Program-made: the position numbers and the translations under genes
The notes under the pieces: generated by a model
What the model saw: only the letters and a program-made list of their open reading frames with translations
Told to the model about the DNA's origin: nothing
Database searches by the model: none
Part shown: positions 1 through 64,000 of the stretch, one piece after another
How positions within the stretch are numbered: the first letter of the stretch is position 1
Layout of the letters: each line of letters begins with the position of its first letter
Assembly: GCF_030384885.1 (NCBI RefSeq)
Contig: NZ_CP128613.1
Direction: 5' to 3' (one strand)
DNA from: Escherichia coli
Lineage (GTDB): Bacteria > Pseudomonadota > Gammaproteobacteria > Enterobacterales > Enterobacteriaceae
Length of the DNA stretch: 64,000 bases

Positions 1-732
1 TTCTTTCTCTGTCAGTGAGAAATCCCAGATAGCAAAATTTTCTTCGATACGCTGTTGATGTGTCGATTTCGGAATAACGACCACTCCCCGTTGAATATTC
101 CAACGCAGAATGACTTGAGAAATCGATTTTTGATGGGCATCTGCAATACTCTGAAGCAGATTATTTTCAAAGGGTTTATGTCTTCCACCGCCTAACGGAG
201 CCCATGCTTCAGGCTTCACGTTATAATACTTCATGGTTGCCAGCGCCTCTGGTTGGGCAAAATAGGGATGCAACTCGACCTGGTTGACCATCGGTTTAAC
301 TCTTGCCGTTTCACAAAAGTTCGCCAGAACATGAGGATAGAAATTGGAAACCCCAATTGCTTTTAATTTGCCCTCTTCATAGGCATCTTCGAGTGCACGC
401 CACGCACTGAAATAATCGCGCATAGCCTGGTGCAATAAATAGAGGTCGAAGTATTCTAGTCCCGATTTTTTTAATGACGCTTCAATACCTGCTTTTGCCG
501 TATCCTGATTCAACATATCCTGCACCCACAATTTAGACGTTATAAATAACTCATCTCGGGTACATAAACCTTCAGATATAGCTTCACGAACGGCTTCACC
601 GACGGCATCTTCATTACCGTATACCGCTGCAGTGTCGATGAGTCGATAACCCGTGCGGATAGCGTTCAACACTGACTGTTTGCACACGTTTTTATCGGTA
701 ACCTGAAAAACACCAAATCCCATCATCGGCAT
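1..732 (-). CDS. aldo-keto reductase, partial (C-terminal end runs off the window start)
   Basis: Open frame from ATG at 730-732 down to position 1; N-term MPMMGFGVFQ, internal NQVELHP and LEYFDLYLLHQ motifs, C-terminal IEENFAIWDFSLTEKE; absent from ORF track because open at window edge. Confidence 0.7.
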   Translation of the reverse strand, partial: MPMMGFGVFQVTDKNVCKQSVLNAIRTGYRLIDTAAVYGNEDAVGEAVREAISEGLCTRDELFITSKLWVQDMLNQDTAKAGIEASLKKSGLEYFDLYLLHQAMRDYFSAWRALEDAYEEGKLKAIGVSNFYPHVLANFCETARVKPMVNQVELHPYFAQPEALATMKYYNVKPEAWAPLGGGRHKPFENNLLQSIADAHQKSISQVILRWNIQRGVVVIPKSTHQQRIEENFAIWDFSLTEKE

Positions 733-1013
733 TTTCAGATTGTTACTTAATACGGAAAATTCCACTGTCAGTCCCTCCATTAGGCATGAACAATGAGTCT
801 ACGTTAAAACGTAACCTCAAATTAGTATGTGGATTTTGATATCACTTATGCAAAAAATTCATTAATAATGTAGGACTGAAACCTCTCTATTTTCGGGGAC
901 AACGAAGCAGACGCTACCAGTGCTTTTGCCTTCGCCCTTGCTGTTTTTGATACACTTAGGGCCCAGGGCATAACGAAAATGTGCGATATGACAAAGAATT
1001 AACGGAGAATGTG

Positions 1014-1871
1014 ATGATCAGGCAGAAGATTCTACAGCAGCTCCTGGAGTGGATTGAGTGCAATCTTGAGCACCCTATTTCAATCGAAGATATCGCACAG
1101 AAATCTGGCTACAGCAGACGCAACATCCAGCTTCTGTTCCGAAATTTCATGCATGTGCCTTTGGGAGAATACATTCGCAAACGAAGGCTTTGTCGTGCCG
1201 CCATTCTTGTCCGGCTCACCGCGAAATCTATGCTTGATATTGCACTCTCTTTGCATTTTGATTCACAGCAGTCATTCAGCCGCGAATTTAAAAAGTTATT
1301 CGGCTGCTCTCCCCGTGAATACCGCCACCGTGATTATTGGGATCTCGAAAATATCTTCCCTTCTTTTTTAATACGTCAACAGCAAAAGACGGAGTGTAGA
1401 TTAGTCAACTTTCCTGAGACACCTATTTTTGGCAATTCATTTAAATATGATATTGAAGTGTCGAATAAATCACCGGATGAAGAAGTCAAACTGCGACGTC
1501 ATCATTTAGCCAGATGTATGAAGAATTTTAAGACGGATATCTATTTCGTCTCCACGTTCGAACCGTCAACAAAATCGGTCGATTTGCTCACAGTTGAAAC
1601 TTTTGCCGGTACGGTATGCAAACAAACCGATTCAGAGATGTCGAAAGAGTGGACAATTAACCGAGGACTGTATGCCTCTTTCCGCTATGAAGGTGAGTGG
1701 GAGCACTACCCTGAATGGGCGCGAAACCTCTATCTGATGGAATTACCTGCCAGGGGGTTAGCCAGAGTGAACGGCAGTGATATTGAGCGATTTTATTACA
1801 ATGAAGATTTCGTAGAAAAGGATAGCAATGATGTTGTTTGCGAAATATTTATCCCTGTTCGTCCGGTTTAG
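1014..1871 (+). CDS. ykgA: AraC-family transcriptional regulator
   Basis: ORF 981-1871; internal ATG at 1014 preceded by GGAGA; N-terminal AraC-type HTH-like region; neighbourhood next to eaeH. Confidence 0.55.
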   Translation: MIRQKILQQLLEWIECNLEHPISIEDIAQKSGYSRRNIQLLFRNFMHVPLGEYIRKRRLCRAAILVRLTAKSMLDIALSLHFDSQQSFSREFKKLFGCSPREYRHRDYWDLENIFPSFLIRQQQKTECRLVNFPETPIFGNSFKYDIEVSNKSPDEEVKLRRHHLARCMKNFKTDIYFVSTFEPSTKSVDLLTVETFAGTVCKQTDSEMSKEWTINRGLYASFRYEGEWEHYPEWARNLYLMELPARGLARVNGSDIERFYYNEDFVEKDSNDVVCEIFIPVRPV

Positions 1872-1991
1872 TTATCGCTATGTCTAAATGAATTTATAAC
1901 AAGACTACTGTCAGGCAATTCAATAAATAATGGCGTTGAAGATGTCAACGCCATTATTGTTTATTAGAATGTTACTTTCATACTCTTAATA

Positions 1992-4900
1992 TTATTTCAT
2001 CGCCTCCTCGCCCGTTGCCGTATTGGCATCCACCGCGGTAATGGTCACCGTCACTGGCTTCATTTCGTACCCGCCATAGGTCAGGGCGTTAAATGTGAAC
2101 GTATAGACACCAGGCTTGCTGGTACTAAATGTACGCGTGATTTTTCCGCTCACGAAATGGTCATTTTTCGACGGCAGGAACTGATAATCCTTCTCCGTCA
2201 CCCCTTCCGGCGTCTGAATGTCGACCCACATATTCCCGCCAACGGGGTTATTTGCCGACATCAGGGTCACCTCCAGCTTCGCAGTCGATTTCCCATCCGC
2301 CACCAGAGATTGCACATCAGATGATGCGGCGAGCACCGCGTTTTTATCATCCGCCACGAAACTGGATTCAGCCGTTTTCGTTGATACCTGACCGTTGTCC
2401 TGACTCACTTGCGCCGTAAGTGTATATTTCGCTGCAACAGTCGTGGTGGCGGTGAAAATAGCCTGCCCTTGCTCATTCGTTGTCGCTGTGCCATTCGGTT
2501 CCAGGTTTAACGAAGCCGGGCTGGCGGTCAGCGTCACTTCGCTATCTTTCAACAAATTGTTATTGGCATCAGTCACCGTAACTTTATACGTCTGTTTGGC
2601 TTTGCCATCCGCCACTGCACGGTTGCCAATCACCTCAATACTGGAGATGGTCGCCGTAGTCTTATCCGCCACAAACGTAATGCTCTTCGCGTCTGAAGGC
2701 TGGTTATTTCCTGCTGAAGCCGTGATCTCATACGTTCCGGCAGTCACTGAAACCACCTGCAACTCTGCTTTCCCCTCATCGTTGGCTTTCACCCAGACAT
2801 TATCGCCAGTAAGCGGTTTGACACCCCGGGGCAGATTAAATGTCACCAGAGTTCCTGGAACAGGGTTACCGTTTTTATCCTCAACGGTCGCCGTCAGCGT
2901 AAAGGCATCTTTGCCGTTTGCCACTTTTTGAGCGGCAGTGTCAACCTGCAGGTTTGCCTGACCGGTGCTGGCGTCTGCGTTGAATTTCACCGTGACCGTC
3001 TTCTGAGCATTATTCACTGAGGCCGTGATACTGTGTTCCCCAGCAACGGTTGCTATCAACTCAATGTCCGCTTTACCTGCCGCATTGGTTGTTACTGTAT
3101 TCCCCGTCTTGCTAGTCACACCCTGCGGTAAAGTCAGCGTAACTTCTTGCCCCTGCAACGGGTTACCATAGCTGTCCACGACGGTCAGGGTTACCTGGTT
3201 AGCAGACTGTCCATTTGCCAGTTGGTTATTCACCTTCACCGCCATATCACTGATCACTGCCCGGGAAGCGTCGCCTGCAACATTCAGCACCAATGGCTGA
3301 GCAACGGCATTTTGGCCGTTCACGCGTGGCATGACAGACAACTGACCTGCAGCCGATCCCAGCGTTAAGGTCGACACGTAGACCCCATTACCTTTCTCTG
3401 TCCAGTTTCCTGCTGAAGGACGCTCACTCCCCGTGCTGGCGGCACCGCTAAACACTGGTGCATCTGGCTTCAGCCCGGTGACCGGGTTCCCGTACGCATC
3501 CTTCACGGTGAAGGTGAGTTCCGTCGTCGTTTTAACCGTTGGAGTCTTATTGTCCGCAACAAGCGTAGAGTTCGCTGATGACATCTCCCCGGCGATGACC
3601 GTCAACTGCGCGGCTTCGGTGGCTGCTGGCTGGCCGTTGAAGAGCGGCATGACACGAAGCTCGCCCGTCTTTCCGCCTGTGGTCAACGTAGCAACATAGG
3701 AACCGTCACCTTTTTCGGTCCAACTGGAAATAGTCGCCCCTTCAGAGGCGGTCCCCGTCAAACTTGCCGACAACGAAAGACCACTGATAGCGTTGCCATG
3801 CGCATCTTTCGCCACCAGCGTCACGGTTGTGCTTTCGCCTGCTTTTACGCGATCTGCGGCTACAGACACTGTCGACTGGCCTGAAGATAACGCATCAGCC
3901 ACCACGGTTACTTTTGCCGCGTTTGCTGCCGCGTCCTGCCCATTGAGCTTCGGCATAACCTCTAATTCACCCGCCGTAGAGCCGAGAGTAATTTGCGCAG
4001 TCCACGTCCCATCACCATTATTTGTCCAGCCCGATGCCGTAGAACCTACAGCAGCGGCACCCGCTAATGACGGCGCTTCCGGCGTGAGGCTGGTCACAGG
4101 GTTGTCATAGGCATCTTTTGCCGTCCAGATTGCCGTAACTGTACCGCCAACCACCGGTTTATCAGGATTCAGTGTGATGGACGAATGTGCTGCATCAAGC
4201 GGCCCGGCAACAAACTTCAGCGTTTGTTGTAACGTGCCCAGCTGATACTGCTCGCTGAAGGCACGCACAACAACGTTTCCGGCACGGGTCGAAGAAACCG
4301 TGGCGCTGTAAACCCCTGGTTTTATTTCCGAAATGGCACCAACGGTTACACCATTAGTGTCTTGCGGAACAAGTCGCAGGCGGCTGGCTTCTCCCGTCAC
4401 CGGATTACCCTCGGAGTCCACCGCTGTCAGTGTCAGCGTGTAGGCTTGCTGACCATCAGCAACCACATCACCTGACGGCTCGTTAGCGCTCAGGGTGGAG
4501 TTTGCCACATCCATCATCGTGGCCCGCAGTTCTGCAGTGACAGTTTTGCTCATGTCATCAACGCTAACAGTAATCGTTACCTCACCTGACTGCGTTCCGG
4601 TAGTAAAGACAGACTGATACACCCCTGCTTCAGTTTCGGTGAACTCACCCAGTGTGGGTTTTGCCTGTGATTTAGTGGCCTTCAGGGTACGAGTCACAAT
4701 ATTTCCAGCCGGTTTGAAGGTTAGTTCAGTCTTGATCTGATCTTTCATGCCCGTGACTGGCTGGCCCTCGGCGTCGCGCAGAGACAGCACCAGCGGCTTT
4801 TGCTCATTACCGTTAGCAAGCATTTGAATACTGCTCTGACCGTCAAGCGTTAACGCCGTACGATCGGCGCTCATACCAGCTCCGCTAATAACCACTTCTG

Positions 4901-6245
4901 TCTGCACACGTTTCGAGGCATTGCCTTTGTTATCGTAGGCAACTGCTGAAATCGCATAATAATTGTCTTTGCCTGGACGGTAAGCCGGGAGCGTTACTTG
5001 CCACTGACTACCCTGACCGGTAATTTTGCCACCTTCAGCCAGTAATGACGGCGCTTCCCACTGCACATTTTTCAGTCCGTGAGTTGCTTTGCTGACCACA
5101 AGCCCCAGGGAAACCGTCTGACCGCCCTTGCCTTCAATACGCTCAGGCAGAGCAATACGGATCACTTCAGATTTGCGGTACTCAAGAACGATGTTGTTAT
5201 TACGCTCAACCAGGTCATAGCGGCTGCCTGCCAGCATTCGACGCTCGCGAATGCTGTCTGTATCGAGTTGTTTTTGCAGAGGTTCGCCAATTCGGTAGTT
5301 AACTTCCAGGCCAAAGCGAGTGTCATTCTCACCACTCTTGCCCTGCTTATGCCCGGCGCTCAGTGTCAGAAGAGGCACTGGTGTATAGGTTACCTCGGCA
5401 GAAATAGCATGCGGGTCTTTCTGGCGTTTATCTTTACCAAACAGCCCGACTTCATCGCCATAATACTGCTCATACATCAGGCTTGCGCCAAGCTGCGGCC
5501 AGGCAGGTAAATAGCCCTCAGCACGAATATCCCAGCCATTCGCCGGGCGTTCCTGATAATCCTCAACATCCGGTGATTTTTTCCAGCCAGAAGCCCGGAT
5601 ATAACCATTGGCGCTCAGTTTCAAATAATCACGCCAGTATTCCGCACCAACACCAATGCGGGTATGACTACGGGATAAATCATGATCGATAAAAGTATTC
5701 ACCCCCGCCATCCAGTCATTTCCTGAAAAATGACGCCAGCCAAAACCAATATTTGACTGAGTACGATCGTCGGTACGATGTATTGCCCCCTGAGTGAACA
5801 ACATATTTGTCGGCGTGTCATAAATCGGATAAAGCATTTCCAGCGAAGAGTCCTTCAGCGAGAAATTTTTATCGACATTCAGTTTGACGCGCGCAGTACC
5901 ATATTTCCCGAGCCACTCCTGTATTTCCTGGTTAGCTTTAGCTGTGGCCATTCCGGTAATAAAGTTACGTGTCGCATCGCTATCTGGCTGACTGCTTAAA
6001 AATGTCCCGGCATTTGCGGCAAACGATGCGACATTTTTCTCCACATTATTATCAGCAGCTACCGTGGTATTTTCCATGCTCAACCGTGGCTGAACCGCAT
6101 GCTGCGCGCGTGCTGCCATTACTGGGGTAAAGGTGACAGCGAGTGGGAAAAGAACCTGAACAGAGATATTTGCCCACGCCACGCAGCGGGCCAGAACTGA
6201 ATAACGAAATCGTGGTTGTTTATGACCTGTTTTATAACGTGACAT
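1992..6245 (-). CDS. fdeC: intimin/invasin-like adhesin with beta-barrel anchor and tandem Big domains
   Basis: 1417-aa ORF; N-terminal beta-domain then repeated Ig-like modules (TVTLTA.D..GNP.. repeats); matches recollection of FdeC/EaeH. Confidence 0.85.
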   Translation of the reverse strand: MSRYKTGHKQPRFRYSVLARCVAWANISVQVLFPLAVTFTPVMAARAQHAVQPRLSMENTTVAADNNVEKNVASFAANAGTFLSSQPDSDATRNFITGMATAKANQEIQEWLGKYGTARVKLNVDKNFSLKDSSLEMLYPIYDTPTNMLFTQGAIHRTDDRTQSNIGFGWRHFSGNDWMAGVNTFIDHDLSRSHTRIGVGAEYWRDYLKLSANGYIRASGWKKSPDVEDYQERPANGWDIRAEGYLPAWPQLGASLMYEQYYGDEVGLFGKDKRQKDPHAISAEVTYTPVPLLTLSAGHKQGKSGENDTRFGLEVNYRIGEPLQKQLDTDSIRERRMLAGSRYDLVERNNNIVLEYRKSEVIRIALPERIEGKGGQTVSLGLVVSKATHGLKNVQWEAPSLLAEGGKITGQGSQWQVTLPAYRPGKDNYYAISAVAYDNKGNASKRVQTEVVISGAGMSADRTALTLDGQSSIQMLANGNEQKPLVLSLRDAEGQPVTGMKDQIKTELTFKPAGNIVTRTLKATKSQAKPTLGEFTETEAGVYQSVFTTGTQSGEVTITVSVDDMSKTVTAELRATMMDVANSTLSANEPSGDVVADGQQAYTLTLTAVDSEGNPVTGEASRLRLVPQDTNGVTVGAISEIKPGVYSATVSSTRAGNVVVRAFSEQYQLGTLQQTLKFVAGPLDAAHSSITLNPDKPVVGGTVTAIWTAKDAYDNPVTSLTPEAPSLAGAAAVGSTASGWTNNGDGTWTAQITLGSTAGELEVMPKLNGQDAAANAAKVTVVADALSSGQSTVSVAADRVKAGESTTVTLVAKDAHGNAISGLSLSASLTGTASEGATISSWTEKGDGSYVATLTTGGKTGELRVMPLFNGQPAATEAAQLTVIAGEMSSANSTLVADNKTPTVKTTTELTFTVKDAYGNPVTGLKPDAPVFSGAASTGSERPSAGNWTEKGNGVYVSTLTLGSAAGQLSVMPRVNGQNAVAQPLVLNVAGDASRAVISDMAVKVNNQLANGQSANQVTLTVVDSYGNPLQGQEVTLTLPQGVTSKTGNTVTTNAAGKADIELIATVAGEHSITASVNNAQKTVTVKFNADASTGQANLQVDTAAQKVANGKDAFTLTATVEDKNGNPVPGTLVTFNLPRGVKPLTGDNVWVKANDEGKAELQVVSVTAGTYEITASAGNNQPSDAKSITFVADKTTATISSIEVIGNRAVADGKAKQTYKVTVTDANNNLLKDSEVTLTASPASLNLEPNGTATTNEQGQAIFTATTTVAAKYTLTAQVSQDNGQVSTKTAESSFVADDKNAVLAASSDVQSLVADGKSTAKLEVTLMSANNPVGGNMWVDIQTPEGVTEKDYQFLPSKNDHFVSGKITRTFSTSKPGVYTFTFNALTYGGYEMKPVTVTITAVDANTATGEEAMK

Positions 6246-6795
6246 TGAGATAATTTCCTGATGAACGAATTAACGAACATAGGCAAACACAAATAATGGT
6301 GTCTGCTTGTCAGAAAAGCCGGGGATTTCCCGGTTTCCTTTTCCGCAGAAAAGGAAATACCTTTATGTAAGAAAGTACACCGCCACCTAATATATCCAGT
6401 GTCTGTAGCCACTCATCAGGTGGGTGGGCGCGGGATTATATTTTTATTTATGGGTAAAAATTTAGCTTTTTGTGCAAGTCATTAAATAGATACCTAAGTT
6501 ATATTTCTTACTCTGCGGACAGTGAATAATTCATTATTCAGAGTGAATAATAATGACCTGCTTTTAATTTACCACGATTGGAAATACGTCGAAGTAGGTA
6601 TATACGCCAGGATAAACCGATATATTTTTTTTGGATATTCATTTTCCTTCATCGGACTGTAAATTGCGGGGATATCGAACTTGCACGACTCATCGCAACA
6701 CTCAAACAGATTTATGAATTTCGTTCATAACCCCTGACAAATCCTGCCGTCTAATCGAGCTCTTCCCTTTACGTTATGCTTCTCATGAACGATAA

Positions 6796-7386
<591 letters not shown>

Positions 7387-7578
7387 GCGATTATGCATCT
7401 ACCTATTTACGTCGGTCACTCAGTCAGAGTCTTGCCCATATTCAATGAGGTTCAACACCGCAGCCAATGAAAAGTAGGCCATGCGGGGATTAATAGCATT
7501 ACTCATTAACCAATCGCTCTTTTCATTTACGTGCTCTTTATGTAACGTATTGCTTTTATTGATCTTCCTAGAGTTTGC

Positions 7579-7935
7579 ATGAATAAGAATCTCATCCTCG
7601 CATTTGCATTATTTTCCTTACCTGTATTTGCAGAAGAAGATCTGGGGCCAGGCAAATATGTTTGTGACATTAGGATTTCCAGCCTGGATACCGCTACTCA
7701 AATTCTGTCAAAATCCGCAACAGTTCTCGATAATGGAAACAATTTCATCGTTCAAATGCCAAATGGAGATCAATTGTACTCTCCAGATCTGGAAAATGTT
7801 GATGATGGTATAAAACAAAAAGCAACAATAGGTGGAGTGACATTTATTCGTCGTCCAACTTTTAACGATCGCTTCATCGTGGAAGATGGAAATACAGGAT
7901 TCTTCTATAAGATGCGAAACTGCGAGAAGAAATAA
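7579..7935 (+). CDS. hypothetical secreted protein (signal peptide), low-GC islet
   Basis: 118-aa ORF, N-terminal hydrophobic signal-like segment MNKNLILAFALFSLPVFA; AT-rich composition. Confidence 0.45.
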   Translation: MNKNLILAFALFSLPVFAEEDLGPGKYVCDIRISSLDTATQILSKSATVLDNGNNFIVQMPNGDQLYSPDLENVDDGIKQKATIGGVTFIRRPTFNDRFIVEDGNTGFFYKMRNCEKK

Positions 7936-8223
7936 AGGAAGTTTGATAGCGATATCCTCCTGATTTTCAGGCTTTGTACCTGTTCAAGACTTACAACTAC
8001 AAGCCGCTACGTGTTAACGCCTCCCAAAATAACCACCGTTAACCGTAGCGGCCATAGATACTATTATTTTAGCCACATTACTGGTGATAATGATAATTGA
8101 TATTATGGCCGTATAGAAAATAAGTATTAATTATCAGAAAGTTTATTATGTAAACGCGTCCTAATGATTACGTTATTCCTCTTACCGATATTCGCCCAGA
8201 GCAACCATCAATTACACACATCA

Positions 8224-9150
8224 TTAACTTTCTATTTTTACTCTTTTCTCCACCATAAAATCAATAAAAGCACGAACTTTAGAGGGCATTCTCACCCGTG
8301 ATGAAACATAAATATAAAATCCAGGAAATGAAACAGCCCAATCCTCAAGAATCGGCTGTAACTTGCCCGCATTGATATGTTCAGCGATTGCAAAATCCAG
8401 ATGTTGAATGATACCCGTTCCATTCAGCGCCATTCGTATCATGCTTTCGTCATCATTAGAAATATACTTACCTGAAACCTCTATTTCGAACTCTTCATTA
8501 CCCCCCACAACATTAGAAAACTCCCATGCAGAGAGTGCACCGCTACTTTTATGCCGCAACCGAAGGCAATTATGGTTACTCAGTTCCTGAGGCGTTTCAG
8601 GAATACCGTGTTCTTTTAAATAATCTGGCGATGCCACAGTAACCAGTTTAATAAGCGGAGAAACAGGAACGGCAGTCATATGCTCATCCAGTCCTTGCTC
8701 AAGACGTATGCCCACATCACAGCCGTCCGCAATAATGTTAGATAAACCGTCATCCATAATGAGTTCTATCTTTGTTTTGGGGTAACGAGTAAGAAACTCG
8801 CCAATATGAGGCTCAACAAGCATCCGTGCTGCAACACGGGAGGAATTTATTCTCAACAGGCCTGTAGGTTCAAGTTGGGTATCACCAACATCTTTCAAAG
8901 CATCATCAATTTGCCCCAAAGCCGACACCAGCACTTCATACAGACGCTGTCCTTCCTCAGTAAGCGACATATTGCGGGTCGTACGGTATATCAGCTTGGT
9001 GTTAAGACGTTCCTCAAGAGATTTTAAATTCTGGGACAATGCGGCCCGCGTAATACCCATTTCAGAAGCGGCTCTGGAAAAACTGCCGGCACGAACAATC
9101 AGCGCAAACCAGGCAAGAGAAGGCAAAATTGAAGGCTCTATTTTCATCAT
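8224..9150 (-). CDS. LysR-family transcriptional regulator
   Basis: N-terminal HTH (FSRAASEMGITRAALSQNLKSLEERL) from Met at 9150/9147; ORF-track start at 9243 is probably too far upstream; divergent from hydrolase gene. Confidence 0.75.
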   Translation of the reverse strand: MMKIEPSILPSLAWFALIVRAGSFSRAASEMGITRAALSQNLKSLEERLNTKLIYRTTRNMSLTEEGQRLYEVLVSALGQIDDALKDVGDTQLEPTGLLRINSSRVAARMLVEPHIGEFLTRYPKTKIELIMDDGLSNIIADGCDVGIRLEQGLDEHMTAVPVSPLIKLVTVASPDYLKEHGIPETPQELSNHNCLRLRHKSSGALSAWEFSNVVGGNEEFEIEVSGKYISNDDESMIRMALNGTGIIQHLDFAIAEHINAGKLQPILEDWAVSFPGFYIYVSSRVRMPSKVRAFIDFMVEKRVKIES

Positions 9151-9306
9151 TGTAAACCTTAACTTAACACTGTGATAGATATTAGACCATTGATGATAAC
9201 CAATACAAGTCATACTATTACGCCGTTCTCGATATGAACACAAATGCCAGTTGCGGATAATAGAAATGATATTTAAATCTGTTTAGGCAAATCCCTGGAG
9301 CTTGAA

Positions 9307-10227
9307 ATGAAAACGGTTTCGATAAAACACACTTACTGGGATATAGCTGCTGATATCTATTTCCCTGACGATTTTAATAGTGAAAAAAAGTATCCTGCCA
9401 TTATCAGTGCCCATCCAATTGGAAGCTGCAAAGAACAGACATCGGGTAGTGTGTATGGTGCCGCCCTGGCAAAAGCTGGCTTTATCGTCATTGCTTTTGA
9501 TGCCAGTTTTCAGGGAAGCAGCGGTGGAGAACCGCGTTATCTGGAAGATCCAACAATGCGAGTAAAAGACTTCAGCATTGTCGTTGATTACCTTACCACC
9601 TTACCTTACGTTGATGCCGGGCGTATTGGTGTACTGGGTATTTGTGGTGGAGGTGGATATGCCATTAATGCCGCAATGACAGAACGTCGGATTAAAGCCA
9701 TTGGTACTGTCACGGGTGCAAACTACGGGCGTCTTATGCGTGAGGGATTTACAGCGTTTAATCCTATCGGAGCACTCGAAGCAATGGCGCAACAAAGAAC
9801 AGACGAAGCTAACGGCGCAAAACTTCGCGTAGATGATTTACTCCCCTCTTCTCCGGATGCAGCTCTTGAAGCGGGATTAACAGAAATAGACCTTTTTGAA
9901 GCAACAGAATATTATCGTTCGCCACGAGGCTGTGCGACTAATGGGGTAAATCGTTCGCTATTTTCACATCAGACTGTTGCCGTGGGCTGGGATGCTTTTC
10001 ATCTTGCAGAAGTCCTGTTAACTCAACCACTAATGGTTGTAGTGGGCGATAGAGTGGGCGCTTTTGGTGCCTATCGTGACGGCTGCGAAATTATTGGTCG
10101 TGCAGCCTCAAAACATAAAGAGTTGGTCGTGGTTGAAGGTTATTCACATTACGACCTGTATGATAAGCCAGAACCTGTGAAACAGGCGCTCGATAAATTA
10201 ATTCCTTTTTACAAAACACATTTGTAA
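9307..10227 (+). CDS. alpha/beta hydrolase (dienelactone hydrolase-like)
   Basis: 306-aa ORF with GxCGGG nucleophile-elbow-like motif and late His; RBS GGAG upstream. Confidence 0.7.
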   Translation: MKTVSIKHTYWDIAADIYFPDDFNSEKKYPAIISAHPIGSCKEQTSGSVYGAALAKAGFIVIAFDASFQGSSGGEPRYLEDPTMRVKDFSIVVDYLTTLPYVDAGRIGVLGICGGGGYAINAAMTERRIKAIGTVTGANYGRLMREGFTAFNPIGALEAMAQQRTDEANGAKLRVDDLLPSSPDAALEAGLTEIDLFEATEYYRSPRGCATNGVNRSLFSHQTVAVGWDAFHLAEVLLTQPLMVVVGDRVGAFGAYRDGCEIIGRAASKHKELVVVEGYSHYDLYDKPEPVKQALDKLIPFYKTHL

Positions 10228-10399
10228 TAACCTTGCAGGGAGATTCATTATCTCCCTGAGATTTATCCTTTATTGACTACACAACAATAATGAAATTACT
10301 CAAAAAGAATTCTATTAAAGGAAAAAAGCATCAAAAAGTAGCAACTCAACTTATTAAGATTATACGCATTAAAATCAGATAAACATTTGAGGTATTGTT

Positions 10400-11542
10400 A
10401 TGACAAATAAACACCCATCATTGTTTTCTCCTTTTATGCTGACAGAAAAAATAAAGCTACGTAATCGTATCGTTATGGCCCCTATGACGACCTGGTCAGC
10501 GAATCCTGATGGAACCATCTCTGAGCAAGAACTCGAATTTTATAAACGCCGCTCACAAAATGTTGGTTTAGTAATAACAGGATGTACCTATGTCACGCCA
10601 AGCGGCATTGGGTTTACTCATGAATTTGCCGCATATGACGACCGTTTCATTAACAGCCTTGAAAAGTTAGCAGCGGCAGCCCAAAGTGGGGGTGCTCCGG
10701 CTATTTTGCAGATTTTCCACGCCGGTAATAAAGCCATCCCGGAGCTTGTACCAAATAACGATGTTATTAGTGCCAGCGCATCAAGCGTAAAATCTGGTGA
10801 CTTTATGAAGAGAGTGGTACAAAGCAGGGAAATGACTGAAAACGAAATTCAGGAAACCATTAGAGCATTCGGAGATGTCACAAAAAGGGCGATTAAAGCA
10901 GGTTTTGATGGCATTGAACTTCATGGTGCGCACGGATTCCTTCTACAGAATTTCTTCTCCCCTCTATTTAACCAGCGTAATGACCGATGGGGAGGAGATC
11001 TCGAAGGACGTATGCGCTTCCCGCTGGCCGTATTACAGGAAGTAAAAAATGTAGTCTATGAATATGCGACAAAGCCCTTTGCCATCGGTTACAGAATATC
11101 TCCTGAAGAATCTGCAACAGGGGGGCTGCGGATAGAGGATACTTATAAACTCCTTGATCGGCTCATTTCATCCGGTATTTCGTATATACATACCTCGCTG
11201 GTCAGTATTAACGATAGCTACCCTGTTGAGTCGCCAAATGGCCCCCGAACTATTGAATTGATTTTAAATCATATTGCAGGCAGAGTGCCGGTAATCGCTG
11301 CAGGTAAAATACGCACACCGTCTCAGGCTCAAGAAGCAATTTCCACTGGCCTGCCACTTGTTGCGATCGGTAAAGGGCTGGTGATAAATCCAGAATGGGT
11401 GACTTTAGCTGAATCAGGTAGAGGCCATGAAATTCAAACAACCCTTAATCCACAACTTGTTCCTGAATTAACCATTCCGGATAAACTATGGGATCAAATT
11501 CAGACATCGAAAGGAACTGGCTGGTTTCCGTTAATGGATTAA
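10400..11542 (+). CDS. NADH:flavin oxidoreductase (Old Yellow Enzyme family)
   Basis: 380-aa ORF; RIVMAPMTT.. and HGAHGFLL motifs typical of OYE/NemA-type reductases. Confidence 0.75.
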   Translation: MTNKHPSLFSPFMLTEKIKLRNRIVMAPMTTWSANPDGTISEQELEFYKRRSQNVGLVITGCTYVTPSGIGFTHEFAAYDDRFINSLEKLAAAAQSGGAPAILQIFHAGNKAIPELVPNNDVISASASSVKSGDFMKRVVQSREMTENEIQETIRAFGDVTKRAIKAGFDGIELHGAHGFLLQNFFSPLFNQRNDRWGGDLEGRMRFPLAVLQEVKNVVYEYATKPFAIGYRISPEESATGGLRIEDTYKLLDRLISSGISYIHTSLVSINDSYPVESPNGPRTIELILNHIAGRVPVIAAGKIRTPSQAQEAISTGLPLVAIGKGLVINPEWVTLAESGRGHEIQTTLNPQLVPELTIPDKLWDQIQTSKGTGWFPLMD

Positions 11543-12014
11543 ATATCTATTACTCTCCCGAGAGTAAAACTATCAAACCAATGAGTAACCGATACAGCCT
11601 CGCAAATTCTTTCAGATAATTAACCCGTCACTGCGGCACGTTCTCTCATAAGGCGTGCCTGCTGTGTAATCCAGTATGTATCCGGCATACTTGACGGTTT
11701 AATAGAACTCAATTCCTTTCCCAGGTTACCAACAACGATATCTTGTATAACACCCCAGGAGATACGACATTATGATGAGATGAGGTATGCTCCTCAGCGC
11801 CAATCAACGCCAGGGCTGGGCCAGTTTTGAGATCAGACTCATTCCCGGACTGACTTCAGGCGACATATATCAATGACGTTGGGGCAATAAAAGATAGCCG
11901 ATGTAATACATCTATTCAAATTTGTGATACATGTCAAAAAATTGGTTGACCAAACTCGTTATTTATATAAGGGCACTTACGAAGTGCACTCTTTTTTAAA
12001 GCGAGGAAGTACCA

Positions 12015-12116
12015 ATGAAAGAGAATAAAGTACAGCAAATCAGTCATAAACTGATTAATATCGTTGTTTTTGTCGCAATTGTAGAATACGCCTATTTATT
12101 TCTCCATTTCTATTAA
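12015..12116 (+). CDS. ykgR: small membrane protein (33 aa)
   Basis: ATG at 12015 with GAGGA RBS; MKENKVQQISHKLINIVVFVAIVEYAYLFLHFY; below ORF-track length cutoff; position relative to ykgM fits recollection of ykgR. Confidence 0.4.
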   Translation: MKENKVQQISHKLINIVVFVAIVEYAYLFLHFY

Positions 12117-12452
12117 TAACGGCAATAAACTGTTCACTTCAGTGATATTTAAAATATGCATCCTCTCCCTTTTTTTTAAGTAATTATTATATTCGTGGGG
12201 GAGGAATACACGCTGTCAGGTAATCAATCAAACTGCGATAAATCATCGGCCAGTAAAGTGGAGATAGCCTCCATTCTCGAAAAATTCATACTCTCAGCGA
12301 AACCATCATCAATCACTCATCCAGGCGTTTATGGGAGCGTCGCCAATGGCTGCTAACAATGCCAGACTTCCCCGTTGCCGAAATTCCACATACCACAAAT
12401 GGTCACAGGAATTGGGTGTTGAAATGATTCGGATGAGCATGTATCTTTACGG

Positions 12453-12468
12453 TTATGTTATAACATAA
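12453..12468 (+). promoter_or_regulatory. candidate Zur box (palindrome TTATGTTATAACATAA) overlapping ykgM promoter
   Basis: 16-bp perfect palindrome 10 bp upstream of ykgM start; resembles Zur operator core; ykgM-type L31 paralogues are classically Zur-repressed. Confidence 0.55.
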
Positions 12469-12477
12469 CAGGTAAAA

Positions 12478-12744
12478 ATGATGAAACCCAATATCCATCC
12501 TGAGTATCGTACTGTGGTGTTCCATGACACCAGTGTTGATGAGTACTTTAAAATCGGCTCGACTATCAAAACAGACCGTGAGATTGAGCTGGATGGCGTA
12601 ACGTATCCGTACGTGACAATTGATGTCTCTTCGAAATCGCACCCGTTCTATACAGGGAAGCTGAGAACAGTGGCATCAGAAGGAAATGTTGCACGGTTCA
12701 CCCAACGTTTTGGTCGTTTTGTTAGCACGAAAAAGGGGGCGTGA
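12478..12744 (+). CDS. ykgM: ribosomal protein L31 paralogue (zinc-independent type B)
   Basis: 88-aa [27 protein letters not shown]...; lacks the Cys zinc ribbon. Confidence 0.9.
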
Positions 12745-12884
12745 TGAAAGTCCTTAACTCTCTGCGTACCGCAAAAGAACGCCATCCAGACTGTCAGATT
12801 GTGAAGCGAAAAGGACGGCTGTATGTGATTTGTAAATCTAATCCACGTTTTAAGGCCGTTCAGGGACGTAAGAAAAAGCGTTGA
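12744..12884 (+). CDS. ykgO: ribosomal protein L36 paralogue (46 aa)
   Basis: ATG overlapping ykgM stop (TGATG); [46 protein letters not shown]; not in ORF track (below cutoff). Confidence 0.85.
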
Positions 12885-12935
12885 TTCATAATTCGCCGGA
12901 TTAACGATATTTGTCTGATTAATAATCAGACCGGA

Positions 12936-12974
12936 TTAATGTTGGTGTATTGATTACACCAACATTAATTTTCC
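12936..12974 (+). terminator. rho-independent terminator after ykgMO
   Basis: Perfect 14-15 bp stem ATTAATGTTGGTGTA/TACACCAACATTAAT followed by TTTT. Confidence 0.6.
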
Positions 12975-13206
12975 TGGAAATATATTCTTTAAGTTCATTT
13001 AAAGCCAACTGCCTGACGTTTCTCTCTGAATATTCCATTATATTCATGTTGATTTATTGACCAACTTCTCCCCTGTATGCTGGTATCAACTCTCTTTTAG
13101 ACTGAACAAGCCACTCCGCCCCCTCCCTTTGCGGAGCAGCCTGCATTTACACTCAAACTGTTAAGATGATAAATGTGGTAAATCTGTTGGTACTAACATA
13201 AAACGT

Positions 13207-13437
13207 TTACGCCACAGGAACAGCCTGATCCACCGGTAACCCCATCGCCGACGTTCGAGTGCCAGTTAGAGTAACGCGCACAGATGACTGCACGCAGTGC
13301 CCTGTCAAAGAGGCCATCGTTCCTGTGACAGCTGGCAGCCTTCGTTTAACTTCACTTAATTTGGCTCTTGGGGGGCTTACCGAACAGATGACGTAGTCAC
13401 ACCTATTCAATTTTTCACCACTTATTGGAGTAAACAC
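13207..13437 (-). CDS. hypothetical small protein (possibly ykgL)
   Basis: 76-aa ORF between ykgO and ecpR; no recognisable motif; assignment by position only. Confidence 0.3.
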   Translation of the reverse strand: MFTPISGEKLNRCDYVICSVSPPRAKLSEVKRRLPAVTGTMASLTGHCVQSSVRVTLTGTRTSAMGLPVDQAVPVA

Positions 13438-13900
13438 CCATAACCATTTTGTGCGGCATGTTAATCCATTAAAACACCTTATTGATTGTCAAATCCTCTT
13501 TAATGATGGCCAATAATAGTTTTATGTTCTATTTATTATCATTAAAACTTGTTTTTTTACTAGTCGAGCACAAAACGCATTAAGACTATTCCTAACACCT
13601 CAGGGCAAAGTTCCTGGCTAATATAAAATGTAAGTAAGAATTGAACGTTATATTGCCAATAACCTTATGAAACTGAATGTCTTTTTCTTCTTATCAAAAA
13701 AGCAATATTTTCATTTTTAGTAAATATTGACTTAACCATGGAATTCCTTTTCTGTTCACATATTGACACTCATCAGGAAAAAAACATAAATTTAAGCCCA
13801 ATCGAAAATAATTAAAACTTAATCTCGTTTAACCTATATTGATATGTGCTACGTATCTTATTTACTTCCGATTTACTAACAACACTGAATGTACCTGTAA

Positions 13901-14512
<612 letters not shown>

Positions 14513-14586
14513 ACTCCAGGCAAGTTAGTTTTAAAAAATGACTCACAGGGACATCATGTCCTCAATTTAACTCGGGAAGAAAAGCA

Positions 14587-15174
14587 ATGAAAAAAAAGGT
14601 TCTGGCAATAGCTCTGGTAACGGTGTTTACCGGCATGGGTGTGGCGCAGGCTGCTGACGTAACAGCTCAGGCTGTAGCGACATGGTCGGCAACAGCCAAA
14701 AAAGACACCACCAGTAAACTGGTGGTGACGCCACTCGGTAGCCTGGCGTTCCAGTATGCCGAAGGCATTAAAGGCTTTAACTCACAGAAAGGTCTATTTG
14801 ACGTGGCTATTGAGGGTGACTCAACGGCTACCGCCTTTAAACTGACCTCACGTCTTATCACCAACACCTTAACCCAGTTGGATACCTCAGGTTCCACACT
14901 GAATGTGGGCGTGGATTATAACGGCGCGGCAGTCGAAAAAACTGGCGATACCGTGATGATCGATACCGCCAACGGCGTACTGGGCGGCAACCTTAGCCCG
15001 CTGGCTAACGGTTACAATGCCAGCAATCGTACCACCGCACAGGATGGTTTCACCTTCTCCATCATCAGCGGTACCACCAATGGTACCACCGCAGTAACCG
15101 ATTACAGCACTCTACCGGAAGGCATCTGGAGCGGCGACGTTAGCGTACAGTTCGACGCGACCTGGACCAGTTAA
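14587..15174 (+). CDS. ecpA: E. coli common pilus major subunit
   Basis: 195-aa ORF with signal peptide [22 protein letters not shown]; operon context. Confidence 0.9.
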
Positions 15175-15231
15175 TCTCTCTGATGTACCAGCAGGGGTAG
15201 CCCCCCTGCTTTATTCCTGGACGGAATTGTT

Positions 15232-15900
15232 ATGAAAAAGCACCTTCTGCCTCTCGCTCTGCTGTTTGCCGGAATATCTCCGGCCCATGCGCTGGATGTC
15301 GGCGATATATCATCGTTTATGAACAGTGACAGCAGCACGCTGAGCAAAACAATCAAAAACAGTACCGACAGTGGTCGCCTCATCAATATCCGTCTCGAAC
15401 GGCTCTCTTCACCGCTTGACGACGGGCAGGTTATCGCAATGGACAAGCCGGATGAGTTGCTACTCACTCCCACCAGCTTGCTGCTACCCGCCCAAGCCAG
15501 CGAAGTGATCCGCTTCTTCTATAAGGGACCAGTAGATGAGAAAGAGCGCTATTACCGCATTGTCTGGTTCGATCAGGCCCTCAGTGATGCGCAGCGCGAT
15601 AATGCCAACCGCAGCGCTGTAGCCACTGCTTCCGCCCGCATCGGCACCATTCTGGTCGTCGCCCCCCGCCAGGCGAACTACCGCTTTCAGTACGCCAACG
15701 GCTCCCTGACAAATACAGGAAATGCGACGCTGCGGATCCTCGCCTACGGCCCCTGCCTGAAAGCCGCCAATGGTAAGGAGTGTAAAGAAAACTACTACCT
15801 GATGCCGGGCAAGTCGCGTCGTTTTACCCGCGTGGACACTGCGGATAACAAAGGACGGGTTGCACTTTGGCAGGGTGATAAGTTCATTCCCGTGAAATAG
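15232..15900 (+). CDS. ecpB: pilus chaperone
   Basis: 222-aa ORF, signal peptide, operon context. Confidence 0.85.
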
Positions 15901-15925
15901 ATAGCTGTGCAGATGGATAACGACA

Positions 15926-18451
15926 ATGCCTTTACGACGGTTCTCCCCAGGACTGAAAGCCCAGTTTGCCTTCGGCATGGTCTTTTTGTTCGTTCAGCCC
16001 GATGCCAGCGCTGCTGACATAAGCGCGCAGCAAATAGGTGGGGTGATTATTCCGCAGGCCTTCAGTCAGGCGCTTCAGGACGGCATGAGCGTCCCGCTCT
16101 ATATTCATCTTGCCGGTAGCCAGGGTCGCCAGGACGATCAGCGAATCGGCAGCGCTTTTATCTGGTTGGATGATGGACAGTTACGCATCCGGAAAATACA
16201 GCTGGAAGAGAGTGAAGATAACGCCAGTGTCAGCGAACAAACTCGACAGCAGCTGATGGCTCTGGCGAACACCCCGTTCAATGGGGCCCTTACCATCCCC
16301 CTGACTGACAACGCGCAGTTGGATCTCAGCTTGCGCCAACTGCTGCTGCAGCTGGTAGTCAAGCGCGAAGCACTGGGCACCGTACTACGCTCACGTAGCG
16401 AAGACATCGGGCAATCCAGTGTTAACACCCTCAGCAGTAACCTGAGCTATAACTTCGGCATCTATAACAACCAGTTGCGTAACGGCGGGAACAATACATC
16501 CAGCTATCTGTCGCTAAATAACGTGACAGCACTGCGCGAACATCATGTGGTGCTCGACGGCTCGCTGTATGGGATCGGTAGCGGTCAACAGGACAGTGAA
16601 TTATATAAAGCGATGTATGAACGCGATTTTGCTGGTCACCGATTTGCCGGTGGAATGCTCGACACCTGGAACTTGCAGTCCTTAGGGCCGATGACCGCCA
16701 TTTCAGCAGGGAAGATTTACGGCCTTTCCTGGGGAAACCAGGCCAGCTCCACCATCTTCGACAGCAGCCAGTCGGCCACGCCAGTGATCGCCTTTTTACC
16801 TGCAGCGGGCGAAGTACATCTCACCCGTGATGGGCGGTTACTGAGTGTTCAGAACTTCACCATGGGCAATCATGAAGTGGATACCCGAGGTCTACCGTAC
16901 GGTATTTACGATGTGGAAGTTGAGGTGATCGTTAACGGTCGCGTGATCAGCAAACGCACTCAACGGGTCAATAAGCTGTTTAGCCGGGGGCGCGGTGTCG
17001 GTGCGCCGCTGGCGTGGCAGATATGGGGCGGTAGCTTTCATATGGATCGCTGGTCGGAAAACGGGAAAAAGACGCGACCAGCTAAAGAGAGCTGGCTAGC
17101 AGGTGCCTCGAGCTCCGGCTCACTGAGTACGCTTAGCTGGGCGGCAACGGGATATGGATACGATAATCAGGCGGTGGGTGAAACCCGTCTGACGCTGCCG
17201 CTTGGGGGAGCGATCAACGTTAACCTGCAAAATATGCTGGCCAGTGACAGCTCATGGAGCAGCATCGGCAGCATCAGCGCCACTCTACCGGGAGGCTTTA
17301 GTTCGCTATGGGTTAATCAGGAAAAAACCCGCATTGGCAATCAATTGCGACGTAGCGATGCCGACAACCGTGCAATCGGCGGCACACTCAACCTGAACTC
17401 ACTGTGGTCGAAGCTGGGCACATTCAGCATCAGCTACAATGATGACCGCCGTTACAACAGCCATTATTACACGGCAGATTACTATCAAAATGTCTACAGC
17501 GGTACCTTTGGTTCGCTTGGCCTGCGAGCCGGTATTCAGCGCTATAACAACGGCGACAGCAGCGCCAATACAGGGAAATATATCGCTCTCGATCTCTCGC
17601 TACCTCTGGGCAACTGGTTTAGCGCAGGGATGACCCATCAAAACGGCTACACCATGGCAAACCTGTCAGCACGCAAACAGTTTGATGAAGGGACCATTCG
17701 CACTGTTGGTGCCAATCTGTCACGAGCCATCTCCGGCGATACCGGTGATGACAAAACCCTCAGCGGTGGGGCGTATGCACAGTTCGACGCTCGTTACGCC
17801 AGCGGAACGCTGAACGTCAATAGCGCGGCGGACGGCTACGTCAATACCAACTTAACTGCCAATGGCAGCGTTGGCTGGCAGGGTAAAAACATTGCTGCCA
17901 GCGGGCGGACTGATGGCAACGCCGGGGTGATATTCAATACCGGGCTGGAGGACGACGGTCAGCTCAGCGCCAAAATCAACGGACGGATTTTCCCGCTTAA
18001 CGGCAAGCGCAACTACCTCCCGCTCTCTCCGTATGGGAGATATGAGGTGGAGTTGCAGAACAGCAAAAACTCAATCGACAGCTACGATATCGTCAGCGGC
18101 CGCAAAAGCCATCTGACCCTCTATCCAGGCAATGTCGCCGTCATTGAGCCAGAGGTGAAGCAGATGGTTACCGTCTCCGGTCGTATCCGTGCAGAAGACG
18201 GCACACTGCTGGCTAACGCACGGATTAACAACCATATCGGCCGAACCCGAACCGATGAAAACGGCGAGTTTGTCATGGACGTGGATAAGAAATACCCCAC
18301 TATCGATTTTCGCTACAGTGGCAATAAAACCTGCGAAGTGGCACTGGAACTCGACCAGGCGCGCGGTGCCGTCTGGGTCGGTGATGTGGTCTGCAGCGGC
18401 CTCTCATCGTGGGCGGCGGTGACGCAGACAGGAGAAGAGAATGAGAGTTAA
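15926..18451 (+). CDS. ecpC: pilus usher (outer-membrane)
   Basis: 841-aa ORF, operon context. Confidence 0.85.
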
Positions 18452-20084
18452 CCTACTGATAGCGATGATAATCTTTGCGCTATTCTGGCCAGCAACCGCG
18501 CTCAGAGCTGCAGTGAGCAAAACAACCTGGGCGGATGCACCGGCACGCGAGTTTGTGTTTGTCGAAAACAACTCAGACGACAACTTTTTCGTCACTCCTG
18601 GCGGGGCGCTGGATCCGCGCCTGACCGGTGCCAACCGCTGGACCGGTTTAAAATACACTGGCTCAGGAACCATCTATCAACAAAGCCTCGGCTACATTGA
18701 TAACGGTTACAACACCGGCCTTTATACCAACTGGAAGTTTGATATGTGGCTGGAAAATTCGCCGGTTTCATCTCCTTTAACTGGCTTGCGCTGCATCAAC
18801 TGGTACACAGGGTGTAATATGACCACCAGTCTTATCCTGCCGCAAACCACCGACGCCAGTGGATTTTATGGCGCGACGGTGACCAGCGGCGGCTCGAAGT
18901 GGATGCACGGCATGTTGTCAGACGCGTTTTACCAGTATCTGCAACAAATGCCCGTTGGCAGCAGCTTTACGATGACCATCAATGCCTGCCAAACCTCAGT
19001 GAACTATGACGCCAGCAGCGGCGCGCGCTGTAAGGATCAGGCCTCCGGCAACTGGTATGTTCGCAACGTCACCCATACGAAAGCAGCAAATTTGCGGTTG
19101 ATAAATACCCATTCGCTGGCGGAGGTATTTATCAACAGCGACGGAGTACCGACTCTGGGCGAAGGGAACGCCGACTGCCGGACGCAAACCATCGGCAGCC
19201 GTTCAGGATTAAGTTGTAAGATGGTTAACTATACCCTGCAAACAAACGGGCTCAGCAACACCTCAATCCATATATTCCCGGCGATCGCCAACTCGTCGTT
19301 AGCCTCGGCCGTCGGGGCGTACGATATGCAGTTCAGTCTGAATGGCAGTTCATGGAAACCGGTGAGCAATACCGCCTATTACTACACCTTCAACGAGATG
19401 AAGAGCGCAGACTCGATCTATGTTTTCTTCTCGAGCAACTTCTTTAAGCAGATGGTGAACCTGGGGATCAGCGATATCAACACCAAAGATCTATTCAACT
19501 TTCGCTTTCAGAACACCACATCACCGGAGTCTGGCTGGTATGAATTTTCTACCTCCAACACGCTGATTATCAAACCCCGTGATTTCAGCATCAGTATTAT
19601 CTCCGATGAATATACTCAGACACCGTCGCGAGAGGGATATGTCGGCAGCGGCGAACCGGCACTCGATTTCGGCTATATCGTAACCACCAGCGGTAAAACA
19701 GCTGCCGACGAAGTGCTGATCAAGGTGACCGGACCCGCGCAGGTGATTGGCGGGCGCTCCTATTGTGTCTTCAGCTCCGATGACGGTAAGGCGAAAGTAC
19801 CGTTCCCGGCGACGCTTTCCTTTATTACCCGCAACGGAGCTACAAAAACCTACGATGCCGGGTGCGATGATAGCTGGCGGGATATGACCGATGCGCTGTG
19901 GCTAACCACACCGTGGACTGATATCTCTGGCGAAGTGGGGCAGATGGATAAGACCACAGTCAAATTTTCGATTCCAATGGATAACGCCATTTCGCTGCGT
20001 ACGGTAGATGATAACGGCTGGTTTGGCGAAGTCAGCGCTTCAGGAGAGATTCATGTTCAGGCGACGTGGCGTAACATTAACTAA
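18441..20084 (+). CDS. ecpD: pilus tip adhesin subunit
   Basis: 547-aa ORF overlapping ecpC end, operon context. Confidence 0.85.
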
Positions 20085-20763
20085 GACCCTGCTGACAGTG
20101 GTCTGTATGCTGGCGACACCTTTGACACAGGCGATTTCGGTCGGCAATCTGACTTTTTCACTGCCGTCCGAGACTGACTTTGTCAGCAAACGTGTAGTGA
20201 ATAACAACAAAAGCGCGCGGATATACCGTATTGCCATCAGTGCCATCGATAGTCCAGGCAGCAGTGAATTGCGCACTCGACCGGTGGATGGTGAACTGCT
20301 TTTCGCTCCCCGCCAGCTGGCGTTGCAGGCTGGTGAGAGTGAGTATTTTAAATTTTACTATCATGGTCCACAGGATAACCGCGAGCGCTACTACCGGGTC
20401 TCATTTCGCGAGGTCCCCACTCGCAACCAGACAAGACGCAGCCCAACCGGCGGCGAGGTCAGCACGGAGCCGGTGGTGGTGATGGATACCATTCTGGTAG
20501 TACGACCTCGTCAGGTTCAGTTTAAATGGTCCTTCGACCAGGTGACAGGAACGGTAAGTAACACCGGCAACACGTGGTTTAAGCTACTGATTAAACCAGG
20601 ATGTGATTCGACCGAAGAGGAAGGCGACGCCTGGTATCTACGTCCGGGAGACGTAGTTCATCAGCCTGAGTTACGTCAGCCGGGGAATCATTATCTGGTC
20701 TATAACGACAAATTCATTAAGATTAGCGATTCCTGTCCTGCTAAGCCCCCTTCGGCGGACTAA
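20053..20763 (+). CDS. ecpE: pilus chaperone-like protein
   Basis: Internal Met ([11 protein letters not shown]) gives 236 aa; overlaps ecpD 3' end. Confidence 0.8.
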
Positions 20764-21076
20764 GACTTATCCATCGGACGAGGGAAGAATTCCACCTCAG
20801 AGACTCAAATAATCGTTTAAATGATGTGGAAGCGATCGTCAATGTCACCTGTAATGATGGGCTTTCTCATATGTACACCATAGTGTTCAGGAGACACGGA
20901 AAAGTGCCAGGCAGCCTGCTAACGAGTGGTTTCTTCACGAATTAGTACGTAAAATCGGTAACGGCTGGAAATCATTCAATACTCACACTATCGAAAGTTC
21001 CCCAGCCAACCGCGGTACGTTCTTACATACGATGTACCGCTGTTCTCTTTACGATTTATAGCTGTACTGGTGAATT

Positions 21077-21406
21077 ATGAGCAATCTGAATCCATGCATG
21101 ACGTGTGGTGCCTGTTGTGCATTTTTCCGCGTCTCTTTTTACTGGGCCGAAGCCGACGATGCTGGCGGTACCATTCCCGCCAGGCTCACTGAACAAATAT
21201 CCCCTTTTCACCGATGCATGAGCGGTACCAATCAGAAAAACCCCCGATGTATTGCCCTTGCAGGAACACCGGGCAAAAATGCCTGCTGCACGATATATAA
21301 AAATCGATCGTCCACGTGCAGAGAATTCGCCATGTCTGGTGAGAACGGAGAAGTCAATGAGGCTTGCAATCGTGCAAGAGCTAAATACGGGCTGACACCG
21401 TTATAA
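21077..21406 (+). CDS. ykgJ: Cys-rich ferredoxin-like/zinc-binding protein
   Basis: 109-aa ORF with CxxCxxCC and further Cys clusters. Confidence 0.8.
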
Positions 21407-21654
21407 ATATGCAATAATTAATTGCACTGCCCCGCCAGCTATAATCGCGGGGCTTCGTTTTTCAGGGATAACAAAACCCGAAACTTCTTCCATCTGCCAG
21501 CAACAATGCCTCTTCCTCTATAGTGTTCTCCGGATCTACAGCATCCTGAAGTAGCGCGATGTACTCACTGGCTATCTGCATCAGAAAGTTAAAAACAATG
21601 TTTTTAACCTATAAAAATGGCGCTGTATTTGCGCCATTTTTATCATTCAATGCA

Positions 21655-22269
21655 TTATCTGTTTGAGCCTAAAGGGATCTCAGGGTCTGGCTCATGAGTA
21701 ATTCTGTTTCGTAAATCTCTGCGAATAATTTCAATGGACCAGAACCAGACTAAATGTCCAAAAATTTCAGAAACATTCTCATACCACGGGAGATCAAACA
21801 GAGGTGGCGTCAGTCCCATGAGAGGGAATGAAATCATATGAACAAAAAGTTGGGCTAAAGCACCTGCCAGTAAGCCCTGCCAGAGTTTAATTTTTGGAAA
21901 TACTTCAGCGACCACACAATAACCGACAGCAAACACTATCGAAAAGATAATGTGCGTAACACCAACCCAGTTAAAGACATGCCCGGCAAAGGTATAAACA
22001 GCCGCATTGGGATCTGTCAGCCCCAGCCAGTCTCGAAGAAAAATATACGGAGGATTGAGAAAATTACGGGAGCAATCAATTTGCCCAGCAGCCCTGATTA
22101 ATGATTCCGGGCCACACGCTGCATTAAACATATCCACCGGGCTACGTGGCGGCAATGGAACTTCAGCCCCCCACTTCACAAATGCGGAAACAACGCCAGC
22201 AATTAGCCCAATGAATGCAGCAAGACCATAACGTCTGCGGTTCGGTGGAGTTTGTTCAAATATATTCAT
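21655..22269 (-). CDS. yagU: inner-membrane protein, DUF1440 family
   Basis: 204-aa ORF, multiple hydrophobic segments; matches recollection of YagU. Confidence 0.85.
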
Positions 22270-22475
22270 ATTTACCCTGTTTGTTTCATTATGTTGTACA
22301 CCTCTTCAGGAGTATTCATAAAACAAGATAAATGTAAAGAACTGTATTGTTTTGTATAATGCAATGGTGACTAATCGCCAATTAATATAAGCACCATCAT
22401 TTCTCCATATTTTTATGTTAGAAGTGACAAGGAGAAATGTAATGTTTCTCTCAGAGAATATAAATCATTCCTTTT

Positions 22476-22500
22476 GCCCACCTTAATGGTGGGCTTTTTT
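22476..22500 (+). terminator. rho-independent terminator of a short transcript
   Basis: GCCCACC-TTAA-TGGTGGGC hairpin followed by TTTTTT; extended -10 TGTATAAT at 22353-22360 about 120 nt upstream. Confidence 0.5.
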
Positions 22501-22730
22501 ATGCAAAACCTGAACACCCTGTGGTATTCCCCTGGCATTATCACTTTCGCGATTAACCAACAGCCAGACCAGCAAACACGCCACTACAGGCACAGCAAAA
22601 TCCATCAGGCTTGCCACACCCCATGCGTGCGGCTCAAAGCCGCCCCGCCATGGCATATTAATCCGCTTACCATTTTCGAACAGCTGATTGGTTTAGTCCG
22701 GTGTTTCCCTGCTTGCACTTAAAAATGAGC

Positions 22731-22820
22731 GGATGGGAAACTCTCGAAATGGTTCGTCGATATGCTCACCTTTCAGTCAGGCATTTCACCGCGCACGCGA
22801 GCAAAATCAAAGGCACATGA
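22731..22820 (+). pseudogene. 3' remnant of a second P4-type integrase gene
   Basis: Encodes ..[14 protein letters not shown].. then stop, matching the C-terminus ([14 protein letters not shown]) of the intact integrase at 34943-36106; lies directly beside the left att copy. Confidence 0.6.
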
Positions 22821-22851
22821 GGAGAATGTGGTTGACTTAAAAACGAGGAAA

Positions 22852-22913
22852 CTTATTGATTTAAATGGTGCCGATAATAGGAGTCGAACCTACGACCTTC
22901 GCATTACGAATTA
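22852..22913. repeat. left 62-bp direct repeat (att copy; duplicates 3' part of tRNA-Thr plus 16 bp)
   Basis: Identical to 36105-36166 by direct comparison. Confidence 0.8.
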
Positions 22914-23282
22914 TAAGAATCCGTTTCTAATTCAAAGCATTACCACATCAACACTGCGCTCACACGTCCCACCACATCAAAACATGTAAAGCCTTGCAAG
23001 CCATTGTGAGGCCTTATGTGTCTCAGTTTTGTCCCACCTTGTATTACGACTTGCATAACCAATGAAGATAAACGTGACGACAAACGACGCAGCAGTCTTC
23101 TTTTCTTTCACACTTTCCCCACTCAGCATGCATACCTTCTACTATAACTGTAGTGAATGTCTGTTATGAGCGAGGAGCGGACTATCTTTCTGTGCTAAGC
23201 ACAGAAGTTTAAATTAATAAATAGAGATTAAGATGTTTATTGGTTACATTGATATTTATAATTTGATTGCCTTGAAATTCCT

Positions 23283-23322
23283 AAGCCGAATTCATGACGT
23301 CTTCATCACATGAATTCGGCTT
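23283..23322 (-). terminator. hairpin downstream of the 447-aa cargo gene (possible terminator)
   Basis: Perfect 14-bp stem AAGCCGAATTCATG/CATGAATTCGGCTT, 12-nt loop, about 30 nt past the stop codon; no clean U-run. Confidence 0.35.
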
Positions 23323-23351
23323 ATGCATAATACTAAGTTGGTTTTATTAAG

Positions 23352-24695
23352 TCATTTCTTTGCCGCGCTTTTATTGCACTTCTTACAGCCTTCAATCAAT
23401 TTTTCAGTTATTATATAATAATAAGGAATGTAAATGTTTAACCCGCAAGTTTTAATCGAATCGAAAGCAAGAACTTTCACAATGGATTCTTCTCCATCTT
23501 TCTCCATTAGCAATATATCACTTAAAGGCAAATCATTAGGATTGTAAATCCTCACATCGCCAGGCTGTCTTTCATAGGCTTCGATGTCATCACCTGGTTG
23601 GCCATAGGCTAAATGAGTGGCTTTAATCCAGTTTATTGGTTCAGCATTTTGACACCAGGAGATTATTTTTTCTAATTTTTCAGGTGTGTAAGCTTTTACA
23701 TAATCTCCATGTTTTTCACATCTACCTAGTTCTGAAAAATGGCCCAGGGTGTATTCATAAGAATAATCACCAGCAGTCAATGGTAGTCTAAAGTATTGCT
23801 GAGGCAATGCCTTCTGGACTTTGGTTTTACTCAGCAAATTAAAGGTGATATCATAAAGTTGATATAGACAAACACCCTCTCGATCTGGATATCCATAAGG
23901 CTTGATGTCAGAAAGCATCTCAATATCAGAATTATAAACACTTGCATAATCATCACTTCCAAACATGAAAAAACCTTTTGATAGAATGAATATTGCATTA
24001 GGAAGAACGTTTTTTTCAAAATTCTGCGAGTGAGTTTTTATTTCTTGTACTATGTCCATCCAATCCATATCAGTATCATAGGCGAAGATAATTCCAAAAC
24101 CATTAGTCTGAATTCTCTCCTCTGAATGTATAAATATGTTCTGATTTATACCATGTTTCTTTAGTTTTTTGAATGAGCGGATATTTTCGAAAGCACTTTT
24201 CAGTTCTTTTTTTGTTAGTTTTGACTTAACCTGAATCACACCATAGCAGTACTCCACAGGTAAAACCTCAAAAATTTCCTGTCGCTGCATAAGCGAAAAT
24301 GAATTAAAAGCATCATAAAAAAGAATGTCGATTTCATTACTGAGATGTCCTGAGGTTGACGCTACACGGACACTTGATTTTGAGATGGCATAGCTTTGCG
24401 GTAAGAGTTTATTTTCATTGAAAAAGCATCTTAAGAGTTCCTCTCTGACAGTACCAACATCTCTTGGATGCTTAATATCTTTCGATATTTCAAAATCTTG
24501 AAGCATTTTCCTCTGTAAGTGAATGAACTCCCTTTCAAGACCATAAAATTCTTTATCTTTAGATCTCAGTTTGCTTGCACGAGAAACTTGATCGGATATC
24601 CATTCCTTTGTGCGAGACTCTCTCTCAGCAAAATCATCACGTTGTTTTTTTACAGCACCGGTCAAGCGTTTTCTTGTGTTTTCATTATCGGACAT
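23352..24695 (-). CDS. hypothetical protein, low GC; possible PD-(D/E)xK / Mrr-like nuclease fold
   Basis: 447-aa ORF; motif ..SNEIDILFYD..(about 25 aa)..YGVIQVKSKL reminiscent of a D...(E/Q)xK nuclease core; AT-rich relative to neighbours; no confident family assignment. Confidence 0.55.
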   Translation of the reverse strand: MSDNENTRKRLTGAVKKQRDDFAERESRTKEWISDQVSRASKLRSKDKEFYGLEREFIHLQRKMLQDFEISKDIKHPRDVGTVREELLRCFFNENKLLPQSYAISKSSVRVASTSGHLSNEIDILFYDAFNSFSLMQRQEIFEVLPVEYCYGVIQVKSKLTKKELKSAFENIRSFKKLKKHGINQNIFIHSEERIQTNGFGIIFAYDTDMDWMDIVQEIKTHSQNFEKNVLPNAIFILSKGFFMFGSDDYASVYNSDIEMLSDIKPYGYPDREGVCLYQLYDITFNLLSKTKVQKALPQQYFRLPLTAGDYSYEYTLGHFSELGRCEKHGDYVKAYTPEKLEKIISWCQNAEPINWIKATHLAYGQPGDDIEAYERQPGDVRIYNPNDLPLSDILLMEKDGEESIVKVLAFDSIKTCGLNIYIPYYYIITEKLIEGCKKCNKSAAKK

Positions 24696-25214
24696 AAATT
24701 AACCTTAAGTTGATAAGTTTTGTGGTGAATTTATAAAGCCTGAGGGATAAACATTTATAGTCTATAAGTTACTATTTATTTGAGATAGTAAGCCAATTTT
24801 ATTAGATGAAGAAACGTTCATAACCTCCTCAACTACGTTTCAATCGGCAACATCGGAGAAGTACACTTTGACAATATATAGCATATTGAAGCAGCTGTAA
24901 CTTAGAGCGCGTACACTCAAGATTTCCCGCTGCGGTGATGGCGGACGACTGCGTTTGATAACTCATTTCCCTCACCAACTATCGGACCTGTTCCTGATTG
25001 ATTATCACATTATAATGTGAGCAATGTCCGCTCCTAGCACATAGCAGTTCTAGAGACAATGGCGTAAAGTCATGGAGAATCGGTGGGAGGATATTCAGTT
25101 TCATTCATGCCGAAATACGGTAAAATCTATAACAGATAGAAATCATTCAATATTCGCACTATCAGAAGCTGGCCAGCCAACCGCGCACGATTTTGCATAC
25201 GACATGCTACGGTT

Positions 25215-25814
25215 TCATTTATCTCCGACCGGAAACTTCTTATACAGTGTCGATACACCAACATCATAGATGATCTCCACCTTCTGGCGAGGAACGCCTG
25301 ATGCAATTAATCGCCCGGCCTGCGCCCTTTGTTCTGGTGTAAGTTTGGGACGACGTCCACCAATTCGTCCCTGTGCGCGAGCAACTTCCAGTCCAGCTTT
25401 TGTTCGTTCAACAATCAGTTCTCGTTCCATTTCAGCCAGGGCACCCATCACATGAAAGAAAAAACGCCCCATCGGTGTGCTGGTATCAATAGCATCCGTC
25501 AGGCTGCGAAAATTAACGCCACGTTCGCGCAACTCCTCAACCAGAATGACCAGATGGACAAGCGTGCCGGGACCGGGTTTATTCAGCGCTTCAATCAGGC
25601 GATCGCGCTGGTCAAAGCAGTCATCTCCCACCACATAAGCTGTGATGGACGGGCGGAAAGTGACTTTTCCCAGATCTTCGGTATAGGGCTTGTCGCGGTT
25701 CGGGTATTCATGTGTTTCCACACGGCGACCGGTTCCCGCACTTTCTTCTTCAACCTTAAACGGCACACCTCGAAATGACGCATCCTGAAGCCTGTCTTTC
25801 CACGTCATATACAC
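25215..25814 (-). pseudogene. chimeric ORF: C-terminal half of a Pin/Gin/Hin-family serine DNA invertase fused to a Mu-N-like (DNA circularisation protein) N-terminus
   Basis: C-terminal about 110 aa (VEELRERG..FRSLTD.IDTSTPMGRFFFHVMGALAEMERELIVERT..GGRRPKLT..) matches invertase C-terminus and HTH; catalytic Ser-containing N-terminus missing; first about 85 aa (WKDRLQDASFRGVPF..GRRVETHEYPNRD..EDLG) resembles phage DNA_circ_N proteins. Confidence 0.6.
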
Positions 25815-25869
25815 TCCGAAAATAAAAAAGCCACCTATTAGAAGGTGGCCTTGTAATGAATTTTATTAA

Positions 25870-26400
25870 TTAGCGAGTCAGAAACAACGAATCTTTATAC
25901 TTTTGCTGTTGTTCATTTAAATACTTAGCTGTTTCATCGCTGGCAAATGGAAATATTACCGTATTTTTAGGCATGGTAATTTCTTTTTTGTCCAGCGTCA
26001 GAGTAAACATAGGAACATACTGAGCAGAGTAACGCACCGCAGAAACGAGCTCTAGTTTAGACTCTTCAATAACACTTAAATTATCCAGGCTAACTTTCTC
26101 TTCATCTTTTTTCTTTGACGCATTTAAAGTTTTTATTACTTTATTTAATTTCTCCTGAAAATCCTCCTTAAAGTTTTCAGGATTGCCGTCGACAACAAGA
26201 ATCTGTTCACCCTGATTATCTGGAAAAATAATCTTTGCACTTATCAATTTATTTTCTTTATAAACATCACCAAGTTTTATGGCTCCTCCAGATAACTGAA
26301 TAATATGTTCATCTTTAAAGGAGATGTTGCCAGAGATTATGAGAGATGAAAAAATAGCCGCTGCTCCAAGAATTACACTTGCTGTGATATAGCCTTTCAT
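25870..26400 (-). CDS. hypothetical membrane-anchored/secreted protein, low GC
   Basis: 176-aa ORF with N-terminal hydrophobic segment MKGYITASVILGAAAIFSSLIISG; Lys/Glu-rich; AT-rich. Confidence 0.5.
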   Translation of the reverse strand: MKGYITASVILGAAAIFSSLIISGNISFKDEHIIQLSGGAIKLGDVYKENKLISAKIIFPDNQGEQILVVDGNPENFKEDFQEKLNKVIKTLNASKKKDEEKVSLDNLSVIEESKLELVSAVRYSAQYVPMFTLTLDKKEITMPKNTVIFPFASDETAKYLNEQQQKYKDSLFLTR

Positions 26401-26491
26401 TTTTCGCCTATTAACATTTTTCTAAATGTGCATTAATTCTATCACTCTATTTATGACTTACAACCAGCAATACATGTGAGGGGAATCCTGG

Positions 26492-27623
26492 CTACCAAAA
26501 TCGGGTATAGCCAACATCGTGATTTATATCAATGCCACTGGAGCGTGTTTCCGTAACCCGCATACCTGGTGGCATATTTATAAATGATACCTTGATCTCA
26601 CCATCAACTTTTGGCGCGGTAGCTTTATTAATCATGAAGGGATTCGGGCCTGTGGCATCGGAGGCGTTGTTTGCCTGAGCCGGATCCACCGCCGGATAAG
26701 GAGTGTATCCCCGTGCCGGTATTCCCGTCTTCGATATTGTTGAAGGTGGCGCGATCGGTGTTCTGCACCATGTGCAACGGCACCCGGAACAGACGACAGA
26801 TTTCTTCAAGCTGAAACTTGCGGGTTTCCAGGAACTGGCTGTCCTCGGCGTTCAGCGCCATCGACTTCCAGTCCAGCCCCATCTCAAGGATCATCGGGCG
26901 GTGAGCATTACCAAGCCCGGTGTGACGCTCCTCAAAATCTTTCTTCAGGCGCTCATAAGCCTGATCCGACAGCGTCTGTTCTGTACGCAACACACCCGAC
27001 GTCACCGCGCCATTGCTGAACAGTCTGGCCCCGTGCTCTTCGGTCGCAGCTGCCAGCGATATTGCCTCACGGGCATAGGCGATGGGATTCAGTCCCACCA
27101 GACCGTCCAGCGTCAGCGTGCGCACATGCCAGATATCCTCCTGGCTCAGTACATCCGTGGAGCCATCCGGGAATGTGACCTGATAGACCGGCTCCCAGCT
27201 ACTGTTAAGCTTCGGTACCACACAGCCGGGATCGACGGGCAGCAGTTCAGCCACTTCGCCAAATGCTTTCACTTTGTAGGCGTAAAAGTTTCCCCGCAGG
27301 CACAGACAGGTGACCACCAGCTCCCAGAACTCCTGCGGCGTCATATAGCCATTGGGATGCGTGGAGATCAGCTTATGCAGACGTTCGCCAGTGGCTCTCT
27401 GCTTCAGGCTGCCGTTCAGGTGATACAGGTTGCAGGGCAACATCCCGACCGACTCCGCCAGCACCCTGACACAGGAAAAAACCGCCGTCAGTCGCATGGC
27501 CCGCTGGCTGCTGATCTGCTTTCCGGTATAGGTGTCGTAGGACAACCCGATGGCATCCGCCAGCTCTGCTGGCGTGGTCACCGGTGCGTCACTTTTTCGT
27601 TGAAATAATCCCGAAAAGAACAC
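26492..27623 (-). pseudogene. phage portal protein (HK97-family), frameshifted and 3'-truncated
   Basis: 331-aa ORF with portal-like N-terminus continues in another frame as a 105-aa ORF (26492-26809); normally followed by protease/capsid genes, which are absent. Confidence 0.6.
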
Positions 27624-27805
27624 TATTTACCTCCGCCGACAGACAGCTGTGTACGATCGAGATATCGCGCCACCAGCCACGACCAGAACAGGCACAGCGC
27701 CCCGGCAACAACAAAACCCGCCGGGGGATAAATCAGCCAGGCACCATATGCCAGCAAAAGCGCACCCAGCACGCCCACCAGAGGCGCGAGAATCAGCATG
27801 ATCAT
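27623..27805 (-). CDS. small hydrophobic phage protein
   Basis: 60-aa ORF, two hydrophobic stretches, between terminase and portal. Confidence 0.3.
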
Positions 27806-27816
27806 AATTACCTCAG

Positions 27817-29550
27817 TTAAAGCGAGCGGATCCCGTAGGACTCAATGTGGTCAGACAGCGTGTCTTCTTTCTCGTACAGCATGGCTCTGCCAACCGCCAT
27901 AATCAGCGCAACTGCACCATCGATTTTGTTTTCCGCCTGCTCTTTGACGGGTTTCACCACATCATCGTTACCCGGAATGGTTTTGCCGACCACGTTGCCG
28001 ATACACCAGGTCATGATGGGATTGCCGTCATGATGAAAGCGCCCCGATTCAATTGCCGCTTCCAGCTCTTTCATCGGGTCGGACATGTTGGTGTAGTTCT
28101 GAATGATAGTGATGGGGTTCAGGTCTTCATCAGCAAGGTCATGTGACAACCCGGTCGCCCCGAAGGGGTCGATGGGTGACTCACTGACCGGGCTGATTTT
28201 GTTCGCCGCTTTGGCCTCCTCGAGGATGTAGCGATAATCCACCTCCGCACCATCGGTAACGGTCAGAACGCCCATTTCCACCCATTTCTGAAAGCGTTCG
28301 GCTGTCCGTCGATCTTCATTTTTCTCGACGCTGTACACCGTGTCATACGGTACCCAGAAACGCGGGGCCACACTGTAGTAATGCGTTTTACCGTCAATCT
28401 CGCGGGTATAAAGTCGCGCCATGCTGTTCATATCCAGCTTACGCGCCAGGTCAAAGGCCAGAATGCACGGCTGCCCCTCGAACTGCTCAAGAGTCAGTGA
28501 TTTATCCTCGCATCTCTGCCAGCTCACCAGGTTGAAATACGCCGAACGCGCCGACACCCAGATATTGAGGTGTTTTGTTTTAAAGACGTTTGCCAGACGG
28601 GCGTTATTTTTCGCACGTTGCTGCTGGCTTAACAAAAACTCGCGATAAACCGACACACCGATATTCGGGTTAGCTTTTTCAAGTACCTGCGGGTCGGTCC
28701 AGTCGTCGCCTTCGTCAACGGTATAGATGATCCCGAACAGTTCATCGTTGGGCACCGAGCCGTTGAGCATCTCGATGACTTCCCGCCGTTTGTCGTAGCA
28801 CGGCCCCTCAATGTTGTACCCGGCGGTGGTAATGGCCCACATCAGTGGCTGGCGTCGCGCCCCCATCCCGGTAAGCATCGTGGTGTAAAGCGCATCTGTG
28901 GCGTGCTCGTGATATTCATCCACCACCGCACAGTGGGGTGATGAACCATCACCGGGGTTACCGATCAGCGGTTCAAACCGCGCACCATCCTCCGGACGGT
29001 TCATGTTTGAGGCGTTAACCTCAATCCCGAACGCTTCCGTCAGCATGGGTGTGCGTTTACACATCAGTCGTGCCGGACGAAAGACTTCCCATGCCTGTTT
29101 CTCCGTCGTGGCACCGGAATACACTTCCGCGCCGAACTCGTTATCACAGGCAAAACAATACAGGGCGACACCGGCAGAGATTGCCGATTTGCCGTTCTTA
29201 CGGGGGATTTCGGTATACACCTCACGGAAGCGGCGCAGCCGGGAGCCTTTATTGACCCAGCCAAACGCGCAGCAGATCACAAAGAGCTGCCACGGCTCCA
29301 GCGTGATGGGCATCCTCTTAAATGCCCACTCACCCTTGGTGTGCGGCAACAGCTGAATAAATTTCGCGGCCCGTTCAGCCAGGTCCTTGTCGAAGCGGTA
29401 ACGAAACGACTTACTTTTTTCCTCCATCAGGTCATCAAGATGGCGCTGGCAGGCCTGAATCACAAACTGGCAGGCCACAATCTTTCCGTGCACGACATCA
29501 CGGGCATACTGATTGGCAGCATTTACGTTGGGGTAAGATTTCCGGCTCAT
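27817..29550 (-). CDS. phage terminase large subunit
   Basis: 577-aa ORF with ATPase Walker-like region and C-terminal nuclease region; overlaps small-subunit stop (ATGA). Confidence 0.9.
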
Positions 29551-30050
29551 GATTCGATGATTTTCAGAAACGGGTTAGTGGCTTTCTTCTGCCCCGCCAG
29601 GCCAATCAGACGCTGGCGGCTGCTGGGGTCGAGTCCGAGCATTGCCCCCGTACTGCTCATCTCGGACTCCTGTTCTTTTTTGGCGGTCAGCTCCGGATTT
29701 TTGACCATACCGCCCATTGCACCGGTGATGGTGTTGCCCTGTCTGGCAATATTTTTCACGGCACGTCGCCAGAACTCGTAGGCCACGCACCACCGCTCAA
29801 GCACCGCGAGGTCAGTCACGCACAGCAGGCCCTGACCGCAGAGTTCTTTAGTTGTCAGTTGCCACATGATCGTGGCGAGAGGGAGATCTTCTTCAGCGAA
29901 CCACTCCGGTGGCTCAACACCTTTGATGGGCGTAAAAACAGGTTCATCTTTATTCAGGGCTCGCTTGCCGGGGTTTCCGGCCAGCGCCTTGCGCGCCGTT
30001 GGCTTGGGGCGACGCCCGGAACGCCCCGCCGTTCCAGCCATATGCGGCAC
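29547..30050 (-). CDS. phage terminase small subunit (P27-like)
   Basis: 167-aa ORF, basic N-terminus [22 protein letters not shown], immediately upstream of large subunit. Confidence 0.8.
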
Positions 30051-30166
30051 TCCTGGTTAAATTTCATTTTTCGCGGGTATAAAAAAACGATGGGGCGGGC
30101 AGTCCGGAAGACGTCAGGTCACAGGGATTTGACCCGCCCCTCCCCTCTGGCAGTGGGAACTGGTTC

Positions 30167-30517
30167 TTACTTCAGCCGTTCACGGGCCGTCTTCGCCTTA
30201 TGACACGGCCAGCACAAACTCTGCAGATTACTGTCGACATCAGTGCCGCCATGCGATTTAGGGATGATGTGGTCAACGGTCTTCGCCTCACGCACCACAC
30301 CAGCACGCAGACATAACTGACACAGGCCTTTGTCACGCTTCAGGACACGCGCGCGGATACTGTCCCACTTCGAACCGTAGCCGCGCTGATGACGGGATTG
30401 TCCAGGTTTGTATTGCTTCCAGCCTTCGCTTTTGTGGCTTTCGCAGTAGCCTGAAGGGTCCGTGGTTGTAAAGCGGCAGCCGCGAACACGGCAGGCTTTT
30501 GGGGTTCGTGGGGGCAT
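30167..30517 (-). CDS. HNH endonuclease (phage packaging-associated)
   Basis: 116-aa ORF with CxxC...HIIPKSHGG..D..NLQSLCWPCH HNH motif. Confidence 0.85.
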   Translation of the reverse strand: MPPRTPKACRVRGCRFTTTDPSGYCESHKSEGWKQYKPGQSRHQRGYGSKWDSIRARVLKRDKGLCQLCLRAGVVREAKTVDHIIPKSHGGTDVDSNLQSLCWPCHKAKTARERLK

Positions 30518-31041
30518 ATGTACTCCAATGAAGAAACCAGCGAAATAGCTGCCTTCATTCGTAGTAAACCTTTTTCATCAACGCAGTAATGGATTCTTTG
30601 AAGAGTCGCGATCAATACAACTCACTAATGGAGAGACTTGTCTCACGCATGAGACAAATTTCCCGTTTGATTTAATGGACACTATAGAGGGACAGAATGC
30701 CTTCCTCACTCGAATCACATCAATTAAGGAGGTTCAACATGTTTCATTCCACAAGTCATCAGGCTGTAATTATGGCAGCATCAGTTTGTGCCAAAGACCT
30801 TTTCCGCTTCACTTTGAGCCTGATTCATTTCTACCTGACCGGCTCGCCTCTATCTTTTTAATCCCCGCTTTATCCAAATTGCATTGCCATAATGCCGACA
30901 ACACACTGACATTCAAATCCAGACTACCTCCAATAGTCTGACCGTACACCTATATAGTTTTAATTTTCATCAATCCATTTAACTATCGTTTAATTGTTGT
31001 CACATAGGATTCTGCCGTTTTTAACAATGCAGGATAATAAG

Positions 31042-31335
31042 ATGAAAAAAATGTTGTTTTCTGCCGCTCTGGCAATGCTTATTACAGGATGTGCTCAACA
31101 GACGTTTACTGTTGGAAACAAACCGACAGCAGTAACACCAAAAGAAACCATCACCCATCATTTCTTCGTTTCGGGAATTGGACAGGAGAAAACTGTTGAT
31201 GCAGCCAAAATTTGTGGCGGCGCAGAAAATGTTGTTAAAACAGAAACCCAGCAAACATTCGTAAATGGATTGCTCGGTTTTATTACTTTAGGCATTTATA
31301 CTCCGCTGGAAGCGCGTGTGTATTGCTCACAATAA
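31042..31335 (+). CDS. bor: Bor/Iss-family outer-membrane lipoprotein
   Basis: 97 aa from internal Met; lipobox LITGC; closely matches recollection of lambda Bor. Confidence 0.9.
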   Translation: MKKMLFSAALAMLITGCAQQTFTVGNKPTAVTPKETITHHFFVSGIGQEKTVDAAKICGGAENVVKTETQQTFVNGLLGFITLGIYTPLEARVYCSQ

Positions 31336-31366
31336 TTGCATGAGTTGCCCATCGATATGGGCAGCT

Positions 31367-31828
31367 CTATCTGCACTGCTCATTAATATACTTCTGGGTT
31401 CCTTCCAGTTGTTTTTGCATCGTGATCAGCCTCTCTCTGAGGGTGAAATAATCCCGTTCAGCGGTGTCTGCCAGTCGGGGGGAGGCTGCATTATCCACGC
31501 CGGAGGCGGTGGTGGCTTCACGCACTGACTGACAGACTGCTTTGATGTGCAACCGACGACGACCAGCGGCAACATCATCACGCAGAGCATCATTTTCAGC
31601 TTTCGCATCAGCTAACTCCTTCGTGTATTTTGCATCGAGCGCAGCAACATCACGCTGACGCATCTGCATGTCAGTAATTGCCACGTTCGCCAGCTTCAGT
31701 TCTCTGGCATTTTTGTCGCGCTGGGCTTTGTATGTAATGGCGTTATCACGGTAATGATTAACCGCCCATGACAGACAGACGATGATGCAGATAACCAGAG
31801 CGGAGATAATCGCGGTTAATCTGTTCAT
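31367..31828 (-). CDS. Rz: i-spanin Rz
   Basis: 153-aa ORF, N-terminal TM, coiled-coil; closely matches recollection of lambda Rz. Confidence 0.9.
31426..31608 (-). CDS. Rz1: o-spanin Rz1 (embedded in +1 frame of Rz)
   Basis: 60-aa ORF with lipobox VVGC and proline-rich PPPPP segment, fully inside Rz. Confidence 0.8.
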
Positions 31829-32301
31829 ACCTCAATCTCTCTGACCGTTCCGCCCGCTTCTTTGAATTTTGCAATCAGGCTGTCAGCCTTATGCTCGAAC
31901 TGACCATAACCAGCGCCCGGCAGTGAAGCCCAGATATTGCTGCAACGGTCGATAGCCTGACGAATATCACCGCGATCAATCATCGGTAAAGCGCCACGCT
32001 CTTTAATCTGCTGCAATGCCACTGCGTCCTGGCTTTTGGGGGAGAAGTCTTTCAGGCCAAGCTGCTTACGATAGGAATCCCACCAACGGGAAAGAAGCTG
32101 GTAGCGCCCGGCTGCTGTTGATTTGAGTTTTGGGTTTAGCGTGACAAGTTTGCGAGGGTGATCGGAGTAATCAGTAAATAGCTCTCCGCCTACAATGACG
32201 TCATAACCATGATTTCTGGTTTTCTGCCGTCCGTTATCCGTTCCTTCTGACCATGCCACCATATCGAGGAAAGCTTTACGCTGAGGATTAAGATTTTGCA
32301 T
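31825..32301 (-). CDS. R: endolysin, lambda R-type lytic transglycosylase
   Basis: 158-aa ORF closely matching recollection of lambda R (..[31 protein letters not shown]..). Confidence 0.9.
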
Positions 32302-32605
32302 TTTTCACCCCTGTCAGTCGTTCCCAGAAGTACGTCAGTGCAACCGAACCCATCGCACCACTAATCCCCGCTGTCGCGAGAATCATGTAAATACTGAATC
32401 CACTTTCGATGCTGATCAGGCCACCAATAACACCGGTGAATCCTGATACCACTATCTGAGCCAGAGCATTTATCCAACTCCACGTTGCTTTACTCTGCTT
32501 CACATCTATCAGGTAGCGGACTAGACCGCCCCAACCTGCGATGATCAGCAAAACGAGCCAGAACGCTCCGGCAAGGCTCTCTTTTTCGTGCATATGAATA
32601 GCCAA
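32288..32605 (-). CDS. putative holin
   Basis: 105-aa ORF with hydrophobic helices, overlapping start of endolysin; not lambda S-like. Confidence 0.55.
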   Translation of the reverse strand: MAIHMHEKESLAGAFWLVLLIIAGWGGLVRYLIDVKQSKATWSWINALAQIVVSGFTGVIGGLISIESGFSIYMILATAGISGAMGSVALTYFWERLTGVKNAKS

Positions 32606-32711
32606 TGTTTCGCCGCCGACAAAAGGCCGGGACGTTAAATGTCAGAAATCAGGCTCACGGGGTAATTTAACGACAAAGCACGGAGTTGATGCTCCCCGCA
32701 AGCCTGGAATA

Positions 32712-32734
32712 AAAAAGCCAGCATGTAGCTGGCA
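32712..32734 (-). terminator. intrinsic terminator of short late-promoter transcript (tR'-like)
   Basis: On minus strand GCCAGCTACATGCTGGC hairpin followed by TTTTTT, between Q and the holin. Confidence 0.5.
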
Positions 32735-32914
32735 ACAGAGGGTTAAGCAATATCAACTCAACAGCTGAAGACACCCTGGCTGGGGTACATTGGAAGGATA
32801 CTCACCGCCCAGAAACAGAAAAGCCCAAGGCTTTAAACCTCGAGCTTGAATTTGGATTACTGCCAGTGCGTACAACATTGGCAAAATATCAGATTTATAT
32901 GAAATATATGCTTT

Positions 32915-33604
32915 TTAATCCAGTTTTGCAATATTTTGCTGTGAAAATGTCGCCTTTTGTTTTGAACGTGTTCTCGTTAGAAGCAATAAAGCTTCGCTAT
33001 CAAGCTGTAGAAAAATGTGCTTCATTGCAACCCAGCGTTCAGTGAATGTCTCAGACCAGTTTTTTGATGTCACTCCCACCAGTGACGCCAGTTCCTGGTA
33101 TTCATAAGCCTCACGCCCTGCCAGTTCGCTCTTCACATCCTGTGCCGCCAGCCAGATCAACTTCTTCAGGCGTTCCAGTGTCTTACCTGCAATTTTTCTG
33201 GTACCCAACAGAGTCTTAAACTCGCTCCATGCCCACTGCGTTATGGCAACCTGATGCTCCCAGCGAATATTTTCACTGTAACTCCACAGCAACCATGCTT
33301 TCTGATGCTCATCGAGAGACAGAACAGCGCGGCGCCATGAAGAGGTTGAAAACTCGACCGGACTGATCAGGGCGACAGATGAACCTTTTGCGTACGACTG
33401 TTTACCGGAAATCGGCAGATTATCCAGCATAATAATCTTGCCAGTTACCTCATCCAGAATGCGTCGCTTCTTTCGTTTGTATGTACCAGTATCAAATTGT
33501 GCATGCTCCAGCCAGGCTTCAAGCTGGCCTTTCGTTGCTCCGCTCAAGTCAGCGGTAGCCACCATGAGTTGCTCGCGGACATATTGTAAATATTGGGTAT
33601 TCAT
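32915..33604 (-). CDS. late-gene antiterminator Q-like protein
   Basis: 229-aa ORF directly upstream of the lysis cassette and downstream of rusA; position-based, not lambda-Q-like in sequence. Confidence 0.55.
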   Translation of the reverse strand: MNTQYLQYVREQLMVATADLSGATKGQLEAWLEHAQFDTGTYKRKKRRILDEVTGKIIMLDNLPISGKQSYAKGSSVALISPVEFSTSSWRRAVLSLDEHQKAWLLWSYSENIRWEHQVAITQWAWSEFKTLLGTRKIAGKTLERLKKLIWLAAQDVKSELAGREAYEYQELASLVGVTSKNWSETFTERWVAMKHIFLQLDSEALLLLTRTRSKQKATFSQQNIAKLD

Positions 33605-33737
33605 GCGGCAGCTCCTTTCAGTGTTTTGGCGTAATTCCTCAGTATTCGGTAATCGGTCAAAACAGAACCGGGGAAACGATATAAGCGCAGATGCCCCCAG
33701 CGGTGGCGAAGAAGTTCTGCCATATAAAACTCAAACA

Positions 33738-34100
33738 TCATTCATTCCCCATTTCGGTGATGGTCAGTTCCAGCCTCCCACCTTTGGTAACAGGCATCTT
33801 CACAACACGGTAATCAACGACCTGAGCATCATCCAGCCAGAAACCTGCTTTAGTGAGTGCGTCAAAAGCGGCTTTTTGCAGATTATCCAGGTCACGGCGA
33901 CGGCGATCCGGCATGTGGCACTCAATGCGGATTTTCACAGGCATAGCCAGGCCGATATCCAGCATTGCGTTTTTAATGATTCGGGCGACGTTATCGCGGT
34001 ATGCCTGCCCCTCTGCGCTGACGTGCGTGCGCCCGCGATTATGGCGGTAATAGCGATTATTGCTCGGAGGCCAGGGTAATGTGATGCTGTAGGTATTCAC
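33738..34100 (-). CDS. rusA: Holliday junction resolvase RusA
   Basis: 120-aa ORF matching recollection of RusA (..[31 protein letters not shown]..). Confidence 0.85.
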
Positions 34101-34387
34101 GCCTTAATAACCCCCTCTTTCAGCCAGATAACCTGTGTTCTCGCCATACCTTCCAGCGCGCATTCTTTTGCATATGCAGCATCGACAAAATGTGTGCGGC
34201 GGTCGATTTCGTCGTGGCAGGCAGAACATGCAATGGTGGCAATCAGGTCTGGCGGTTTGGTACCGGTGCCGCACAATCCAGTCAGCCGGATATGTGCCAG
34301 TACAGACGTTTCAGGGTTGCCATTACATACGCCAGGGATTCTTACCTGGCATTCCCGACTACGCGCTGCTTTTCTCAAATCAGCCAT
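34097..34387 (-). CDS. phage protein, Cys-rich (DUF1364/YbcO-like)
   Basis: 96 aa from [10 protein letters not shown]; four Cys; nin-region position. Confidence 0.5.
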
Positions 34388-34550
34388 GATTCCTCCTTGC
34401 TGCCAGTCGCAACCATTTTTTATCAACCAGGCTGGCGGTATATCCGAGCAGTGTTGGTATTTCGGAAGGCTTCAGCTCCGGTTTACGCTTACGACGATTT
34501 GGTACTCTGTAGATGTGTCCGTTCATGACACGAATAAGCGGTGTAGCCAT
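34380..34550 (-). CDS. NinE-like small protein (56 aa)
   Basis: [56 protein letters not shown]; stop overlaps next start; not in ORF track. Confidence 0.45.
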   Translation of the reverse strand: MATPLIRVMNGHIYRVPNRRKRKPELKPSEIPTLLGYTASLVDKKWLRLAARRNHG

Positions 34551-34831
34551 TACGCCTCCTGTTTGTCGCGGAGCTGCTGGAACTCGCAGCTCTGCGGAAT
34601 AGTCAGGTGGCAGCCAATATTCATCGCCCAGGCTTCAACCTTACACAGGAAGACATACATCTCTCCGGTATCAAGATCGGAGGTATGGCGTAACGACTGG
34701 ATAGTGGTGATATCACCGGTTACGACATCAACCAGGTCTTTGGTTTCATAACCGAGATATGTGTGTTTGAGAGCATCTTTTACCCAAGCTGGAGTGGCGA
34801 ACGTTTTACAGGCAACACGCAAAGACCCCAC
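34550..34831 (-). CDS. phage nin-region protein, possibly 5'-truncated
   Basis: 93-aa ORF abutting the integrase upstream region. Confidence 0.35.
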   Translation of the reverse strand: MGSLRVACKTFATPAWVKDALKHTYLGYETKDLVDVVTGDITTIQSLRHTSDLDTGEMYVFLCKVEAWAMNIGCHLTIPQSCEFQQLRDKQEA

Positions 34832-34942
34832 TAAACCAAAATCTCCTTACCTCACAACGCGACAAGCCTGCATTGCGGCGCTTCAGTCTCCGCTGCATAC
34901 TATCAAGGTGAGCGCGGGTGATGGCATAACAGAGGAAAGAAA

Positions 34943-36106
34943 ATGTCACTCTTCCGCAGAAGTGAAATATGGTACGCCAGTTTCACATTGCCGAACGGTA
35001 AAAGATTTAAACAGTCTCTTGGAACAAAGGACAAAAGGCAGGCGACAGAGCTCCATGACAAGCTAAAGGCTGAAGCATGGCGGGTCAGCAAACTTGGTGA
35101 AATACCTGATATGACGTTTGAGGAAGCGTGTGTCAGGTGGCTCGAAGAGAAAGCACATAAGAAATCACTGGACGATGACAAAAGCCGGATCGGATTCTGG
35201 CTTCAACATTTCGCAGGGATGCAACTAAGAGACATCACTGAATCAAAAATTTATTCAGCGATGCAGAAAATGACAAACCGGCGTCATGAGGAAAACTGGA
35301 AACTCAGGGCAGAAGCATGCAGAAAAAAAGGGAAACCTGTTCCAGAATACACGCCAAAACCAGCGTCCGTTGCAACGAAGGCTACGCATCTTTCATTTAT
35401 AAAGGCCCTGCTAAGAGCCGCAGAGCGTGAATGGAAAATGCTGGATAAGGCACCAATTATTAAAGTGCCTCAACCGAAGAATAAACGTATCCGCTGGCTG
35501 GAGCCTCATGAAGCACAAAGGCTGATTGATGAATGTCCGGAGCCATTAAAGTCTGTTGTTGAATTTGCACTGGCAACAGGCTTAAGACGCTCGAACATCA
35601 TCAACCTTGAATGGCAACAAATAGACATGCAGCGCCGGGTGGCATGGATAAACCCGGAAGAGAGTAAATCAAACCGCGCAATTGGCGTTGCGCTGAATGA
35701 TACTGCATGTCGCGTATTGAAAAAACAAATCGGGAATCATCACCGTTGGGTATTTGTATACAAGGAAAGCTGTACCAAACCAGACGGAACGAAAGCGCCA
35801 ACGGTCAGGAAGATGCGGTATGACGCAAACACAGCCTGGAAAGCGGCGCTGAGACGAGCAGGTATTGATGATTTCAGATTTCACGACTTGAGACACACCT
35901 GGGCAAGTTGGCTGGTTCAAGCCGGAGTCCCGTTGTCAGTGTTACAGGAAATGGGAGGCTGGGAGTCTATCGAAATGGTTCGTCGATATGCTCACCTCGC
36001 ACCTAATCACCTTACCGAACATGCACGGCAAATAGACTCGATCCTGAACCCATCGGTCCCAAATTTGTCCCAGTCAAAAAATAAGGAAGGTACTAATGAT
36101 GTGTAA
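34943..36106 (+). CDS. int: tyrosine integrase (P4/DLP12 IntD-like)
   Basis: 387-aa ORF with HDLRHT...YAHL catalytic tail, ending 15 bp before the tRNA 3' end. Confidence 0.9.
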
Positions 36107-36166
36107 CTTATTGATTTAAATGGTGCCGATAATAGGAGTCGAACCTACGACCTTCGCATTACGAAT
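36105..36166. repeat. right 62-bp direct repeat (att copy overlapping tRNA-Thr 3' end)
   Basis: Identical to 22852-22913. Confidence 0.8.
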
Positions 36167-36196
36167 GCGCTGCTCTACCAACTGAGCTATATCGGC
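36121..36196 (-). tRNA. thrW: tRNA-Thr (anticodon CGU)
   Basis: Reverse complement reads GCCGATATAGCTCAGTTGGTAGAGCAGCGCATTCGTAATGCGAAGGTCGTAGGTTCGACTCCTATTATCGGCACCA; cloverleaf-compatible, CCA end. Confidence 0.9.
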
Positions 36197-36310
36197 CCTG
36201 AAAGGACATGTTCACGAGCGTGAATCACGGTGGACAAGGTTAAAACTAACCGGGCGATGCGTCAATGGCCTTGTGAATCAAATGGCTACTTTTGCATCAC
36301 CCGGTTTTAT

Positions 36311-37564
36311 TTACGCACGAATGGTGTAATCACCAATGCCGATCCACTTGTAAGTGGTCAGTGCTTCCAGCCCCATTGGGCCACGCGCGTGGAGTTTTTG
36401 TGTGCTTACCGCCACTTCCGCACCCAGACCAAACTGGCCGCCGTCGGTAAAACGCGTAGAGGCGTTAACGTAAACAGCGGACGAATCCACTTCGTTAACA
36501 AAACGCTGGGCATTACGCATATCGCGGGTCAGGATCGCATCGGAGTGTTGCGTACCGTGTTCACGAATATGGGCGATGGCATCGTCAAGATCGCTGACGA
36601 TTTTGACGTTCAAGTCTAATGACAGGAACTCATCGTCATACTCTTCGGCTTTAACAGCCACCACCTTCGCGGGGCCTGCCTGCAACTGCGCCAGCGCAGT
36701 TGCGTCAGCGTGTAATGTCACGCAGCTTTCCGCCATTTGCTTGCTTAATGCGGGCAGGAAGCTATCTGCGATGTTTTTATTTACCAGCAACGTTTCTACC
36801 GTATTACACGTGCTCGGGCGCTGAGTTTTCGCGTTGACAATCACTTTCAATGCTTCAGCGATCTCTGCACTTTCATCAACGTAAATATGGCATACGCCTA
36901 TACCACCTGTGATTACCGGAATCGTCGACTGTTCGCGGCACAGTTTATGCAACCCAGCCCCGCCGCGTGGGATCAGCATGTCGATGTATTTATCCATACG
37001 CAGCAGTTCACTGACCAGCGCACGGTCAGGATTATCAATCGCCTGCACGGCACCCGCCGGTAAACCGCAGGATTTCAGGGCGTCCTGAATCACCGCCACC
37101 GTTGCAGCGTTAGTGCGACAGGTTTCTTTGCCGCCGCGCAGGATCACCGCGTTACCGGTTTTCAGGCACAGTGAAGCAACATCAACCGTCACGTTCGGGC
37201 GCGCTTCATAAATTACACCAATCACCCCCAGCGGTACGCGACGGCGTTCCAGACGCAGGCCGCTGTCCAGCACCCCGCCATCAATTACCTGCCCCACTGG
37301 ATCGGCGAGGTTACATACCTGGCGCACATCATCGGCAATGCTTTTCAGCCGTGCGGGCGTCAGTGCCAGGCGGTCAAGCATCGCTTCGCTAAGGCCATTG
37401 GCACGCGCGTCAGCAACATCCTGGGCATTAGCATTGAGGATGCTTTCGCTTTGTGCTTCCAGTTCATCGGCGATTTTTTCCAGCACGCGATTTTTTTCGC
37501 GACTGGAGAGTTGCGCTAAATTATACGAGGCTTGCTTCGCGGCAATGCCCATTTGTTCCAGCAT
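36311..37564 (-). CDS. proA: gamma-glutamyl phosphate reductase
   Basis: 417-aa ORF, recognised ProA sequence. Confidence 0.95.
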
Positions 37565-37574
37565 CGGCTGCTCC

Positions 37575-38678
37575 TTAACGGGTAATCATATCATCACGGT
37601 GAACGGCAACCGGGCCGTATTCATATCCCAGTATTGCATCAATTTCTTGCGAGTGATGTCCGGCAATACGGCGTAATGCATCGCTGTTGTAACGACTGAC
37701 GCCGTGGGCGATATCGCGACCTTCAAGGTTGCAAATGCGAATGACTTCACCACGCGAGAAGTTGCCGGTTACGCTTTTAATGCCTTTCGGCAACAGGGAG
37801 CTGCCGCGTTCAAGAATGGCGGCGGTTGCCCCTTCATCTACCGTGATTTCACCCGCAGGCGGCGCACCGAAAATCCAACGTTTGCGGTTTTCAAGCGGAG
37901 TCGCCTGGGCATGGAACAGCGTACCGACGGAAATACCTTCCATCACATCACCAATGACACCCGGCTTACTGCCCGCGGCAATAATGGTGTCGATACCCGC
38001 ACGGCAAGCCACGTCAGCGGCCTGCAATTTAGTGCTCATGCCGCCGGTTCCAAGACCTGAAACGCTATCACCGGCAATCGCGCGCAGTGCGTCATCAATG
38101 CCGTACACATCTTTAATCAGTTCTGCCTGCGGATTGCTACGCGGGTCAGCGGTATACAAACCTTTTTGATCGGTCAGCAACAACAGTTTATCGGCACCTG
38201 CCAGAATCGCCGCCAGTGCCGAAAGGTTATCGTTATCGCCGACTTTAATCTCTGCAGTAGCGACAGCATCGTTCTCATTGATTACCGGAACGATGTTGTT
38301 ATCGAGCAGTGCACGCAAGGTGTCGCGGGCGTTCAGGAAGCGTTCACGGTCCTCCATATCAGCACGAGTTAGCAGCATCTGCCCGACGTGAATACCATAA
38401 ATCGAAAACAGCTGTTCCCACAGTTGAATCAGTCGACTCTGCCCTACCGCCGCCAGAAGTTGTTTCGAGGCGATAGTCGCTGGCAGTTCCGGGTAACCCA
38501 GGTGCTCACGTCCGGCGGCAATCGCACCCGACGTCACAATTACAATCCGATGCCCGGCGGCATGTAGCTGCGCACACTGGCGAACAAGTTCAACGATATG
38601 GGCACGGTTCAGGCGGCGCGATCCGCCTGTTAGCACACTGGTGCCGAGTTTTACCACCAGCGTCTGGCTGTCACTCAT
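37575..38678 (-). CDS. proB: glutamate 5-kinase
   Basis: 367 aa from [16 protein letters not shown]; ORF-track start lies upstream. Confidence 0.95.
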
Positions 38679-38965
38679 GATTCTCTGCCATTCAATTTTA
38701 GGGAAAATGATATCAAACGAACGTTTTAGCAGGACTGTCGCCGGTTGCCAACCATCTGCAAGCAAAGCATGGCGTTTTGTTGCGCGGGATCAGCAAGCGT
38801 AGCGGCAGTTGTTTACGCTTTTATTACAGATTTAATAAATTACCACATTTTAAGAATATCATTAATCTGTAATATATCTTTAACAATCTCAGGTTAAAAA
38901 CTTTCCTGTTTTCAACGGGGCTCTCCCGCTGAATATTCGCGCGTTAATTAAAATCAGGAATGAAA

Positions 38966-40021
38966 ATGAAAAAGAGCACTCTGGCATTAGTGGTGATGGG
39001 CATTGTGGCATCGGCATCCGTACAGGCCGCAGAAATATATAACAAAGACGGTAATAAACTGGATATCTATGGCAAAGTTAAAGCCATGCATTATATGAGC
39101 GATAATGACAGTAAAGATGGCGACCAAAGTTATATTCGTTTTGGTTTTAAAGGCGAAACACAAATTAACGATCAACTGACCGGTTATGGTCGCTGGGAAG
39201 CAGAGTTTGCCGGAAATAAAGCAGAGAGTGATACTGCTCAGCAAAAAACGCGTCTTGCCTTTGCCGGGTTGAAATATAAAGATTTGGGTTCTTTCGACTA
39301 TGGTCGTAACCTGGGGGCGCTGTATGACGTGGAAGCATGGACCGATATGTTCCCGGAATTCGGCGGCGATTCCTCCGCGCAGACCGACAACTTTATGACC
39401 AAACGCGCCAGCGGTCTGGCAACGTATCGGAACACCGACTTCTTCGGCGTTATCGATGGCCTGAACTTAACCCTGCAATATCAAGGAAAAAACGAAAACC
39501 GCGACGTTAAAAAGCAAAACGGTGATGGCTTCGGCACGTCATTGACATATGACTTTGGCGGCAGCGATTTTGCCATTAGTGGGGCCTATACCAACTCCGA
39601 TCGCACCAACGAGCAGAACCTGCAAAGCCGTGGCACGGGCAAGCGTGCAGAAGCATGGGCAACAGGCCTGAAATACGATGCCAATAATATTTACCTGGCA
39701 ACTTTCTATTCTGAAACGCGTAAAATGACGCCAATCTCTGGCGGCTTTGCCAATAAGACGCAGAACTTTGAAGCAGTCGCTCAATACCAATTCGACTTTG
39801 GCCTGCGTCCATCGCTGGGTTATGTCTTATCGAAAGGGAAAGATATTGAGGGCATCGGTGATGAGGATCTGGTCAATTATATTGATATCGGTGCTACATA
39901 TTATTTCAACAAAAATATGTCAGCGTTTGTTGATTATAAAATAAACCAACTGGACAGCGATAACAAATTAAATATTAATAATGATGATATTGTCGCGGTT
40001 GGGATGACCTATCAGTTTTAA
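38966..40021 (+). CDS. phoE: phosphate-starvation outer-membrane porin
   Basis: 351 aa from [21 protein letters not shown]. Confidence 0.95.
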
Positions 40022-40029
40022 TGGAGATT

Positions 40030-40056
40030 GCCGGATGCGGCGCATCCGGCACTTTT
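40030..40056 (+). terminator. phoE terminator
   Basis: GCCGGATGC-GGC-GCATCCGGC hairpin then ACTTTTC. Confidence 0.5.
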
Positions 40057-40059
40057 CAC

Positions 40060-40518
<459 letters not shown>

Positions 40519-41763
40519 TTAACACAATCGTTTTTCGATCCAGCTCGTGATTTCCTGAAGACCTTTGTCAAAATTCCGATACACGGGGTTAAACGGAATC
40601 TCTAACAATTTACCATCAGCAGATGATGAGGTGATTAAGCGAGAGTCCTCTTCCGGGCTGAACGGATCGTTCTTCCAATAGCCTGATAACATTGGCGTTG
40701 GGCAGCGACGGCCCAGCAATCCTTGCACTTTTAATGAATAACGATTCAGTTCCACACGCAACGCTTCATCGGAAGCATCATGCATCCCCAAACGACTCGC
40801 CAGAACGTCAAGATACATTTCCGGCACCTGTTGCTGGCACTTAAAATCACTCAACAGGGTATGAACTACCGGACCAAGACAGGCAACCGCTTTCAGACGC
40901 GGCGATTCAAGATATGCCAGACGCACAGCAACGTTAGCGCCAAAACGGAAACCAAAGGCCGCGACACGGGTGTGATCCACCCACGGGACGTTAGGCAGCG
41001 CCTTTAAGACGTGCTGATGCAACAGGCTGGAGTCCTGGGTGAGCTTCCATTTTGAAGAAAAGCCCACCGACGGCATATCAATAGTCAGCATCGCAATGCC
41101 GCGCGGGGCAAAATAACGTTCATACAGACTGTAATAATCCGTCTGCATCGCATCCAGACCACCACACATTAATACCGTCGGGAACGGGCCATCGCCTTTC
41201 GGCATATGCAAAAAGCCGGTGATGGGCGCACCGCCTGGTACGGTAAACTCCATCTGCCGCATCGTGCCCGGCAGACGTTGGGCGGCCTCTTCATAGGCAC
41301 GGTTTGACAAAGCCTGCGCTTGCTCGGCCAGGTCATCCCCTTTCAGATGAGGATAGGCGGCAATGTTGTACAACGTGGCCGCATGCAGCCAGTGACGACC
41401 ACTGAGTTGTGGATCTTCTTCCGCACAAGCTTTTTGTTGCCACACCATCGCCTGGGTGGCCCATTCATAAATCCAGTTGCCGCCGCGGTAGCCAATCACC
41501 GTATCGTATAAATCATCGTCGGTACGTTCAGCATCGCTCATCACAATACGCGCCTGAACGTCGAGGATTTCACGTGGGTCAATGCCGCGCCAGATCCACA
41601 TCAGACGGTTTATCATGCGATACCAGTGGGGGATGGTTTTACCATCAAGGGCCGACTGCACAGGCGGTTGTGCGCCGTGATTAAAGCGGCGGACTAGCGT
41701 CGAGGTTTCAGGATGTTTAAAGCGGGGTTTGAACAGGGTTTCGCTCAGGTTTGCCTGTGTCAT
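40519..41763 (-). CDS. frsA: fermentation/respiration switch esterase
   Basis: 414-aa ORF recognised. Confidence 0.95.
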
Positions 41764-41854
41764 GGATGCAGCCTCCAGAATACTTACTGGAAACTATTGT
41801 AACCTGCCTGAAGTTAAAAAGAACAACGCCCGGCAGTGCCAGGCGTTGAAAAGA

Positions 41855-42313
41855 TTAGCGACCGGAGATTGGCGGGACGAATACGACGCCCATATCCCAC
41901 GGTTGTTCAATCCAGGTATCTTGTGGGATATCAACAACATAATCATCAACCAGCGGACGACCTGCCGGTTTAGCGAAGATGGTGACAAAGTGCGCTTTTG
42001 GATACATTTCACGAATCGCAACTGCAGTACCGCCGGTATCCACCAGATCATCAATAACGATGAAGCCTTCGCCATCGCCTTCTGCGCGTTTCAGCACTTT
42101 AAGCTCGCGCTGGTTGTCGTGATCGTAGCTGGAAATACAAACGGTATCGACATGACGAATACCCAGTTCACGCGCCAGTAACGCACCCGGTACCAGACCG
42201 CCACGGCTTACGGCAATAATGCCTTTCCATTGTTCAGAAGGCATCAGTCGGCTTGCGAGTTTACGTGCATGGATCTGCAACATGTCCCAGGTGACGATGT
42301 ATTTTTCGCTCAT
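41855..42313 (-). CDS. gpt: xanthine-guanine phosphoribosyltransferase
   Basis: 152-aa ORF recognised. Confidence 0.95.
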
Positions 42314-42573
42314 GTGAAGTGTCCCAGCCTGTTTATCTACGGCTTAAAAAGTGTTCGAGGGGAAAATAGGTTGCGCGAGATTATAGAGATCTGACGCACT
42401 AAAAACCAGTATTTCACATGAGTCCGCGTCTTTTTACGCACAGCCTCTCCCTGACGCGGGATAAAGTGGTATTCTCAAACATATCTCGCAAGCCTGTCTT
42501 GTGTTGACAACATTTTCTGCTAACCCTGTGACCTGCAATACTGTTTTGCGGGTGATCGACAAGGAGACTTAAC

Positions 42574-44031
42574 GTGTCTGAACTGTCTCAATTATCTCCA
42601 CAGCCGCTGTGGGATATTTTTGCCAAAATCTGTTCTATTCCTCACCCGTCCTATCATGAAGAGCAACTCGCTGAATACATTGTTGGTTGGGCAAAAGAGA
42701 AAGGTTTCCATGTCGAACGCGATCAGGTGGGTAATATCCTGATTCGTAAACCTGCTACCGCAGGTATGGAAAATCGTAAACCAGTCGTCTTGCAGGCCCA
42801 CCTCGATATGGTGCCGCAGAAAAATAACGATACCGTGCACGATTTCACTAAAGATCCTATCCAGCCTTATATTGATGGCGAATGGGTTAAAGCGCGCGGT
42901 ACCACGCTGGGCGCGGATAACGGCATTGGTATGGCCTCTGCACTGGCGGTTCTGGCTGACGAAAACGTGGTTCACGGCCCGCTGGAAGTGCTGCTAACCA
43001 TGACCGAAGAAGCCGGTATGGACGGGGCGTTCGGCTTACAGAGCAACTGGTTACAGGCTGACATTCTGATTAACACCGACTCCGAAGAAGAAGGTGAAAT
43101 CTACATGGGTTGTGCTGGGGGTATCGACTTCACCTCCAACCTGCATTTAGATCGTGAAGCCGTTCCGGCTGGTTTTGAAACCTTCAAATTAACCTTAAAA
43201 GGTCTGAAAGGCGGTCACTCCGGCGGTGAAATCCACGTTGGCCTGGGTAACGCGAACAAACTGCTGGTGCGCTTCCTTGCGGGACATGCAGAAGAACTGG
43301 ACCTGCGTCTTATCGATTTCAACGGCGGCACACTGCGTAACGCCATCCCGCGTGAAGCCTTTGCGACCATTGCTGTCGCAGCTGATAAAGTCGACGCGCT
43401 GAAAACGCTGGTGAATACCTATCAGGACATCCTGAAAAACGAGCTGGCAGAGAAAGAGAAAAATCTGGCCTTGTTGCTGGACTCTGTTGCGAACGATAAA
43501 GCTGCCCTGATTGCGAAATCTCGCGATACCTTTATTCGTCTGTTGAACGCCACCCCTAACGGTGTGATCCGCAACTCCGACGTAGCAAAAGGCGTGGTTG
43601 AAACCTCACTGAACGTCGGTGTCGTGACCATGACCGACAACAACGTAGAAATTCACTGCCTGATCCGTTCTCTGATCGACAGCGGTAAAGACTACGTGGT
43701 GAGCATGCTGGATTCGCTGGGTAAACTGGCAGGCGCGAAAACCGAAGCGAAAGGCGCATATCCTGGCTGGCAGCCGGACGCTAATTCTCCGGTGATGCAT
43801 CTGGTACGTGAAACCTATCAGCGCCTGTTCAACAAGACGCCGAACATCCAGATTATTCACGCGGGCCTGGAATGTGGTCTGTTCAAAAAACCGTATCCGG
43901 AAATGGACATGGTTTCTATCGGGCCAACCATCACCGGTCCACACTCTCCGGATGAGCAAGTTCACATCGAAAGCGTAGGCCATTACTGGACACTGCTGAC
44001 AGAACTGCTGAAAGAAATTCCGGCGAAGTAA
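42574..44031 (+). CDS. pepD: cytosol non-specific dipeptidase (aminoacyl-histidine dipeptidase)
   Basis: 485-aa ORF recognised. Confidence 0.95.
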   Translation: MSELSQLSPQPLWDIFAKICSIPHPSYHEEQLAEYIVGWAKEKGFHVERDQVGNILIRKPATAGMENRKPVVLQAHLDMVPQKNNDTVHDFTKDPIQPYIDGEWVKARGTTLGADNGIGMASALAVLADENVVHGPLEVLLTMTEEAGMDGAFGLQSNWLQADILINTDSEEEGEIYMGCAGGIDFTSNLHLDREAVPAGFETFKLTLKGLKGGHSGGEIHVGLGNANKLLVRFLAGHAEELDLRLIDFNGGTLRNAIPREAFATIAVAADKVDALKTLVNTYQDILKNELAEKEKNLALLLDSVANDKAALIAKSRDTFIRLLNATPNGVIRNSDVAKGVVETSLNVGVVTMTDNNVEIHCLIRSLIDSGKDYVVSMLDSLGKLAGAKTEAKGAYPGWQPDANSPVMHLVRETYQRLFNKTPNIQIIHAGLECGLFKKPYPEMDMVSIGPTITGPHSPDEQVHIESVGHYWTLLTELLKEIPAK

Positions 44032-44041
44032 TTACAATAAT

Positions 44042-44071
44042 GTCCACGCCTGCGGGCGTGGACTACTGTTT
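44042..44071 (+). terminator. pepD terminator
   Basis: GTCCACGCC-TGCGG-GCGTGGAC hairpin then T-rich tail. Confidence 0.5.
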
Positions 44072-44078
44072 GAAGCCA

Positions 44079-44321
44079 ATGGCTATCTATATCGAAATAA
44101 CAAAACATTATGAAACTCATGAAAAGGTCGCATATTTATATAGCTGCGACCATATTTCATGGGGAGAATTTCTGATCACCAAAGAAAGTTTTGCGCTGGA
44201 ATCCGTGAAAGAACTTAAGGGTGAAAAGCAGAATTTTTATATGTTCAGAGCCTGGGGCAAAGTCAGGAAAACATACTTAGCCACGGGAGAATTTCCCCAG
44301 GAAACATGTTACGCCGCTTAA
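44079..44321 (+). CDS. hypothetical small protein (low confidence)
   Basis: About 80-aa AT-rich ORF after pepD terminator; no motif. Confidence 0.2.
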   Translation: MAIYIEITKHYETHEKVAYLYSCDHISWGEFLITKESFALESVKELKGEKQNFYMFRAWGKVRKTYLATGEFPQETCYAA

Positions 44322-44329
44322 AGTCAGAA

Positions 44330-44854
44330 TCATTTTTTCACGCGTTTTACATTTACCATTTTAGCATTACGCCTGCACCACATGGCAATGGCGGCAGCTA
44401 CTAATGCCAGTTCCAGTAAAAACGACCAGTGTAATAAAAAATTGAGCCACCACGGATGATGTACCGCCGTAATATGAAAGAGTGCAAAGGGTTGGTTAAC
44501 GAAAGGCATCAACCACCAGATATCACCGACCAGCGTATCAAGCAACAAATGCACAATACCATTCAGGCAAAACACCACGCCCAGCCACGCCGGAAGTTTA
44601 TTCTTCGCAATTGCGGCCCAGACTAATGTCGCCGCCAGCAGAGCAAACCATAATAATGGCCAATGAGACGGGTAAAGATGATGATGTCGTTGCCCGTTAT
44701 CCACCAGATAACACCAGAAGAGATCAAAATCGGGTGCAACGGCCCCGACTAAGCCAATAACCATCGCCCACCGCGCATGACGAGAAATCAGCGGTAGGCG
44801 TTTCACTAAAGTACAAGTTATTAAATATCCAGCCGGAAGATGACCGATAAACAT
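44330..44854 (-). CDS. membrane-bound metal-dependent hydrolase-like protein (YdjM/DUF457-like)
   Basis: Hydrophobic His-rich ORF; start chosen at Met with AAAGGA RBS (alternative Met at 44869). Confidence 0.55.
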   Translation of the reverse strand: MFIGHLPAGYLITCTLVKRLPLISRHARWAMVIGLVGAVAPDFDLFWCYLVDNGQRHHHLYPSHWPLLWFALLAATLVWAAIAKNKLPAWLGVVFCLNGIVHLLLDTLVGDIWWLMPFVNQPFALFHITAVHHPWWLNFLLHWSFLLELALVAAAIAMWCRRNAKMVNVKRVKK

Positions 44855-44916
44855 GACGAATCCTTTCATTTTTGCCCGCCGCTTTCACGAAGAAAACGGC
44901 GGGTGACATTCCTCTA

Positions 44917-45531
44917 TTACACAGCGATAAAAGCCATCCCTGTAAACGTCCGTCGCGGGTTGCCACGTTCAATCTGGTGATGGAACATTCGCCGCTGCGA
45001 TTTCAGCGCCGCGCTATTTTCCTGTCGCTGTTGTTCCAGCTTCCAGGCAATCAGTAATCGCGCCAGCCGTTTGTTAGCATGCTGGCTGCGCTCTGACTGA
45101 ACCTTCACGCTAATCCCGGATGCCAGATGCGTGGCGCGTACCGCCGAGTCGGTTTTATTGACATGTTGACCGCCCGGCCCCGACGAACGCAGCGTCTCAT
45201 AATGGATCGCATCGGATTGCTCCTGCTCATCTGAAGTAAAACGCCCAATGCCCAGAAACCAGTTTTTGCGCCCATGATGAGGGCGATACGGACTCGGACA
45301 AATCCACTGGATAGTGCCACACCAGCTTTCGCTTAGTGCCCATGCGTTGTCGCCATCAAGTGAAACCAGCGCCGAACGCAGTGTGTCAGAGTAGCGACCC
45401 GTTTCTGTTTCCAGCACCGTTACCGCGACGTCTTGTCGGGCAGCTTCTTTAATCAGCCTGTCCAGTGCCTTTTTCACTGCGAGACAACATTCTTCCGGCC
45501 CCTGAGCTGAGGAGAGTTGTAGCAAGATCAT
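44917..45531 (-). CDS. prfH: peptide chain release factor homologue PrfH
   Basis: 204 aa from MILLQ; contains [16 protein letters not shown] (GGQ motif); start overlaps rtcB stop (ATGA). Confidence 0.85.
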
Positions 45532-46667
45532 CCTTTTTTCCCTCCACTGTTTTTGAGCGTCAGCACCGGACGCAGTCGCGCGACAGGAATAATTAAACCG
45601 GCCTGCACCAGACATTGCACCACACTTTCAGCCGATTTATAGGCTTGTGGCGCTTCTTCAAAGATGAGTTGTTTATCGCGACAAATTACCCGACTGCCAA
45701 GTTCAGTACGTGAGAGTTGCGTCGCCGTGTGTTTCGCTGCCAGACGCCCTTTACACTCGGTGCGCCCCCATTTACGCCCTGCCCCATGCGCCAGCGAGTG
45801 GAGCGTTTTTTCGTTCGCAACAGGCTTAACCAGCCAGGAGTAATCACCGCGTGAACCGGGAATAATCACCAGACCGTTGTCATCCGGCGTAGCCCCTTTA
45901 CGGTGTAACCATCCTTGTTGATCGCCGATTCGACATGCGCTAACAAAGTTATGCGCCACATCCAGAACCGAATTTCCGTTGGCCTTAACTTGTTGCATTA
46001 TGCGCAAAGCGATCAGCTGGCGATTAATACGCGCAAACGCCAGCGCATCGTCATGTTCCGCAATATACCGTAGCGCGTCGTCACTGCCTTGAGGCAAACC
46101 ATGATGCGAAAACGAGGCAATATGCCGCTGTAAAATAGACTGCCCCAGCCCCCTCGAGCCGCTATGAACCAGCAGTTGCAGATGCTGCGCATCCAGACCT
46201 GCCAGTGCAAACAGTTCCGCGTCGATGATTTGATCAACTTTTTGCAGTTCTGCGAAGTGGTTTCCGCCACCGATAGAGCCAAGCGCGCAGCGCCACGGAT
46301 GCTGTGCAAACGCTGACGGCAGGTTTTCCTCCAGCCAGCTTTCTTCAGCAACGTCATCCAGCGCAGATAATCGCTTTTCAAACTTATCGGCGTTGTATTT
46401 ACGCGCGAGAATATCTGTTTGCCATAGCGCCATGCCGCAGCCGATATCATTGCCGACCAGTGCCGGGTAAAAACGGCCTACGGAGAAGAACGCTGCGCCA
46501 ATCGGATAGCCGCGTCCGGGGTGTAAATCTGGCATCCCTACTACGCGTTGCATGTCGGGTAAATTTGCCGAGGTGTGTAATTGTTGGATCGCTGAACTCT
46601 CGATCCACAGGTCATCAGATGCGATGGTAAATACCGCATCGGATAAGGGACGAATATATTTGCCCAT
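45528..46667 (-). CDS. rtcB: RtcB-family RNA ligase paired with PrfH (RtcB2-type)
   Basis: 379-aa ORF with RtcB-like His/Cys metal-site motifs (..GGNHFAE.., ..HSGSRG.., ..AHGAGR..); translationally coupled to prfH. Confidence 0.8.
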
Positions 46668-46671
46668 GTAT

Positions 46672-46770
46672 CATTCCATTTATACTCGTCATACTTCAAG
46701 TTGCATGTACTGCGACTGCGTTCGTTCACCCCAGTCACTTACTTTAGTAAGCTCCTGGGGATTCACTCGC
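46672..46770. repeat. ERIC/IRU element
   Basis: Reverse complement reads GTGAATCCCCAGGAGCTTAC.AAGTAAGTGACTGGGGTGAACGAACGCAG..ATGCAACTTGAAGTATGACGAGTATA, matching the ERIC consensus from memory. Confidence 0.65.
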
Positions 46771-46984
46771 TTGTCGCCTTCCTGCAACTCGAATTATTTA
46801 GAGTATATAAATATAAAAATCAAGAAATGGCAGACGAATCCAGGGCAAGAAAAAAAGAATTAATCCTGGAAAGGTCTGCAAAGAGTCATTGATAAAGGAT
46901 TTTTCATGATTTACCTCCTTGCAGTTTGTGGAATAAGAAAACGCGCACATATTAGGCGGGCGTTATTTTCATTGCAAGCTGGAT

Positions 46985-47437
46985 TTAGTGTTGCGGTTTA
47001 TATCGCATATGAAAATTAGTAAACCACGCTCCCCGGCATTCAACGCGCTGCTGCTTAACTGTCTGAAAACCATAACGTTCAAAAAAGGGTTTTGCGGTTA
47101 TGCTGGCATCTACCGTAAGTTCGGATTCAGACTTAATCAAAGGTTTTAACAAAGCGCTGGCAACCCCGCAGCGGTTGTATTTCGGATCAACAAATAACAT
47201 ATCGATATAATGCTCAATGCAGGTAATAAAGCCGACCAGTTGTGTATTAATAACCGCAACCCGCACTTGTGATTTCGCGAGTTTCTCTTTCCATCGATGT
47301 TCATCAATCTGCGCCCAGGCGGCAATTTGTTGTGGTGAATAATGCTGACTAGCGGTCATCGTAACCGCTCTAATAAAAATAGCGCATAGTTGCTGAAAAT
47401 CGCCAGGCTGATAGTTCCTTATTTGTATATTATTCAT
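46985..47437 (-). CDS. yafP: GNAT-family acetyltransferase
   Basis: 150-aa ORF; start overlaps dinB stop. Confidence 0.85.
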
Positions 47438-48489
47438 AATCCCAGCACCAGTTGTCTTTCCATTTGCGGATCAAGCAACGTCACATGCAGCCCCACCAGT
47501 CGCACACCGCGCCCGCCACGGCGTTCATCCCAGGTTTTACGCGCAGTGGCGATCAAGTCAGCTTTATTCAGCCGCGGCCAGACGTGTTCCTGGGTGGTTT
47601 GCTGAAAATCGTCGAACTTTAATTTCACCCCCTGGCGGGCAATCAGTAAATCAGGTTTTACCTTTGCCAGACGACGTTCAAGTTCCGGGTACAACCGCTC
47701 GATGATCGCTTCACATTCAGACCAGTGATGAATATCTTCCGCCATCGTGCGTTCTACACCGACGGATTTTCGCAACCTTTCGCTGTTAACGTCGCGCTCG
47801 TCAATGCCCTGACTACGCTCCCACAAAATGCGGCCAAATTTGCCAAAGCGTTTAAGCAATGTCACCAGATCACACTTTTGTACATCGCCGCAGGTTCGTA
47901 GCCCCATCGCTTCCAGTTTTGCCGCCGAGACTTTGCCGACACCGGGAATTTTTGCCAGCGGTAAGGTTTGCAGAAATGCCGGAACTTCTGCTGGCGTAAT
48001 CACAAACTGACCGTTGGGTTTATTCATGTCTGAGGCGATTTTGGCGAGAAACTTGACCGGCGCAACGCCCGCAGACGCCGTCAGTTGCAGCTCGTTGAAG
48101 ATCGTCTGGCGGATTTCCTGAGCGATAAGGGTCGCAGAGCCGTGGCAATGGACACTATCGGTGACGTCGAGATAGGCTTCATCCAGTGACAGCGGCTCAA
48201 TACGCGATGTGTAGCGAGAGAAGATTTCGCGGATATGATTTGACGCTTCTTTGTAGGCGTCAAAGCGCCCTGGAAGCAAGGTGAGATGCGGACACAGTTT
48301 GAGCGCCATGCCGGTTGGCATTGCGCTACGCACGCCAAATTTACGCGCAGGATAATTGGCGGTGCTGATCACCCCCCGGCGTTCGCGGCTGCCGCCAATA
48401 GCAATAGGGATATCGCGCAGGGCGGGATTGTCGCGCATCTCCACCGCGGCGAAAAAGCAGTCCATATCCACATGAATGATTTTACGCAT
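47434..48489 (-). CDS. dinB: DNA polymerase IV (Y-family)
   Basis: 351-aa [29 protein letters not shown]... Confidence 0.95.
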
Positions 48490-48503
48490 TGCTCACCTCT
48501 CAA

Positions 48504-48523
48504 TACTGGTAAAGTATACAGTG
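48504..48523 (-). promoter_or_regulatory. LexA (SOS) box of dinB
   Basis: Minus strand reads CACTGTATACTTTACCAGTA (CTGT-N8-ACAG class) 15-35 bp upstream of dinB start. Confidence 0.7.
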
Positions 48524-48559
48524 ATTTCAGAGTTTGAGAAATGCGTAAAGATTCAGCAT

Positions 48560-49138
48560 TTAACGCGTTCGCTGCGAAAGCACCTGCTGCTTATCCAGCT
48601 TTTTCACCAACGGCTGCACCACTTTATCGCCATGCTGACCAAAATATTGATACAACGTATCGGACGCGCTTTTGGTGAGCACCATAATCTCAATGCGCCG
48701 ATTGCCCGCGCTTTGTGGATTTTTGGCATCCAGCAGCATCTGGTCCGCCATTGCGCTCACCCGCGCTTCGCCCTGTAACACCGGCTGCAACTGGCGGTCC
48801 ACCGCGCCGCCGGAAAGTGCGGTGCGTTTGTCCAGCATCTGCGTGAGCGCCGTACCCTGCGCCTGCCCGCTCTTACGCTGGCTATGACGATAATCGAGCA
48901 ATTGCTGCTCCAGTTGCCCGAGATAGTGATCCGCCTGCTGCAACGTGGTGAGCTGATCGTTAAGCTGCACGCTGTAACGCTGCGGGCGAGTGGTAATCAG
49001 CGGCGAGGCCGGATATTCACTCGCCGTCGCCGGGAGCTTTTGCCGCACCGCCTGAGTGGGCGCAACGGTTGACGACGATACCGCAGCGCTATGCGCGCCG
49101 CCGGTGGCGAGTGATGAAGATGTAAGTCCGACCTGCAT
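48560..49138 (-). pseudogene. remnant ORF carrying a MotB/OmpA-type C-terminal motif (LafU/MbhA-like), probably a deletion-fusion product
   Basis: 192-aa ORF ending ..NRRIEIMVLTKS.. (OmpA-like peptidoglycan-binding signature) but lacking MotB N-terminal TM region; sits where the flagellin/motor (laf) cluster would be. Confidence 0.45.
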
Positions 49139-49154
49139 ACTGTTCCTGAAAGAG

Positions 49155-50084
49155 TTAGAGAACGCTGAACAAATTCAACTCACTCACCTTCGAGTAAGTC
49201 TTGAGGGTAGCTTCCATTGCCACTTCCAGTCCGGTAAAGGTGATCGACGCCGGGCCGTAATCGAGATCCTGCAATGAACCAATCAACTCATCATTAGAGG
49301 TAGAGATATCGGTCTGCGCATCGCTCAGCATCGACATGGTGTTTTGTGTCTCGCCGAGCGACGCAATCGAGGCGTTGAGGTCGTCCGAGGCGGTGTCCAC
49401 CACATTAACGGCGTTTTGAATATCGCTTTGTACCTGCGGATCTGCCGGGTCAACGTTAGGGTTTTGCAACTCCTGCGACAGGGCATTGAGCGTGTTGAGC
49501 ACATCTAAATTGCTGCCAAAGAAATCGCTCGCCGCCACGTTGGTGTCTACTTCGACGCCGTTCGACACCGTAGTCTGGCGATGGTCGCTGTTACCCTGAT
49601 AGCTGTAGCGATCGGTCACGCCATCACCGTCATCGTCCACCGCCACAATCGGCGGTTGATCGTTGATAGTGCCGCCAAAGACGTAATGCCCGTCTTCATC
49701 CTGATAGTTGAGCGCCGCCACCATCGATTCGGTTAGCGACTCAATATCCTGACCGAGGCTTGCCAGCGAATCGGCGGTATTGGTGCCGTTCGCTGCTTCC
49801 AGCAGGTCGTCGCGCACCGCCAGCAGGCTGTTGTTGACGCCATCAAGAATGGATTCCTGCTGGCTTAAGCCCGCCGACGCGGAGTCGATATTGCTCTGAT
49901 ACTGCTCAATCGCCGACTGCTGGCGGTTCAACTGGGTGATACGTGTGGCGGCGATAGGATCATCCGATGGCTGCAAAATTTCCTTGCCGGTTGCCATCTG
50001 CTCGACCACGTGCGCCAGTTCGCCAGAAAGATTATTAAAACTTTGCGTCATCGAGACGTAGGTTTGTTGGGTGGTTACTCGCAT
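49155..50084 (-). CDS. lfgL: flagellar hook-associated protein 3 (lateral system)
   Basis: FlgL-like N-terminus from MRVTTQQ; flagellin-type terminal helices. Confidence 0.8.
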   Translation of the reverse strand: MRVTTQQTYVSMTQSFNNLSGELAHVVEQMATGKEILQPSDDPIAATRITQLNRQQSAIEQYQSNIDSASAGLSQQESILDGVNNSLLAVRDDLLEAANGTNTADSLASLGQDIESLTESMVAALNYQDEDGHYVFGGTINDQPPIVAVDDDGDGVTDRYSYQGNSDHRQTTVSNGVEVDTNVAASDFFGSNLDVLNTLNALSQELQNPNVDPADPQVQSDIQNAVNVVDTASDDLNASIASLGETQNTMSMLSDAQTDISTSNDELIGSLQDLDYGPASITFTGLEVAMEATLKTYSKVSELNLFSVL

Positions 50085-50098
50085 TTTCGCGCTCCCGC

Positions 50099-51475
50099 TT
50101 AGCTGCACATTTCCAGCACCGAATCAAAAATCTCGGCCCCGGCGGAAATGACTTTCAGATTGGCTTCATAAATTTGTTGATAGGTGATCAGGTTCACCGC
50201 CTCTTCGTCCATGCTGACGCCGCTGACGCTGCTCTGCTGGTTTTGCGCCTCAGAATAGACATTGGACGCAGCGGTCACTTCGGTCTGGTTTTGCTGAGTG
50301 TAAATGCCAATATTGCTGATGATCGACGAGCACGCTTGCCCGACCGTCACGCTGCCGAGGTTGGCTATCTCCAGCGGCTCAGTGGAGATGTTGATCAGCG
50401 CCTGCAGGTTGTCGCTGTTGCCGCTTTCGTCCGGCGAACTGGAGAACGCCAGTTCATCGGCGGTGATATCCGGGTTAACGGTCAGCGGGCCATCGGCATT
50501 ACTGGCATCGTAAATAAACAGCGGCTCGCCGGGGTTACCGTTGAGATCATAGCCCTGCGCCAGCTGATTGTTGACCGCATCGGCGAACTGCGACGCCATG
50601 CTGTTGATGGTGTCGGTCAGCGGCGTCAGCACGTCGTTTTGATAATCAAAAAGTGCGCCTAATGAACCGCCGGTATCGGTGGTCATGGTCGAGGTCGTTC
50701 CGGCAAAGGTCAGTGTCATCGTTGGCGTGCCATCGGCGTTGGTTTCCAGCGCGATGGTCGAACTTTGCTGCCCGCTCACCAGCGGCTGACCGTTTTGCAG
50801 GGTGACGTTGTAGTTGCCCTGGTCGTCGATATTGACCTGCACATCCATCATTCCGCTGAGTTCTTCCACCATCTGATCACGAGCGTCATACAGCGCGGAG
50901 GCGTTATCACCGTTGGCTTCGGCCTGGGCGATTTGCTGGTTATAGCTGGCGATGCCGCTGGTGAGCGTATTGATTTGCGACACCATCGCCTGCTGCTGGC
51001 TGATGATTTCTGTGCTTTGCGAGTCGATGTAATCGAGCGTGTTATCGATACGCAACGACAGCGCCCCGGCTTCGCTGATCACCTGCTCGCGCAGGGCAGA
51101 ATCATCGGGGCTGGTGGTCGCTTCGTTGAGGGCCGCGAAAAAGTTATCGAACCCGCCGCTCAGGCTACTGTTATCGTCGCTCAATACCGCTTCCAGTTGC
51201 GTGAGATACCCTTGCTGGGTGTTGTAATAGCCGTAATCGCTGGCGGCATACCACACCTGATTCACCTGATACTGGTTGGAGACGCGACGAATGCTGTCCA
51301 CCTGTACACCGTTTCCGGCGCTGTTCGGCGAACCGCCGCTGGCACCGATGGTGCTGATCTCCGCCACCTGGCGGGTGTAGCCCGTGGTCATGGCGTTAGC
51401 GGTGTTTTGCGCCGTGACGTTCAGCTCCACCTGCGCCGTTGATGCGCCGCTGTAGCCGATGTTAATCATGTCCAT
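50099..51475 (-). CDS. lfgK: flagellar hook-associated protein 1 (lateral system)
   Basis: 458-aa ORF; FlgK-like N-terminus ..AQNTANAMTTGYTRQ.. Confidence 0.85.
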   Translation of the reverse strand: MDMINIGYSGASTAQVELNVTAQNTANAMTTGYTRQVAEISTIGASGGSPNSAGNGVQVDSIRRVSNQYQVNQVWYAASDYGYYNTQQGYLTQLEAVLSDDNSSLSGGFDNFFAALNEATTSPDDSALREQVISEAGALSLRIDNTLDYIDSQSTEIISQQQAMVSQINTLTSGIASYNQQIAQAEANGDNASALYDARDQMVEELSGMMDVQVNIDDQGNYNVTLQNGQPLVSGQQSSTIALETNADGTPTMTLTFAGTTSTMTTDTGGSLGALFDYQNDVLTPLTDTINSMASQFADAVNNQLAQGYDLNGNPGEPLFIYDASNADGPLTVNPDITADELAFSSSPDESGNSDNLQALINISTEPLEIANLGSVTVGQACSSIISNIGIYTQQNQTEVTAASNVYSEAQNQQSSVSGVSMDEEAVNLITYQQIYEANLKVISAGAEIFDSVLEMCS

Positions 51476-51544
51476 GTTGGATCCTTACCGGTAAATCGTG
51501 CCGGATAAAAGCGGCGTGAAGTTGGGGATTCTTAAGTTCCGTAA

Positions 51545-51895
<351 letters not shown>

Positions 51896-51896
51896 C

Positions 51897-52196
51897 TCAT
51901 TTATGCTTCGGCGACAACTGCTTCACAATCATCGCCGCGATCCCTATCCCGTGCTGCTGCGCCAGGGTGTTACACAACTCATCGTCATAAAACCCCTGCA
52001 TCATGCGCACCGAATCGCTGTTAAATGGGTTATCTTTCGAATCAAACAACTCGTTGGTTTTACGCATCTCTTTCAGCATGTTGCGTAAAAAAATCGCCTC
52101 AAACTGTTCGGCGGCCTGCTTAATATCATTGGCCTGAACCTTCGGCCCCATTAACGCATCGCTGCCGTCAATCCCGCCGCTGGCGTTGACTTTCAT
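51897..52196 (-). CDS. lfgJ: FlgJ-like rod-binding protein, short form without muramidase domain
   Basis: 99-aa ORF; ..QFEAIFLRNMLKEMRKT.. aligns with FlgJ N-terminal rod-binding domain. Confidence 0.7.
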   Translation of the reverse strand: MKVNASGGIDGSDALMGPKVQANDIKQAAEQFEAIFLRNMLKEMRKTNELFDSKDNPFNSDSVRMMQGFYDDELCNTLAQQHGIGIAAMIVKQLSPKHK

Positions 52197-53296
52197 CAGA
52201 TCACCTCCAGGTCGGCATCCAGCGCGCCCGCTTCATGCAGCGCCTGCAAAATCGACATAATGTCGTCCGGCGTTGCGCCTAAACTGTTCAGCGCATTGAC
52301 CAGCGTTTTCAGGCTGCTCGACTCCGGCAAACTCACCACGCCCGGACGGGCATGATTCACCGCGATATTGCTCTGCGGCGTTACCGCCGTACGCCCGCCC
52401 GCAAAGGCATTCGGCTGGCTGACGTTGCTGGTTTCGTTAATTGAGACGGTCAGGCTGCCGTGCGACACCGCCGCCGCGTGCAGCGCGATGCCATCGCCCA
52501 TCACCACCGTACCGGTACGCGAGTTAAACACCACGCGGGCGCGGATTTTCTCCGCCTGCACCTGCACATCATCCAGTTGCGACATAAACGCCACCCGCGC
52601 GCCGGGGCTGGTGGGCGCACGCACGGTGACGTTGGTGGAACTCTGCGCCGTGGCAATGCCGCCAAACGAAGCGTTGATCGCCGCCGCAATGTTGTTGGCG
52701 TCTTTAAACGACGGGCGTTTCAGGTTAAGCGTGATGGTGTCGCCCATCTGAAAATCGCTGGGGATTTCGCGCTCCACCGTCGCGCCATTGGGGATTAACC
52801 CGGCGGTCGGCGTATTAACCGTTACGCTCGAGCCGCTGGCCCCGGTGGCATTCATCCCGCCCACCACCACACTTCCCTGCGCCAGGGCATACACTTCGCC
52901 ATCTGCGCCGTGCAACTGGGTCAGCAGCAAGGTGCCGCCGCGAATACTTTTGGCATCGCCAATCGACGAGACGGTGACATCAATAGTCTGCCCACGCGAG
53001 TACATCGGCGGCAACGTGGCGCTCACCGCCACCGCGGCGACGTTTTTCACCTTCGGGTCGATTTTATTTGGCAACTGCACGCCAAACTGGCGCAGCATAT
53101 TGGTGATGGTCTGGTTGGTGAATTTGACCTGGTTTTTATCGCCCGTACCGTCGAGGCCGACCACCAGGCTGTAGCCGACCAGTTGGTTTTCACGCACGCC
53201 CTGTACGTTGACCAGCGACTCCAGCGATTGCGCCAGCGCCACGCCAGGTAGCGCCAGGCTTACGGCTACCATCACCGTTTTTATCCAGTTTTGCAT
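52196..53296 (-). CDS. lfgI: flagellar P-ring protein
   Basis: FlgI-like; start at Met with GGAGAG RBS giving signal peptide [22 protein letters not shown]. Confidence 0.9.
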
Positions 53297-53310
53297 TGCA
53301 CTCTCCGGCA

Positions 53311-53976
53311 TTAAATCGGGAACAGAGGATGGTTAAACAGCCGGGTCAGCCAGCCTGCGGCGTTGGCGTCGCTTAACGCGCCACGTCCGGCATAGGAGAT
53401 ACGGGCGTCGGCGATCCGCTGGGAAGAAACCGAGTTGTCATTCTGGATATCGTCGGCGCGCACCAGGCCGCTTAAGCGGATGTACTCATCGCCCTGATTG
53501 AGGGTGAGCCATTTCTCGCCGCGAATTTCCAGGATGCCGTTGGGCTGCACCGCATGGACGGAAACAGTGATCTCCCCGCGCAGACTGTTCTGCTGCTGGG
53601 ACGTGGCGCTGCCGTCAAAGTCGCGGTTGGCGTCGATGGAGCCGGAGAGGTTATTTTTGGTGTGACCAAATACCGTTGGCGCGGTGATATCGACGCTGTT
53701 GCTTTTGCCGAAATTGGTTTTCGCCTGTTTGCTCGACTGGGTCGATTCTTCGAGGATCACCGTCAGGATATCGCCCACGCGATAAGCCCGCCGATCGGCG
53801 GTTAGCGACCAGTTGTAGCCCGTTTCAAACACGCCCCCGGCACGCCCGTCTGCCGGAGGCGGCGCTTCGGTTTTCGGTGGCGCAAAGTATGCGTCGTCTT
53901 TTTTGACCAGAATGGCCTGCGATTCACACCCGCTAAGCAGGGGAAGCAGCGCCACCAGCCAGAGATAATTTTTCAC
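53311..53976 (-). CDS. lfgH: flagellar L-ring lipoprotein
   Basis: 221-aa ORF with lipobox LLSGC. Confidence 0.9.
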
Positions 53977-54045
53977 GTTCTGCCTGTTTAGTGTTGCAGG
54001 CCACGGGGTGGCCGGTTGTTTGGTGGGTTGGAGCGGGTTTGTTCC

Positions 54046-54158
54046 CCCTCACCCTAACCCTCTCCCCAAAGGGGCGAGGGGACCGATCGAGCGCGTTTTT
54101 ACATCGTGCTCCACTTTTCTCCCTCTCCCTGTGGGAGAGGGCCGGGGTGAGGGCATCA
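54046..54158. repeat. about 112-bp GC-rich palindromic intergenic repeat, copy 1
   Basis: Terminal inverted motifs CCCCTCACCC...GGGTGAGGG and internal hairpin CCCTCTCCC-TGT-GGGAGAGGG; reverse complement of copy at 61282-61392. Confidence 0.65.
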
Positions 54159-54179
54159 GGCCGCACCGCCCTTAACGCC

Positions 54180-54965
54180 TTACAGCGTCTGACTGATGTA
54201 CTGCAACATATCGTCCGCCGCCGACACCATTTTGGCGTTCATCTCGTAGGCACGTTGCACCGTAATCATCGCCACCATTTCGTTGACGATATCCACGTTC
54301 GAGCCTTCGAGCGCATTGTCCTGCAAGGTGCCAAGCCCATCTTCGCCCGGTACGCCTTCGGTCGGCTGACCGCTGGCGGCGGTTTCCAGATAGAGGTTGT
54401 CACCCTCGGCAGAAAGCCCCGCCGGGTTGGCGAAGTTGACCAGCGTCAGTTGCCCTAACTCGGTCACGTCGCTGTCGCCAGGTAAGATAGCCGTCACCGT
54501 GCCGTCCTCACCAAACGCAACATTCGTCGCCCCCGCCGGAACGTCGATTTCCGGCTGTAACGGCAAGCCCTGCGAGTTGGTCAGCACGCCGTCGGCGTTC
54601 ACCTGCAAGTTGCCGTCGCGGGTATAGGCGATATCGCCGTTGGCCTTTTGCACCTGCAAAAACCCCTGCCCCATAATGGCGACATTCATCGCGTTGTCGG
54701 TGGTTTCGACGTTGCCTTCGGTAAAGGTTTTCTGAGTGCCGACAATGCGCACGCCGCTACCGAATTGCAGCCCGGTCGGCATGATGTTGTTCTGGTCGAG
54801 CATCGCGCCCGGCGCTTCCTGGGTCTGGTAGAACAGATCCTGAAACATCACCCGGTCGCGCTTGAAGCCGGTGGTGTTAACGTTGGCGATGTTGTTGGCA
54901 ATCGCGCTCATTTCAGCATCCTGCGCCGAGAGGCCGGTTTTGCTGATCCATAATGCTGCGTTCAT
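54180..54965 (-). CDS. lfgG: flagellar distal rod protein
   Basis: 261 aa from MNAALWISKTGL; ORF-track extension upstream runs into a REP element. Confidence 0.85.
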   Translation of the reverse strand: MNAALWISKTGLSAQDAEMSAIANNIANVNTTGFKRDRVMFQDLFYQTQEAPGAMLDQNNIMPTGLQFGSGVRIVGTQKTFTEGNVETTDNAMNVAIMGQGFLQVQKANGDIAYTRDGNLQVNADGVLTNSQGLPLQPEIDVPAGATNVAFGEDGTVTAILPGDSDVTELGQLTLVNFANPAGLSAEGDNLYLETAASGQPTEGVPGEDGLGTLQDNALEGSNVDIVNEMVAMITVQRAYEMNAKMVSAADDMLQYISQTL

Positions 54966-54984
54966 GGTGGTAAATTCCGTGTTA

Positions 54985-55140
<156 letters not shown>

Positions 55141-55143
55141 CGG

Positions 55144-55881
55144 TTACGAGCCGCGCAATAAGCGGTTGCCCGCGTCGCTGATATCTTCGGCGGTTTTCAT
55201 CATTTTGATCTGCGCTTCAAACTGGCGGTTCATGGCGATGGACGACATCATTTCGCTCACCGCCGAGACGTTGCTGCCCTCGAGAAAACCGCCGCTGACT
55301 TTGATGTTTTCATCACGCTGGGCCGGAACGCCGTCGCTAGTCACCAGCATCCCTTCAGGATTTTTCGCCAGGTTAGCAACCGGGATATCCACCAGCTTCA
55401 GGCGGTCGATATCCATCGTGGCGGTCACGTCACCGTCATCGGGCGTCACCGACAGCGTGCCGTCGCTGCCAAACGAGGCAATGGCGTTCGGCGGCAGAAT
55501 GATCGGGCCGTTATCCCCCAGTACCAGATTGCCGTCGATGGTCAGTTGCCCCTGATCGTCCTGCTGAATGTTGCCGTTGCGGGTATAAACTTCGTTGCCG
55601 TTTTTATCCTGCACCGCAATGTAACCCGCCCCCTGAATCGCCACGTCCAGCGGGCGTTCGGTTTTCTCCGCCACACCCGTGCTGTCGTTCACGCCGCTGG
55701 CCCCTTCCTGCGCCATATAGCGCGTGTCGAAGCCGCCGCCTTTCACCTTGTCGTTGGTCGCCATCGCCATATCGGCGCGAAAACCGTTGGTGTTGACGTT
55801 CGCCAGGTTGTTGGCGCTAATTTGCTGCTCGTACAACGTCTGAGAAGCCCCGCTCAGGGCGGTATAAATCAAGCGATCCAT
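55144..55881 (-). CDS. lfgF: flagellar proximal rod protein
   Basis: 245-aa FlgF-like ORF; start overlaps lfgE stop. Confidence 0.9.
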   Translation of the reverse strand: MDRLIYTALSGASQTLYEQQISANNLANVNTNGFRADMAMATNDKVKGGGFDTRYMAQEGASGVNDSTGVAEKTERPLDVAIQGAGYIAVQDKNGNEVYTRNGNIQQDDQGQLTIDGNLVLGDNGPIILPPNAIASFGSDGTLSVTPDDGDVTATMDIDRLKLVDIPVANLAKNPEGMLVTSDGVPAQRDENIKVSGGFLEGSNVSAVSEMMSSIAMNRQFEAQIKMMKTAEDISDAGNRLLRGS

Positions 55882-57083
55882 TACATTGCCTGGAACAGCG
55901 CGTCATCGAGCTGTGTGCTGGTGGCGATAACTTTGGTGTTGGCCTGATAGTTACGCTGGGCGGTCATCAGGTTAACCAGTTCGCTGGTGATATCGACGTT
56001 AGAGCTTTCGAGCACACCGGACGACAGCGTGCCGCAGGTGCCGGAGCCGGGAACGCCAATCAGTGGCGTGCCGGATTCCCCGGTTTGTACCCATGCGGTG
56101 CCGCTCACTGCCTCCAGGCCGTTTTCATTCGGGAAAGTCGCCAGCACCACTTGGCCCTGCAACATGCGCTCGCCGTTGCTGTAGGTGGCGTAAACTTTGC
56201 CATCGTCATCAACCTGCACACCGTTTTGCGTGGCGGAAGCGTAACCGTTGGCGGAGTTGGTGGTGACAGAAAATTCAGAACCGTATTGCGTACAGGTGGA
56301 GTAATCGACGGTCAAATCGATGGGCGCGGCGGCGTCGGTCTGAAACTCAATGGTCTGCGGCGTAGTTGGCGAGGTCAGTTTTCCGGTATTCGGGTCGAAG
56401 GTTAAGGTCGTCGCCGGAACACCAGTCTGCTGCTGACCGTCGAAGGTGTACTGCACTTCCCAGGTGTTATCGCTGGTTTTGGTGAAGTACTGGCATACCG
56501 AGTGTTCGTTACCTAATGAGTCATACACCGTGGTGGTGTAGCTGTCGGTGTACGAACTGCTGTTGGTCGGATCGAACGGCACGGTAGTGCGGTCGATAGC
56601 GTCGTCACTGGCATCGAAGTTGGCGGTAAAGGTCAGGCTGCTGCTGGCCTGCGCCGGGATATTGCCGGTTTTGATCTGGATATCCGTCACCGTACCGGTT
56701 TGCAAAGTGCCGCTGTCATCGACCGGATAGCCCTGCAAATAAGCGCCCGAGGCGTTAACGATATAGCCGTCTTTGTCCGTTTCAAACGATCCGGCGCGGG
56801 TATAAGAGATGTTGCCTGCGCTGTCGCACATCACAAAAAAGCCGTCGTCGTTAATCGCCAGATCCAGCGCATTACCGGTGGAGACCAGCGAACCGCCGCG
56901 CGAAATACTTTGCGCGGTGCCCGCCACGCTGACGCCCATTGCCTGGCTTCCGGCATACATGGCTGAAAACTGGGTAGTCATCGACTTATACCCCACCGTT
57001 CCGGCGTTAGCGATGTTGTTACTGATCCCGTCCAGCTGTTCGTTAACGGCATTCAGCCCCGTTGCGGCAATTTCATAACTCAT
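55881..57083 (-). CDS. lfgE: flagellar hook protein
   Basis: 400-aa FlgE-like ORF. Confidence 0.9.
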   Translation of the reverse strand: MSYEIAATGLNAVNEQLDGISNNIANAGTVGYKSMTTQFSAMYAGSQAMGVSVAGTAQSISRGGSLVSTGNALDLAINDDGFFVMCDSAGNISYTRAGSFETDKDGYIVNASGAYLQGYPVDDSGTLQTGTVTDIQIKTGNIPAQASSSLTFTANFDASDDAIDRTTVPFDPTNSSSYTDSYTTTVYDSLGNEHSVCQYFTKTSDNTWEVQYTFDGQQQTGVPATTLTFDPNTGKLTSPTTPQTIEFQTDAAAPIDLTVDYSTCTQYGSEFSVTTNSANGYASATQNGVQVDDDGKVYATYSNGERMLQGQVVLATFPNENGLEAVSGTAWVQTGESGTPLIGVPGSGTCGTLSSGVLESSNVDITSELVNLMTAQRNYQANTKVIATSTQLDDALFQAM

Positions 57084-57106
57084 TGTTTCTTCCTGTTAAT
57101 TGATTC

Positions 57107-57820
57107 TTACGCCACATCACTGTCGGCATCGGGTACGCCAAACTGGCTAATCATGGTGAACGGCACTTCGCCCACACCTGCAACGTTGAGCACCGGAGAG
57201 CTGCCGTCGAGCGGGATACGTACATCCTCCACTTCGCCGGAGACTTCAATCGGTACCTCTTCTTCCCCGGTGTTGGTCACCACCGAAACGTCGTAATCAC
57301 CCGGCGGGATGCCGTAATCCGCCGGATTAATCGAGAAATCAACCTGGCCTGGTCCAACCGACGAACTCCCTTCCGGGATCAGCGAGACGGTGTAGTCATC
57401 GCCCGCGGCATCGGTAAAGTGGAGTTCGGCGGTGGTACAGGCGTCGTCCAGTGTGGCGCGACCGTTAATGGTCTGGTCACTCACCTGCAAGGCGGTGGTC
57501 TGCACCATAATGTCGTCGCCCACCAGGTTGCCGAGCGCCATCACCTGAATGTTGCTCATCAGCACCGCGTTGGTATTGGCCTGCACGCTCATCTCTTCCA
57601 TCATCGCCACCTGCGCCATCGACGAAAGCTGGTCGATATATTCGGTGGCATCGGTCGGGTCGGTCGGGTCCTGGTTTTGGATCTCGGCGACAAACAGCGT
57701 CAGGAAAGTATCGACGGGCGAGCTATCGCTGCTGCTTGTCGTGTCGCTGGCCGCCACGTTGTTGCTTTCCGCCGTGGCGGTCGGCTGCGGCGATTGCGCA
57801 TTCAGCGCCAGGGTATTCAT
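57107..57820 (-). CDS. lfgD: flagellar hook capping/assembly protein
   Basis: 237-aa FlgD-like ORF. Confidence 0.85.
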   Translation of the reverse strand: MNTLALNAQSPQPTATAESNNVAASDTTSSSDSSPVDTFLTLFVAEIQNQDPTDPTDATEYIDQLSSMAQVAMMEEMSVQANTNAVLMSNIQVMALGNLVGDDIMVQTTALQVSDQTINGRATLDDACTTAELHFTDAAGDDYTVSLIPEGSSSVGPGQVDFSINPADYGIPPGDYDVSVVTNTGEEEVPIEVSGEVEDVRIPLDGSSPVLNVAGVGEVPFTMISQFGVPDADSDVA

Positions 57821-58251
57821 CAGGCTTCTCCCAGTTTCAGCAGGCTTTGCTGCATACTTTTCACGTTGTTGAGCACATCGACATTGGTTTCAAAATCGCG
57901 CGAAGCCGACATCATGTCCGCCATCTGTTCCACCACGTTGACGTCGGGATACCAGACATCGCCGTTGGCATCCGCCAGCGGCGAATGCGGTTCATAGCGT
58001 TTCAGCGCCCCGCCGGTTTGCAGCACGTCCTGCACCTGCACGCTGGCGCCGTCAATGGCATGACGATGCGTTCCCGCCAGCAAACTGTGGTGATACACCG
58101 CGGCAAACACCGGGCTGCGTGCTTTATACGCCTGCGCCTCGCTGCTGGCGGGCGCATTGGCATTCGCCAGGTTACTGGCGACGGTATTCAGACGCAGCGT
58201 TTGCGCCGTCATCGCCGAGCCGGAAATCTGATAGATATCAGTAAATGACAT
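57820..58251 (-). CDS. lfgC: flagellar proximal rod protein
   Basis: 143-aa FlgC-like ORF. Confidence 0.9.
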   Translation of the reverse strand: MSFTDIYQISGSAMTAQTLRLNTVASNLANANAPASSEAQAYKARSPVFAAVYHHSLLAGTHRHAIDGASVQVQDVLQTGGALKRYEPHSPLADANGDVWYPDVNVVEQMADMMSASRDFETNVDVLNNVKSMQQSLLKLGEA

Positions 58252-58253
58252 GC

Positions 58254-58589
58254 TTATTTCCCTTCAATGGCCTCTCTGATACCGCTGATTTGCAGATTCA
58301 GAAAGGTCAGACTGCTTTGATAATCCATACTATTTTGTGAAAACCGCGCCTGTTCGCTGTTCAGTTCCACGGTGTTACCATCTTCCGACGGCTGCATCGG
58401 CACGCGGTACTGCACATCCACCGCCGCGTTATTTGCCCGTTGCATCTCCCTGGCAAAATCAATATCTTTAGCCTTGAAATTTGGCGTATCGACATTCGCC
58501 AGATTCGCAGTCAGTAGCTCGGTCCTCTCAAGACGTAACTTCACTGCCTGCGGATGTACTCCCAATGCTTGCTGAAAACTGATCCCCAT
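58254..58589 (-). CDS. lfgB: flagellar proximal rod protein
   Basis: FlgB-like; start at MGISFQQ because a sigma-54 promoter occupies the longer ORF's first codons. Confidence 0.8.
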   Translation of the reverse strand: MGISFQQALGVHPQAVKLRLERTELLTANLANVDTPNFKAKDIDFAREMQRANNAAVDVQYRVPMQPSEDGNTVELNSEQARFSQNSMDYQSSLTFLNLQISGIREAIEGK

Positions 58590-58624
58590 TTCTTGCGTCA
58601 CTCCCGCTTCAATCCGCATACGCT

Positions 58625-58641
58625 AAGCAATCGCTGTGCCA
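58625..58641 (-). promoter_or_regulatory. sigma-54 (-24/-12) promoter for lfgB operon
   Basis: Minus strand reads TGGCAC-AGCGA-TTGCT, exact -24 GG / -12 GC spacing. Confidence 0.55.
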
Positions 58642-58670
58642 ATTTTTAAGTGACTGATGAGAAAGGGTTT

Positions 58671-59408
58671 ATGAGTTTTCAATTTTGCAGGCGGAAGTTG
58701 TATTTCCTCCTGGCGCTGGCCTTACCGGGCTACGCCGCCGTCCATCCCGTGCAACATAGCGCGCGGGAACAAGTCAACGCCCAGGTGCTGAATGCCGCGA
58801 GCCAGCAGATTGAATCGCTGGCGCAACAGCGGCAGTGGCATGACTATCGCTACACCTTTAAGGTCTACATTCCCTCGCAGATTGCGACCGCCGCGCCCTG
58901 CGCTACGGCCCCCGGCGTCACGCTGACTTCGCCTGCGGAAATCGCTCTCAACCGGATGAACTTCACCGTCAGTTGCCCGCAAAGCTGGCAGATGAACGTT
59001 GCGGTGCGCCCGGATGTTCTGGTGCCGGTGGTGATGGCGAAGTCACTGGTTGCCCGCGATACGCCGCTCACGGCAAATGATGTGGAGCTGAAGCCCTACA
59101 ACGTCAGCGCCCAGCGGCGGGATGTGCTGATGGATCTCAATGAAGCGATTGGTTTAAGCAGCAAACATGCCCTGCAACCAGGCAGGCCGCTTACCAAAGA
59201 AGAACTGGTTTCGCCAGTGCTGATCGAGCGCGATCAGCCGGTGATGATTGTTTACCAGAGCGCGGGGATCACCGCCTCGATGCCCGGCGTGGCGCTGAAA
59301 AATGGTCGCAAAGGGGAAATGGTGAAAGTACGTAACGCCAGCAGTCAGCGGGTCATTAGCGCAATAGTGGCGGAAAGCGGCGTGGTGACAACGGTAAGCG
59401 CGGAGTAA
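58671..59408 (+). CDS. lfgA: flagellar P-ring assembly chaperone
   Basis: FlgA-like ORF, signal peptide from internal Met; divergent from lfgB. Confidence 0.75.
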   Translation: MSFQFCRRKLYFLLALALPGYAAVHPVQHSAREQVNAQVLNAASQQIESLAQQRQWHDYRYTFKVYIPSQIATAAPCATAPGVTLTSPAEIALNRMNFTVSCPQSWQMNVAVRPDVLVPVVMAKSLVARDTPLTANDVELKPYNVSAQRRDVLMDLNEAIGLSSKHALQPGRPLTKEELVSPVLIERDQPVMIVYQSAGITASMPGVALKNGRKGEMVKVRNASSQRVISAIVAESGVVTTVSAE

Positions 59409-59488
59409 TTTACGCAGGCGATTAAAGTTTTGCCGCCTGTTAACCGCTTTACCGGAGTAACACACCTTCAAACAGAGACGAGGTTGCG

Positions 59489-59764
59489 ATGAAAATCACC
59501 CCGACTATGCCAGGCAATCGCCCGACAGCCACAACGGCAGGCTCCAGCCAGCCGCGCAAAACTACGGCGACCACCACGACGCTCAGCGCCGACGACATTA
59601 CCCAGGCGGGATTGCAGTCTGCCCAGCAAACGCTGAACGACCAGCAAGAGAGCGATATCGACAGCGATAAAGTGGCGCAAATGCAGGCGATGCTGGCGTC
59701 CGGCAGCCTGCAAGTGGACACCGAACAGTTAGCCAGCGACATGCTGAGTTTTTTCCAGAACTAA
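59489..59764 (+). CDS. lfgM: anti-sigma-28 factor FlgM-like
   Basis: 91-aa ORF, Thr/Gln-rich, C-terminal amphipathic helix pattern. Confidence 0.7.
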   Translation: MKITPTMPGNRPTATTAGSSQPRKTTATTTTLSADDITQAGLQSAQQTLNDQQESDIDSDKVAQMQAMLASGSLQVDTEQLASDMLSFFQN

Positions 59765-59776
59765 GAGGCCGATGAA

Positions 59777-60205
59777 GTGAGTATCCGGTTACAACAGGTG
59801 AAGGCGTTGTTGCAGGGAATTCGTGACGACGACGCACTGTACGATTCCCTGCGCGAACTTCTCCAGCGTCAGCGGATCTGCATGATTCGCCGCGCCAGTG
59901 AAGAGTTGATGGCGGTAAACGACGAGATAACGCAGCACTATGAGCAGTTGCATGGGCATAGCCATCAGCGGCACAGCCTGCTGCAACTGCTGGGTGTCAG
60001 CGTAAATCGTGACGGTCTGGCGCAGGTGTTTGCCTGGCTTCCGGCGGTACAAAAAGCGGCAGCACAACAGTTGTGGCAACGCCTGGAGCAAAAAACGGAA
60101 CGCTGCAAAGCCTATAACGATAAAAACGGCGAGCTGTTGATTCGTCAGTATGAATTTATTCAGTCTTTTTTAGGCAGCGAAGCGGATTTTCTGTATCAGG
60201 AATAA
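59777..60205 (+). CDS. lfgN: FlgN-like export chaperone
   Basis: 142-aa ORF, GTG start, follows lfgM. Confidence 0.65.
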   Translation: MSIRLQQVKALLQGIRDDDALYDSLRELLQRQRICMIRRASEELMAVNDEITQHYEQLHGHSHQRHSLLQLLGVSVNRDGLAQVFAWLPAVQKAAAQQLWQRLEQKTERCKAYNDKNGELLIRQYEFIQSFLGSEADFLYQE

Positions 60206-60331
60206 CGCGAATACCTTCCCCATAGCGGAAACGGATTTTCCGCCTGATTTCCAATCCTTTGTTTTTGATGAAAAAAAATCCCGGCACGCTTATTGCACAT
60301 CCTGCACAGCATTAAAGACTGGAAGCCACCT

Positions 60332-61261
60332 ATGAGTTTTATTGAATGTTACGAACCGGAATATGTGCGCAATTTTATGGCGCAATATCCCGATTCGCCT
60401 TTATACGTCCGCAAGGTGTGGAAGAATGAGATTCGCCAGAGCCTGGCATTGACCGATATTGCCAGTTGCAAAGCAGTGCTCAACGATGCCAGGGCCTTTG
60501 AATTACAGCTTACCTATCGCCCTGTGGAAGAAAATGCCGCAGCACTCTCCGCGCGCGATGCGATAGTAAACCAGATAATTTTGAGCACCCTCACGCTCCC
60601 GGATTTAACCCCAGAGCTTTCACTGTATGCCGTCGGTATCCTGCTCTCCCGCGCCAATAAAATGCCGGGCAGAGACGGCGACACTCTTGCCCGGCTGACA
60701 ACGCTGCCGCAGGCGCTGGCCGATCACGCACAAAAAGGCACGCTACAGGCACAGTTCGCCCAGCTACCGCCCGTGCCACAGCTGGCGCGCCAACTGGTGA
60801 CACTGCTCGGCAGTTGTGCGTTTGACTGGTCGATTCTGCCAGAAAGCCCGCGCAAAGCCTCGCTACCGTTGCAGGTGACTTTGCTGACGCTGCACGACGC
60901 CAACAGCGAAGCCCTGTTACAGCATCAGCTTCAGACGCAGTGGCAAACCACCTGGCAACAGCATTTTGCCACCGCGCCGTGGATGATGCGTAACTGGCTG
61001 ATTTACCGCGTTTACCACGATGTGATTGGGCAGACTGACGGGGCGGATTATTGCCCGCTGGTGTGCGATTTTTACCTCATCCGCACGTTAATCAGTTTAT
61101 GGACGCTGGATGATTCACCGCTGCGGCAGGAGGATATTTTCGCCCTCTTCGCGGTGTTTGAACGCTGGCGAGTGAGTGAAAATGCGCTGTTAGTTCGCCA
61201 GCAAATTCAGTCGTTATGTGCCGCCGAGCCGCTGCTTTCAGCGTTTTCGCTGCTTACATGA
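60332..61261 (+). CDS. hypothetical protein associated with lateral flagellar locus
   Basis: ORF 60293-61261 (TTG-initiated in track); first ATG at 60332; no motif. Confidence 0.45.
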   Translation: MSFIECYEPEYVRNFMAQYPDSPLYVRKVWKNEIRQSLALTDIASCKAVLNDARAFELQLTYRPVEENAAALSARDAIVNQIILSTLTLPDLTPELSLYAVGILLSRANKMPGRDGDTLARLTTLPQALADHAQKGTLQAQFAQLPPVPQLARQLVTLLGSCAFDWSILPESPRKASLPLQVTLLTLHDANSEALLQHQLQTQWQTTWQQHFATAPWMMRNWLIYRVYHDVIGQTDGADYCPLVCDFYLIRTLISLWTLDDSPLRQEDIFALFAVFERWRVSENALLVRQQIQSLCAAEPLLSAFSLLT

Positions 61262-61281
61262 ATCGCTCTGTGCGCGCTGAT

Positions 61282-61392
61282 GCCCCTCACCCCGGCCCTC
61301 TCCCACAGGGAGAGGGAGAAAACCTGCGCCCAATTCAGCACCACGCTCGATCGGTCCCCTCGCCCCTTCGGGGAGAGGGTTAGGGTGAGGGG
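61282..61392. repeat. about 112-bp GC-rich palindromic intergenic repeat, copy 2 (inverted relative to copy 1)
   Basis: Reverse complement aligns with 54046-54158. Confidence 0.65.
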
Positions 61393-61451
61393 CAAAGCGC
61401 GCATAGCGCCTCCTAACCCATCACATTCACCCACTAACTCACCCAAACACC

Positions 61452-63923
61452 ATGCCAACACCAAGCATCATCAAAACACTCGCCACCCACCGCGAAAAAC
61501 CGTTCGTCAGCGTCGTCACGCCAACCTGGAACCGCGGCGCATTCCTCCCGTACCTGCTCTATATGTACCGCTATCAGAACTACCCGGCAGACCGCCGCGA
61601 ACTGATCATCCTCGACGACTCACCGCAAAGCCATCAACACATCATCGACCGCCTGACCAATGGCACACCGGAAGCCTTTAACATCCGCTACATCCATCAC
61701 CCGGAAAAACTGCCGCTGGGCAAAAAACGCAATATGCTCAACGAACTGGCGAGCGGCGAATATATCCTCTGCATGGATGACGACGACTACTACCCGGCAG
61801 ATAAAATCTCCTGGACCATCGCCATGATGCAAAAACACCGGGCGCTGATCTCTGGTTCCGACCAGATCCCCATCTGGTACAGCCATATCAACCGCATCTT
61901 TCAAAGCCGCAGCTTTGGCCCGCATAACATCCTCAACGGCACCTTTTGTTATCACCGTAACTACCTGAAAAAGCACCGTTACGATGACGATTGCAATTTA
62001 GGCGAAGAGAAAAGTTTCACCGACAATTTCAGCGTTAACCCGCTACAACTGCCCAGCGAACGCACCATTTTGTGTATCTCGCATAGCCACAACACCTTTG
62101 ATAAAGATTTTATTCTTGGGGCCAGCACGCCTGTAAATGCCGAACTGAGCGATATCGTCAGCGATCCGCTGCTACGCAATGCTTATCTGAGTCTGCATAA
62201 CGCCACGCATCACCAGGGGATCAACCATCAGGCGATCGATCAGATAGTTGTTGTGAATCTGGATAAACGCCCGGATCGTTTACGGCAGATCCGTGAAGAG
62301 CTGGCATTGCTGCATATTCCGCCTGAAAAAATTACCCGCCTTGCCGCCTGTGAAGATGAAAACGGTCAACGGGGCCGCCGCCTGTCGCACTTGCAGGCGC
62401 TACGCCTGGCGCAACAGCACAGCTGGCAAAATTACCTGCTGCTGGAAGATGACGCGGTTATTCTCAAGCAGGAGAAACATATTCAGGTACTGAACACGCT
62501 GCTGGCGAGCCTGGCGAAAATCCCCTGGCAGGTGATGATCCTTGGTGGCGAAATTTCGCAAGGAACAATGCTAAAAAGCCTGCCGGGGCTGGTGCACGCG
62601 CGGGACTGCCGCAAAGTGTGCGCTTATCTGGTGAACAGTCGTTACTACCCACAACTGGCGCAGCAGATGGGCAACGATGAGCACTCGCTGGAAGACGGCT
62701 GGCAGCCACTGCTACGCGCCGACAAATGGCTGGCCTGTTACCCGAGTATTTGTTACCAGCGACCGGGCTTTAGCGATATCGAGAAAAAAGCGACCGATAA
62801 CATCATTCACTATTTCAATAAGTTACCCATAGCCACAAAGCCATCCGCATTACCCATCGCCGACACCATCGGCTTTTTAATGGAAACCTCATTCCACTAC
62901 GCGCTCTATCGCCCAATCATCACCGCCCTACAGGCGCAGGGGCAAAGTTGCACACTGGTAATCAACGATCGCGTGTTTAAACCGTTTCTGGATGAAATGC
63001 TGGCGACGCTAAAAAGCATCGACGATCCGCAGCTTAAAGGTATGCGCTTGTCTGAAATGCAGGCACACGGTCAGCGGGTGAAATGCCTGGTCAGCCCCTA
63101 CCACACACCCGCGCTCAATGGCCTTTCACCCGTGAACATCCGCGCCATGTACGGCTTAGCCAAAGAAACGTGGAACCACGCCGACTGGAACCGTTTTTAT
63201 CAACGCATTTTGTGTTACAGCCACTACAGCCAGCAGGCGCTGGCGCACCTCAGCAGCGCGAAAGTGGTCGGCAACCCACGCTTCGACGCCTGGCATAACG
63301 GCACGTTTGACCGCGCCCTGCCGGAAAATATCCAACCCGATTCCCGTAAACCTACGGTGCTCTACGCCCCCACGTTTGGCGCATTAAGCTCCCTGCCCCA
63401 CTGGGCAGAAAAATTGGGGCGCTTGAGCGGTGATGTGAACCTGATTTGCAAACTGCACCACGGTACCTGCTCGCGCCCGGAAGAAGCCGCATCGCTAACC
63501 CAGGCACGCAGGCATTTAAAACAGTGCACCAACTCAGCCCAGCACACACTGGCGCAGCTGGCAAAGGCCGATTACGTGCTCACCGATAACAGCGGCTTTA
63601 TTTTCGATGCTATCCACGTTGATAAGCGAGTGATCCTGCTCGACTTTCCGGGTATGACGGAACTGCTCGACGGTGAGAAAAGTTACTCCACGGCGGAGAG
63701 CGCTGACCAGCGGATTCGCGAAATATTGCCGGTGGCTCATGATATGGCTGAGCTGCGTTACTTATTGTCAGAGGCGTTTGACTGGGGGGCGGTACAGGCG
63801 CGGCTTACGGAGATTCGCCATCACTATTGTGACGCGTTTATGGATGGCAAGGCGGGAGAACGGGCGGCGATGGTGGTTGTGGAGGCGCTGGCGGGCAAGG
63901 AACCGTCAGGAATATGTCGATAA
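61452..63923 (+). CDS. multidomain glycosyltransferase (GT2-like, GT25-like and TagF-like glycerophosphotransferase modules)
   Basis: 823-aa ORF; N-terminal VVTPTWNRG..LDDSP..CMDDDD (GT-A/DXD); middle VVNLDKRPDRL (GT25-like); C-terminal region TagB/F-like. Confidence 0.65.
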   Translation: MPTPSIIKTLATHREKPFVSVVTPTWNRGAFLPYLLYMYRYQNYPADRRELIILDDSPQSHQHIIDRLTNGTPEAFNIRYIHHPEKLPLGKKRNMLNELASGEYILCMDDDDYYPADKISWTIAMMQKHRALISGSDQIPIWYSHINRIFQSRSFGPHNILNGTFCYHRNYLKKHRYDDDCNLGEEKSFTDNFSVNPLQLPSERTILCISHSHNTFDKDFILGASTPVNAELSDIVSDPLLRNAYLSLHNATHHQGINHQAIDQIVVVNLDKRPDRLRQIREELALLHIPPEKITRLAACEDENGQRGRRLSHLQALRLAQQHSWQNYLLLEDDAVILKQEKHIQVLNTLLASLAKIPWQVMILGGEISQGTMLKSLPGLVHARDCRKVCAYLVNSRYYPQLAQQMGNDEHSLEDGWQPLLRADKWLACYPSICYQRPGFSDIEKKATDNIIHYFNKLPIATKPSALPIADTIGFLMETSFHYALYRPIITALQAQGQSCTLVINDRVFKPFLDEMLATLKSIDDPQLKGMRLSEMQAHGQRVKCLVSPYHTPALNGLSPVNIRAMYGLAKETWNHADWNRFYQRILCYSHYSQQALAHLSSAKVVGNPRFDAWHNGTFDRALPENIQPDSRKPTVLYAPTFGALSSLPHWAEKLGRLSGDVNLICKLHHGTCSRPEEAASLTQARRHLKQCTNSAQHTLAQLAKADYVLTDNSGFIFDAIHVDKRVILLDFPGMTELLDGEKSYSTAESADQRIREILPVAHDMAELRYLLSEAFDWGAVQARLTEIRHHYCDAFMDGKAGERAAMVVVEALAGKEPSGICR

Positions 63924-64000
63924 AATTCGATTTTTTAAACATGTCGTTGGAATACGTTTATGCCATCGACATGTTTTGGCGATATGTCGAAAAAACGCGA

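Follow-up and report, generated by a model that had tools for sequence, protein, structure and literature searches.

Inverted GC-rich repeats around Flag-2 flagellar genes of Escherichia coli correspond to paired BoxC/PIT/TMECO elements

The two palindromic repeats that bracket 7.1 kb of flagellar genes in Escherichia coli contig NZ_CP128613.1 are, to judge from their motif content, each one paired BoxC/PIT/TMECO element, a known non-coding, multicopy intergenic repeat. Within the 64,000-nt stretch that we analysed (the window), we consider it quite probable that these paired BoxC copies occupy independent spacers, that one of them has flipped in place in a minority of strains, that the 7.1-kb block between them has undergone no rearrangement, and that their spacers are locally hypervariable.

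A repeat search reveals one long inverted pair in the window, 54042–54153 and 61284–61395, whose 112-nt arms are 88% complementary and separated by 7130 nt. These arms fall within about 4 nt of the intervals 54046–54158 and 61282–61392, which a sequence-only reading had described as mutual reverse complements of about 112 bp. That reading named low identity on formal alignment as grounds for doubt; we instead find 88% identity between the left and right copies as reverse complements, compared with 53% in direct orientation, so their inverted relation is unambiguous. Each copy is also a quasi-palindrome, and direct-orientation identity is still 53%. Aligned segment by segment, the arms match at 48 of 49 positions in the A-side module and at all 39 of the B-side module, with unbroken identical runs of 39 (the longest), 25 and 23 bp; the 21-nt centre matches at 9 of 21 positions, which means that neither copy is a recent duplicate of the other. 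The copies are indeed GC-rich, their G+C content of 62–66% exceeding that of the locus (56%) and of the window (50%), and the terminal inverted motifs CCCTCACCC...GGGTGAGGG reported earlier are present at their ends. The internal hairpins had all been called perfect, which holds for the B module (CCCTCTCCC-TGT-GGGAGAGGG) but not for the A module, whose stem CCCTCTCCCC/GGGGCGAGGG carries one mismatch. The predicted folds of the copies as single-stranded DNA are long hairpins with energies of −32 to −35 kcal/mol (z = −4.1 to −4.9). The frame PLTLTLSPKGRGDRS is encoded in the open reading frames 53991–54458 (+) and 61207–61464 (−), which run across the two copies, and RefSeq annotates no CDS beneath such elements; the spurious 'PLTLTLSPKGRGD...' reading frames are accounted for by these repeats, as had been proposed.

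The family assignment rests on the TMECO motif, formerly known as BoxC or the PIT element, for which the available text of Holder et al. 2015 (PMC4666352) gives the consensus CCCTCNCCC-N3-6-GGGNGAGGG-N3-GGGNGAGGG, three blocks capable of forming a purine-motif intrastrand triplex. This published pattern has exactly four exact matches in the window, two per copy, whereas shuffled sequences (n = 100) yield an expectation of 0.00, and chance is therefore excluded. Each copy combines one type A motif (TTA in the second loop) and one type B motif (CCG in the second loop) on opposite strands (Table 1). The same source describes five K-12 sites at which A and B motifs lie close together on opposite strands, an arrangement noted earlier by Hoyne et al. 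2000. Our modules match the K-12 entries in Table 1 of PMC4666352, as available, over their full length: all 35 nt of the left type A motif agree with entries 7, 11 and 15 (36-nt entries with one extra G), and all 33 nt of the left type B motif with entries 1 and 4 (34-nt entries with one extra C). Four of the five K-12 pairs have inward third-strand blocks and spacers of 16–27 nt, whereas the window copies have outward blocks and a 40-nt centre, the outward geometry being that of K-12 pair 17+18 in the same accessible table. The K-12 pair between lldD and trmL has the outward geometry of the window copies, and like them it carries GGGGACCGTTCGG as an extension of the A side and a run rich in T ahead of the B module. 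Parts of the left-pair centre are common to other copies as well (GACCGATCGAGCG on the A side and TTTTCT on the B side), and the right pair is framed by an outer short inverted repeat, GTGCGCGCT...AGCGCGCA. Both window copies are intergenic, and nothing essential separates them from BoxC/PIT/TMECO, whose members are likewise strictly intergenic, multicopy and set in a hypervariable neighbourhood.

Table 1. Positions of the paired elements, their modules and the neighbouring genes in the window.
Feature	Position	Strand	Remarks
Left BoxC pair (composite), lfgH–lfgG spacer	54042–54166	.	core 54046–54153
B-end tail of left pair, CATCAGGCCGCAC	extends to ~54166		
Type A TMECO/BoxC, TTA loop, CCCTCGCCCCTTTGGGGAGAGGGTTAGGGTGAGGG	54046–54080	−	one stem mismatch ('A mm')
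Asymmetric centre, left pair	54081–54120	.	middle 21 nt copy-specific
Type B TMECO/BoxC, CCG loop, CCCTCTCCCTGTGGGAGAGGGCCGGGGTGAGGG	54121–54153	+	perfect 9-bp hairpin
Right BoxC pair, spacer between 322-aa ORF and glycosyltransferase gene	61270–61404	.	core 61284–61391
Type B TMECO/BoxC, CCG loop, right copy	61284–61316	−	
Type A TMECO/BoxC, TTA loop, right copy	61357–61391	+	one stem mismatch
lfgH (FlgH L-ring homologue), outside left copy	53311–53976	−	start codon 65 nt from element
Bracketed block	54180–61261		− strand: lfgG, F, E, D, C, B; + strand: lfgA, M, N, 322-aa ORF
Glycosyltransferase gene, outside right copy	61452–63923	+	

With the 121-nt left copy as query, matches occur in 5425 of 5426 complete E. 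coli genomes at a median of 18 places per genome, and the full-length composite (at least 80%) is present in 4033 of these genomes; together with the BoxC/PIT/TMECO assignment, this supplies the copy number and family that the sequence-only reading had left to a database search. The BoxC/PIT element reportedly goes back to Bergler in 1992 and to Bachellier in the 1990s. An Rfam search over 50000–64000 (E ≤ 1) returned no family at either copy. In the literature accessible to us, a search for later work on BoxC, PIT or TMECO found none beyond Holder et al. 2015, and Delihas 2011 makes no mention of the family.

Pfam confirms homologues of FlgG, F, E, D, B, A, M and N in the bracketed block, and the gene order agrees with the annotation of E. 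coli 042 (93.6% identity over 9.5 kb). Both lines of evidence uphold the earlier statement that the copies flank lfgG through lfgN plus one hypothetical gene, the 322-aa ORF, which has no Pfam match and is named in RefSeq records of relatives either hypothetical or lysine-N-methylase. The lfg gene names and the 'Flag-2' lateral-flagella label reportedly come from Ren et al. 2005. Between the start of lfgH and the left BoxC pair, positions 53999–54013 hold a small G/C hairpin, GGCCACGGGGTGGCC, which occurs only in alleles with the BoxC pair and was flagged as terminator-like on the + (non-coding) strand. The closest relatives of the Flag-2 allele in the window, MFDS1019527 (locus extract 8677–11393), MFDS1022581 and N96, carry genes for a DNA cytosine methyltransferase and a type II restriction endonuclease between flgA and flgM, an insert that is missing from the window. 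In strain R32_14_1F, about 500 bp without annotation separate flgE from flgD (locus extract 3815–4311), where the window has only 23 nt (57084–57106). Elsewhere in the window, 62 nt at 36105–36166, comprising part of a tRNA-Thr(CGU) gene (36121–36196) and 16 adjacent nt, recur with 100% identity at 22850–22911, 13.3 kb away, and an adjoining 85-nt repeat (22723–22807 and 35949–36033) is 73% identical. These tRNA-Thr repeats look like the attL and attR of an island integrated at this tRNA gene, possibly a tandem island.

The two copies lie in two independent intergenic spacers, and each is present or absent among strains independently of the other. ST131-type strains have neither copy, the O111:H8 strain 7-55 62A has only the right one, and 042 and the window have both. 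Where the left BoxC pair is missing, the whole lfgH–lfgG spacer (53977–54179 in the window) differs and holds one REP in ST131 and NRZ14408 or two in M8; the alternative allele at the right site is a different 46-bp spacer with a small hairpin. The left site has also been duplicated in tandem, with two full copies joined by CATCAGCGCGCACGTTCC in R32_14_1F (locus extract 321–690) and about 1.5 copies in LY180 (locus extract 321–630). The junction created in these tandems, B(+), a short spacer and A(−), resembles the inward geometry of four of the five K-12 pairs. At lldD–trmL, one strain has a 126-bp internal deletion that keeps the outer GGGGTGAGGGG arm, and in E. coli O145:H28 RM13516 the centre and inner arms of the pair are replaced by an unrelated palindrome, CTGTCTCTTGATCAGATCTCCTGATCAAGAGACAG (locus extract 340–480). 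This palindrome resembles two sequences like the inside end of IS50/Tn5 placed back to back. Absence, replacement by REPs, tandem duplication and flipping thus all contribute to a raised variability of BoxC spacers among strains, in agreement with the hypervariable TMECO loci and the 'palindrome effect' reported in the available text of PMC4666352.

The REP and BIME elements that take the place of BoxC pairs are likewise short, G/C-rich, palindromic, multicopy intergenic repeats of enterobacteria and occur in the same Flag-2 spacers in other strains, but they belong to a different sequence family. Between 50000 and 64000, the Rfam family naRNA4 matches (E ≤ 1) only at 51612–51913 and 54990–55131 and at neither BoxC copy. 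The first of these strong matches corresponds to three tandem 118-nt REP/BIME units (51557–51910) in the flgK–flgJ spacer, and the second to a REP pair between lfgF and lfgG (54990–55137), inside the bracketed block. The latter pair is missing in MFDS1019527, where the spacer measures 26 bp. The flgK–flgJ spacer shows the exchange in the other direction, with a BIME in the window (51476–51896) and a BoxC pair in MFDS1019527 (locus extract 919–1127). These observations suggest that one kind of site is targeted by, or tolerates, both BoxC pairs and REP/BIME elements. For REPs, the available part of PMC2817692 describes a mobilising enzyme, RAYT.

We then surveyed the orientation of the elements with locus-specific 121-nt probes (flank, first module and centre; at least 80% coverage). 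At the right site, 29 genomes carry the element B-first, as in the window, and 703 carry it A-first, as in 042; the right element is absent from the remaining ~540 Flag-2 genomes, ST131 among them. At the left site, 189 genomes have the native A-first order, and a synthetic probe for the flipped state gave no verified genome. Four genomes did match that probe at 82% coverage and 78.4% identity, and ETEC1738, the one inspected, proved to be unflipped with a replaced centre. The left element is A-first in every case examined. Motif maps agree with this census, showing A(−)B(+) at both sites in 042 and B(−)A(+) at the right site in MFDS1019527, R32_14_1F, N96 and the window.

The flanks of the right site match closely between the window and 042 up to the element boundary, reading ...TCGCTCTGTGCGCGCT before the element and AGC[G/A]CGCA... 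after it, and the right element of 042 or of O111:H8, once reverse-complemented, aligns with that of the window over its whole length. The right-site centre of the window, N96 and R32_14_1F is about 80% identical to that of 042 and O111:H8 but reverse-complemented, and the centre of the left copy is unrelated. Three alleles can be told apart. In the 042 type, the element runs A to B between the outer linkers TTTG and CATCAG; in the MFDS1019527 type, an intermediate, the inner part is flipped and the linkers are not; in the type shared by the window, N96 and R32_14_1F, everything is flipped, linkers included. The partially flipped state of MFDS1019527 indicates breakpoints within the inverted arms of the element itself, which on this alignment would fall in the GCGCGC outer repeat or in the CCCTCACCC/GGGTGAGGG blocks. 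The two copies are thus inverted in this genome only because the right element reversed its orientation in place within a single minority lineage, and the 29 B-first genomes may trace back to only one or two historical events. At the K-12 lldD–trmL pair, we found the flipped element in no genome and the native one in 2715, and flipping is therefore not a general behaviour of the family. The accessible text of Holder et al. 2015 (PMC4666352) makes no mention of in-place orientation polymorphism.

The copies had also been likened to miniature inverted-repeat transposable elements (MITEs), and as a description much of this stands: they are small (under ~300 bp), non-coding and intergenic, they have terminal inverted repeats, and they are present in many copies. 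As an explanation it would make the pair of ~110–130 bp a non-autonomous element mobilised in trans by a transposase that recognises the A and B ends, which we regard as unlikely. Target-site duplications and clean empty sites, which would complete the likeness to MITEs, were not found. The left window copy has no target-site duplication and the right only a 6-nt match, which is the background rate; around 122 paired elements from other genomes, 61.5% have no flanking direct repeat of at least 4 nt, compared with 62.3% of mismatched-flank controls, so that such repeats are not enriched. None of the three loci inspected (left Flag-2, right Flag-2 and lldD–trmL) offers a clean empty site; we see whole-spacer replacement, occupancy by REPs and internal deletion instead. 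Two hallmarks of MITEs have thus tested negative, and we regard this reading as unproven. The occurrence of the element in two orientations at one site would fit transposition, but the partial-flip allele favours breakpoints within the arms over excision and reinsertion of a fixed unit. BoxC/TMECO has, moreover, no association with transposons, phages or plasmids in the available text of PMC4666352.

The wider distribution of the paired form bears on the same question. We scanned species-representative genomes with the pattern CCCTCACCC-N3-CCCTCTCCC-N55-85-GGGAGAGGG-N3-GGGTGAGGG and obtained at least 120 loci. Among the matches listed are alpha-, beta- and gamma-proteobacteria, Thermodesulfobacteriota and other 'delta' lineages, a cyanobacterium, Verrucomicrobiota, Planctomycetota, Nitrospirales and a Chloroflexi MAG, and the identical 9-mer blocks of the composite span at least eight phylum-level groups. 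A composite with exact 9-mers across so many phyla suggests horizontal spread and in this respect favours a mobile element. To our knowledge, BoxC has no mobilising enzyme. The G/C-rich motif class is known from more than 260 prokaryotes, and the paired composite across phyla is not discussed in the accessible text of Holder et al. 2015 (PMC4666352). In Pseudomonas sp. EaCA-3 and P. nitritireducens, the paired BoxC elements form a homogeneous family of 115–118 bp, of which we captured 38 copies in both genomic orientations. Their centre (...GGGGACCGTTCGGTGCAGGATGAAACCA..GCGTCAGCCGGCACG...) is conserved, as are about 25 nt more past the B end; they show the A/B asymmetry of the E. coli pairs and two kinds of hairpin loop (3 nt or GCAAGC). 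Such a family speaks for the MITE reading; the differing centres of the E. coli copies speak against it. A broader proposal is that paired BoxC is a discrete asymmetric unit of ~100–130 bp, made up of A end, centre and B end, that is actively propagated by an undiscovered mobilisation or copying mechanism. The in-place turn, the exchange with REP/BIME elements and the 9-mers in at least eight groups would together point to such a mechanism, for which we see only a slim chance. If it were true, candidates would include a transposase acting on single-stranded DNA, or template switching directed by structure through recognition of the triplex or hairpin.

The position of the left copy, within a same-strand string of genes between lfgG and lfgH, raises the possibility of a cis-acting RNA, in which the transcribed hairpin would stabilise upstream mRNA or attenuate read-through in the manner of REP/BIME elements. 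The strong fold of the copies, the REP or two REPs that occupy the same spacer elsewhere and the converse swap in the flgK–flgJ spacer are compatible with this role. The transcribed strands, however, show no U/T tract 3′ of the stem, and our promoter and terminator scan called nothing at the elements except, at the centre of the right copy, a weak stem of five pairs. Compensatory covariation is also missing from the 38 Pseudomonas copies, where the covariation term is negligible (−0.45 kcal/mol, one pair with a double change), no Rfam family matches the copies, and strains exist in which neither site is occupied. Published tests of PIT elements found no promoter or terminator activity, according to the available text of PMC4666352. 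We therefore consider a cis-RNA function very unlikely.

The sequence-only reading had further proposed that the arrangement permits RecA-mediated inversion of the 7.1-kb block. The copies would recombine, lfgG–lfgN would invert, and the isomers could switch the expression of lateral flagella; inversion would separate lfgBCDEFG from the same-strand lfgHIJKL, and with the lfgB–L string split a phenotype would follow. RecA-dependent exchange in E. coli is said to need a minimum of about 23–27 bp, a value attributed to Shen and Huang in 1986. The copies are truly inverted in this genome, and their identical runs of 39, 25 and 23 bp lie close to this length. We probed complete E. coli genomes for the inversion junction, modelled as 400 nt of the lfgH-side flank followed by 400 nt of the inner right side in reverse complement, and required at least 80% coverage in one place. 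The junction occurs in none of 1279 Flag-2-bearing genomes, although only ~29 of these have the permissive inverted arrangement, so the power to detect a 7-kb inversion is far below what 1279 suggests, and the genomes are consensus assemblies in which rare inversions in a subpopulation are invisible. The native junctions are found in 1270 of 1274 genomes on the left and in 1275 of 1278 on the right. Of the 732 genomes that have a right copy, 703 carry it the other way round, as a partner for any left copy in a direct pair, which cannot invert; because the copies are direct in those genomes, deletion between them would be expected, and a junction of the outer-left to the outer-right flank was found in 0 of 1279. 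Many strains have one copy or none, the centres of the two copies are unrelated, and the annotations list no recombinase gene within or next to the block. Site-specific inversion systems such as fimS and hin also place inverted repeats around a block of DNA in a surface-organelle locus, but here there is no adjacent recombinase, only one orientation of the block is seen and the arrangement of the repeats is not conserved. The inversion idea is not supported, the inverted copies are not a designed or conserved inversion cassette, and we give block inversion next to no weight.

We return to paired BoxC elements as structure-prone, apparently non-functional intergenic repeats that cause local rearrangements of their spacers, which is the best-supported reading of the two copies. 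The quasi-palindrome could form an extruded structure, either a long hairpin or cruciform or, where replication leaves the DNA single-stranded, a transient triplex, and this structure would promote local template switching and slippage. As a result, the segment enclosed by the arms would flip, or the element would be duplicated in tandem, lose internal sequence or see its spacer replaced. The flip could proceed by intramolecular recombination or by replication template switching across the quasi-palindrome, both general properties of inverted repeats. The flip, duplication, deletion and replacement that we observe are consistent with a template-switch or cruciform mechanism of this kind, whose net effect would be to make the local spacer hypervariable, not to serve a regulated role in the expression of flagella. 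A view of the repeats as purely passive leaves the strict conservation of the 9-mers across many phyla unexplained. CD and NMR data are published for oligonucleotides of these sequence types, and in vivo DMS footprinting detected no stable triplex (PMC4666352, available text).

The BoxC repeats at this locus should not be taken as a sign of a phase-variation switch for the flagellar genes. The orientation and presence of BoxC elements vary between strains, which makes them poor anchors for synteny arguments. The repeat family has been described since the 1990s, and a publication of 2015 covered both the paired form and its connection with local instability. Modestly useful here are the in-place flip with its intermediate allele and the replacement of BoxC pairs by REP/BIME elements, and the reverse, in the same Flag-2 spacers, both of which bear on the question of how BoxC spreads.

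Follow-up and report, generated by a model that had tools for sequence, protein, structure and literature searches.

The window, by which we mean the whole 64-kb stretch of Escherichia coli DNA analysed here, contains a series of minus-strand open reading frames (ORFs) that NCBIfam assigns to FlgB, C, D, E, F, G, H, I, J, and K, with FlgJ being short and comprising the rod-binding part only. The first of these genes, lfgB (58254-58589), encodes a FlgB-type proximal rod protein of 111 aa (TIGR01396 FlgB, 105 bits vs. a cut-off of 59). Downstream of the lfgB promoter follow lfgC, D, E, F, G, H, I, and J (51897-58251, minus strand), i.e., the remaining rod/hook/ring operon, and then, after a 420-bp gap with a terminator-like hairpin, lfgKL (49155-51475). 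The gene divergent from lfgB is lfgA (58671-59408, plus strand), which encodes the P-ring chaperone FlgA (ChapFlgA) and whose start was taken from the RefSeq annotation of a 98% identical genome. According to the RefSeq annotation of that E. coli genome, lfgA is followed by genes for FlgM, FlgN, LafV (lysine-N-methylase), and a glycosyltransferase. REP-like GC-rich elements were also observed at 51569-51880 (lfgJ/lfgK), 54042-54159 (lfgG/lfgH), 54966-55143 (lfgF/lfgG), and 61270-61409 (after lafV), and the lfgF/lfgG element is ~100 nt longer in the window than in E. coli SMS-3-5.

The region shares 93-95% identity with the Flag-2 locus of E. coli SMS-3-5 and 96-98% with the one in Pseudocitrobacter vendiensis. 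It thus corresponds to cluster 2 of the Flag-2 (lateral-type) flagellar loci known from Enterobacterales (PMC6993521). In assemblies labelled Pseudocitrobacter faecalis and P. vendiensis (L003, L006), the Flag-2 cluster is 89-98% identical to the window and the LfgB protein is identical. The dinB flank of the window is E. coli-like. The likeness to Pseudocitrobacter may reflect horizontal transfer or mislabelled assemblies.

Compared to E. coli SMS-3-5, the window lacks ~9 kb of the Flag-2 locus, namely the 5′ part of lafW, lafZ, lafA (flagellin), lafB-F, lafS (sigma-28), lafT, and the 3′ part of lafU. What is left of lafU, its 5′ part on the dinB side, is joined to the 3′ part of lafW at ~48757-48761 (ORF 48560-49138, minus strand). 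This lafU-lafW junction was present in none of the 5,426 complete E. coli genomes that were searched. The genes from lfgA through lfgL are intact ORFs.

Upstream of lfgB, the minus strand carries a sigma-54 −24/−12 core element, TGGCACAGCGATTGC, at 58627-58641 (the plus strand reads gcaatcgctgtgcca), in which GG occupies −25/−24 and GC −13/−12. The earlier note had reported an exact TGGCAC-N5-TTGC at 58625-58641; the motif is indeed present, with the range given there including two extra bases on the 3′ side. The extended 17-mer, TTGGCACAGCGATTGCT, spans 58626-58642 on the same strand. In the compilation of Barrios et al., the sigma-54 consensus reportedly reads YTGGCACGrNNNTTGCW, and TTGGCACAGCGATTGCT agrees with this consensus except at one specified position; its GG and GC also lie exactly 10 nt apart within TGGCAC-N5-TTGCW. 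The site is located on the lfgB strand inside an 81-bp gap, which extends between the start codon of lfgB (58589, minus) and that of the divergent lfgA (58671, plus). Between the −12 C (58627) and the lfgB ATG at 58589 we measured 37 nt, in line with the ~36 bp claimed previously and within the range of 30-73 nt found in 80 related loci.

The number of matches in the window taken on its own says little about this site. The exact TGGCAC-N5-TTGC occurs only once in the 64 kb, at the site upstream of lfgB, but 0.30 copies are expected and at least one copy appeared in 28 of 100 shuffles of the whole window, so that the count is not significant. Copies with one mismatch were found at the chance rate (7 vs. 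7.1 expected in the window). For any given 100-nt promoter region, the chance of an exact match is ~2e-4, as calculated from the window-wide count. A weight-matrix scan for RpoN sites, the check proposed in the earlier note, ranked the lfgB site first in the window with 18.9 bits, while the maximum in 30 shuffled windows was 17.7 bits; the matrix was our own approximation of the published consensus. The second-best match, TTGGTATGGCCTCTGCA at 42926-42942 (plus strand, 15.3 bits), lies inside the ORF 42574-44031 and is probably due to chance. It is thus the position of the lfgB site and its conservation that make it meaningful, and not the window-wide count. No sigma-70-like −35/−10 pair was found before lfgB (minus strand, 58200-59000), a scan for terminators upstream of lfgB returned none, and an Rfam scan of 57500-61500 gave a single weak and meaningless match.

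To assess conservation, we fetched 80 loci with aligned LfgB homologues from one-genome-per-species collections. They belong to Escherichia, Pseudocitrobacter, Citrobacter, Phytobacter, Pseudescherichia, Enterobacter, Yersinia, Rahnella, Serratia, Pantoea, Erwinia, Kluyvera, Cedecea, Lelliottia, Izhakiella, Tatumella, Mangrovibacter, Rosenbergiella, Pseudomonas (nitroreducens group), Serpens, and Methylomonas. In all 80 loci, a GG-N10-GC site located 30-73 nt from the start codon had the highest sigma-54 score within the 150 nt preceding lfgB, and it reaches at least 15 bits in 69 of them. Among 21,750 control windows of 150 nt from the same loci, only 0.46% scored at least 15 bits, even with the true sites still counted in. 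Of the 80 loci, 67 carry the matrix-free pattern TGGCAY-N5-TTGC in the 120 nt preceding lfgB; in the remainder of these loci it was found only 19 times in 3.17 million positions, i.e., 0.0007 times per 120 nt. The 17-mer itself is identical in E. coli SMS-3-5. As the 80 loci are related by descent, these counts are not independent, and the argument therefore relies on how strongly the motif differs from its flanks in conservation. The information profile of 77 distinct motif-anchored sequences peaks at T-GG-CA and TTGC and drops to nearly zero over the 30 nt downstream, and the flanks of the site cannot be aligned among the 80 loci. By this comparison, an invariant motif within unalignable flanks is the signature of selection.

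These results bear directly on whether the element could be a chance match to a short consensus, with lfgB being transcribed from another promoter. Such an explanation would agree with the non-significant single exact copy and with the chance-level number of one-mismatch copies in the window. Against it stand the recurrence of the site at an equivalent position in every one of the 80 related loci despite diverged flanks, the lack of a sigma-70-like promoter upstream of lfgB in the region scanned, and experimental evidence from a related system: the promoter of the orthologous Vibrio parahaemolyticus gene flgB2 (VPA0264), with the predicted site ATGGCACGTATCTTGTTTG, binds RpoN in EMSA (PMC9817140). 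We regard a chance match as essentially refuted by the conservation and its probability as negligible. By the same three observations, the previous proposal that the lfgB operon has a sigma-54 promoter, unlike the sigma-70/FlhDC-driven system, holds up well.

The position of the promoter also helps to define the start of lfgB. Sigma-54 promoters initiate transcription ~12 nt downstream of the GC. From this geometry, transcription is predicted to start at ~58615 (58613-58617, minus strand), i.e., 12 nt past the −12 C (58627). In the ORF list, lfgB starts with the ATG at 58619, which yields a protein of 121 aa, while the ATG at 58589 yields 111 aa. The ATG of the longer ORF (58619-58617) lies at −4 to −2 relative to the predicted start and would therefore be outside the transcript. 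Furthermore, 13 LfgB homologues from ten genera all begin with M-[GSA]-I-[ST]-F, which aligns with the ATG at 58589. Homologues in the database are mostly 111-116 aa long, with the spread in length being caused by an internal insertion. The homologue alignment supports the 111-aa start, and the argument of the earlier note that the start at 58619 is too far upstream is upheld both by the predicted transcription start and by the homologues beginning at the second methionine. Transcription would thus begin near 58615, giving a 26-nt leader followed by translation from the ATG at 58589. The 5′ leader (58590-58612, minus strand) includes a Shine-Dalgarno sequence, GGGAG, at 58605-58601, and AGGAG or GGGAG is kept there in the Escherichia and Citrobacter loci. 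The RefSeq annotation of LfgB is inconsistent, with 111 aa and an ATG start in E. coli SMS-3-5 (L002 20055-20390) and 103 aa and a TTG start in E. coli RMDEC465 (L001 6055-6366). The promoter position would fix a start codon that is currently annotated in different ways.

A second conserved element, an inverted repeat, is located further upstream and represents a candidate enhancer (UAS). It was noticed by eye in E. coli SMS-3-5, in the sequences that precede the three strong sigma-54 sites of the Flag-2 locus, namely those of lfgB, lafB/fliD, and lafV, where the copies are GGAAATAAAACTTCCGCC (lfgB), CGGAAACACCATTTCCGCC (lafB, L002 7765-7779), and GCGGAAACGGATTTTCCGCC (lafV). An automatic search for 12-mers shared by the three E. 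coli promoters returned only AT-rich words at the top and did not pick up the repeat. In the window, the repeat GGAAGTTGTATTTCC (GGAA-N7-TTCC) occupies 58693-58707 and is centred at approximately −85 from the predicted transcription start. It lies 65 nt upstream of the −27 base of the lfgB site, separated from the promoter by the first ~40 nt of lfgA, and falls on the lfgA codons R-K-L-Y-F-L, which are among the first ~20 codons of this gene. The window contains three copies of GGAA-N7-TTCC (1.0 expected), two of which are part of sigma-54 modules: the one upstream of lfgB, and one at 60227-60241, located 54 nt upstream of a sigma-54-like site at 60281-60297 that precedes lafV. The third copy (54538-54552) is situated inside lfgG, has no sigma-54 site nearby, forms part of a longer palindrome, CCGGAACGTCGATTTCCGG, and also occurs in E. 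coli SMS-3-5.

An exact GGAA-N7-TTCC is present upstream of the lfgB promoter in 68 of the 80 loci, compared to a background of 0.024 per 200 nt. In 11 further loci, GGAA-N7-TTCA is found at an offset of 67, which brings the total to 79 of 80 and leaves Methylomonas as the sole locus without the repeat. The offset between repeat and lfgB site is mostly 62-69 nt, with 75 nt in Tatumella and Rosenbergiella and 121-122 nt in Pseudomonas and Serpens. The symmetry extends to G-N-GGAAR-N5-YTTCC, and the central five bases vary freely. When the exact copies from all loci are pooled, about half have a sigma-54 site of at least 11 bits downstream, with offsets clustering at 54-57, 62-69, 75, 99, and 121-122 nt. 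As an observation rather than a fit, these offsets are compatible with steps of ~11 bp, i.e., with one face of the helix.

The location of the repeat within lfgA raises the question of whether its conservation merely reflects the encoded protein. The Phe codon in the repeat is always TTC and never TTT, the codon preceding Lys always ends in G, irrespective of whether it encodes R, G, W, V, or M, and the codon following Phe always begins with C, irrespective of whether it encodes R, P, or L. In five Pseudomonas-type loci, the repeat is kept in another reading phase. Upstream of the sigma-54 sites of lafV and lafB, it occurs in non-coding DNA at a distance of 54 nt. The frozen codon positions in lfgA together with the non-coding copies at lafV and lafB indicate a constraint on the repeat at the level of DNA, and given the coding location some constraint at the protein level is possible in addition.

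An IHF site between the repeat and the −24 element was considered but discarded. The core WATCAANNNNTTR with at most one mismatch occurs in this interval in 50 of the 80 loci; it overlaps the lfgA start codon, and the window copy has two mismatches. In the lfgB promoters of the loci L024-L062, an AT-rich block, (A/T)TCATGATGTTA(T/A)AAAC, was observed at −45 to −33, abutting the −24 element and containing the lfgA start codon. The equivalent in the window is CTCATCAGTCACTTAAAAA, a poorer match to WATCAANNNNTTR.

Sigma-54 promoters of this kind raise the question of the activator. LafK is the class II regulator of the lateral systems of Vibrio and Aeromonas (PMC4481668, PMC11242183). In E. coli, the Flag-2 loci of the strains SMS-3-5 and RMDEC465 both contain its gene. 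In close relatives, lafK adjoins lfiE at 12.9 kb from lfgB, which puts its syntenic position ~7 kb past the right end of the window (64000). Neither lafK nor rpoN is located within the window. The E. coli LafK protein (328 aa) is built from Sigma54_activat, AAA lid, and HTH_8 domains; its Walker A sequence reads GETGAGKE, a GAFTGA motif is present, the helix-turn-helix at the C terminus is of the Fis type, and a sensory domain at the N terminus is lacking. In agreement with this, LafK has been classed with PspF and HrpR/S as a regulator without sensory domain (PMC3162934).

Together, the promoter geometry, the conservation, and the repeat suggest, with a probability of about 0.88, that this site serves lfgBCDEFGHIJ, the rod/hook/ring operon of a Flag-2 locus, as its sigma-54 (RpoN) promoter. 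RNA polymerase with sigma-54 would bind at the lfgB site as a closed complex. An enhancer-binding protein that hydrolyses ATP, most likely LafK, would then open this complex. LafK would bind to GGAA-N7-TTCC, which is centred ~85 bp upstream in the first part of the divergent lfgA, and would reach the polymerase by looping of the DNA.

A genuine sigma-54 promoter could also be served by an activator other than LafK, such as one of the polar flagellum or a housekeeping protein, or the repeat could bind a different regulator. There is precedent for the former: Plesiomonas has lateral flagella without LafK that rely on the polar activator FlaK (PMC11242183), and LafK and FlaK cross-activate in V. 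parahaemolyticus (cited in PMC4481668 and PMC11242183). However, the Flag-2 loci of close relatives encode a LafK with a DNA-binding HTH_8 domain. A different regulator at the repeat is made less likely by two of the three window copies being sigma-54 modules and by the pairing of about half of the copies in related loci with a sigma-54 site at fixed offsets. We therefore consider both variants unlikely and continue with LafK as the probable activator.

Activator sites of other sigma-54 systems include TGCACC-N5-GGTGCA for NtrC, TGT-N10-ACA for NifA, and GTCaNTAAATTGAC for FleQ. GGAAR-N5-YTTCC is not known to be among such sites.

Based on its distribution, the repeat is a hallmark of LafK-type lateral systems and provides a concrete candidate for the LafK binding site. 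We lean towards the view that proteins of the LafK family recognise GGAAR-N5-YTTCC. This would define their DNA site for the first time, a site which would be conserved from Vibrio to Escherichia and Pseudomonas, would be placed at distances from the −24 element that change in steps of ~11 bp, and would constrain synonymous positions of lfgA. No description of a LafK binding site was found in the literature searched, and key older papers lie outside that search. The lfgB promoter belongs to a known class (sigma-54, class II, lateral flagella), and the E. coli site itself is possibly already listed in earlier literature. The conserved repeat as an enhancer candidate, a by-product of the analysis of which no description was found in the searched papers, is the part of greater interest.

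The same pairing of repeat and sigma-54 site points to further candidate units for LafK control. Upstream of lafV (60332-61261, plus strand), the repeat GGAAACGGATTTTCC (60227-60241) and the sigma-54-like site CCGGCACGCTTATTGCA (60281-60297, 15.2 bits) form a second module (60227-60297, plus strand), with CCGGCACGCTTATTGCA located 35 nt upstream of the lafV ATG at 60332. Escherichia and Pseudocitrobacter share the conserved site upstream of lafV, and several Citrobacter loci have an equivalent after lfgN. Another sigma-54-like sequence, GTGGCATGACTATCGCT, was observed within lfgA at 58835-58851 (plus strand, 13.8 bits), pointing toward lfgM/lfgN at 142 nt from the same repeat that lies upstream of lfgB; as a promoter it is unproven and was set aside, as it is conserved only among near-identical Escherichia-type loci.

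In the divergent region between lafK and lfiM of E. coli SMS-3-5 (L002 34239-34610), we found neither a sigma-54 site (best match 8 bits) nor a GGAA-N7-TTCC. This suggests that lafK and the export-apparatus operon are probably not sigma-54 dependent, and in Aeromonas such units were reported as sigma-70 class I (PMC4481668). The region in SMS-3-5 also holds a REP-like GC-rich element. In the resulting hierarchy, lafK-lfiEFGHIJ and lfiMNPQR-lfhBA would be sigma-70 class I units. In the next step, sigma-54 and LafK would activate three further units: the operon headed by lfgB, lafV, and the operon headed by lafB with the sigma-28 gene. The paired signature of a repeat and a −24/−12 element at 54 or 65 nt could serve as a simple finder for LafK-controlled promoters. 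For E. coli, it predicts three class II units, namely the lfgB operon, lafV, and the lafB operon with sigma-28, with lafK itself not being driven by sigma-54.

The loss of part of the locus from the window bears on whether the promoter is still in use. The Flag-2 system of this genome is probably no longer functional, as the third Flag-2 cluster with flagellin, sigma-28, and stator genes is deleted, while the promoter is intact. A complete organelle cannot be built from this locus, and expression may here be silenced or serve no purpose. The promoter could consequently be a recent relic with an intact sequence in a decaying Flag-2 locus that is never fired, e.g., because lafK is lost or silent. 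The ~9-kb loss from lafW to lafU relative to E. coli SMS-3-5 fits with this, deletions are common in Flag-2 loci (PMC6993521; PMC11420993), and the closest E. coli relative carries an IS621 insertion and has lost lfgE-J. On the other hand, genomes with complete loci have the same or nearly the same promoter and repeat sequences, and the ORFs from lfgA to lfgL are intact. Taken together, a relic is a serious possibility, though one that we rate at somewhat under even odds, and it concerns the current use of the element rather than its nature.

Among the closest known counterparts is the flgB2 promoter of V. parahaemolyticus, which shares with the window the orthologous gene, the divergent lfgA, and a −24/−12 element ~40 nt before the start codon. 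It differs in its −12 element, which is TTGT there and the canonical TTGC in the window. Scanning metagenomes with the published Vibrio 19-mer retrieved five loci, of which only L090, a 1.38-Mb Vibrio-like contig, encodes LfgB; L089, another match to the 19-mer, turned out to be unrelated coding DNA. L090 contains the exact VPA0264 site with the repeat GGAAGTTTGGCTTCC 55 nt upstream. At an offset of 55 nt, the Vibrio-like repeat is located in intergenic DNA, whereas the window repeat, at an offset of 65 nt, is one helical turn further away and inside lfgA. The repeat and spacing in common with this Vibrio-like flgB2 promoter, along with the published V. parahaemolyticus hierarchy, lend indirect support to a possible requirement for LafK. 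The distant locus L085, with 57% LfgB identity, has the same arrangement of repeat and promoter, and an Aeromonas-like contig (L092) carries two copies of GGAA-N8-TTCC. Among distant FlgB representatives (L083, L093, L094, and L095), the sigma-54 site, the repeat, or both are missing, with L083 and L093, FlgB loci of other lineages, having neither; these four belong to other regulatory types.

With respect to the activator, the system resembles PspF at pspA and HrpR/S at hrpL, where the activator likewise consists of AAA+ and HTH only and an inverted-repeat enhancer is located upstream of the −24/−12 element. In contrast to these systems, the candidate enhancer described here is unusually close, with its centre at −74 or −85, and overlaps the divergent coding sequence.

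In locus type and gene order, the region corresponds to the Flag-2 systems of E. coli 042 and other Enterobacterales (Ren et al. 2005; De Maayer et al. 2020), and it differs from other E. coli Flag-2 loci by its own deletion from lafW to lafU. An analysis of promoters is absent from the comparative Flag-2 paper PMC6993521. As indicated by the NCBIfam assignments of FlgB-FlgK and by E. coli synteny, the lfgB promoter heads the early structural operon of the lateral/Flag-2 cluster. The class 2 flgB promoter of the Flag-1 system in E. coli and Salmonella likewise drives flgBCDEFGHIJ and is divergent from flgA. However, that promoter depends on sigma-70 and FlhDC (PMC4481668), whereas the window has a sigma-54 element and no sigma-70-like hexamers. 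This suggests that the Flag-2 loci of enterobacteria keep the sigma-54/LafK logic of the Vibrio lateral system and not the FlhDC/sigma-70 logic of the primary flagellum.

Follow-up and report, generated by a model that had tools for sequence, protein, structure and literature searches.

Why do a large glycosyltransferase gene and a smaller companion lie beside flagellar chaperone genes in a stretch of Escherichia coli DNA that holds no flagellin gene, and what would they modify? We consider it fairly probable, at roughly two in three, that the pair is a flagellin-modification operon from variable region 1 (VR1) of the Flag-2 lateral flagellar locus, still intact but stranded by the loss of its cognate substrate. 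All coordinates refer to the window, the whole 64-kb stretch of DNA that was analysed.

Both genes lie on the + strand. The first (60332..61261) encodes a 309-aa LafV-like protein matching the C-terminal part of FliB, with an ATG start at 60332 (the earliest start allowed by the ORF finder is a TTG at 60293). The second (61452..63923), backed by its open reading frame, homologues and an AlphaFold2 model, encodes an 823-aa three-module transferase. The two directly follow flagellar genes, in the order lfgA (58650-59408) and lfgM (59489-59764), both recognized by Pfam/NCBIfam, and lfgN (59777..60205, + strand), which encodes a FlgN-type export chaperone (Pfam FlgN, E 1.6e-19). Full-length homologues of both proteins occur in Escherichia, Citrobacter, Enterobacter, Atlantibacter, Leminorella and Plesiomonas, dN/dS relative to E. 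coli 042 is 0.11 for the transferase and 0.185 for the partner (dS ~0.27), and the AlphaFold2 models are confident (pLDDT 88 and 93, respectively). Thus, both are real genes, intact and conserved, and chance open reading frames are excluded.

The pair belongs to Flag-2 VR1, between lfgN and lfiJ, and is an already described pair with a putative role in decorating flagellin. The Flag-2 locus of E. coli 042 is colinear with the window at 91.7% DNA identity, its gene order on the lfgN flank is the same, and the pair region is 92-95% identical to E. coli loci. In 042 the order runs flgA-flgM-flgN, then the VR1 genes (EC042_RS01390-01400) for a hypothetical protein or 'lysine-N-methylase', a glycosyltransferase and a cytidylyltransferase, and then fliJ; its Flag-2 system is considered non-functional because of a frameshift in lfgC. 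The lfgN side of the placement is seen directly in the window, and the lfiJ side is implied by colinearity with 042 up to the window end, 77 bp past the stop codon of the 823-aa gene, beyond which the tagD-like gene and lfiJ lie. In their comparison of Enterobacterales, De Maayer et al. (2020, PMC6993521) place GT2-1, LafV and TagD in VR1, treat Flag-2 loci as hotspots for cargo genes, and read the locus as flagellin glycosylation with a teichoic-acid-like component. The window shares the post-lfgN position, the gene order and the glycosylation reading, and the 823-aa protein probably corresponds to their common type 'GT2-1'. The suspected link to flagellin modification is upheld by the VR1 position in every related locus examined, by a sigma-54-type promoter like that before lfgB, and by the same reading in the paper. 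The differences are that the available passages class the transferase simply as GT2 and list TagB-like proteins separately, whereas the window protein joins GT2, GT25-like and TagF-like modules; that they treat LafV as a methylase orthologue, whereas the window LafV lacks the iron-sulfur motif; and that the window Flag-2 has its flagellin half deleted and its tagD-like gene past the window end.

The composite build proposed for the 823-aa protein (GT-A/DXD, GT25-like and TagF-like) is supported by a Pfam GT2 match, homologues, motifs and fold comparison, and a failure of domain searches to support the three modules did not occur. Domain annotation alone carried part of this proposal: in the whole protein GT2 is the only family above its Pfam threshold, while GT25 and TagF fall below theirs and rest on homologues, motifs and fold. 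The protein is 93% identical to an E. coli 'glycosyltransferase' (P0001) and is modelled as three domains. Module 1 (aa ~15-250; 61494..62201, + strand) has a GT-A fold and belongs to family GT2, matching PF00535 over residues 20-134 (E 2.2e-17; 63.9 bits against a cutoff of 23.3), as do 61 of 61 homologues. Its DD and DxD motif (DDDD) is kept, with D55 and D109-D111 present in 65/65 homologues and D56 and D112 in 64/65, and its profile matches solved GT2 enzymes such as PglI-like proteins and TarS.

Module 2 (aa ~260-460; 62229..62831, + strand) is a second GT-A domain with a GT25-type fold and an EDD metal motif. The whole protein is not listed for PF01755 (GT25; gathering score 24 bits) at E<=1, and the module scanned alone reaches 14.7 bits (E 0.028). 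Two homologues (P0085 and P0087) pass the threshold over the equivalent region with 26.9 and 29.1 bits, a match at E<=0.01 is seen in 9 of 61 homologues, and the motifs NLDxRxDR, SH and EDD (332-334) are kept in all three-module homologues. Because sequence-profile searches of the PDB with the whole protein and the middle module gave GT2 relatives alone for module 1 and no credible match for module 2, the GT25 call rests on Pfam matches of distant homologues, motifs and fold.

The top Foldseek matches of the whole model are to human COLGALT1/GLT25D1 (PDB 9evj, 9evk, 8zgc; E 1e-17), over ~550 aligned columns that would cover modules 1 and 2. Both proteins carry a tandem of two GT-A domains, and the second COLGALT1 domain is of GT25 type with EDD in place of the DxD metal motif (PMC12003778), the triplet found at residues 332-334 here. 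However, sequence identity is only 12-14%, COLGALT1 has no GT-B module, and its domain 1 is structural and its domain 2 catalytic, whereas domain 1 of the 823-aa protein, with its invariant DDDD, looks catalytic. Because COLGALT1, the nearest relative by structure, acts on a modified lysine (collagen hydroxylysine), a lysine-derived acceptor is conceivable, but nothing at the 823-aa protein points to one. One bolder possibility, which we regard as a long shot, is that LafV and this tandem GT-A enzyme of COLGALT1 type depend on each other, making up a flagellin glycosylation system of two proteins and of an uncharacterised kind. LafV would recognise flagellin, and the enzyme's product would be a sugar(-sugar)-phospho-glycerol that caps a Gram-negative flagellin in a teichoic-acid-like manner, perhaps on a lysine-derived residue rather than Ser/Thr; a still weaker corollary is another substrate in this lafA-less strain.

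Module 3 (aa ~470-815; 62859..63896, + strand) adopts a GT-B fold nearest to TagF-family structures, retains donor-side motifs, and has as its nearest known family the TagF-like CDP-alditol phosphotransferases (TagF, TarL and Bcs3; PF04464). The 823-aa protein scores 14.5 bits (E 0.017) against PF04464 Glyphos_transf over residues 605-728, below the gathering score of 22.1, while E<=0.01 is reached by 24 of 61 homologues (the best at 1.1e-8) and the module profile matches TarL (E 0.0028). The canonical WHG motif with its catalytic histidine (TagF H444, TarL H300) is not clearly retained. Both MAFFT and hhalign via a stand-alone orthologue place Y567 in the histidine column, but hhalign without the orthologue gives H551, so the alignments disagree; across 51 homologues the Y567 column holds Y34/H6/A5/P3, the H551 position is Tyr in the family consensus, and H482 and H576 are conserved near the WHG-equivalent region.

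A glycerol-phosphate component of the glycan is plausible. The gene next downstream in 042 matches the glycerol-3-phosphate cytidylyltransferase model TIGR01518 (E 5e-33), but at 113.7 bits against an equivalog cutoff of 165.4, which leaves room for a CDP donor other than CDP-glycerol. A cytidylyltransferase gene is present in loci L002, L003, L005 and L006 and absent from L007, L008 and L009, and Atlantibacter has a three-module protein yet no cytidylyltransferase at the locus.

By structure, module 3 is nearest to polymerases (TagF, TarL and the multi-domain capsule polymerase Bcs3), which raises the question of whether the 823-aa protein polymerizes a free teichoic-acid-like or capsule-like glycopolymer of sugar-phosphate-glycerol repeats, carried as cargo in VR1, and modifies no protein. 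Its multi-module build of glycosyltransferase and TagF-like parts resembles group 2 capsule polymerases, one homologue has module 3 swapped for a KpsC/KpsS-type Capsule_synth domain, and Flag-2 loci are described as cargo hotspots (PMC6993521). However, genes for export or for a lipid anchor (ABC transporter, KpsMT or flippase) are lacking beside it in the loci examined, the transferase is strictly paired with a FliB_C protein behind a flagellar-type promoter, and a TagF-like enzyme of Clostridioides difficile acts on flagellin-bound GlcNAc and not in polymer synthesis. We therefore judge a polymerase role quite unlikely.

The C. difficile Type A system offers a demonstrated parallel for flagellin decoration. 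There, the glycosyltransferase FgtA places a sugar on flagellin and the TagF-like FtaD, a CDP-N-methylthreonine:GlcNAc phosphotransferase, adds a phospho-linked group from a CDP donor (bioRxiv 10.64898/2026.02.12.704994), with a nucleotidyltransferase gene within the cluster. The likeness to the 823-aa protein is one of logic and not of sequence-tested membership: FgtA and FtaD are separate proteins, whereas the corresponding activities would be fused here, and the donor is CDP-(N-methyl)threonine, whereas CDP-glycerol is the candidate in E. coli. In related loci, the TagF-like part is fused to the glycosyltransferase in Escherichia, Citrobacter and Atlantibacter. In Paramixta and Pseudescherichia it is encoded separately, by a neighbouring gene beside one for a CTP-transferase, and the copy in Pseudescherichia is a stand-alone orthologue of the fused module. 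This pattern of fused and split modules is a Rosetta-stone argument for sugar and phospho-alcohol addition in one pathway.

The companion protein is LafV, resembling just the C-terminal part of FliB; the original prediction had not recognized it as such. It matches the NCBIfam flagellin lysine-N-methylase model NF038110 with E 8e-11, at 42.1 bits against a curated cutoff of 85 and across profile positions 107-361 of 373 only (its 042 orthologue scores 44.2 bits). LafV thus corresponds to the last two thirds of the FliB model, and both proteins belong to flagellar loci; unlike Salmonella FliB, it is missing an N-terminal stretch of ~100 profile positions that holds the CX4CX3CC [4Fe-4S] motif, and it adjoins a glycosyltransferase in the loci examined. 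Salmonella fliB is not known to be paired with a glycosyltransferase. That FliB match, together with the lysine-N-methylase/LafV naming in RefSeq and in the literature (PMC6993521), would fit a genuine flagellin lysine-N-methylase, such that the pair makes two independent modifications, methylation and glycosylation. This is unlikely. Apart from the low score and partial coverage of the FliB model, a regular-expression search finds no CX4CX3CC in the 309-aa ORF or in any frame of the upstream DNA (60206-60340), and the cysteines of the protein fall at positions 6, 46, 162, 241, 245 and 296 only. In FliB this N-terminal motif binds a [4Fe-4S] cluster essential to methyl transfer (PMC8598068). 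Additionally, the 78 homologues found are all either ~310 aa long or shorter fragments; those of full length, uniformly 307-315 aa, carry FliB_C only (precomputed PF27117). As the iron-sulfur motif needed by FliB is missing, the 'lysine-N-methylase' annotation is doubtful, and the propagated label is probably wrong for LafV.

We also considered whether the partner could be an N-terminally truncated fliB pseudogene. This was rejected: its length is the same across genera, its model is compact and confident, its dN/dS is low, and upstream there is no coding remnant of the Cys motif. The model (pTM 0.91) has no solved structural relative by Foldseek (best E 0.46), so no function can be read from its fold.

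A sigma-54-type promoter motif (GGCAC-N5-TTGCA; 60283..60297, + strand) lies 35 bp upstream of the LafV-like start codon and may serve as the promoter of the pair. The window holds two matches to this motif against 0.4 expected, the other (58626-58640, - strand) lying just upstream of lfgB, and a match ~45-60 bp before the FliB_C gene recurs in E. coli 042, E. coli R32_14_1F, Citrobacter gillenii and Atlantibacter hermannii. Scans for sigma-70 promoters and terminators found nothing over background. We suggest that the pair would be transcribed with other LafK-class lateral flagellar genes, and that it would normally modify LafA, the lateral flagellin, while this is still in the cytoplasm awaiting export. 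One or two sugars would be transferred from nucleotide sugars by the GT2 module and, probably, by the GT25-like module as well. The TagF-like module would then attach an alcohol through a phosphate, drawing on a CDP-activated donor. The likeliest such donor is CDP-glycerol, which would be supplied by the TagD-like cytidylyltransferase whose gene lies just downstream in relatives. Because LafV keeps the C-terminal part of FliB alone and lacks the iron-sulfur motif, a flagellin-binding or accessory role is more likely for it than lysine methylation.

The expected absence of a flagellin gene nearby proved correct: none lies within the 64-kb window, because the segment from lafW into lafU is deleted. 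The order is lfgL, a lafW'-'lafU fusion ORF (48560..49138, - strand) that replaces lafA and the rest of cluster 3, and dinB. The N-terminal 126 aa of the fusion match an 042 protein encoded beside lfgL and the C-terminal 58 aa match LafU positions 240-297, which puts the junction near 48760. The ORF marks a deletion that removed lafA, the filament cap, chaperone, sigma-28 factor and stator genes, and the pair is thus most likely a still-intact remnant that has no cognate substrate. The junction occurs in 0 of 5,426 complete E. coli genomes, and an exact junction search among GTDB representative genomes of 100,044 species found nothing. Additionally, E. coli 2013C-4282 matches the flanks at 99.9-100% identity yet has another Flag-2 deletion, that of K-12 type, which points to very recent events.

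The prediction that the transferase may now act on another substrate found no support. In such re-use the enzyme, with lafA gone, would decorate the primary flagellin FliC, some other protein of the surface, or a component of the LPS or capsule. Consistent with this, the pair and the neighbouring lfg genes are free of stop codons, the sigma-54-type motif is intact, and a Plesiomonas homologue sits outside a flagellar variable region, so the link between the enzyme family and Flag-2 is not a strict one. However, intact genes are expected anyway if the deletion is recent, dN/dS against 042 mostly reflects time before the deletion, and expression would require LafK/sigma-54, which are outside what the window covers. 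In E. coli the gene is also almost confined to lafA carriers: among the 5,426 complete genomes the glycosyltransferase region is present in 1,277 and lafA in 1,278. These nearly equal counts make a stranded remnant the simpler reading, and we give re-use only a small chance. In the window the pair itself and all lfg genes that remain are intact, a state that is also compatible with continued use.

As a genome feature the pair is ordinary, being carried by about a quarter of complete E. coli genomes, and the feature is known, since flagellin glycosylation with a teichoic-acid-like component has already been proposed in comparative papers. Three points add to what has been published and may help in designing an experiment: the protein classed as 'GT2' consists of three fused transferase modules that are split, swapped or degenerate in other genera; the methylase label of LafV is probably wrong, given the missing motif; and LafV is strictly coupled to the transferase, a FliB_C gene adjoining it in 7 of 7 Flag-2 loci examined.

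The two genes of the pair are separated by a 108-bp repeat element with inverted ends (61284..61391, no strand assigned), whereas ~47 bp separates them in Citrobacter loci. Its terminal motif, CCCTCACCC-N3-CCCTCTCCC, has four copies in the window against 0.03 expected, arranged as two inverted pairs (54046-54153 and 61284-61391). Megablast of the repeat region also finds matches in 4,718 E. coli genomes, against 1,277 with the locus itself, which identifies the element as dispersed.

We propose, at a probability of roughly 0.65, that the genes following lfgN belong to an operon dedicated to the lateral flagellin LafA: the transferase and its partner would decorate LafA with one or more sugars, a CDP-derived phospho-alcohol, probably glycerol-phosphate, would be added too, and the operon would now be orphaned, LafA having been lost from this genome. 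The stretch is Escherichia coli chromosome, in which genes of the second (lateral) flagellar system, Flag-2, occupy 49155-60205, with lfgL-K-J-I-H-G-F-E-D-C-B on the minus strand and lfgA, lfgM and lfgN on the plus strand. Two plus-strand open reading frames (ORFs) lie downstream of lfgN just as the original prediction stated, one of 309 aa (LafV; 60332-61261) and, after it, one of 823 aa (the three-module transferase; 61452-63923). For both, full-length homologues exist across several genera of enterobacteria, dN/dS against E. coli 042 is low (0.185 for the 309-aa and 0.11 for the 823-aa ORF, at a dS of ~0.27), and the AlphaFold2 models are confident (pLDDT 93 and 88, respectively). Thus, both are real genes. 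The window ends 77 bp past the transferase stop codon, ~68 bp before the expected start of a cytidylyltransferase gene.

This region is Flag-2 variable region 1 (VR1), between lfiJ and lfgN, as described in a comparative survey (De Maayer et al. 2020, PMC6993521). The survey records GT2-1, the commonest VR1 glycosyltransferase, in 222 strains, TagD in 235 strains and LafV in 342 of 592 loci, and proposes for VR1 that flagellin is glycosylated and methylated and receives a teichoic-acid-like component; thus, the feature is already known at the comparative-genomic level. We found no experiments on VR1 modification genes in the literature. The nearest demonstrated mechanism is that of the Clostridioides difficile Type A flagellin glycan, in which FgtA attaches GlcNAc, after which the TagF-like FtaD uses a CDP-activated donor to add N-methyl-phosphothreonine (bioRxiv 10.64898/2026.02.12.704994). 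Our analysis goes beyond the literature in dissecting the transferase into three modules with split, fused and swapped variants, in recognizing a COLGALT1-like tandem GT-A architecture, and in finding that LafV has no Fe-S motif.

The three-module reading of the 823-aa protein withstood the domain searches proposed as a means of refuting it, with a direct threshold-passing match for module 1 only, and with modules 2 and 3 supported by homologues, by motifs and by fold. The GT2/GT-A assignment is clear for module 1 (aa ~15-250; Pfam E 2e-17), where D55, D56 and D109-D112 are essentially invariant in homologues. A second GT-A domain forms module 2 (aa ~260-460). It matches Pfam GT25 below threshold (14.7 bits, E 0.028), and does so only in a scan of this domain by itself; the same family exceeds its gathering score in the equivalent region of two Plesiomonas-type homologues (P0085 and P0087) and matches 9 of 61 homologues (E<=0.01). 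The top Foldseek match to the whole model was human collagen galactosyltransferase COLGALT1/GLT25D1 (E 1e-17, ~550 aligned columns), in which a GT-A and a GT25 domain stand in tandem.

Module 2 retains NLDxRxDR, SH and EDD motifs, the last being the unusual metal motif in the catalytic GT25 domain of COLGALT1 (PMC12003778). EDD is present in every homologue with a TagF-like module and is degenerate (for example DAA, HSQ or DSR) in the two-module homologues of ~460-480 aa. In our homologue alignment (A5), the GT25-like domain of the two-module proteins, which include those from loci L003, L006 and L009, has lost both NLDxRxDR and EDD and is probably non-catalytic. This would be the mirror image of COLGALT1, where it is the first domain that is structural.

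A GT-B domain makes up module 3 (aa ~470-815). The 823-aa protein stays below the Pfam Glyphos_transf threshold (E 0.017); the family matches 24 of 61 homologues, with values down to 1e-8, and a module 3 profile run against PDB sequences had TarL as its best match (E 0.0028). Donor-side motifs (VGNPRFD, YAPT, KLHH and TDxSxxxFD) align to TagF/TarL. The WHG motif, home of the catalytic histidine (H444 in TagF), is not clearly kept, and the histidine position corresponds to Y567 by one alignment and H551 by another.

We compared 9 loci in total. E. coli 042 shares the arrangement of the window at 91.7% identity, in the order flgN, 309-aa protein, 823-aa glycosyltransferase, 134-aa cytidylyltransferase and then fliJ, and its cytidylyltransferase best matches the glycerol-3-phosphate cytidylyltransferase model TIGR01518 (E 5e-33, under the equivalog cutoff). 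The TagF-like module is fused into a three-module transferase in E. coli 042 and R32_14_1F and in Citrobacter gillenii, all with a cytidylyltransferase in the locus, and in Atlantibacter hermannii, which has none. In Paramixta manurensis and Pseudescherichia vulneris the transferase has two modules, the TagF-like protein is encoded by a separate neighbouring gene (in Pseudescherichia, a stand-alone orthologue of the fused module) and a cytidylyltransferase is present. Capsule_synth replaces the TagF-like module beside the two-module core in a Citrobacter-like contig (L007), and an Enterobacter-type locus (L009) has a two-module transferase and no TagF-like component; neither has a cytidylyltransferase. 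We argue from this split and fused pattern that sugar transfer and phospho-alcohol transfer act in one pathway. Additionally, a FliB_C gene adjoins the transferase in 7/7 Flag-2 loci examined.

That gene is the partner ORF, LafV. The NCBIfam flagellin lysine-N-methylase model matches LafV at E 8e-11, over just profile positions 107-361 of 373, and scores 42 bits where the cutoff is 85. Salmonella FliB, a flagellin lysine-N-methyltransferase, depends for methyl transfer on a [4Fe-4S] cluster bound by its N-terminal CX4CX3CC motif (PMC8598068); CX4CX3CC occurs neither in the LafV ORF nor in any frame of the upstream DNA. Thus, the RefSeq name 'lysine-N-methylase' is doubtful, and LafV would more likely play an accessory part, for example in recognizing flagellin. 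The 78 LafV homologues found all measure 307-315 aa or are shorter fragments, and the full-length ones carry precomputed Pfam PF27117, elsewhere labelled 'FliB_C'. A broken gene is ruled out by the constant length across genera, the compact model (pTM 0.91) and purifying selection. We found no solved structural relative of the LafV model.

The absence of a nearby flagellin gene was correctly noted, and is explained by a deletion. In 042, the genes after lfgL encode a 325-aa protein, a toxin-antitoxin pair and a regulator; next come lafA, fliD, fliS and fliK, and then a FliA-type sigma factor, motA, lafU and dinB. Here, a 192-aa lafW'-'lafU fusion ORF (48560-49138, minus strand) lies after lfgL and before dinB; its residues 1-126 correspond to the 325-aa protein of 042, and its last 58 to the end of LafU. 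The fusion thus indicates a deletion, with its junction near 48760, that removed flagellin, cap, chaperones, sigma-28 and stator. The genes lost from Flag-2 cluster 3 are lafA, the fliD/S/K-like genes, sigma-28, motA and most of lafU. None of 5,426 complete E. coli genomes contains this junction, nor does any GTDB representative genome. The deletion is distinct from the K-12-type lfhA'-'lafU deletion, a common one that the otherwise near-identical strain 2013C-4282 carries. Among complete E. coli genomes, 1,277 hold the transferase region and 1,278 hold lafA.

The proposed link of the pair to flagellin modification holds, and we have no support for the suggestion that it now acts on a new substrate. 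The pair is most simply read as a remnant that was stranded recently, rather than as an enzyme with a new substrate. The remaining genes are all intact, as expected for a recent event, and so do not discriminate between the two.

The proBA region is 100% identical to 2013C-4282 and 95-99% identical to most E. coli. The segment yafP-dinB-lafU' is 99.9% identical to the same strain (locus L010; window 36311-48761 compared), and the retained Flag-2 genes reach just 92-95% identity to any E. coli copy. This difference suggests either that deletions arose independently and very recently or that the Flag-2 segment was imported by recombination. Additionally, dinB (47434-48489, minus strand) is followed directly by yafP (46985-47437, minus strand); the yafN-yafO toxin-antitoxin pair that separates these two genes in K-12 is absent here.

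A sigma-54-type motif, GGCAC-N5-TTGCW, matches twice in the 64-kb window, at 58626-58640 (minus strand), just upstream of lfgB, and at 60283-60297 (plus strand; GGCAC-N5-TTGCA), 35 bp ahead of the LafV start codon. The latter is kept in Escherichia, Citrobacter and Atlantibacter, and both positions, before lfgB and before the LafV-transferase pair, are conserved in related loci. As a sequence motif, its placement fits co-regulation of the pair with the lateral flagellar genes.

An intergenic element of ~108 bp with inverted ends (CCCTCACCC-N3-CCCTCTCCC) occurs in two opposite-orientation copies, at 54046-54153 in the lfgG-lfgH intergenic region, upstream of lfgG, and at 61284-61391 between lafV and the transferase gene. 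It appears to be dispersed in E. coli, since 4,718 genomes match the query and just 1,277 hold the locus. Its in-frame translation gives the 'LTLTLSPKGRGD / ALSHREREK' peptides of spurious ORFs.

Elsewhere in the window, a prophage remnant adjoins proA (~23000-36106), with a DUF6602 protein (23352-24695), portal (26628-27623), large terminase (27817-29550) and integrase (34943-36106), and is partly of low GC (40-41% at 22-26 kb). A 1,417-aa inverse autotransporter of the intimin/invasin type with many Big_1/Invasin_D3 repeats (1992-6245, minus strand) and a CS1/Tcf-type pilus usher-like protein (15926-18451, plus strand) are ordinary E. coli adhesin loci.
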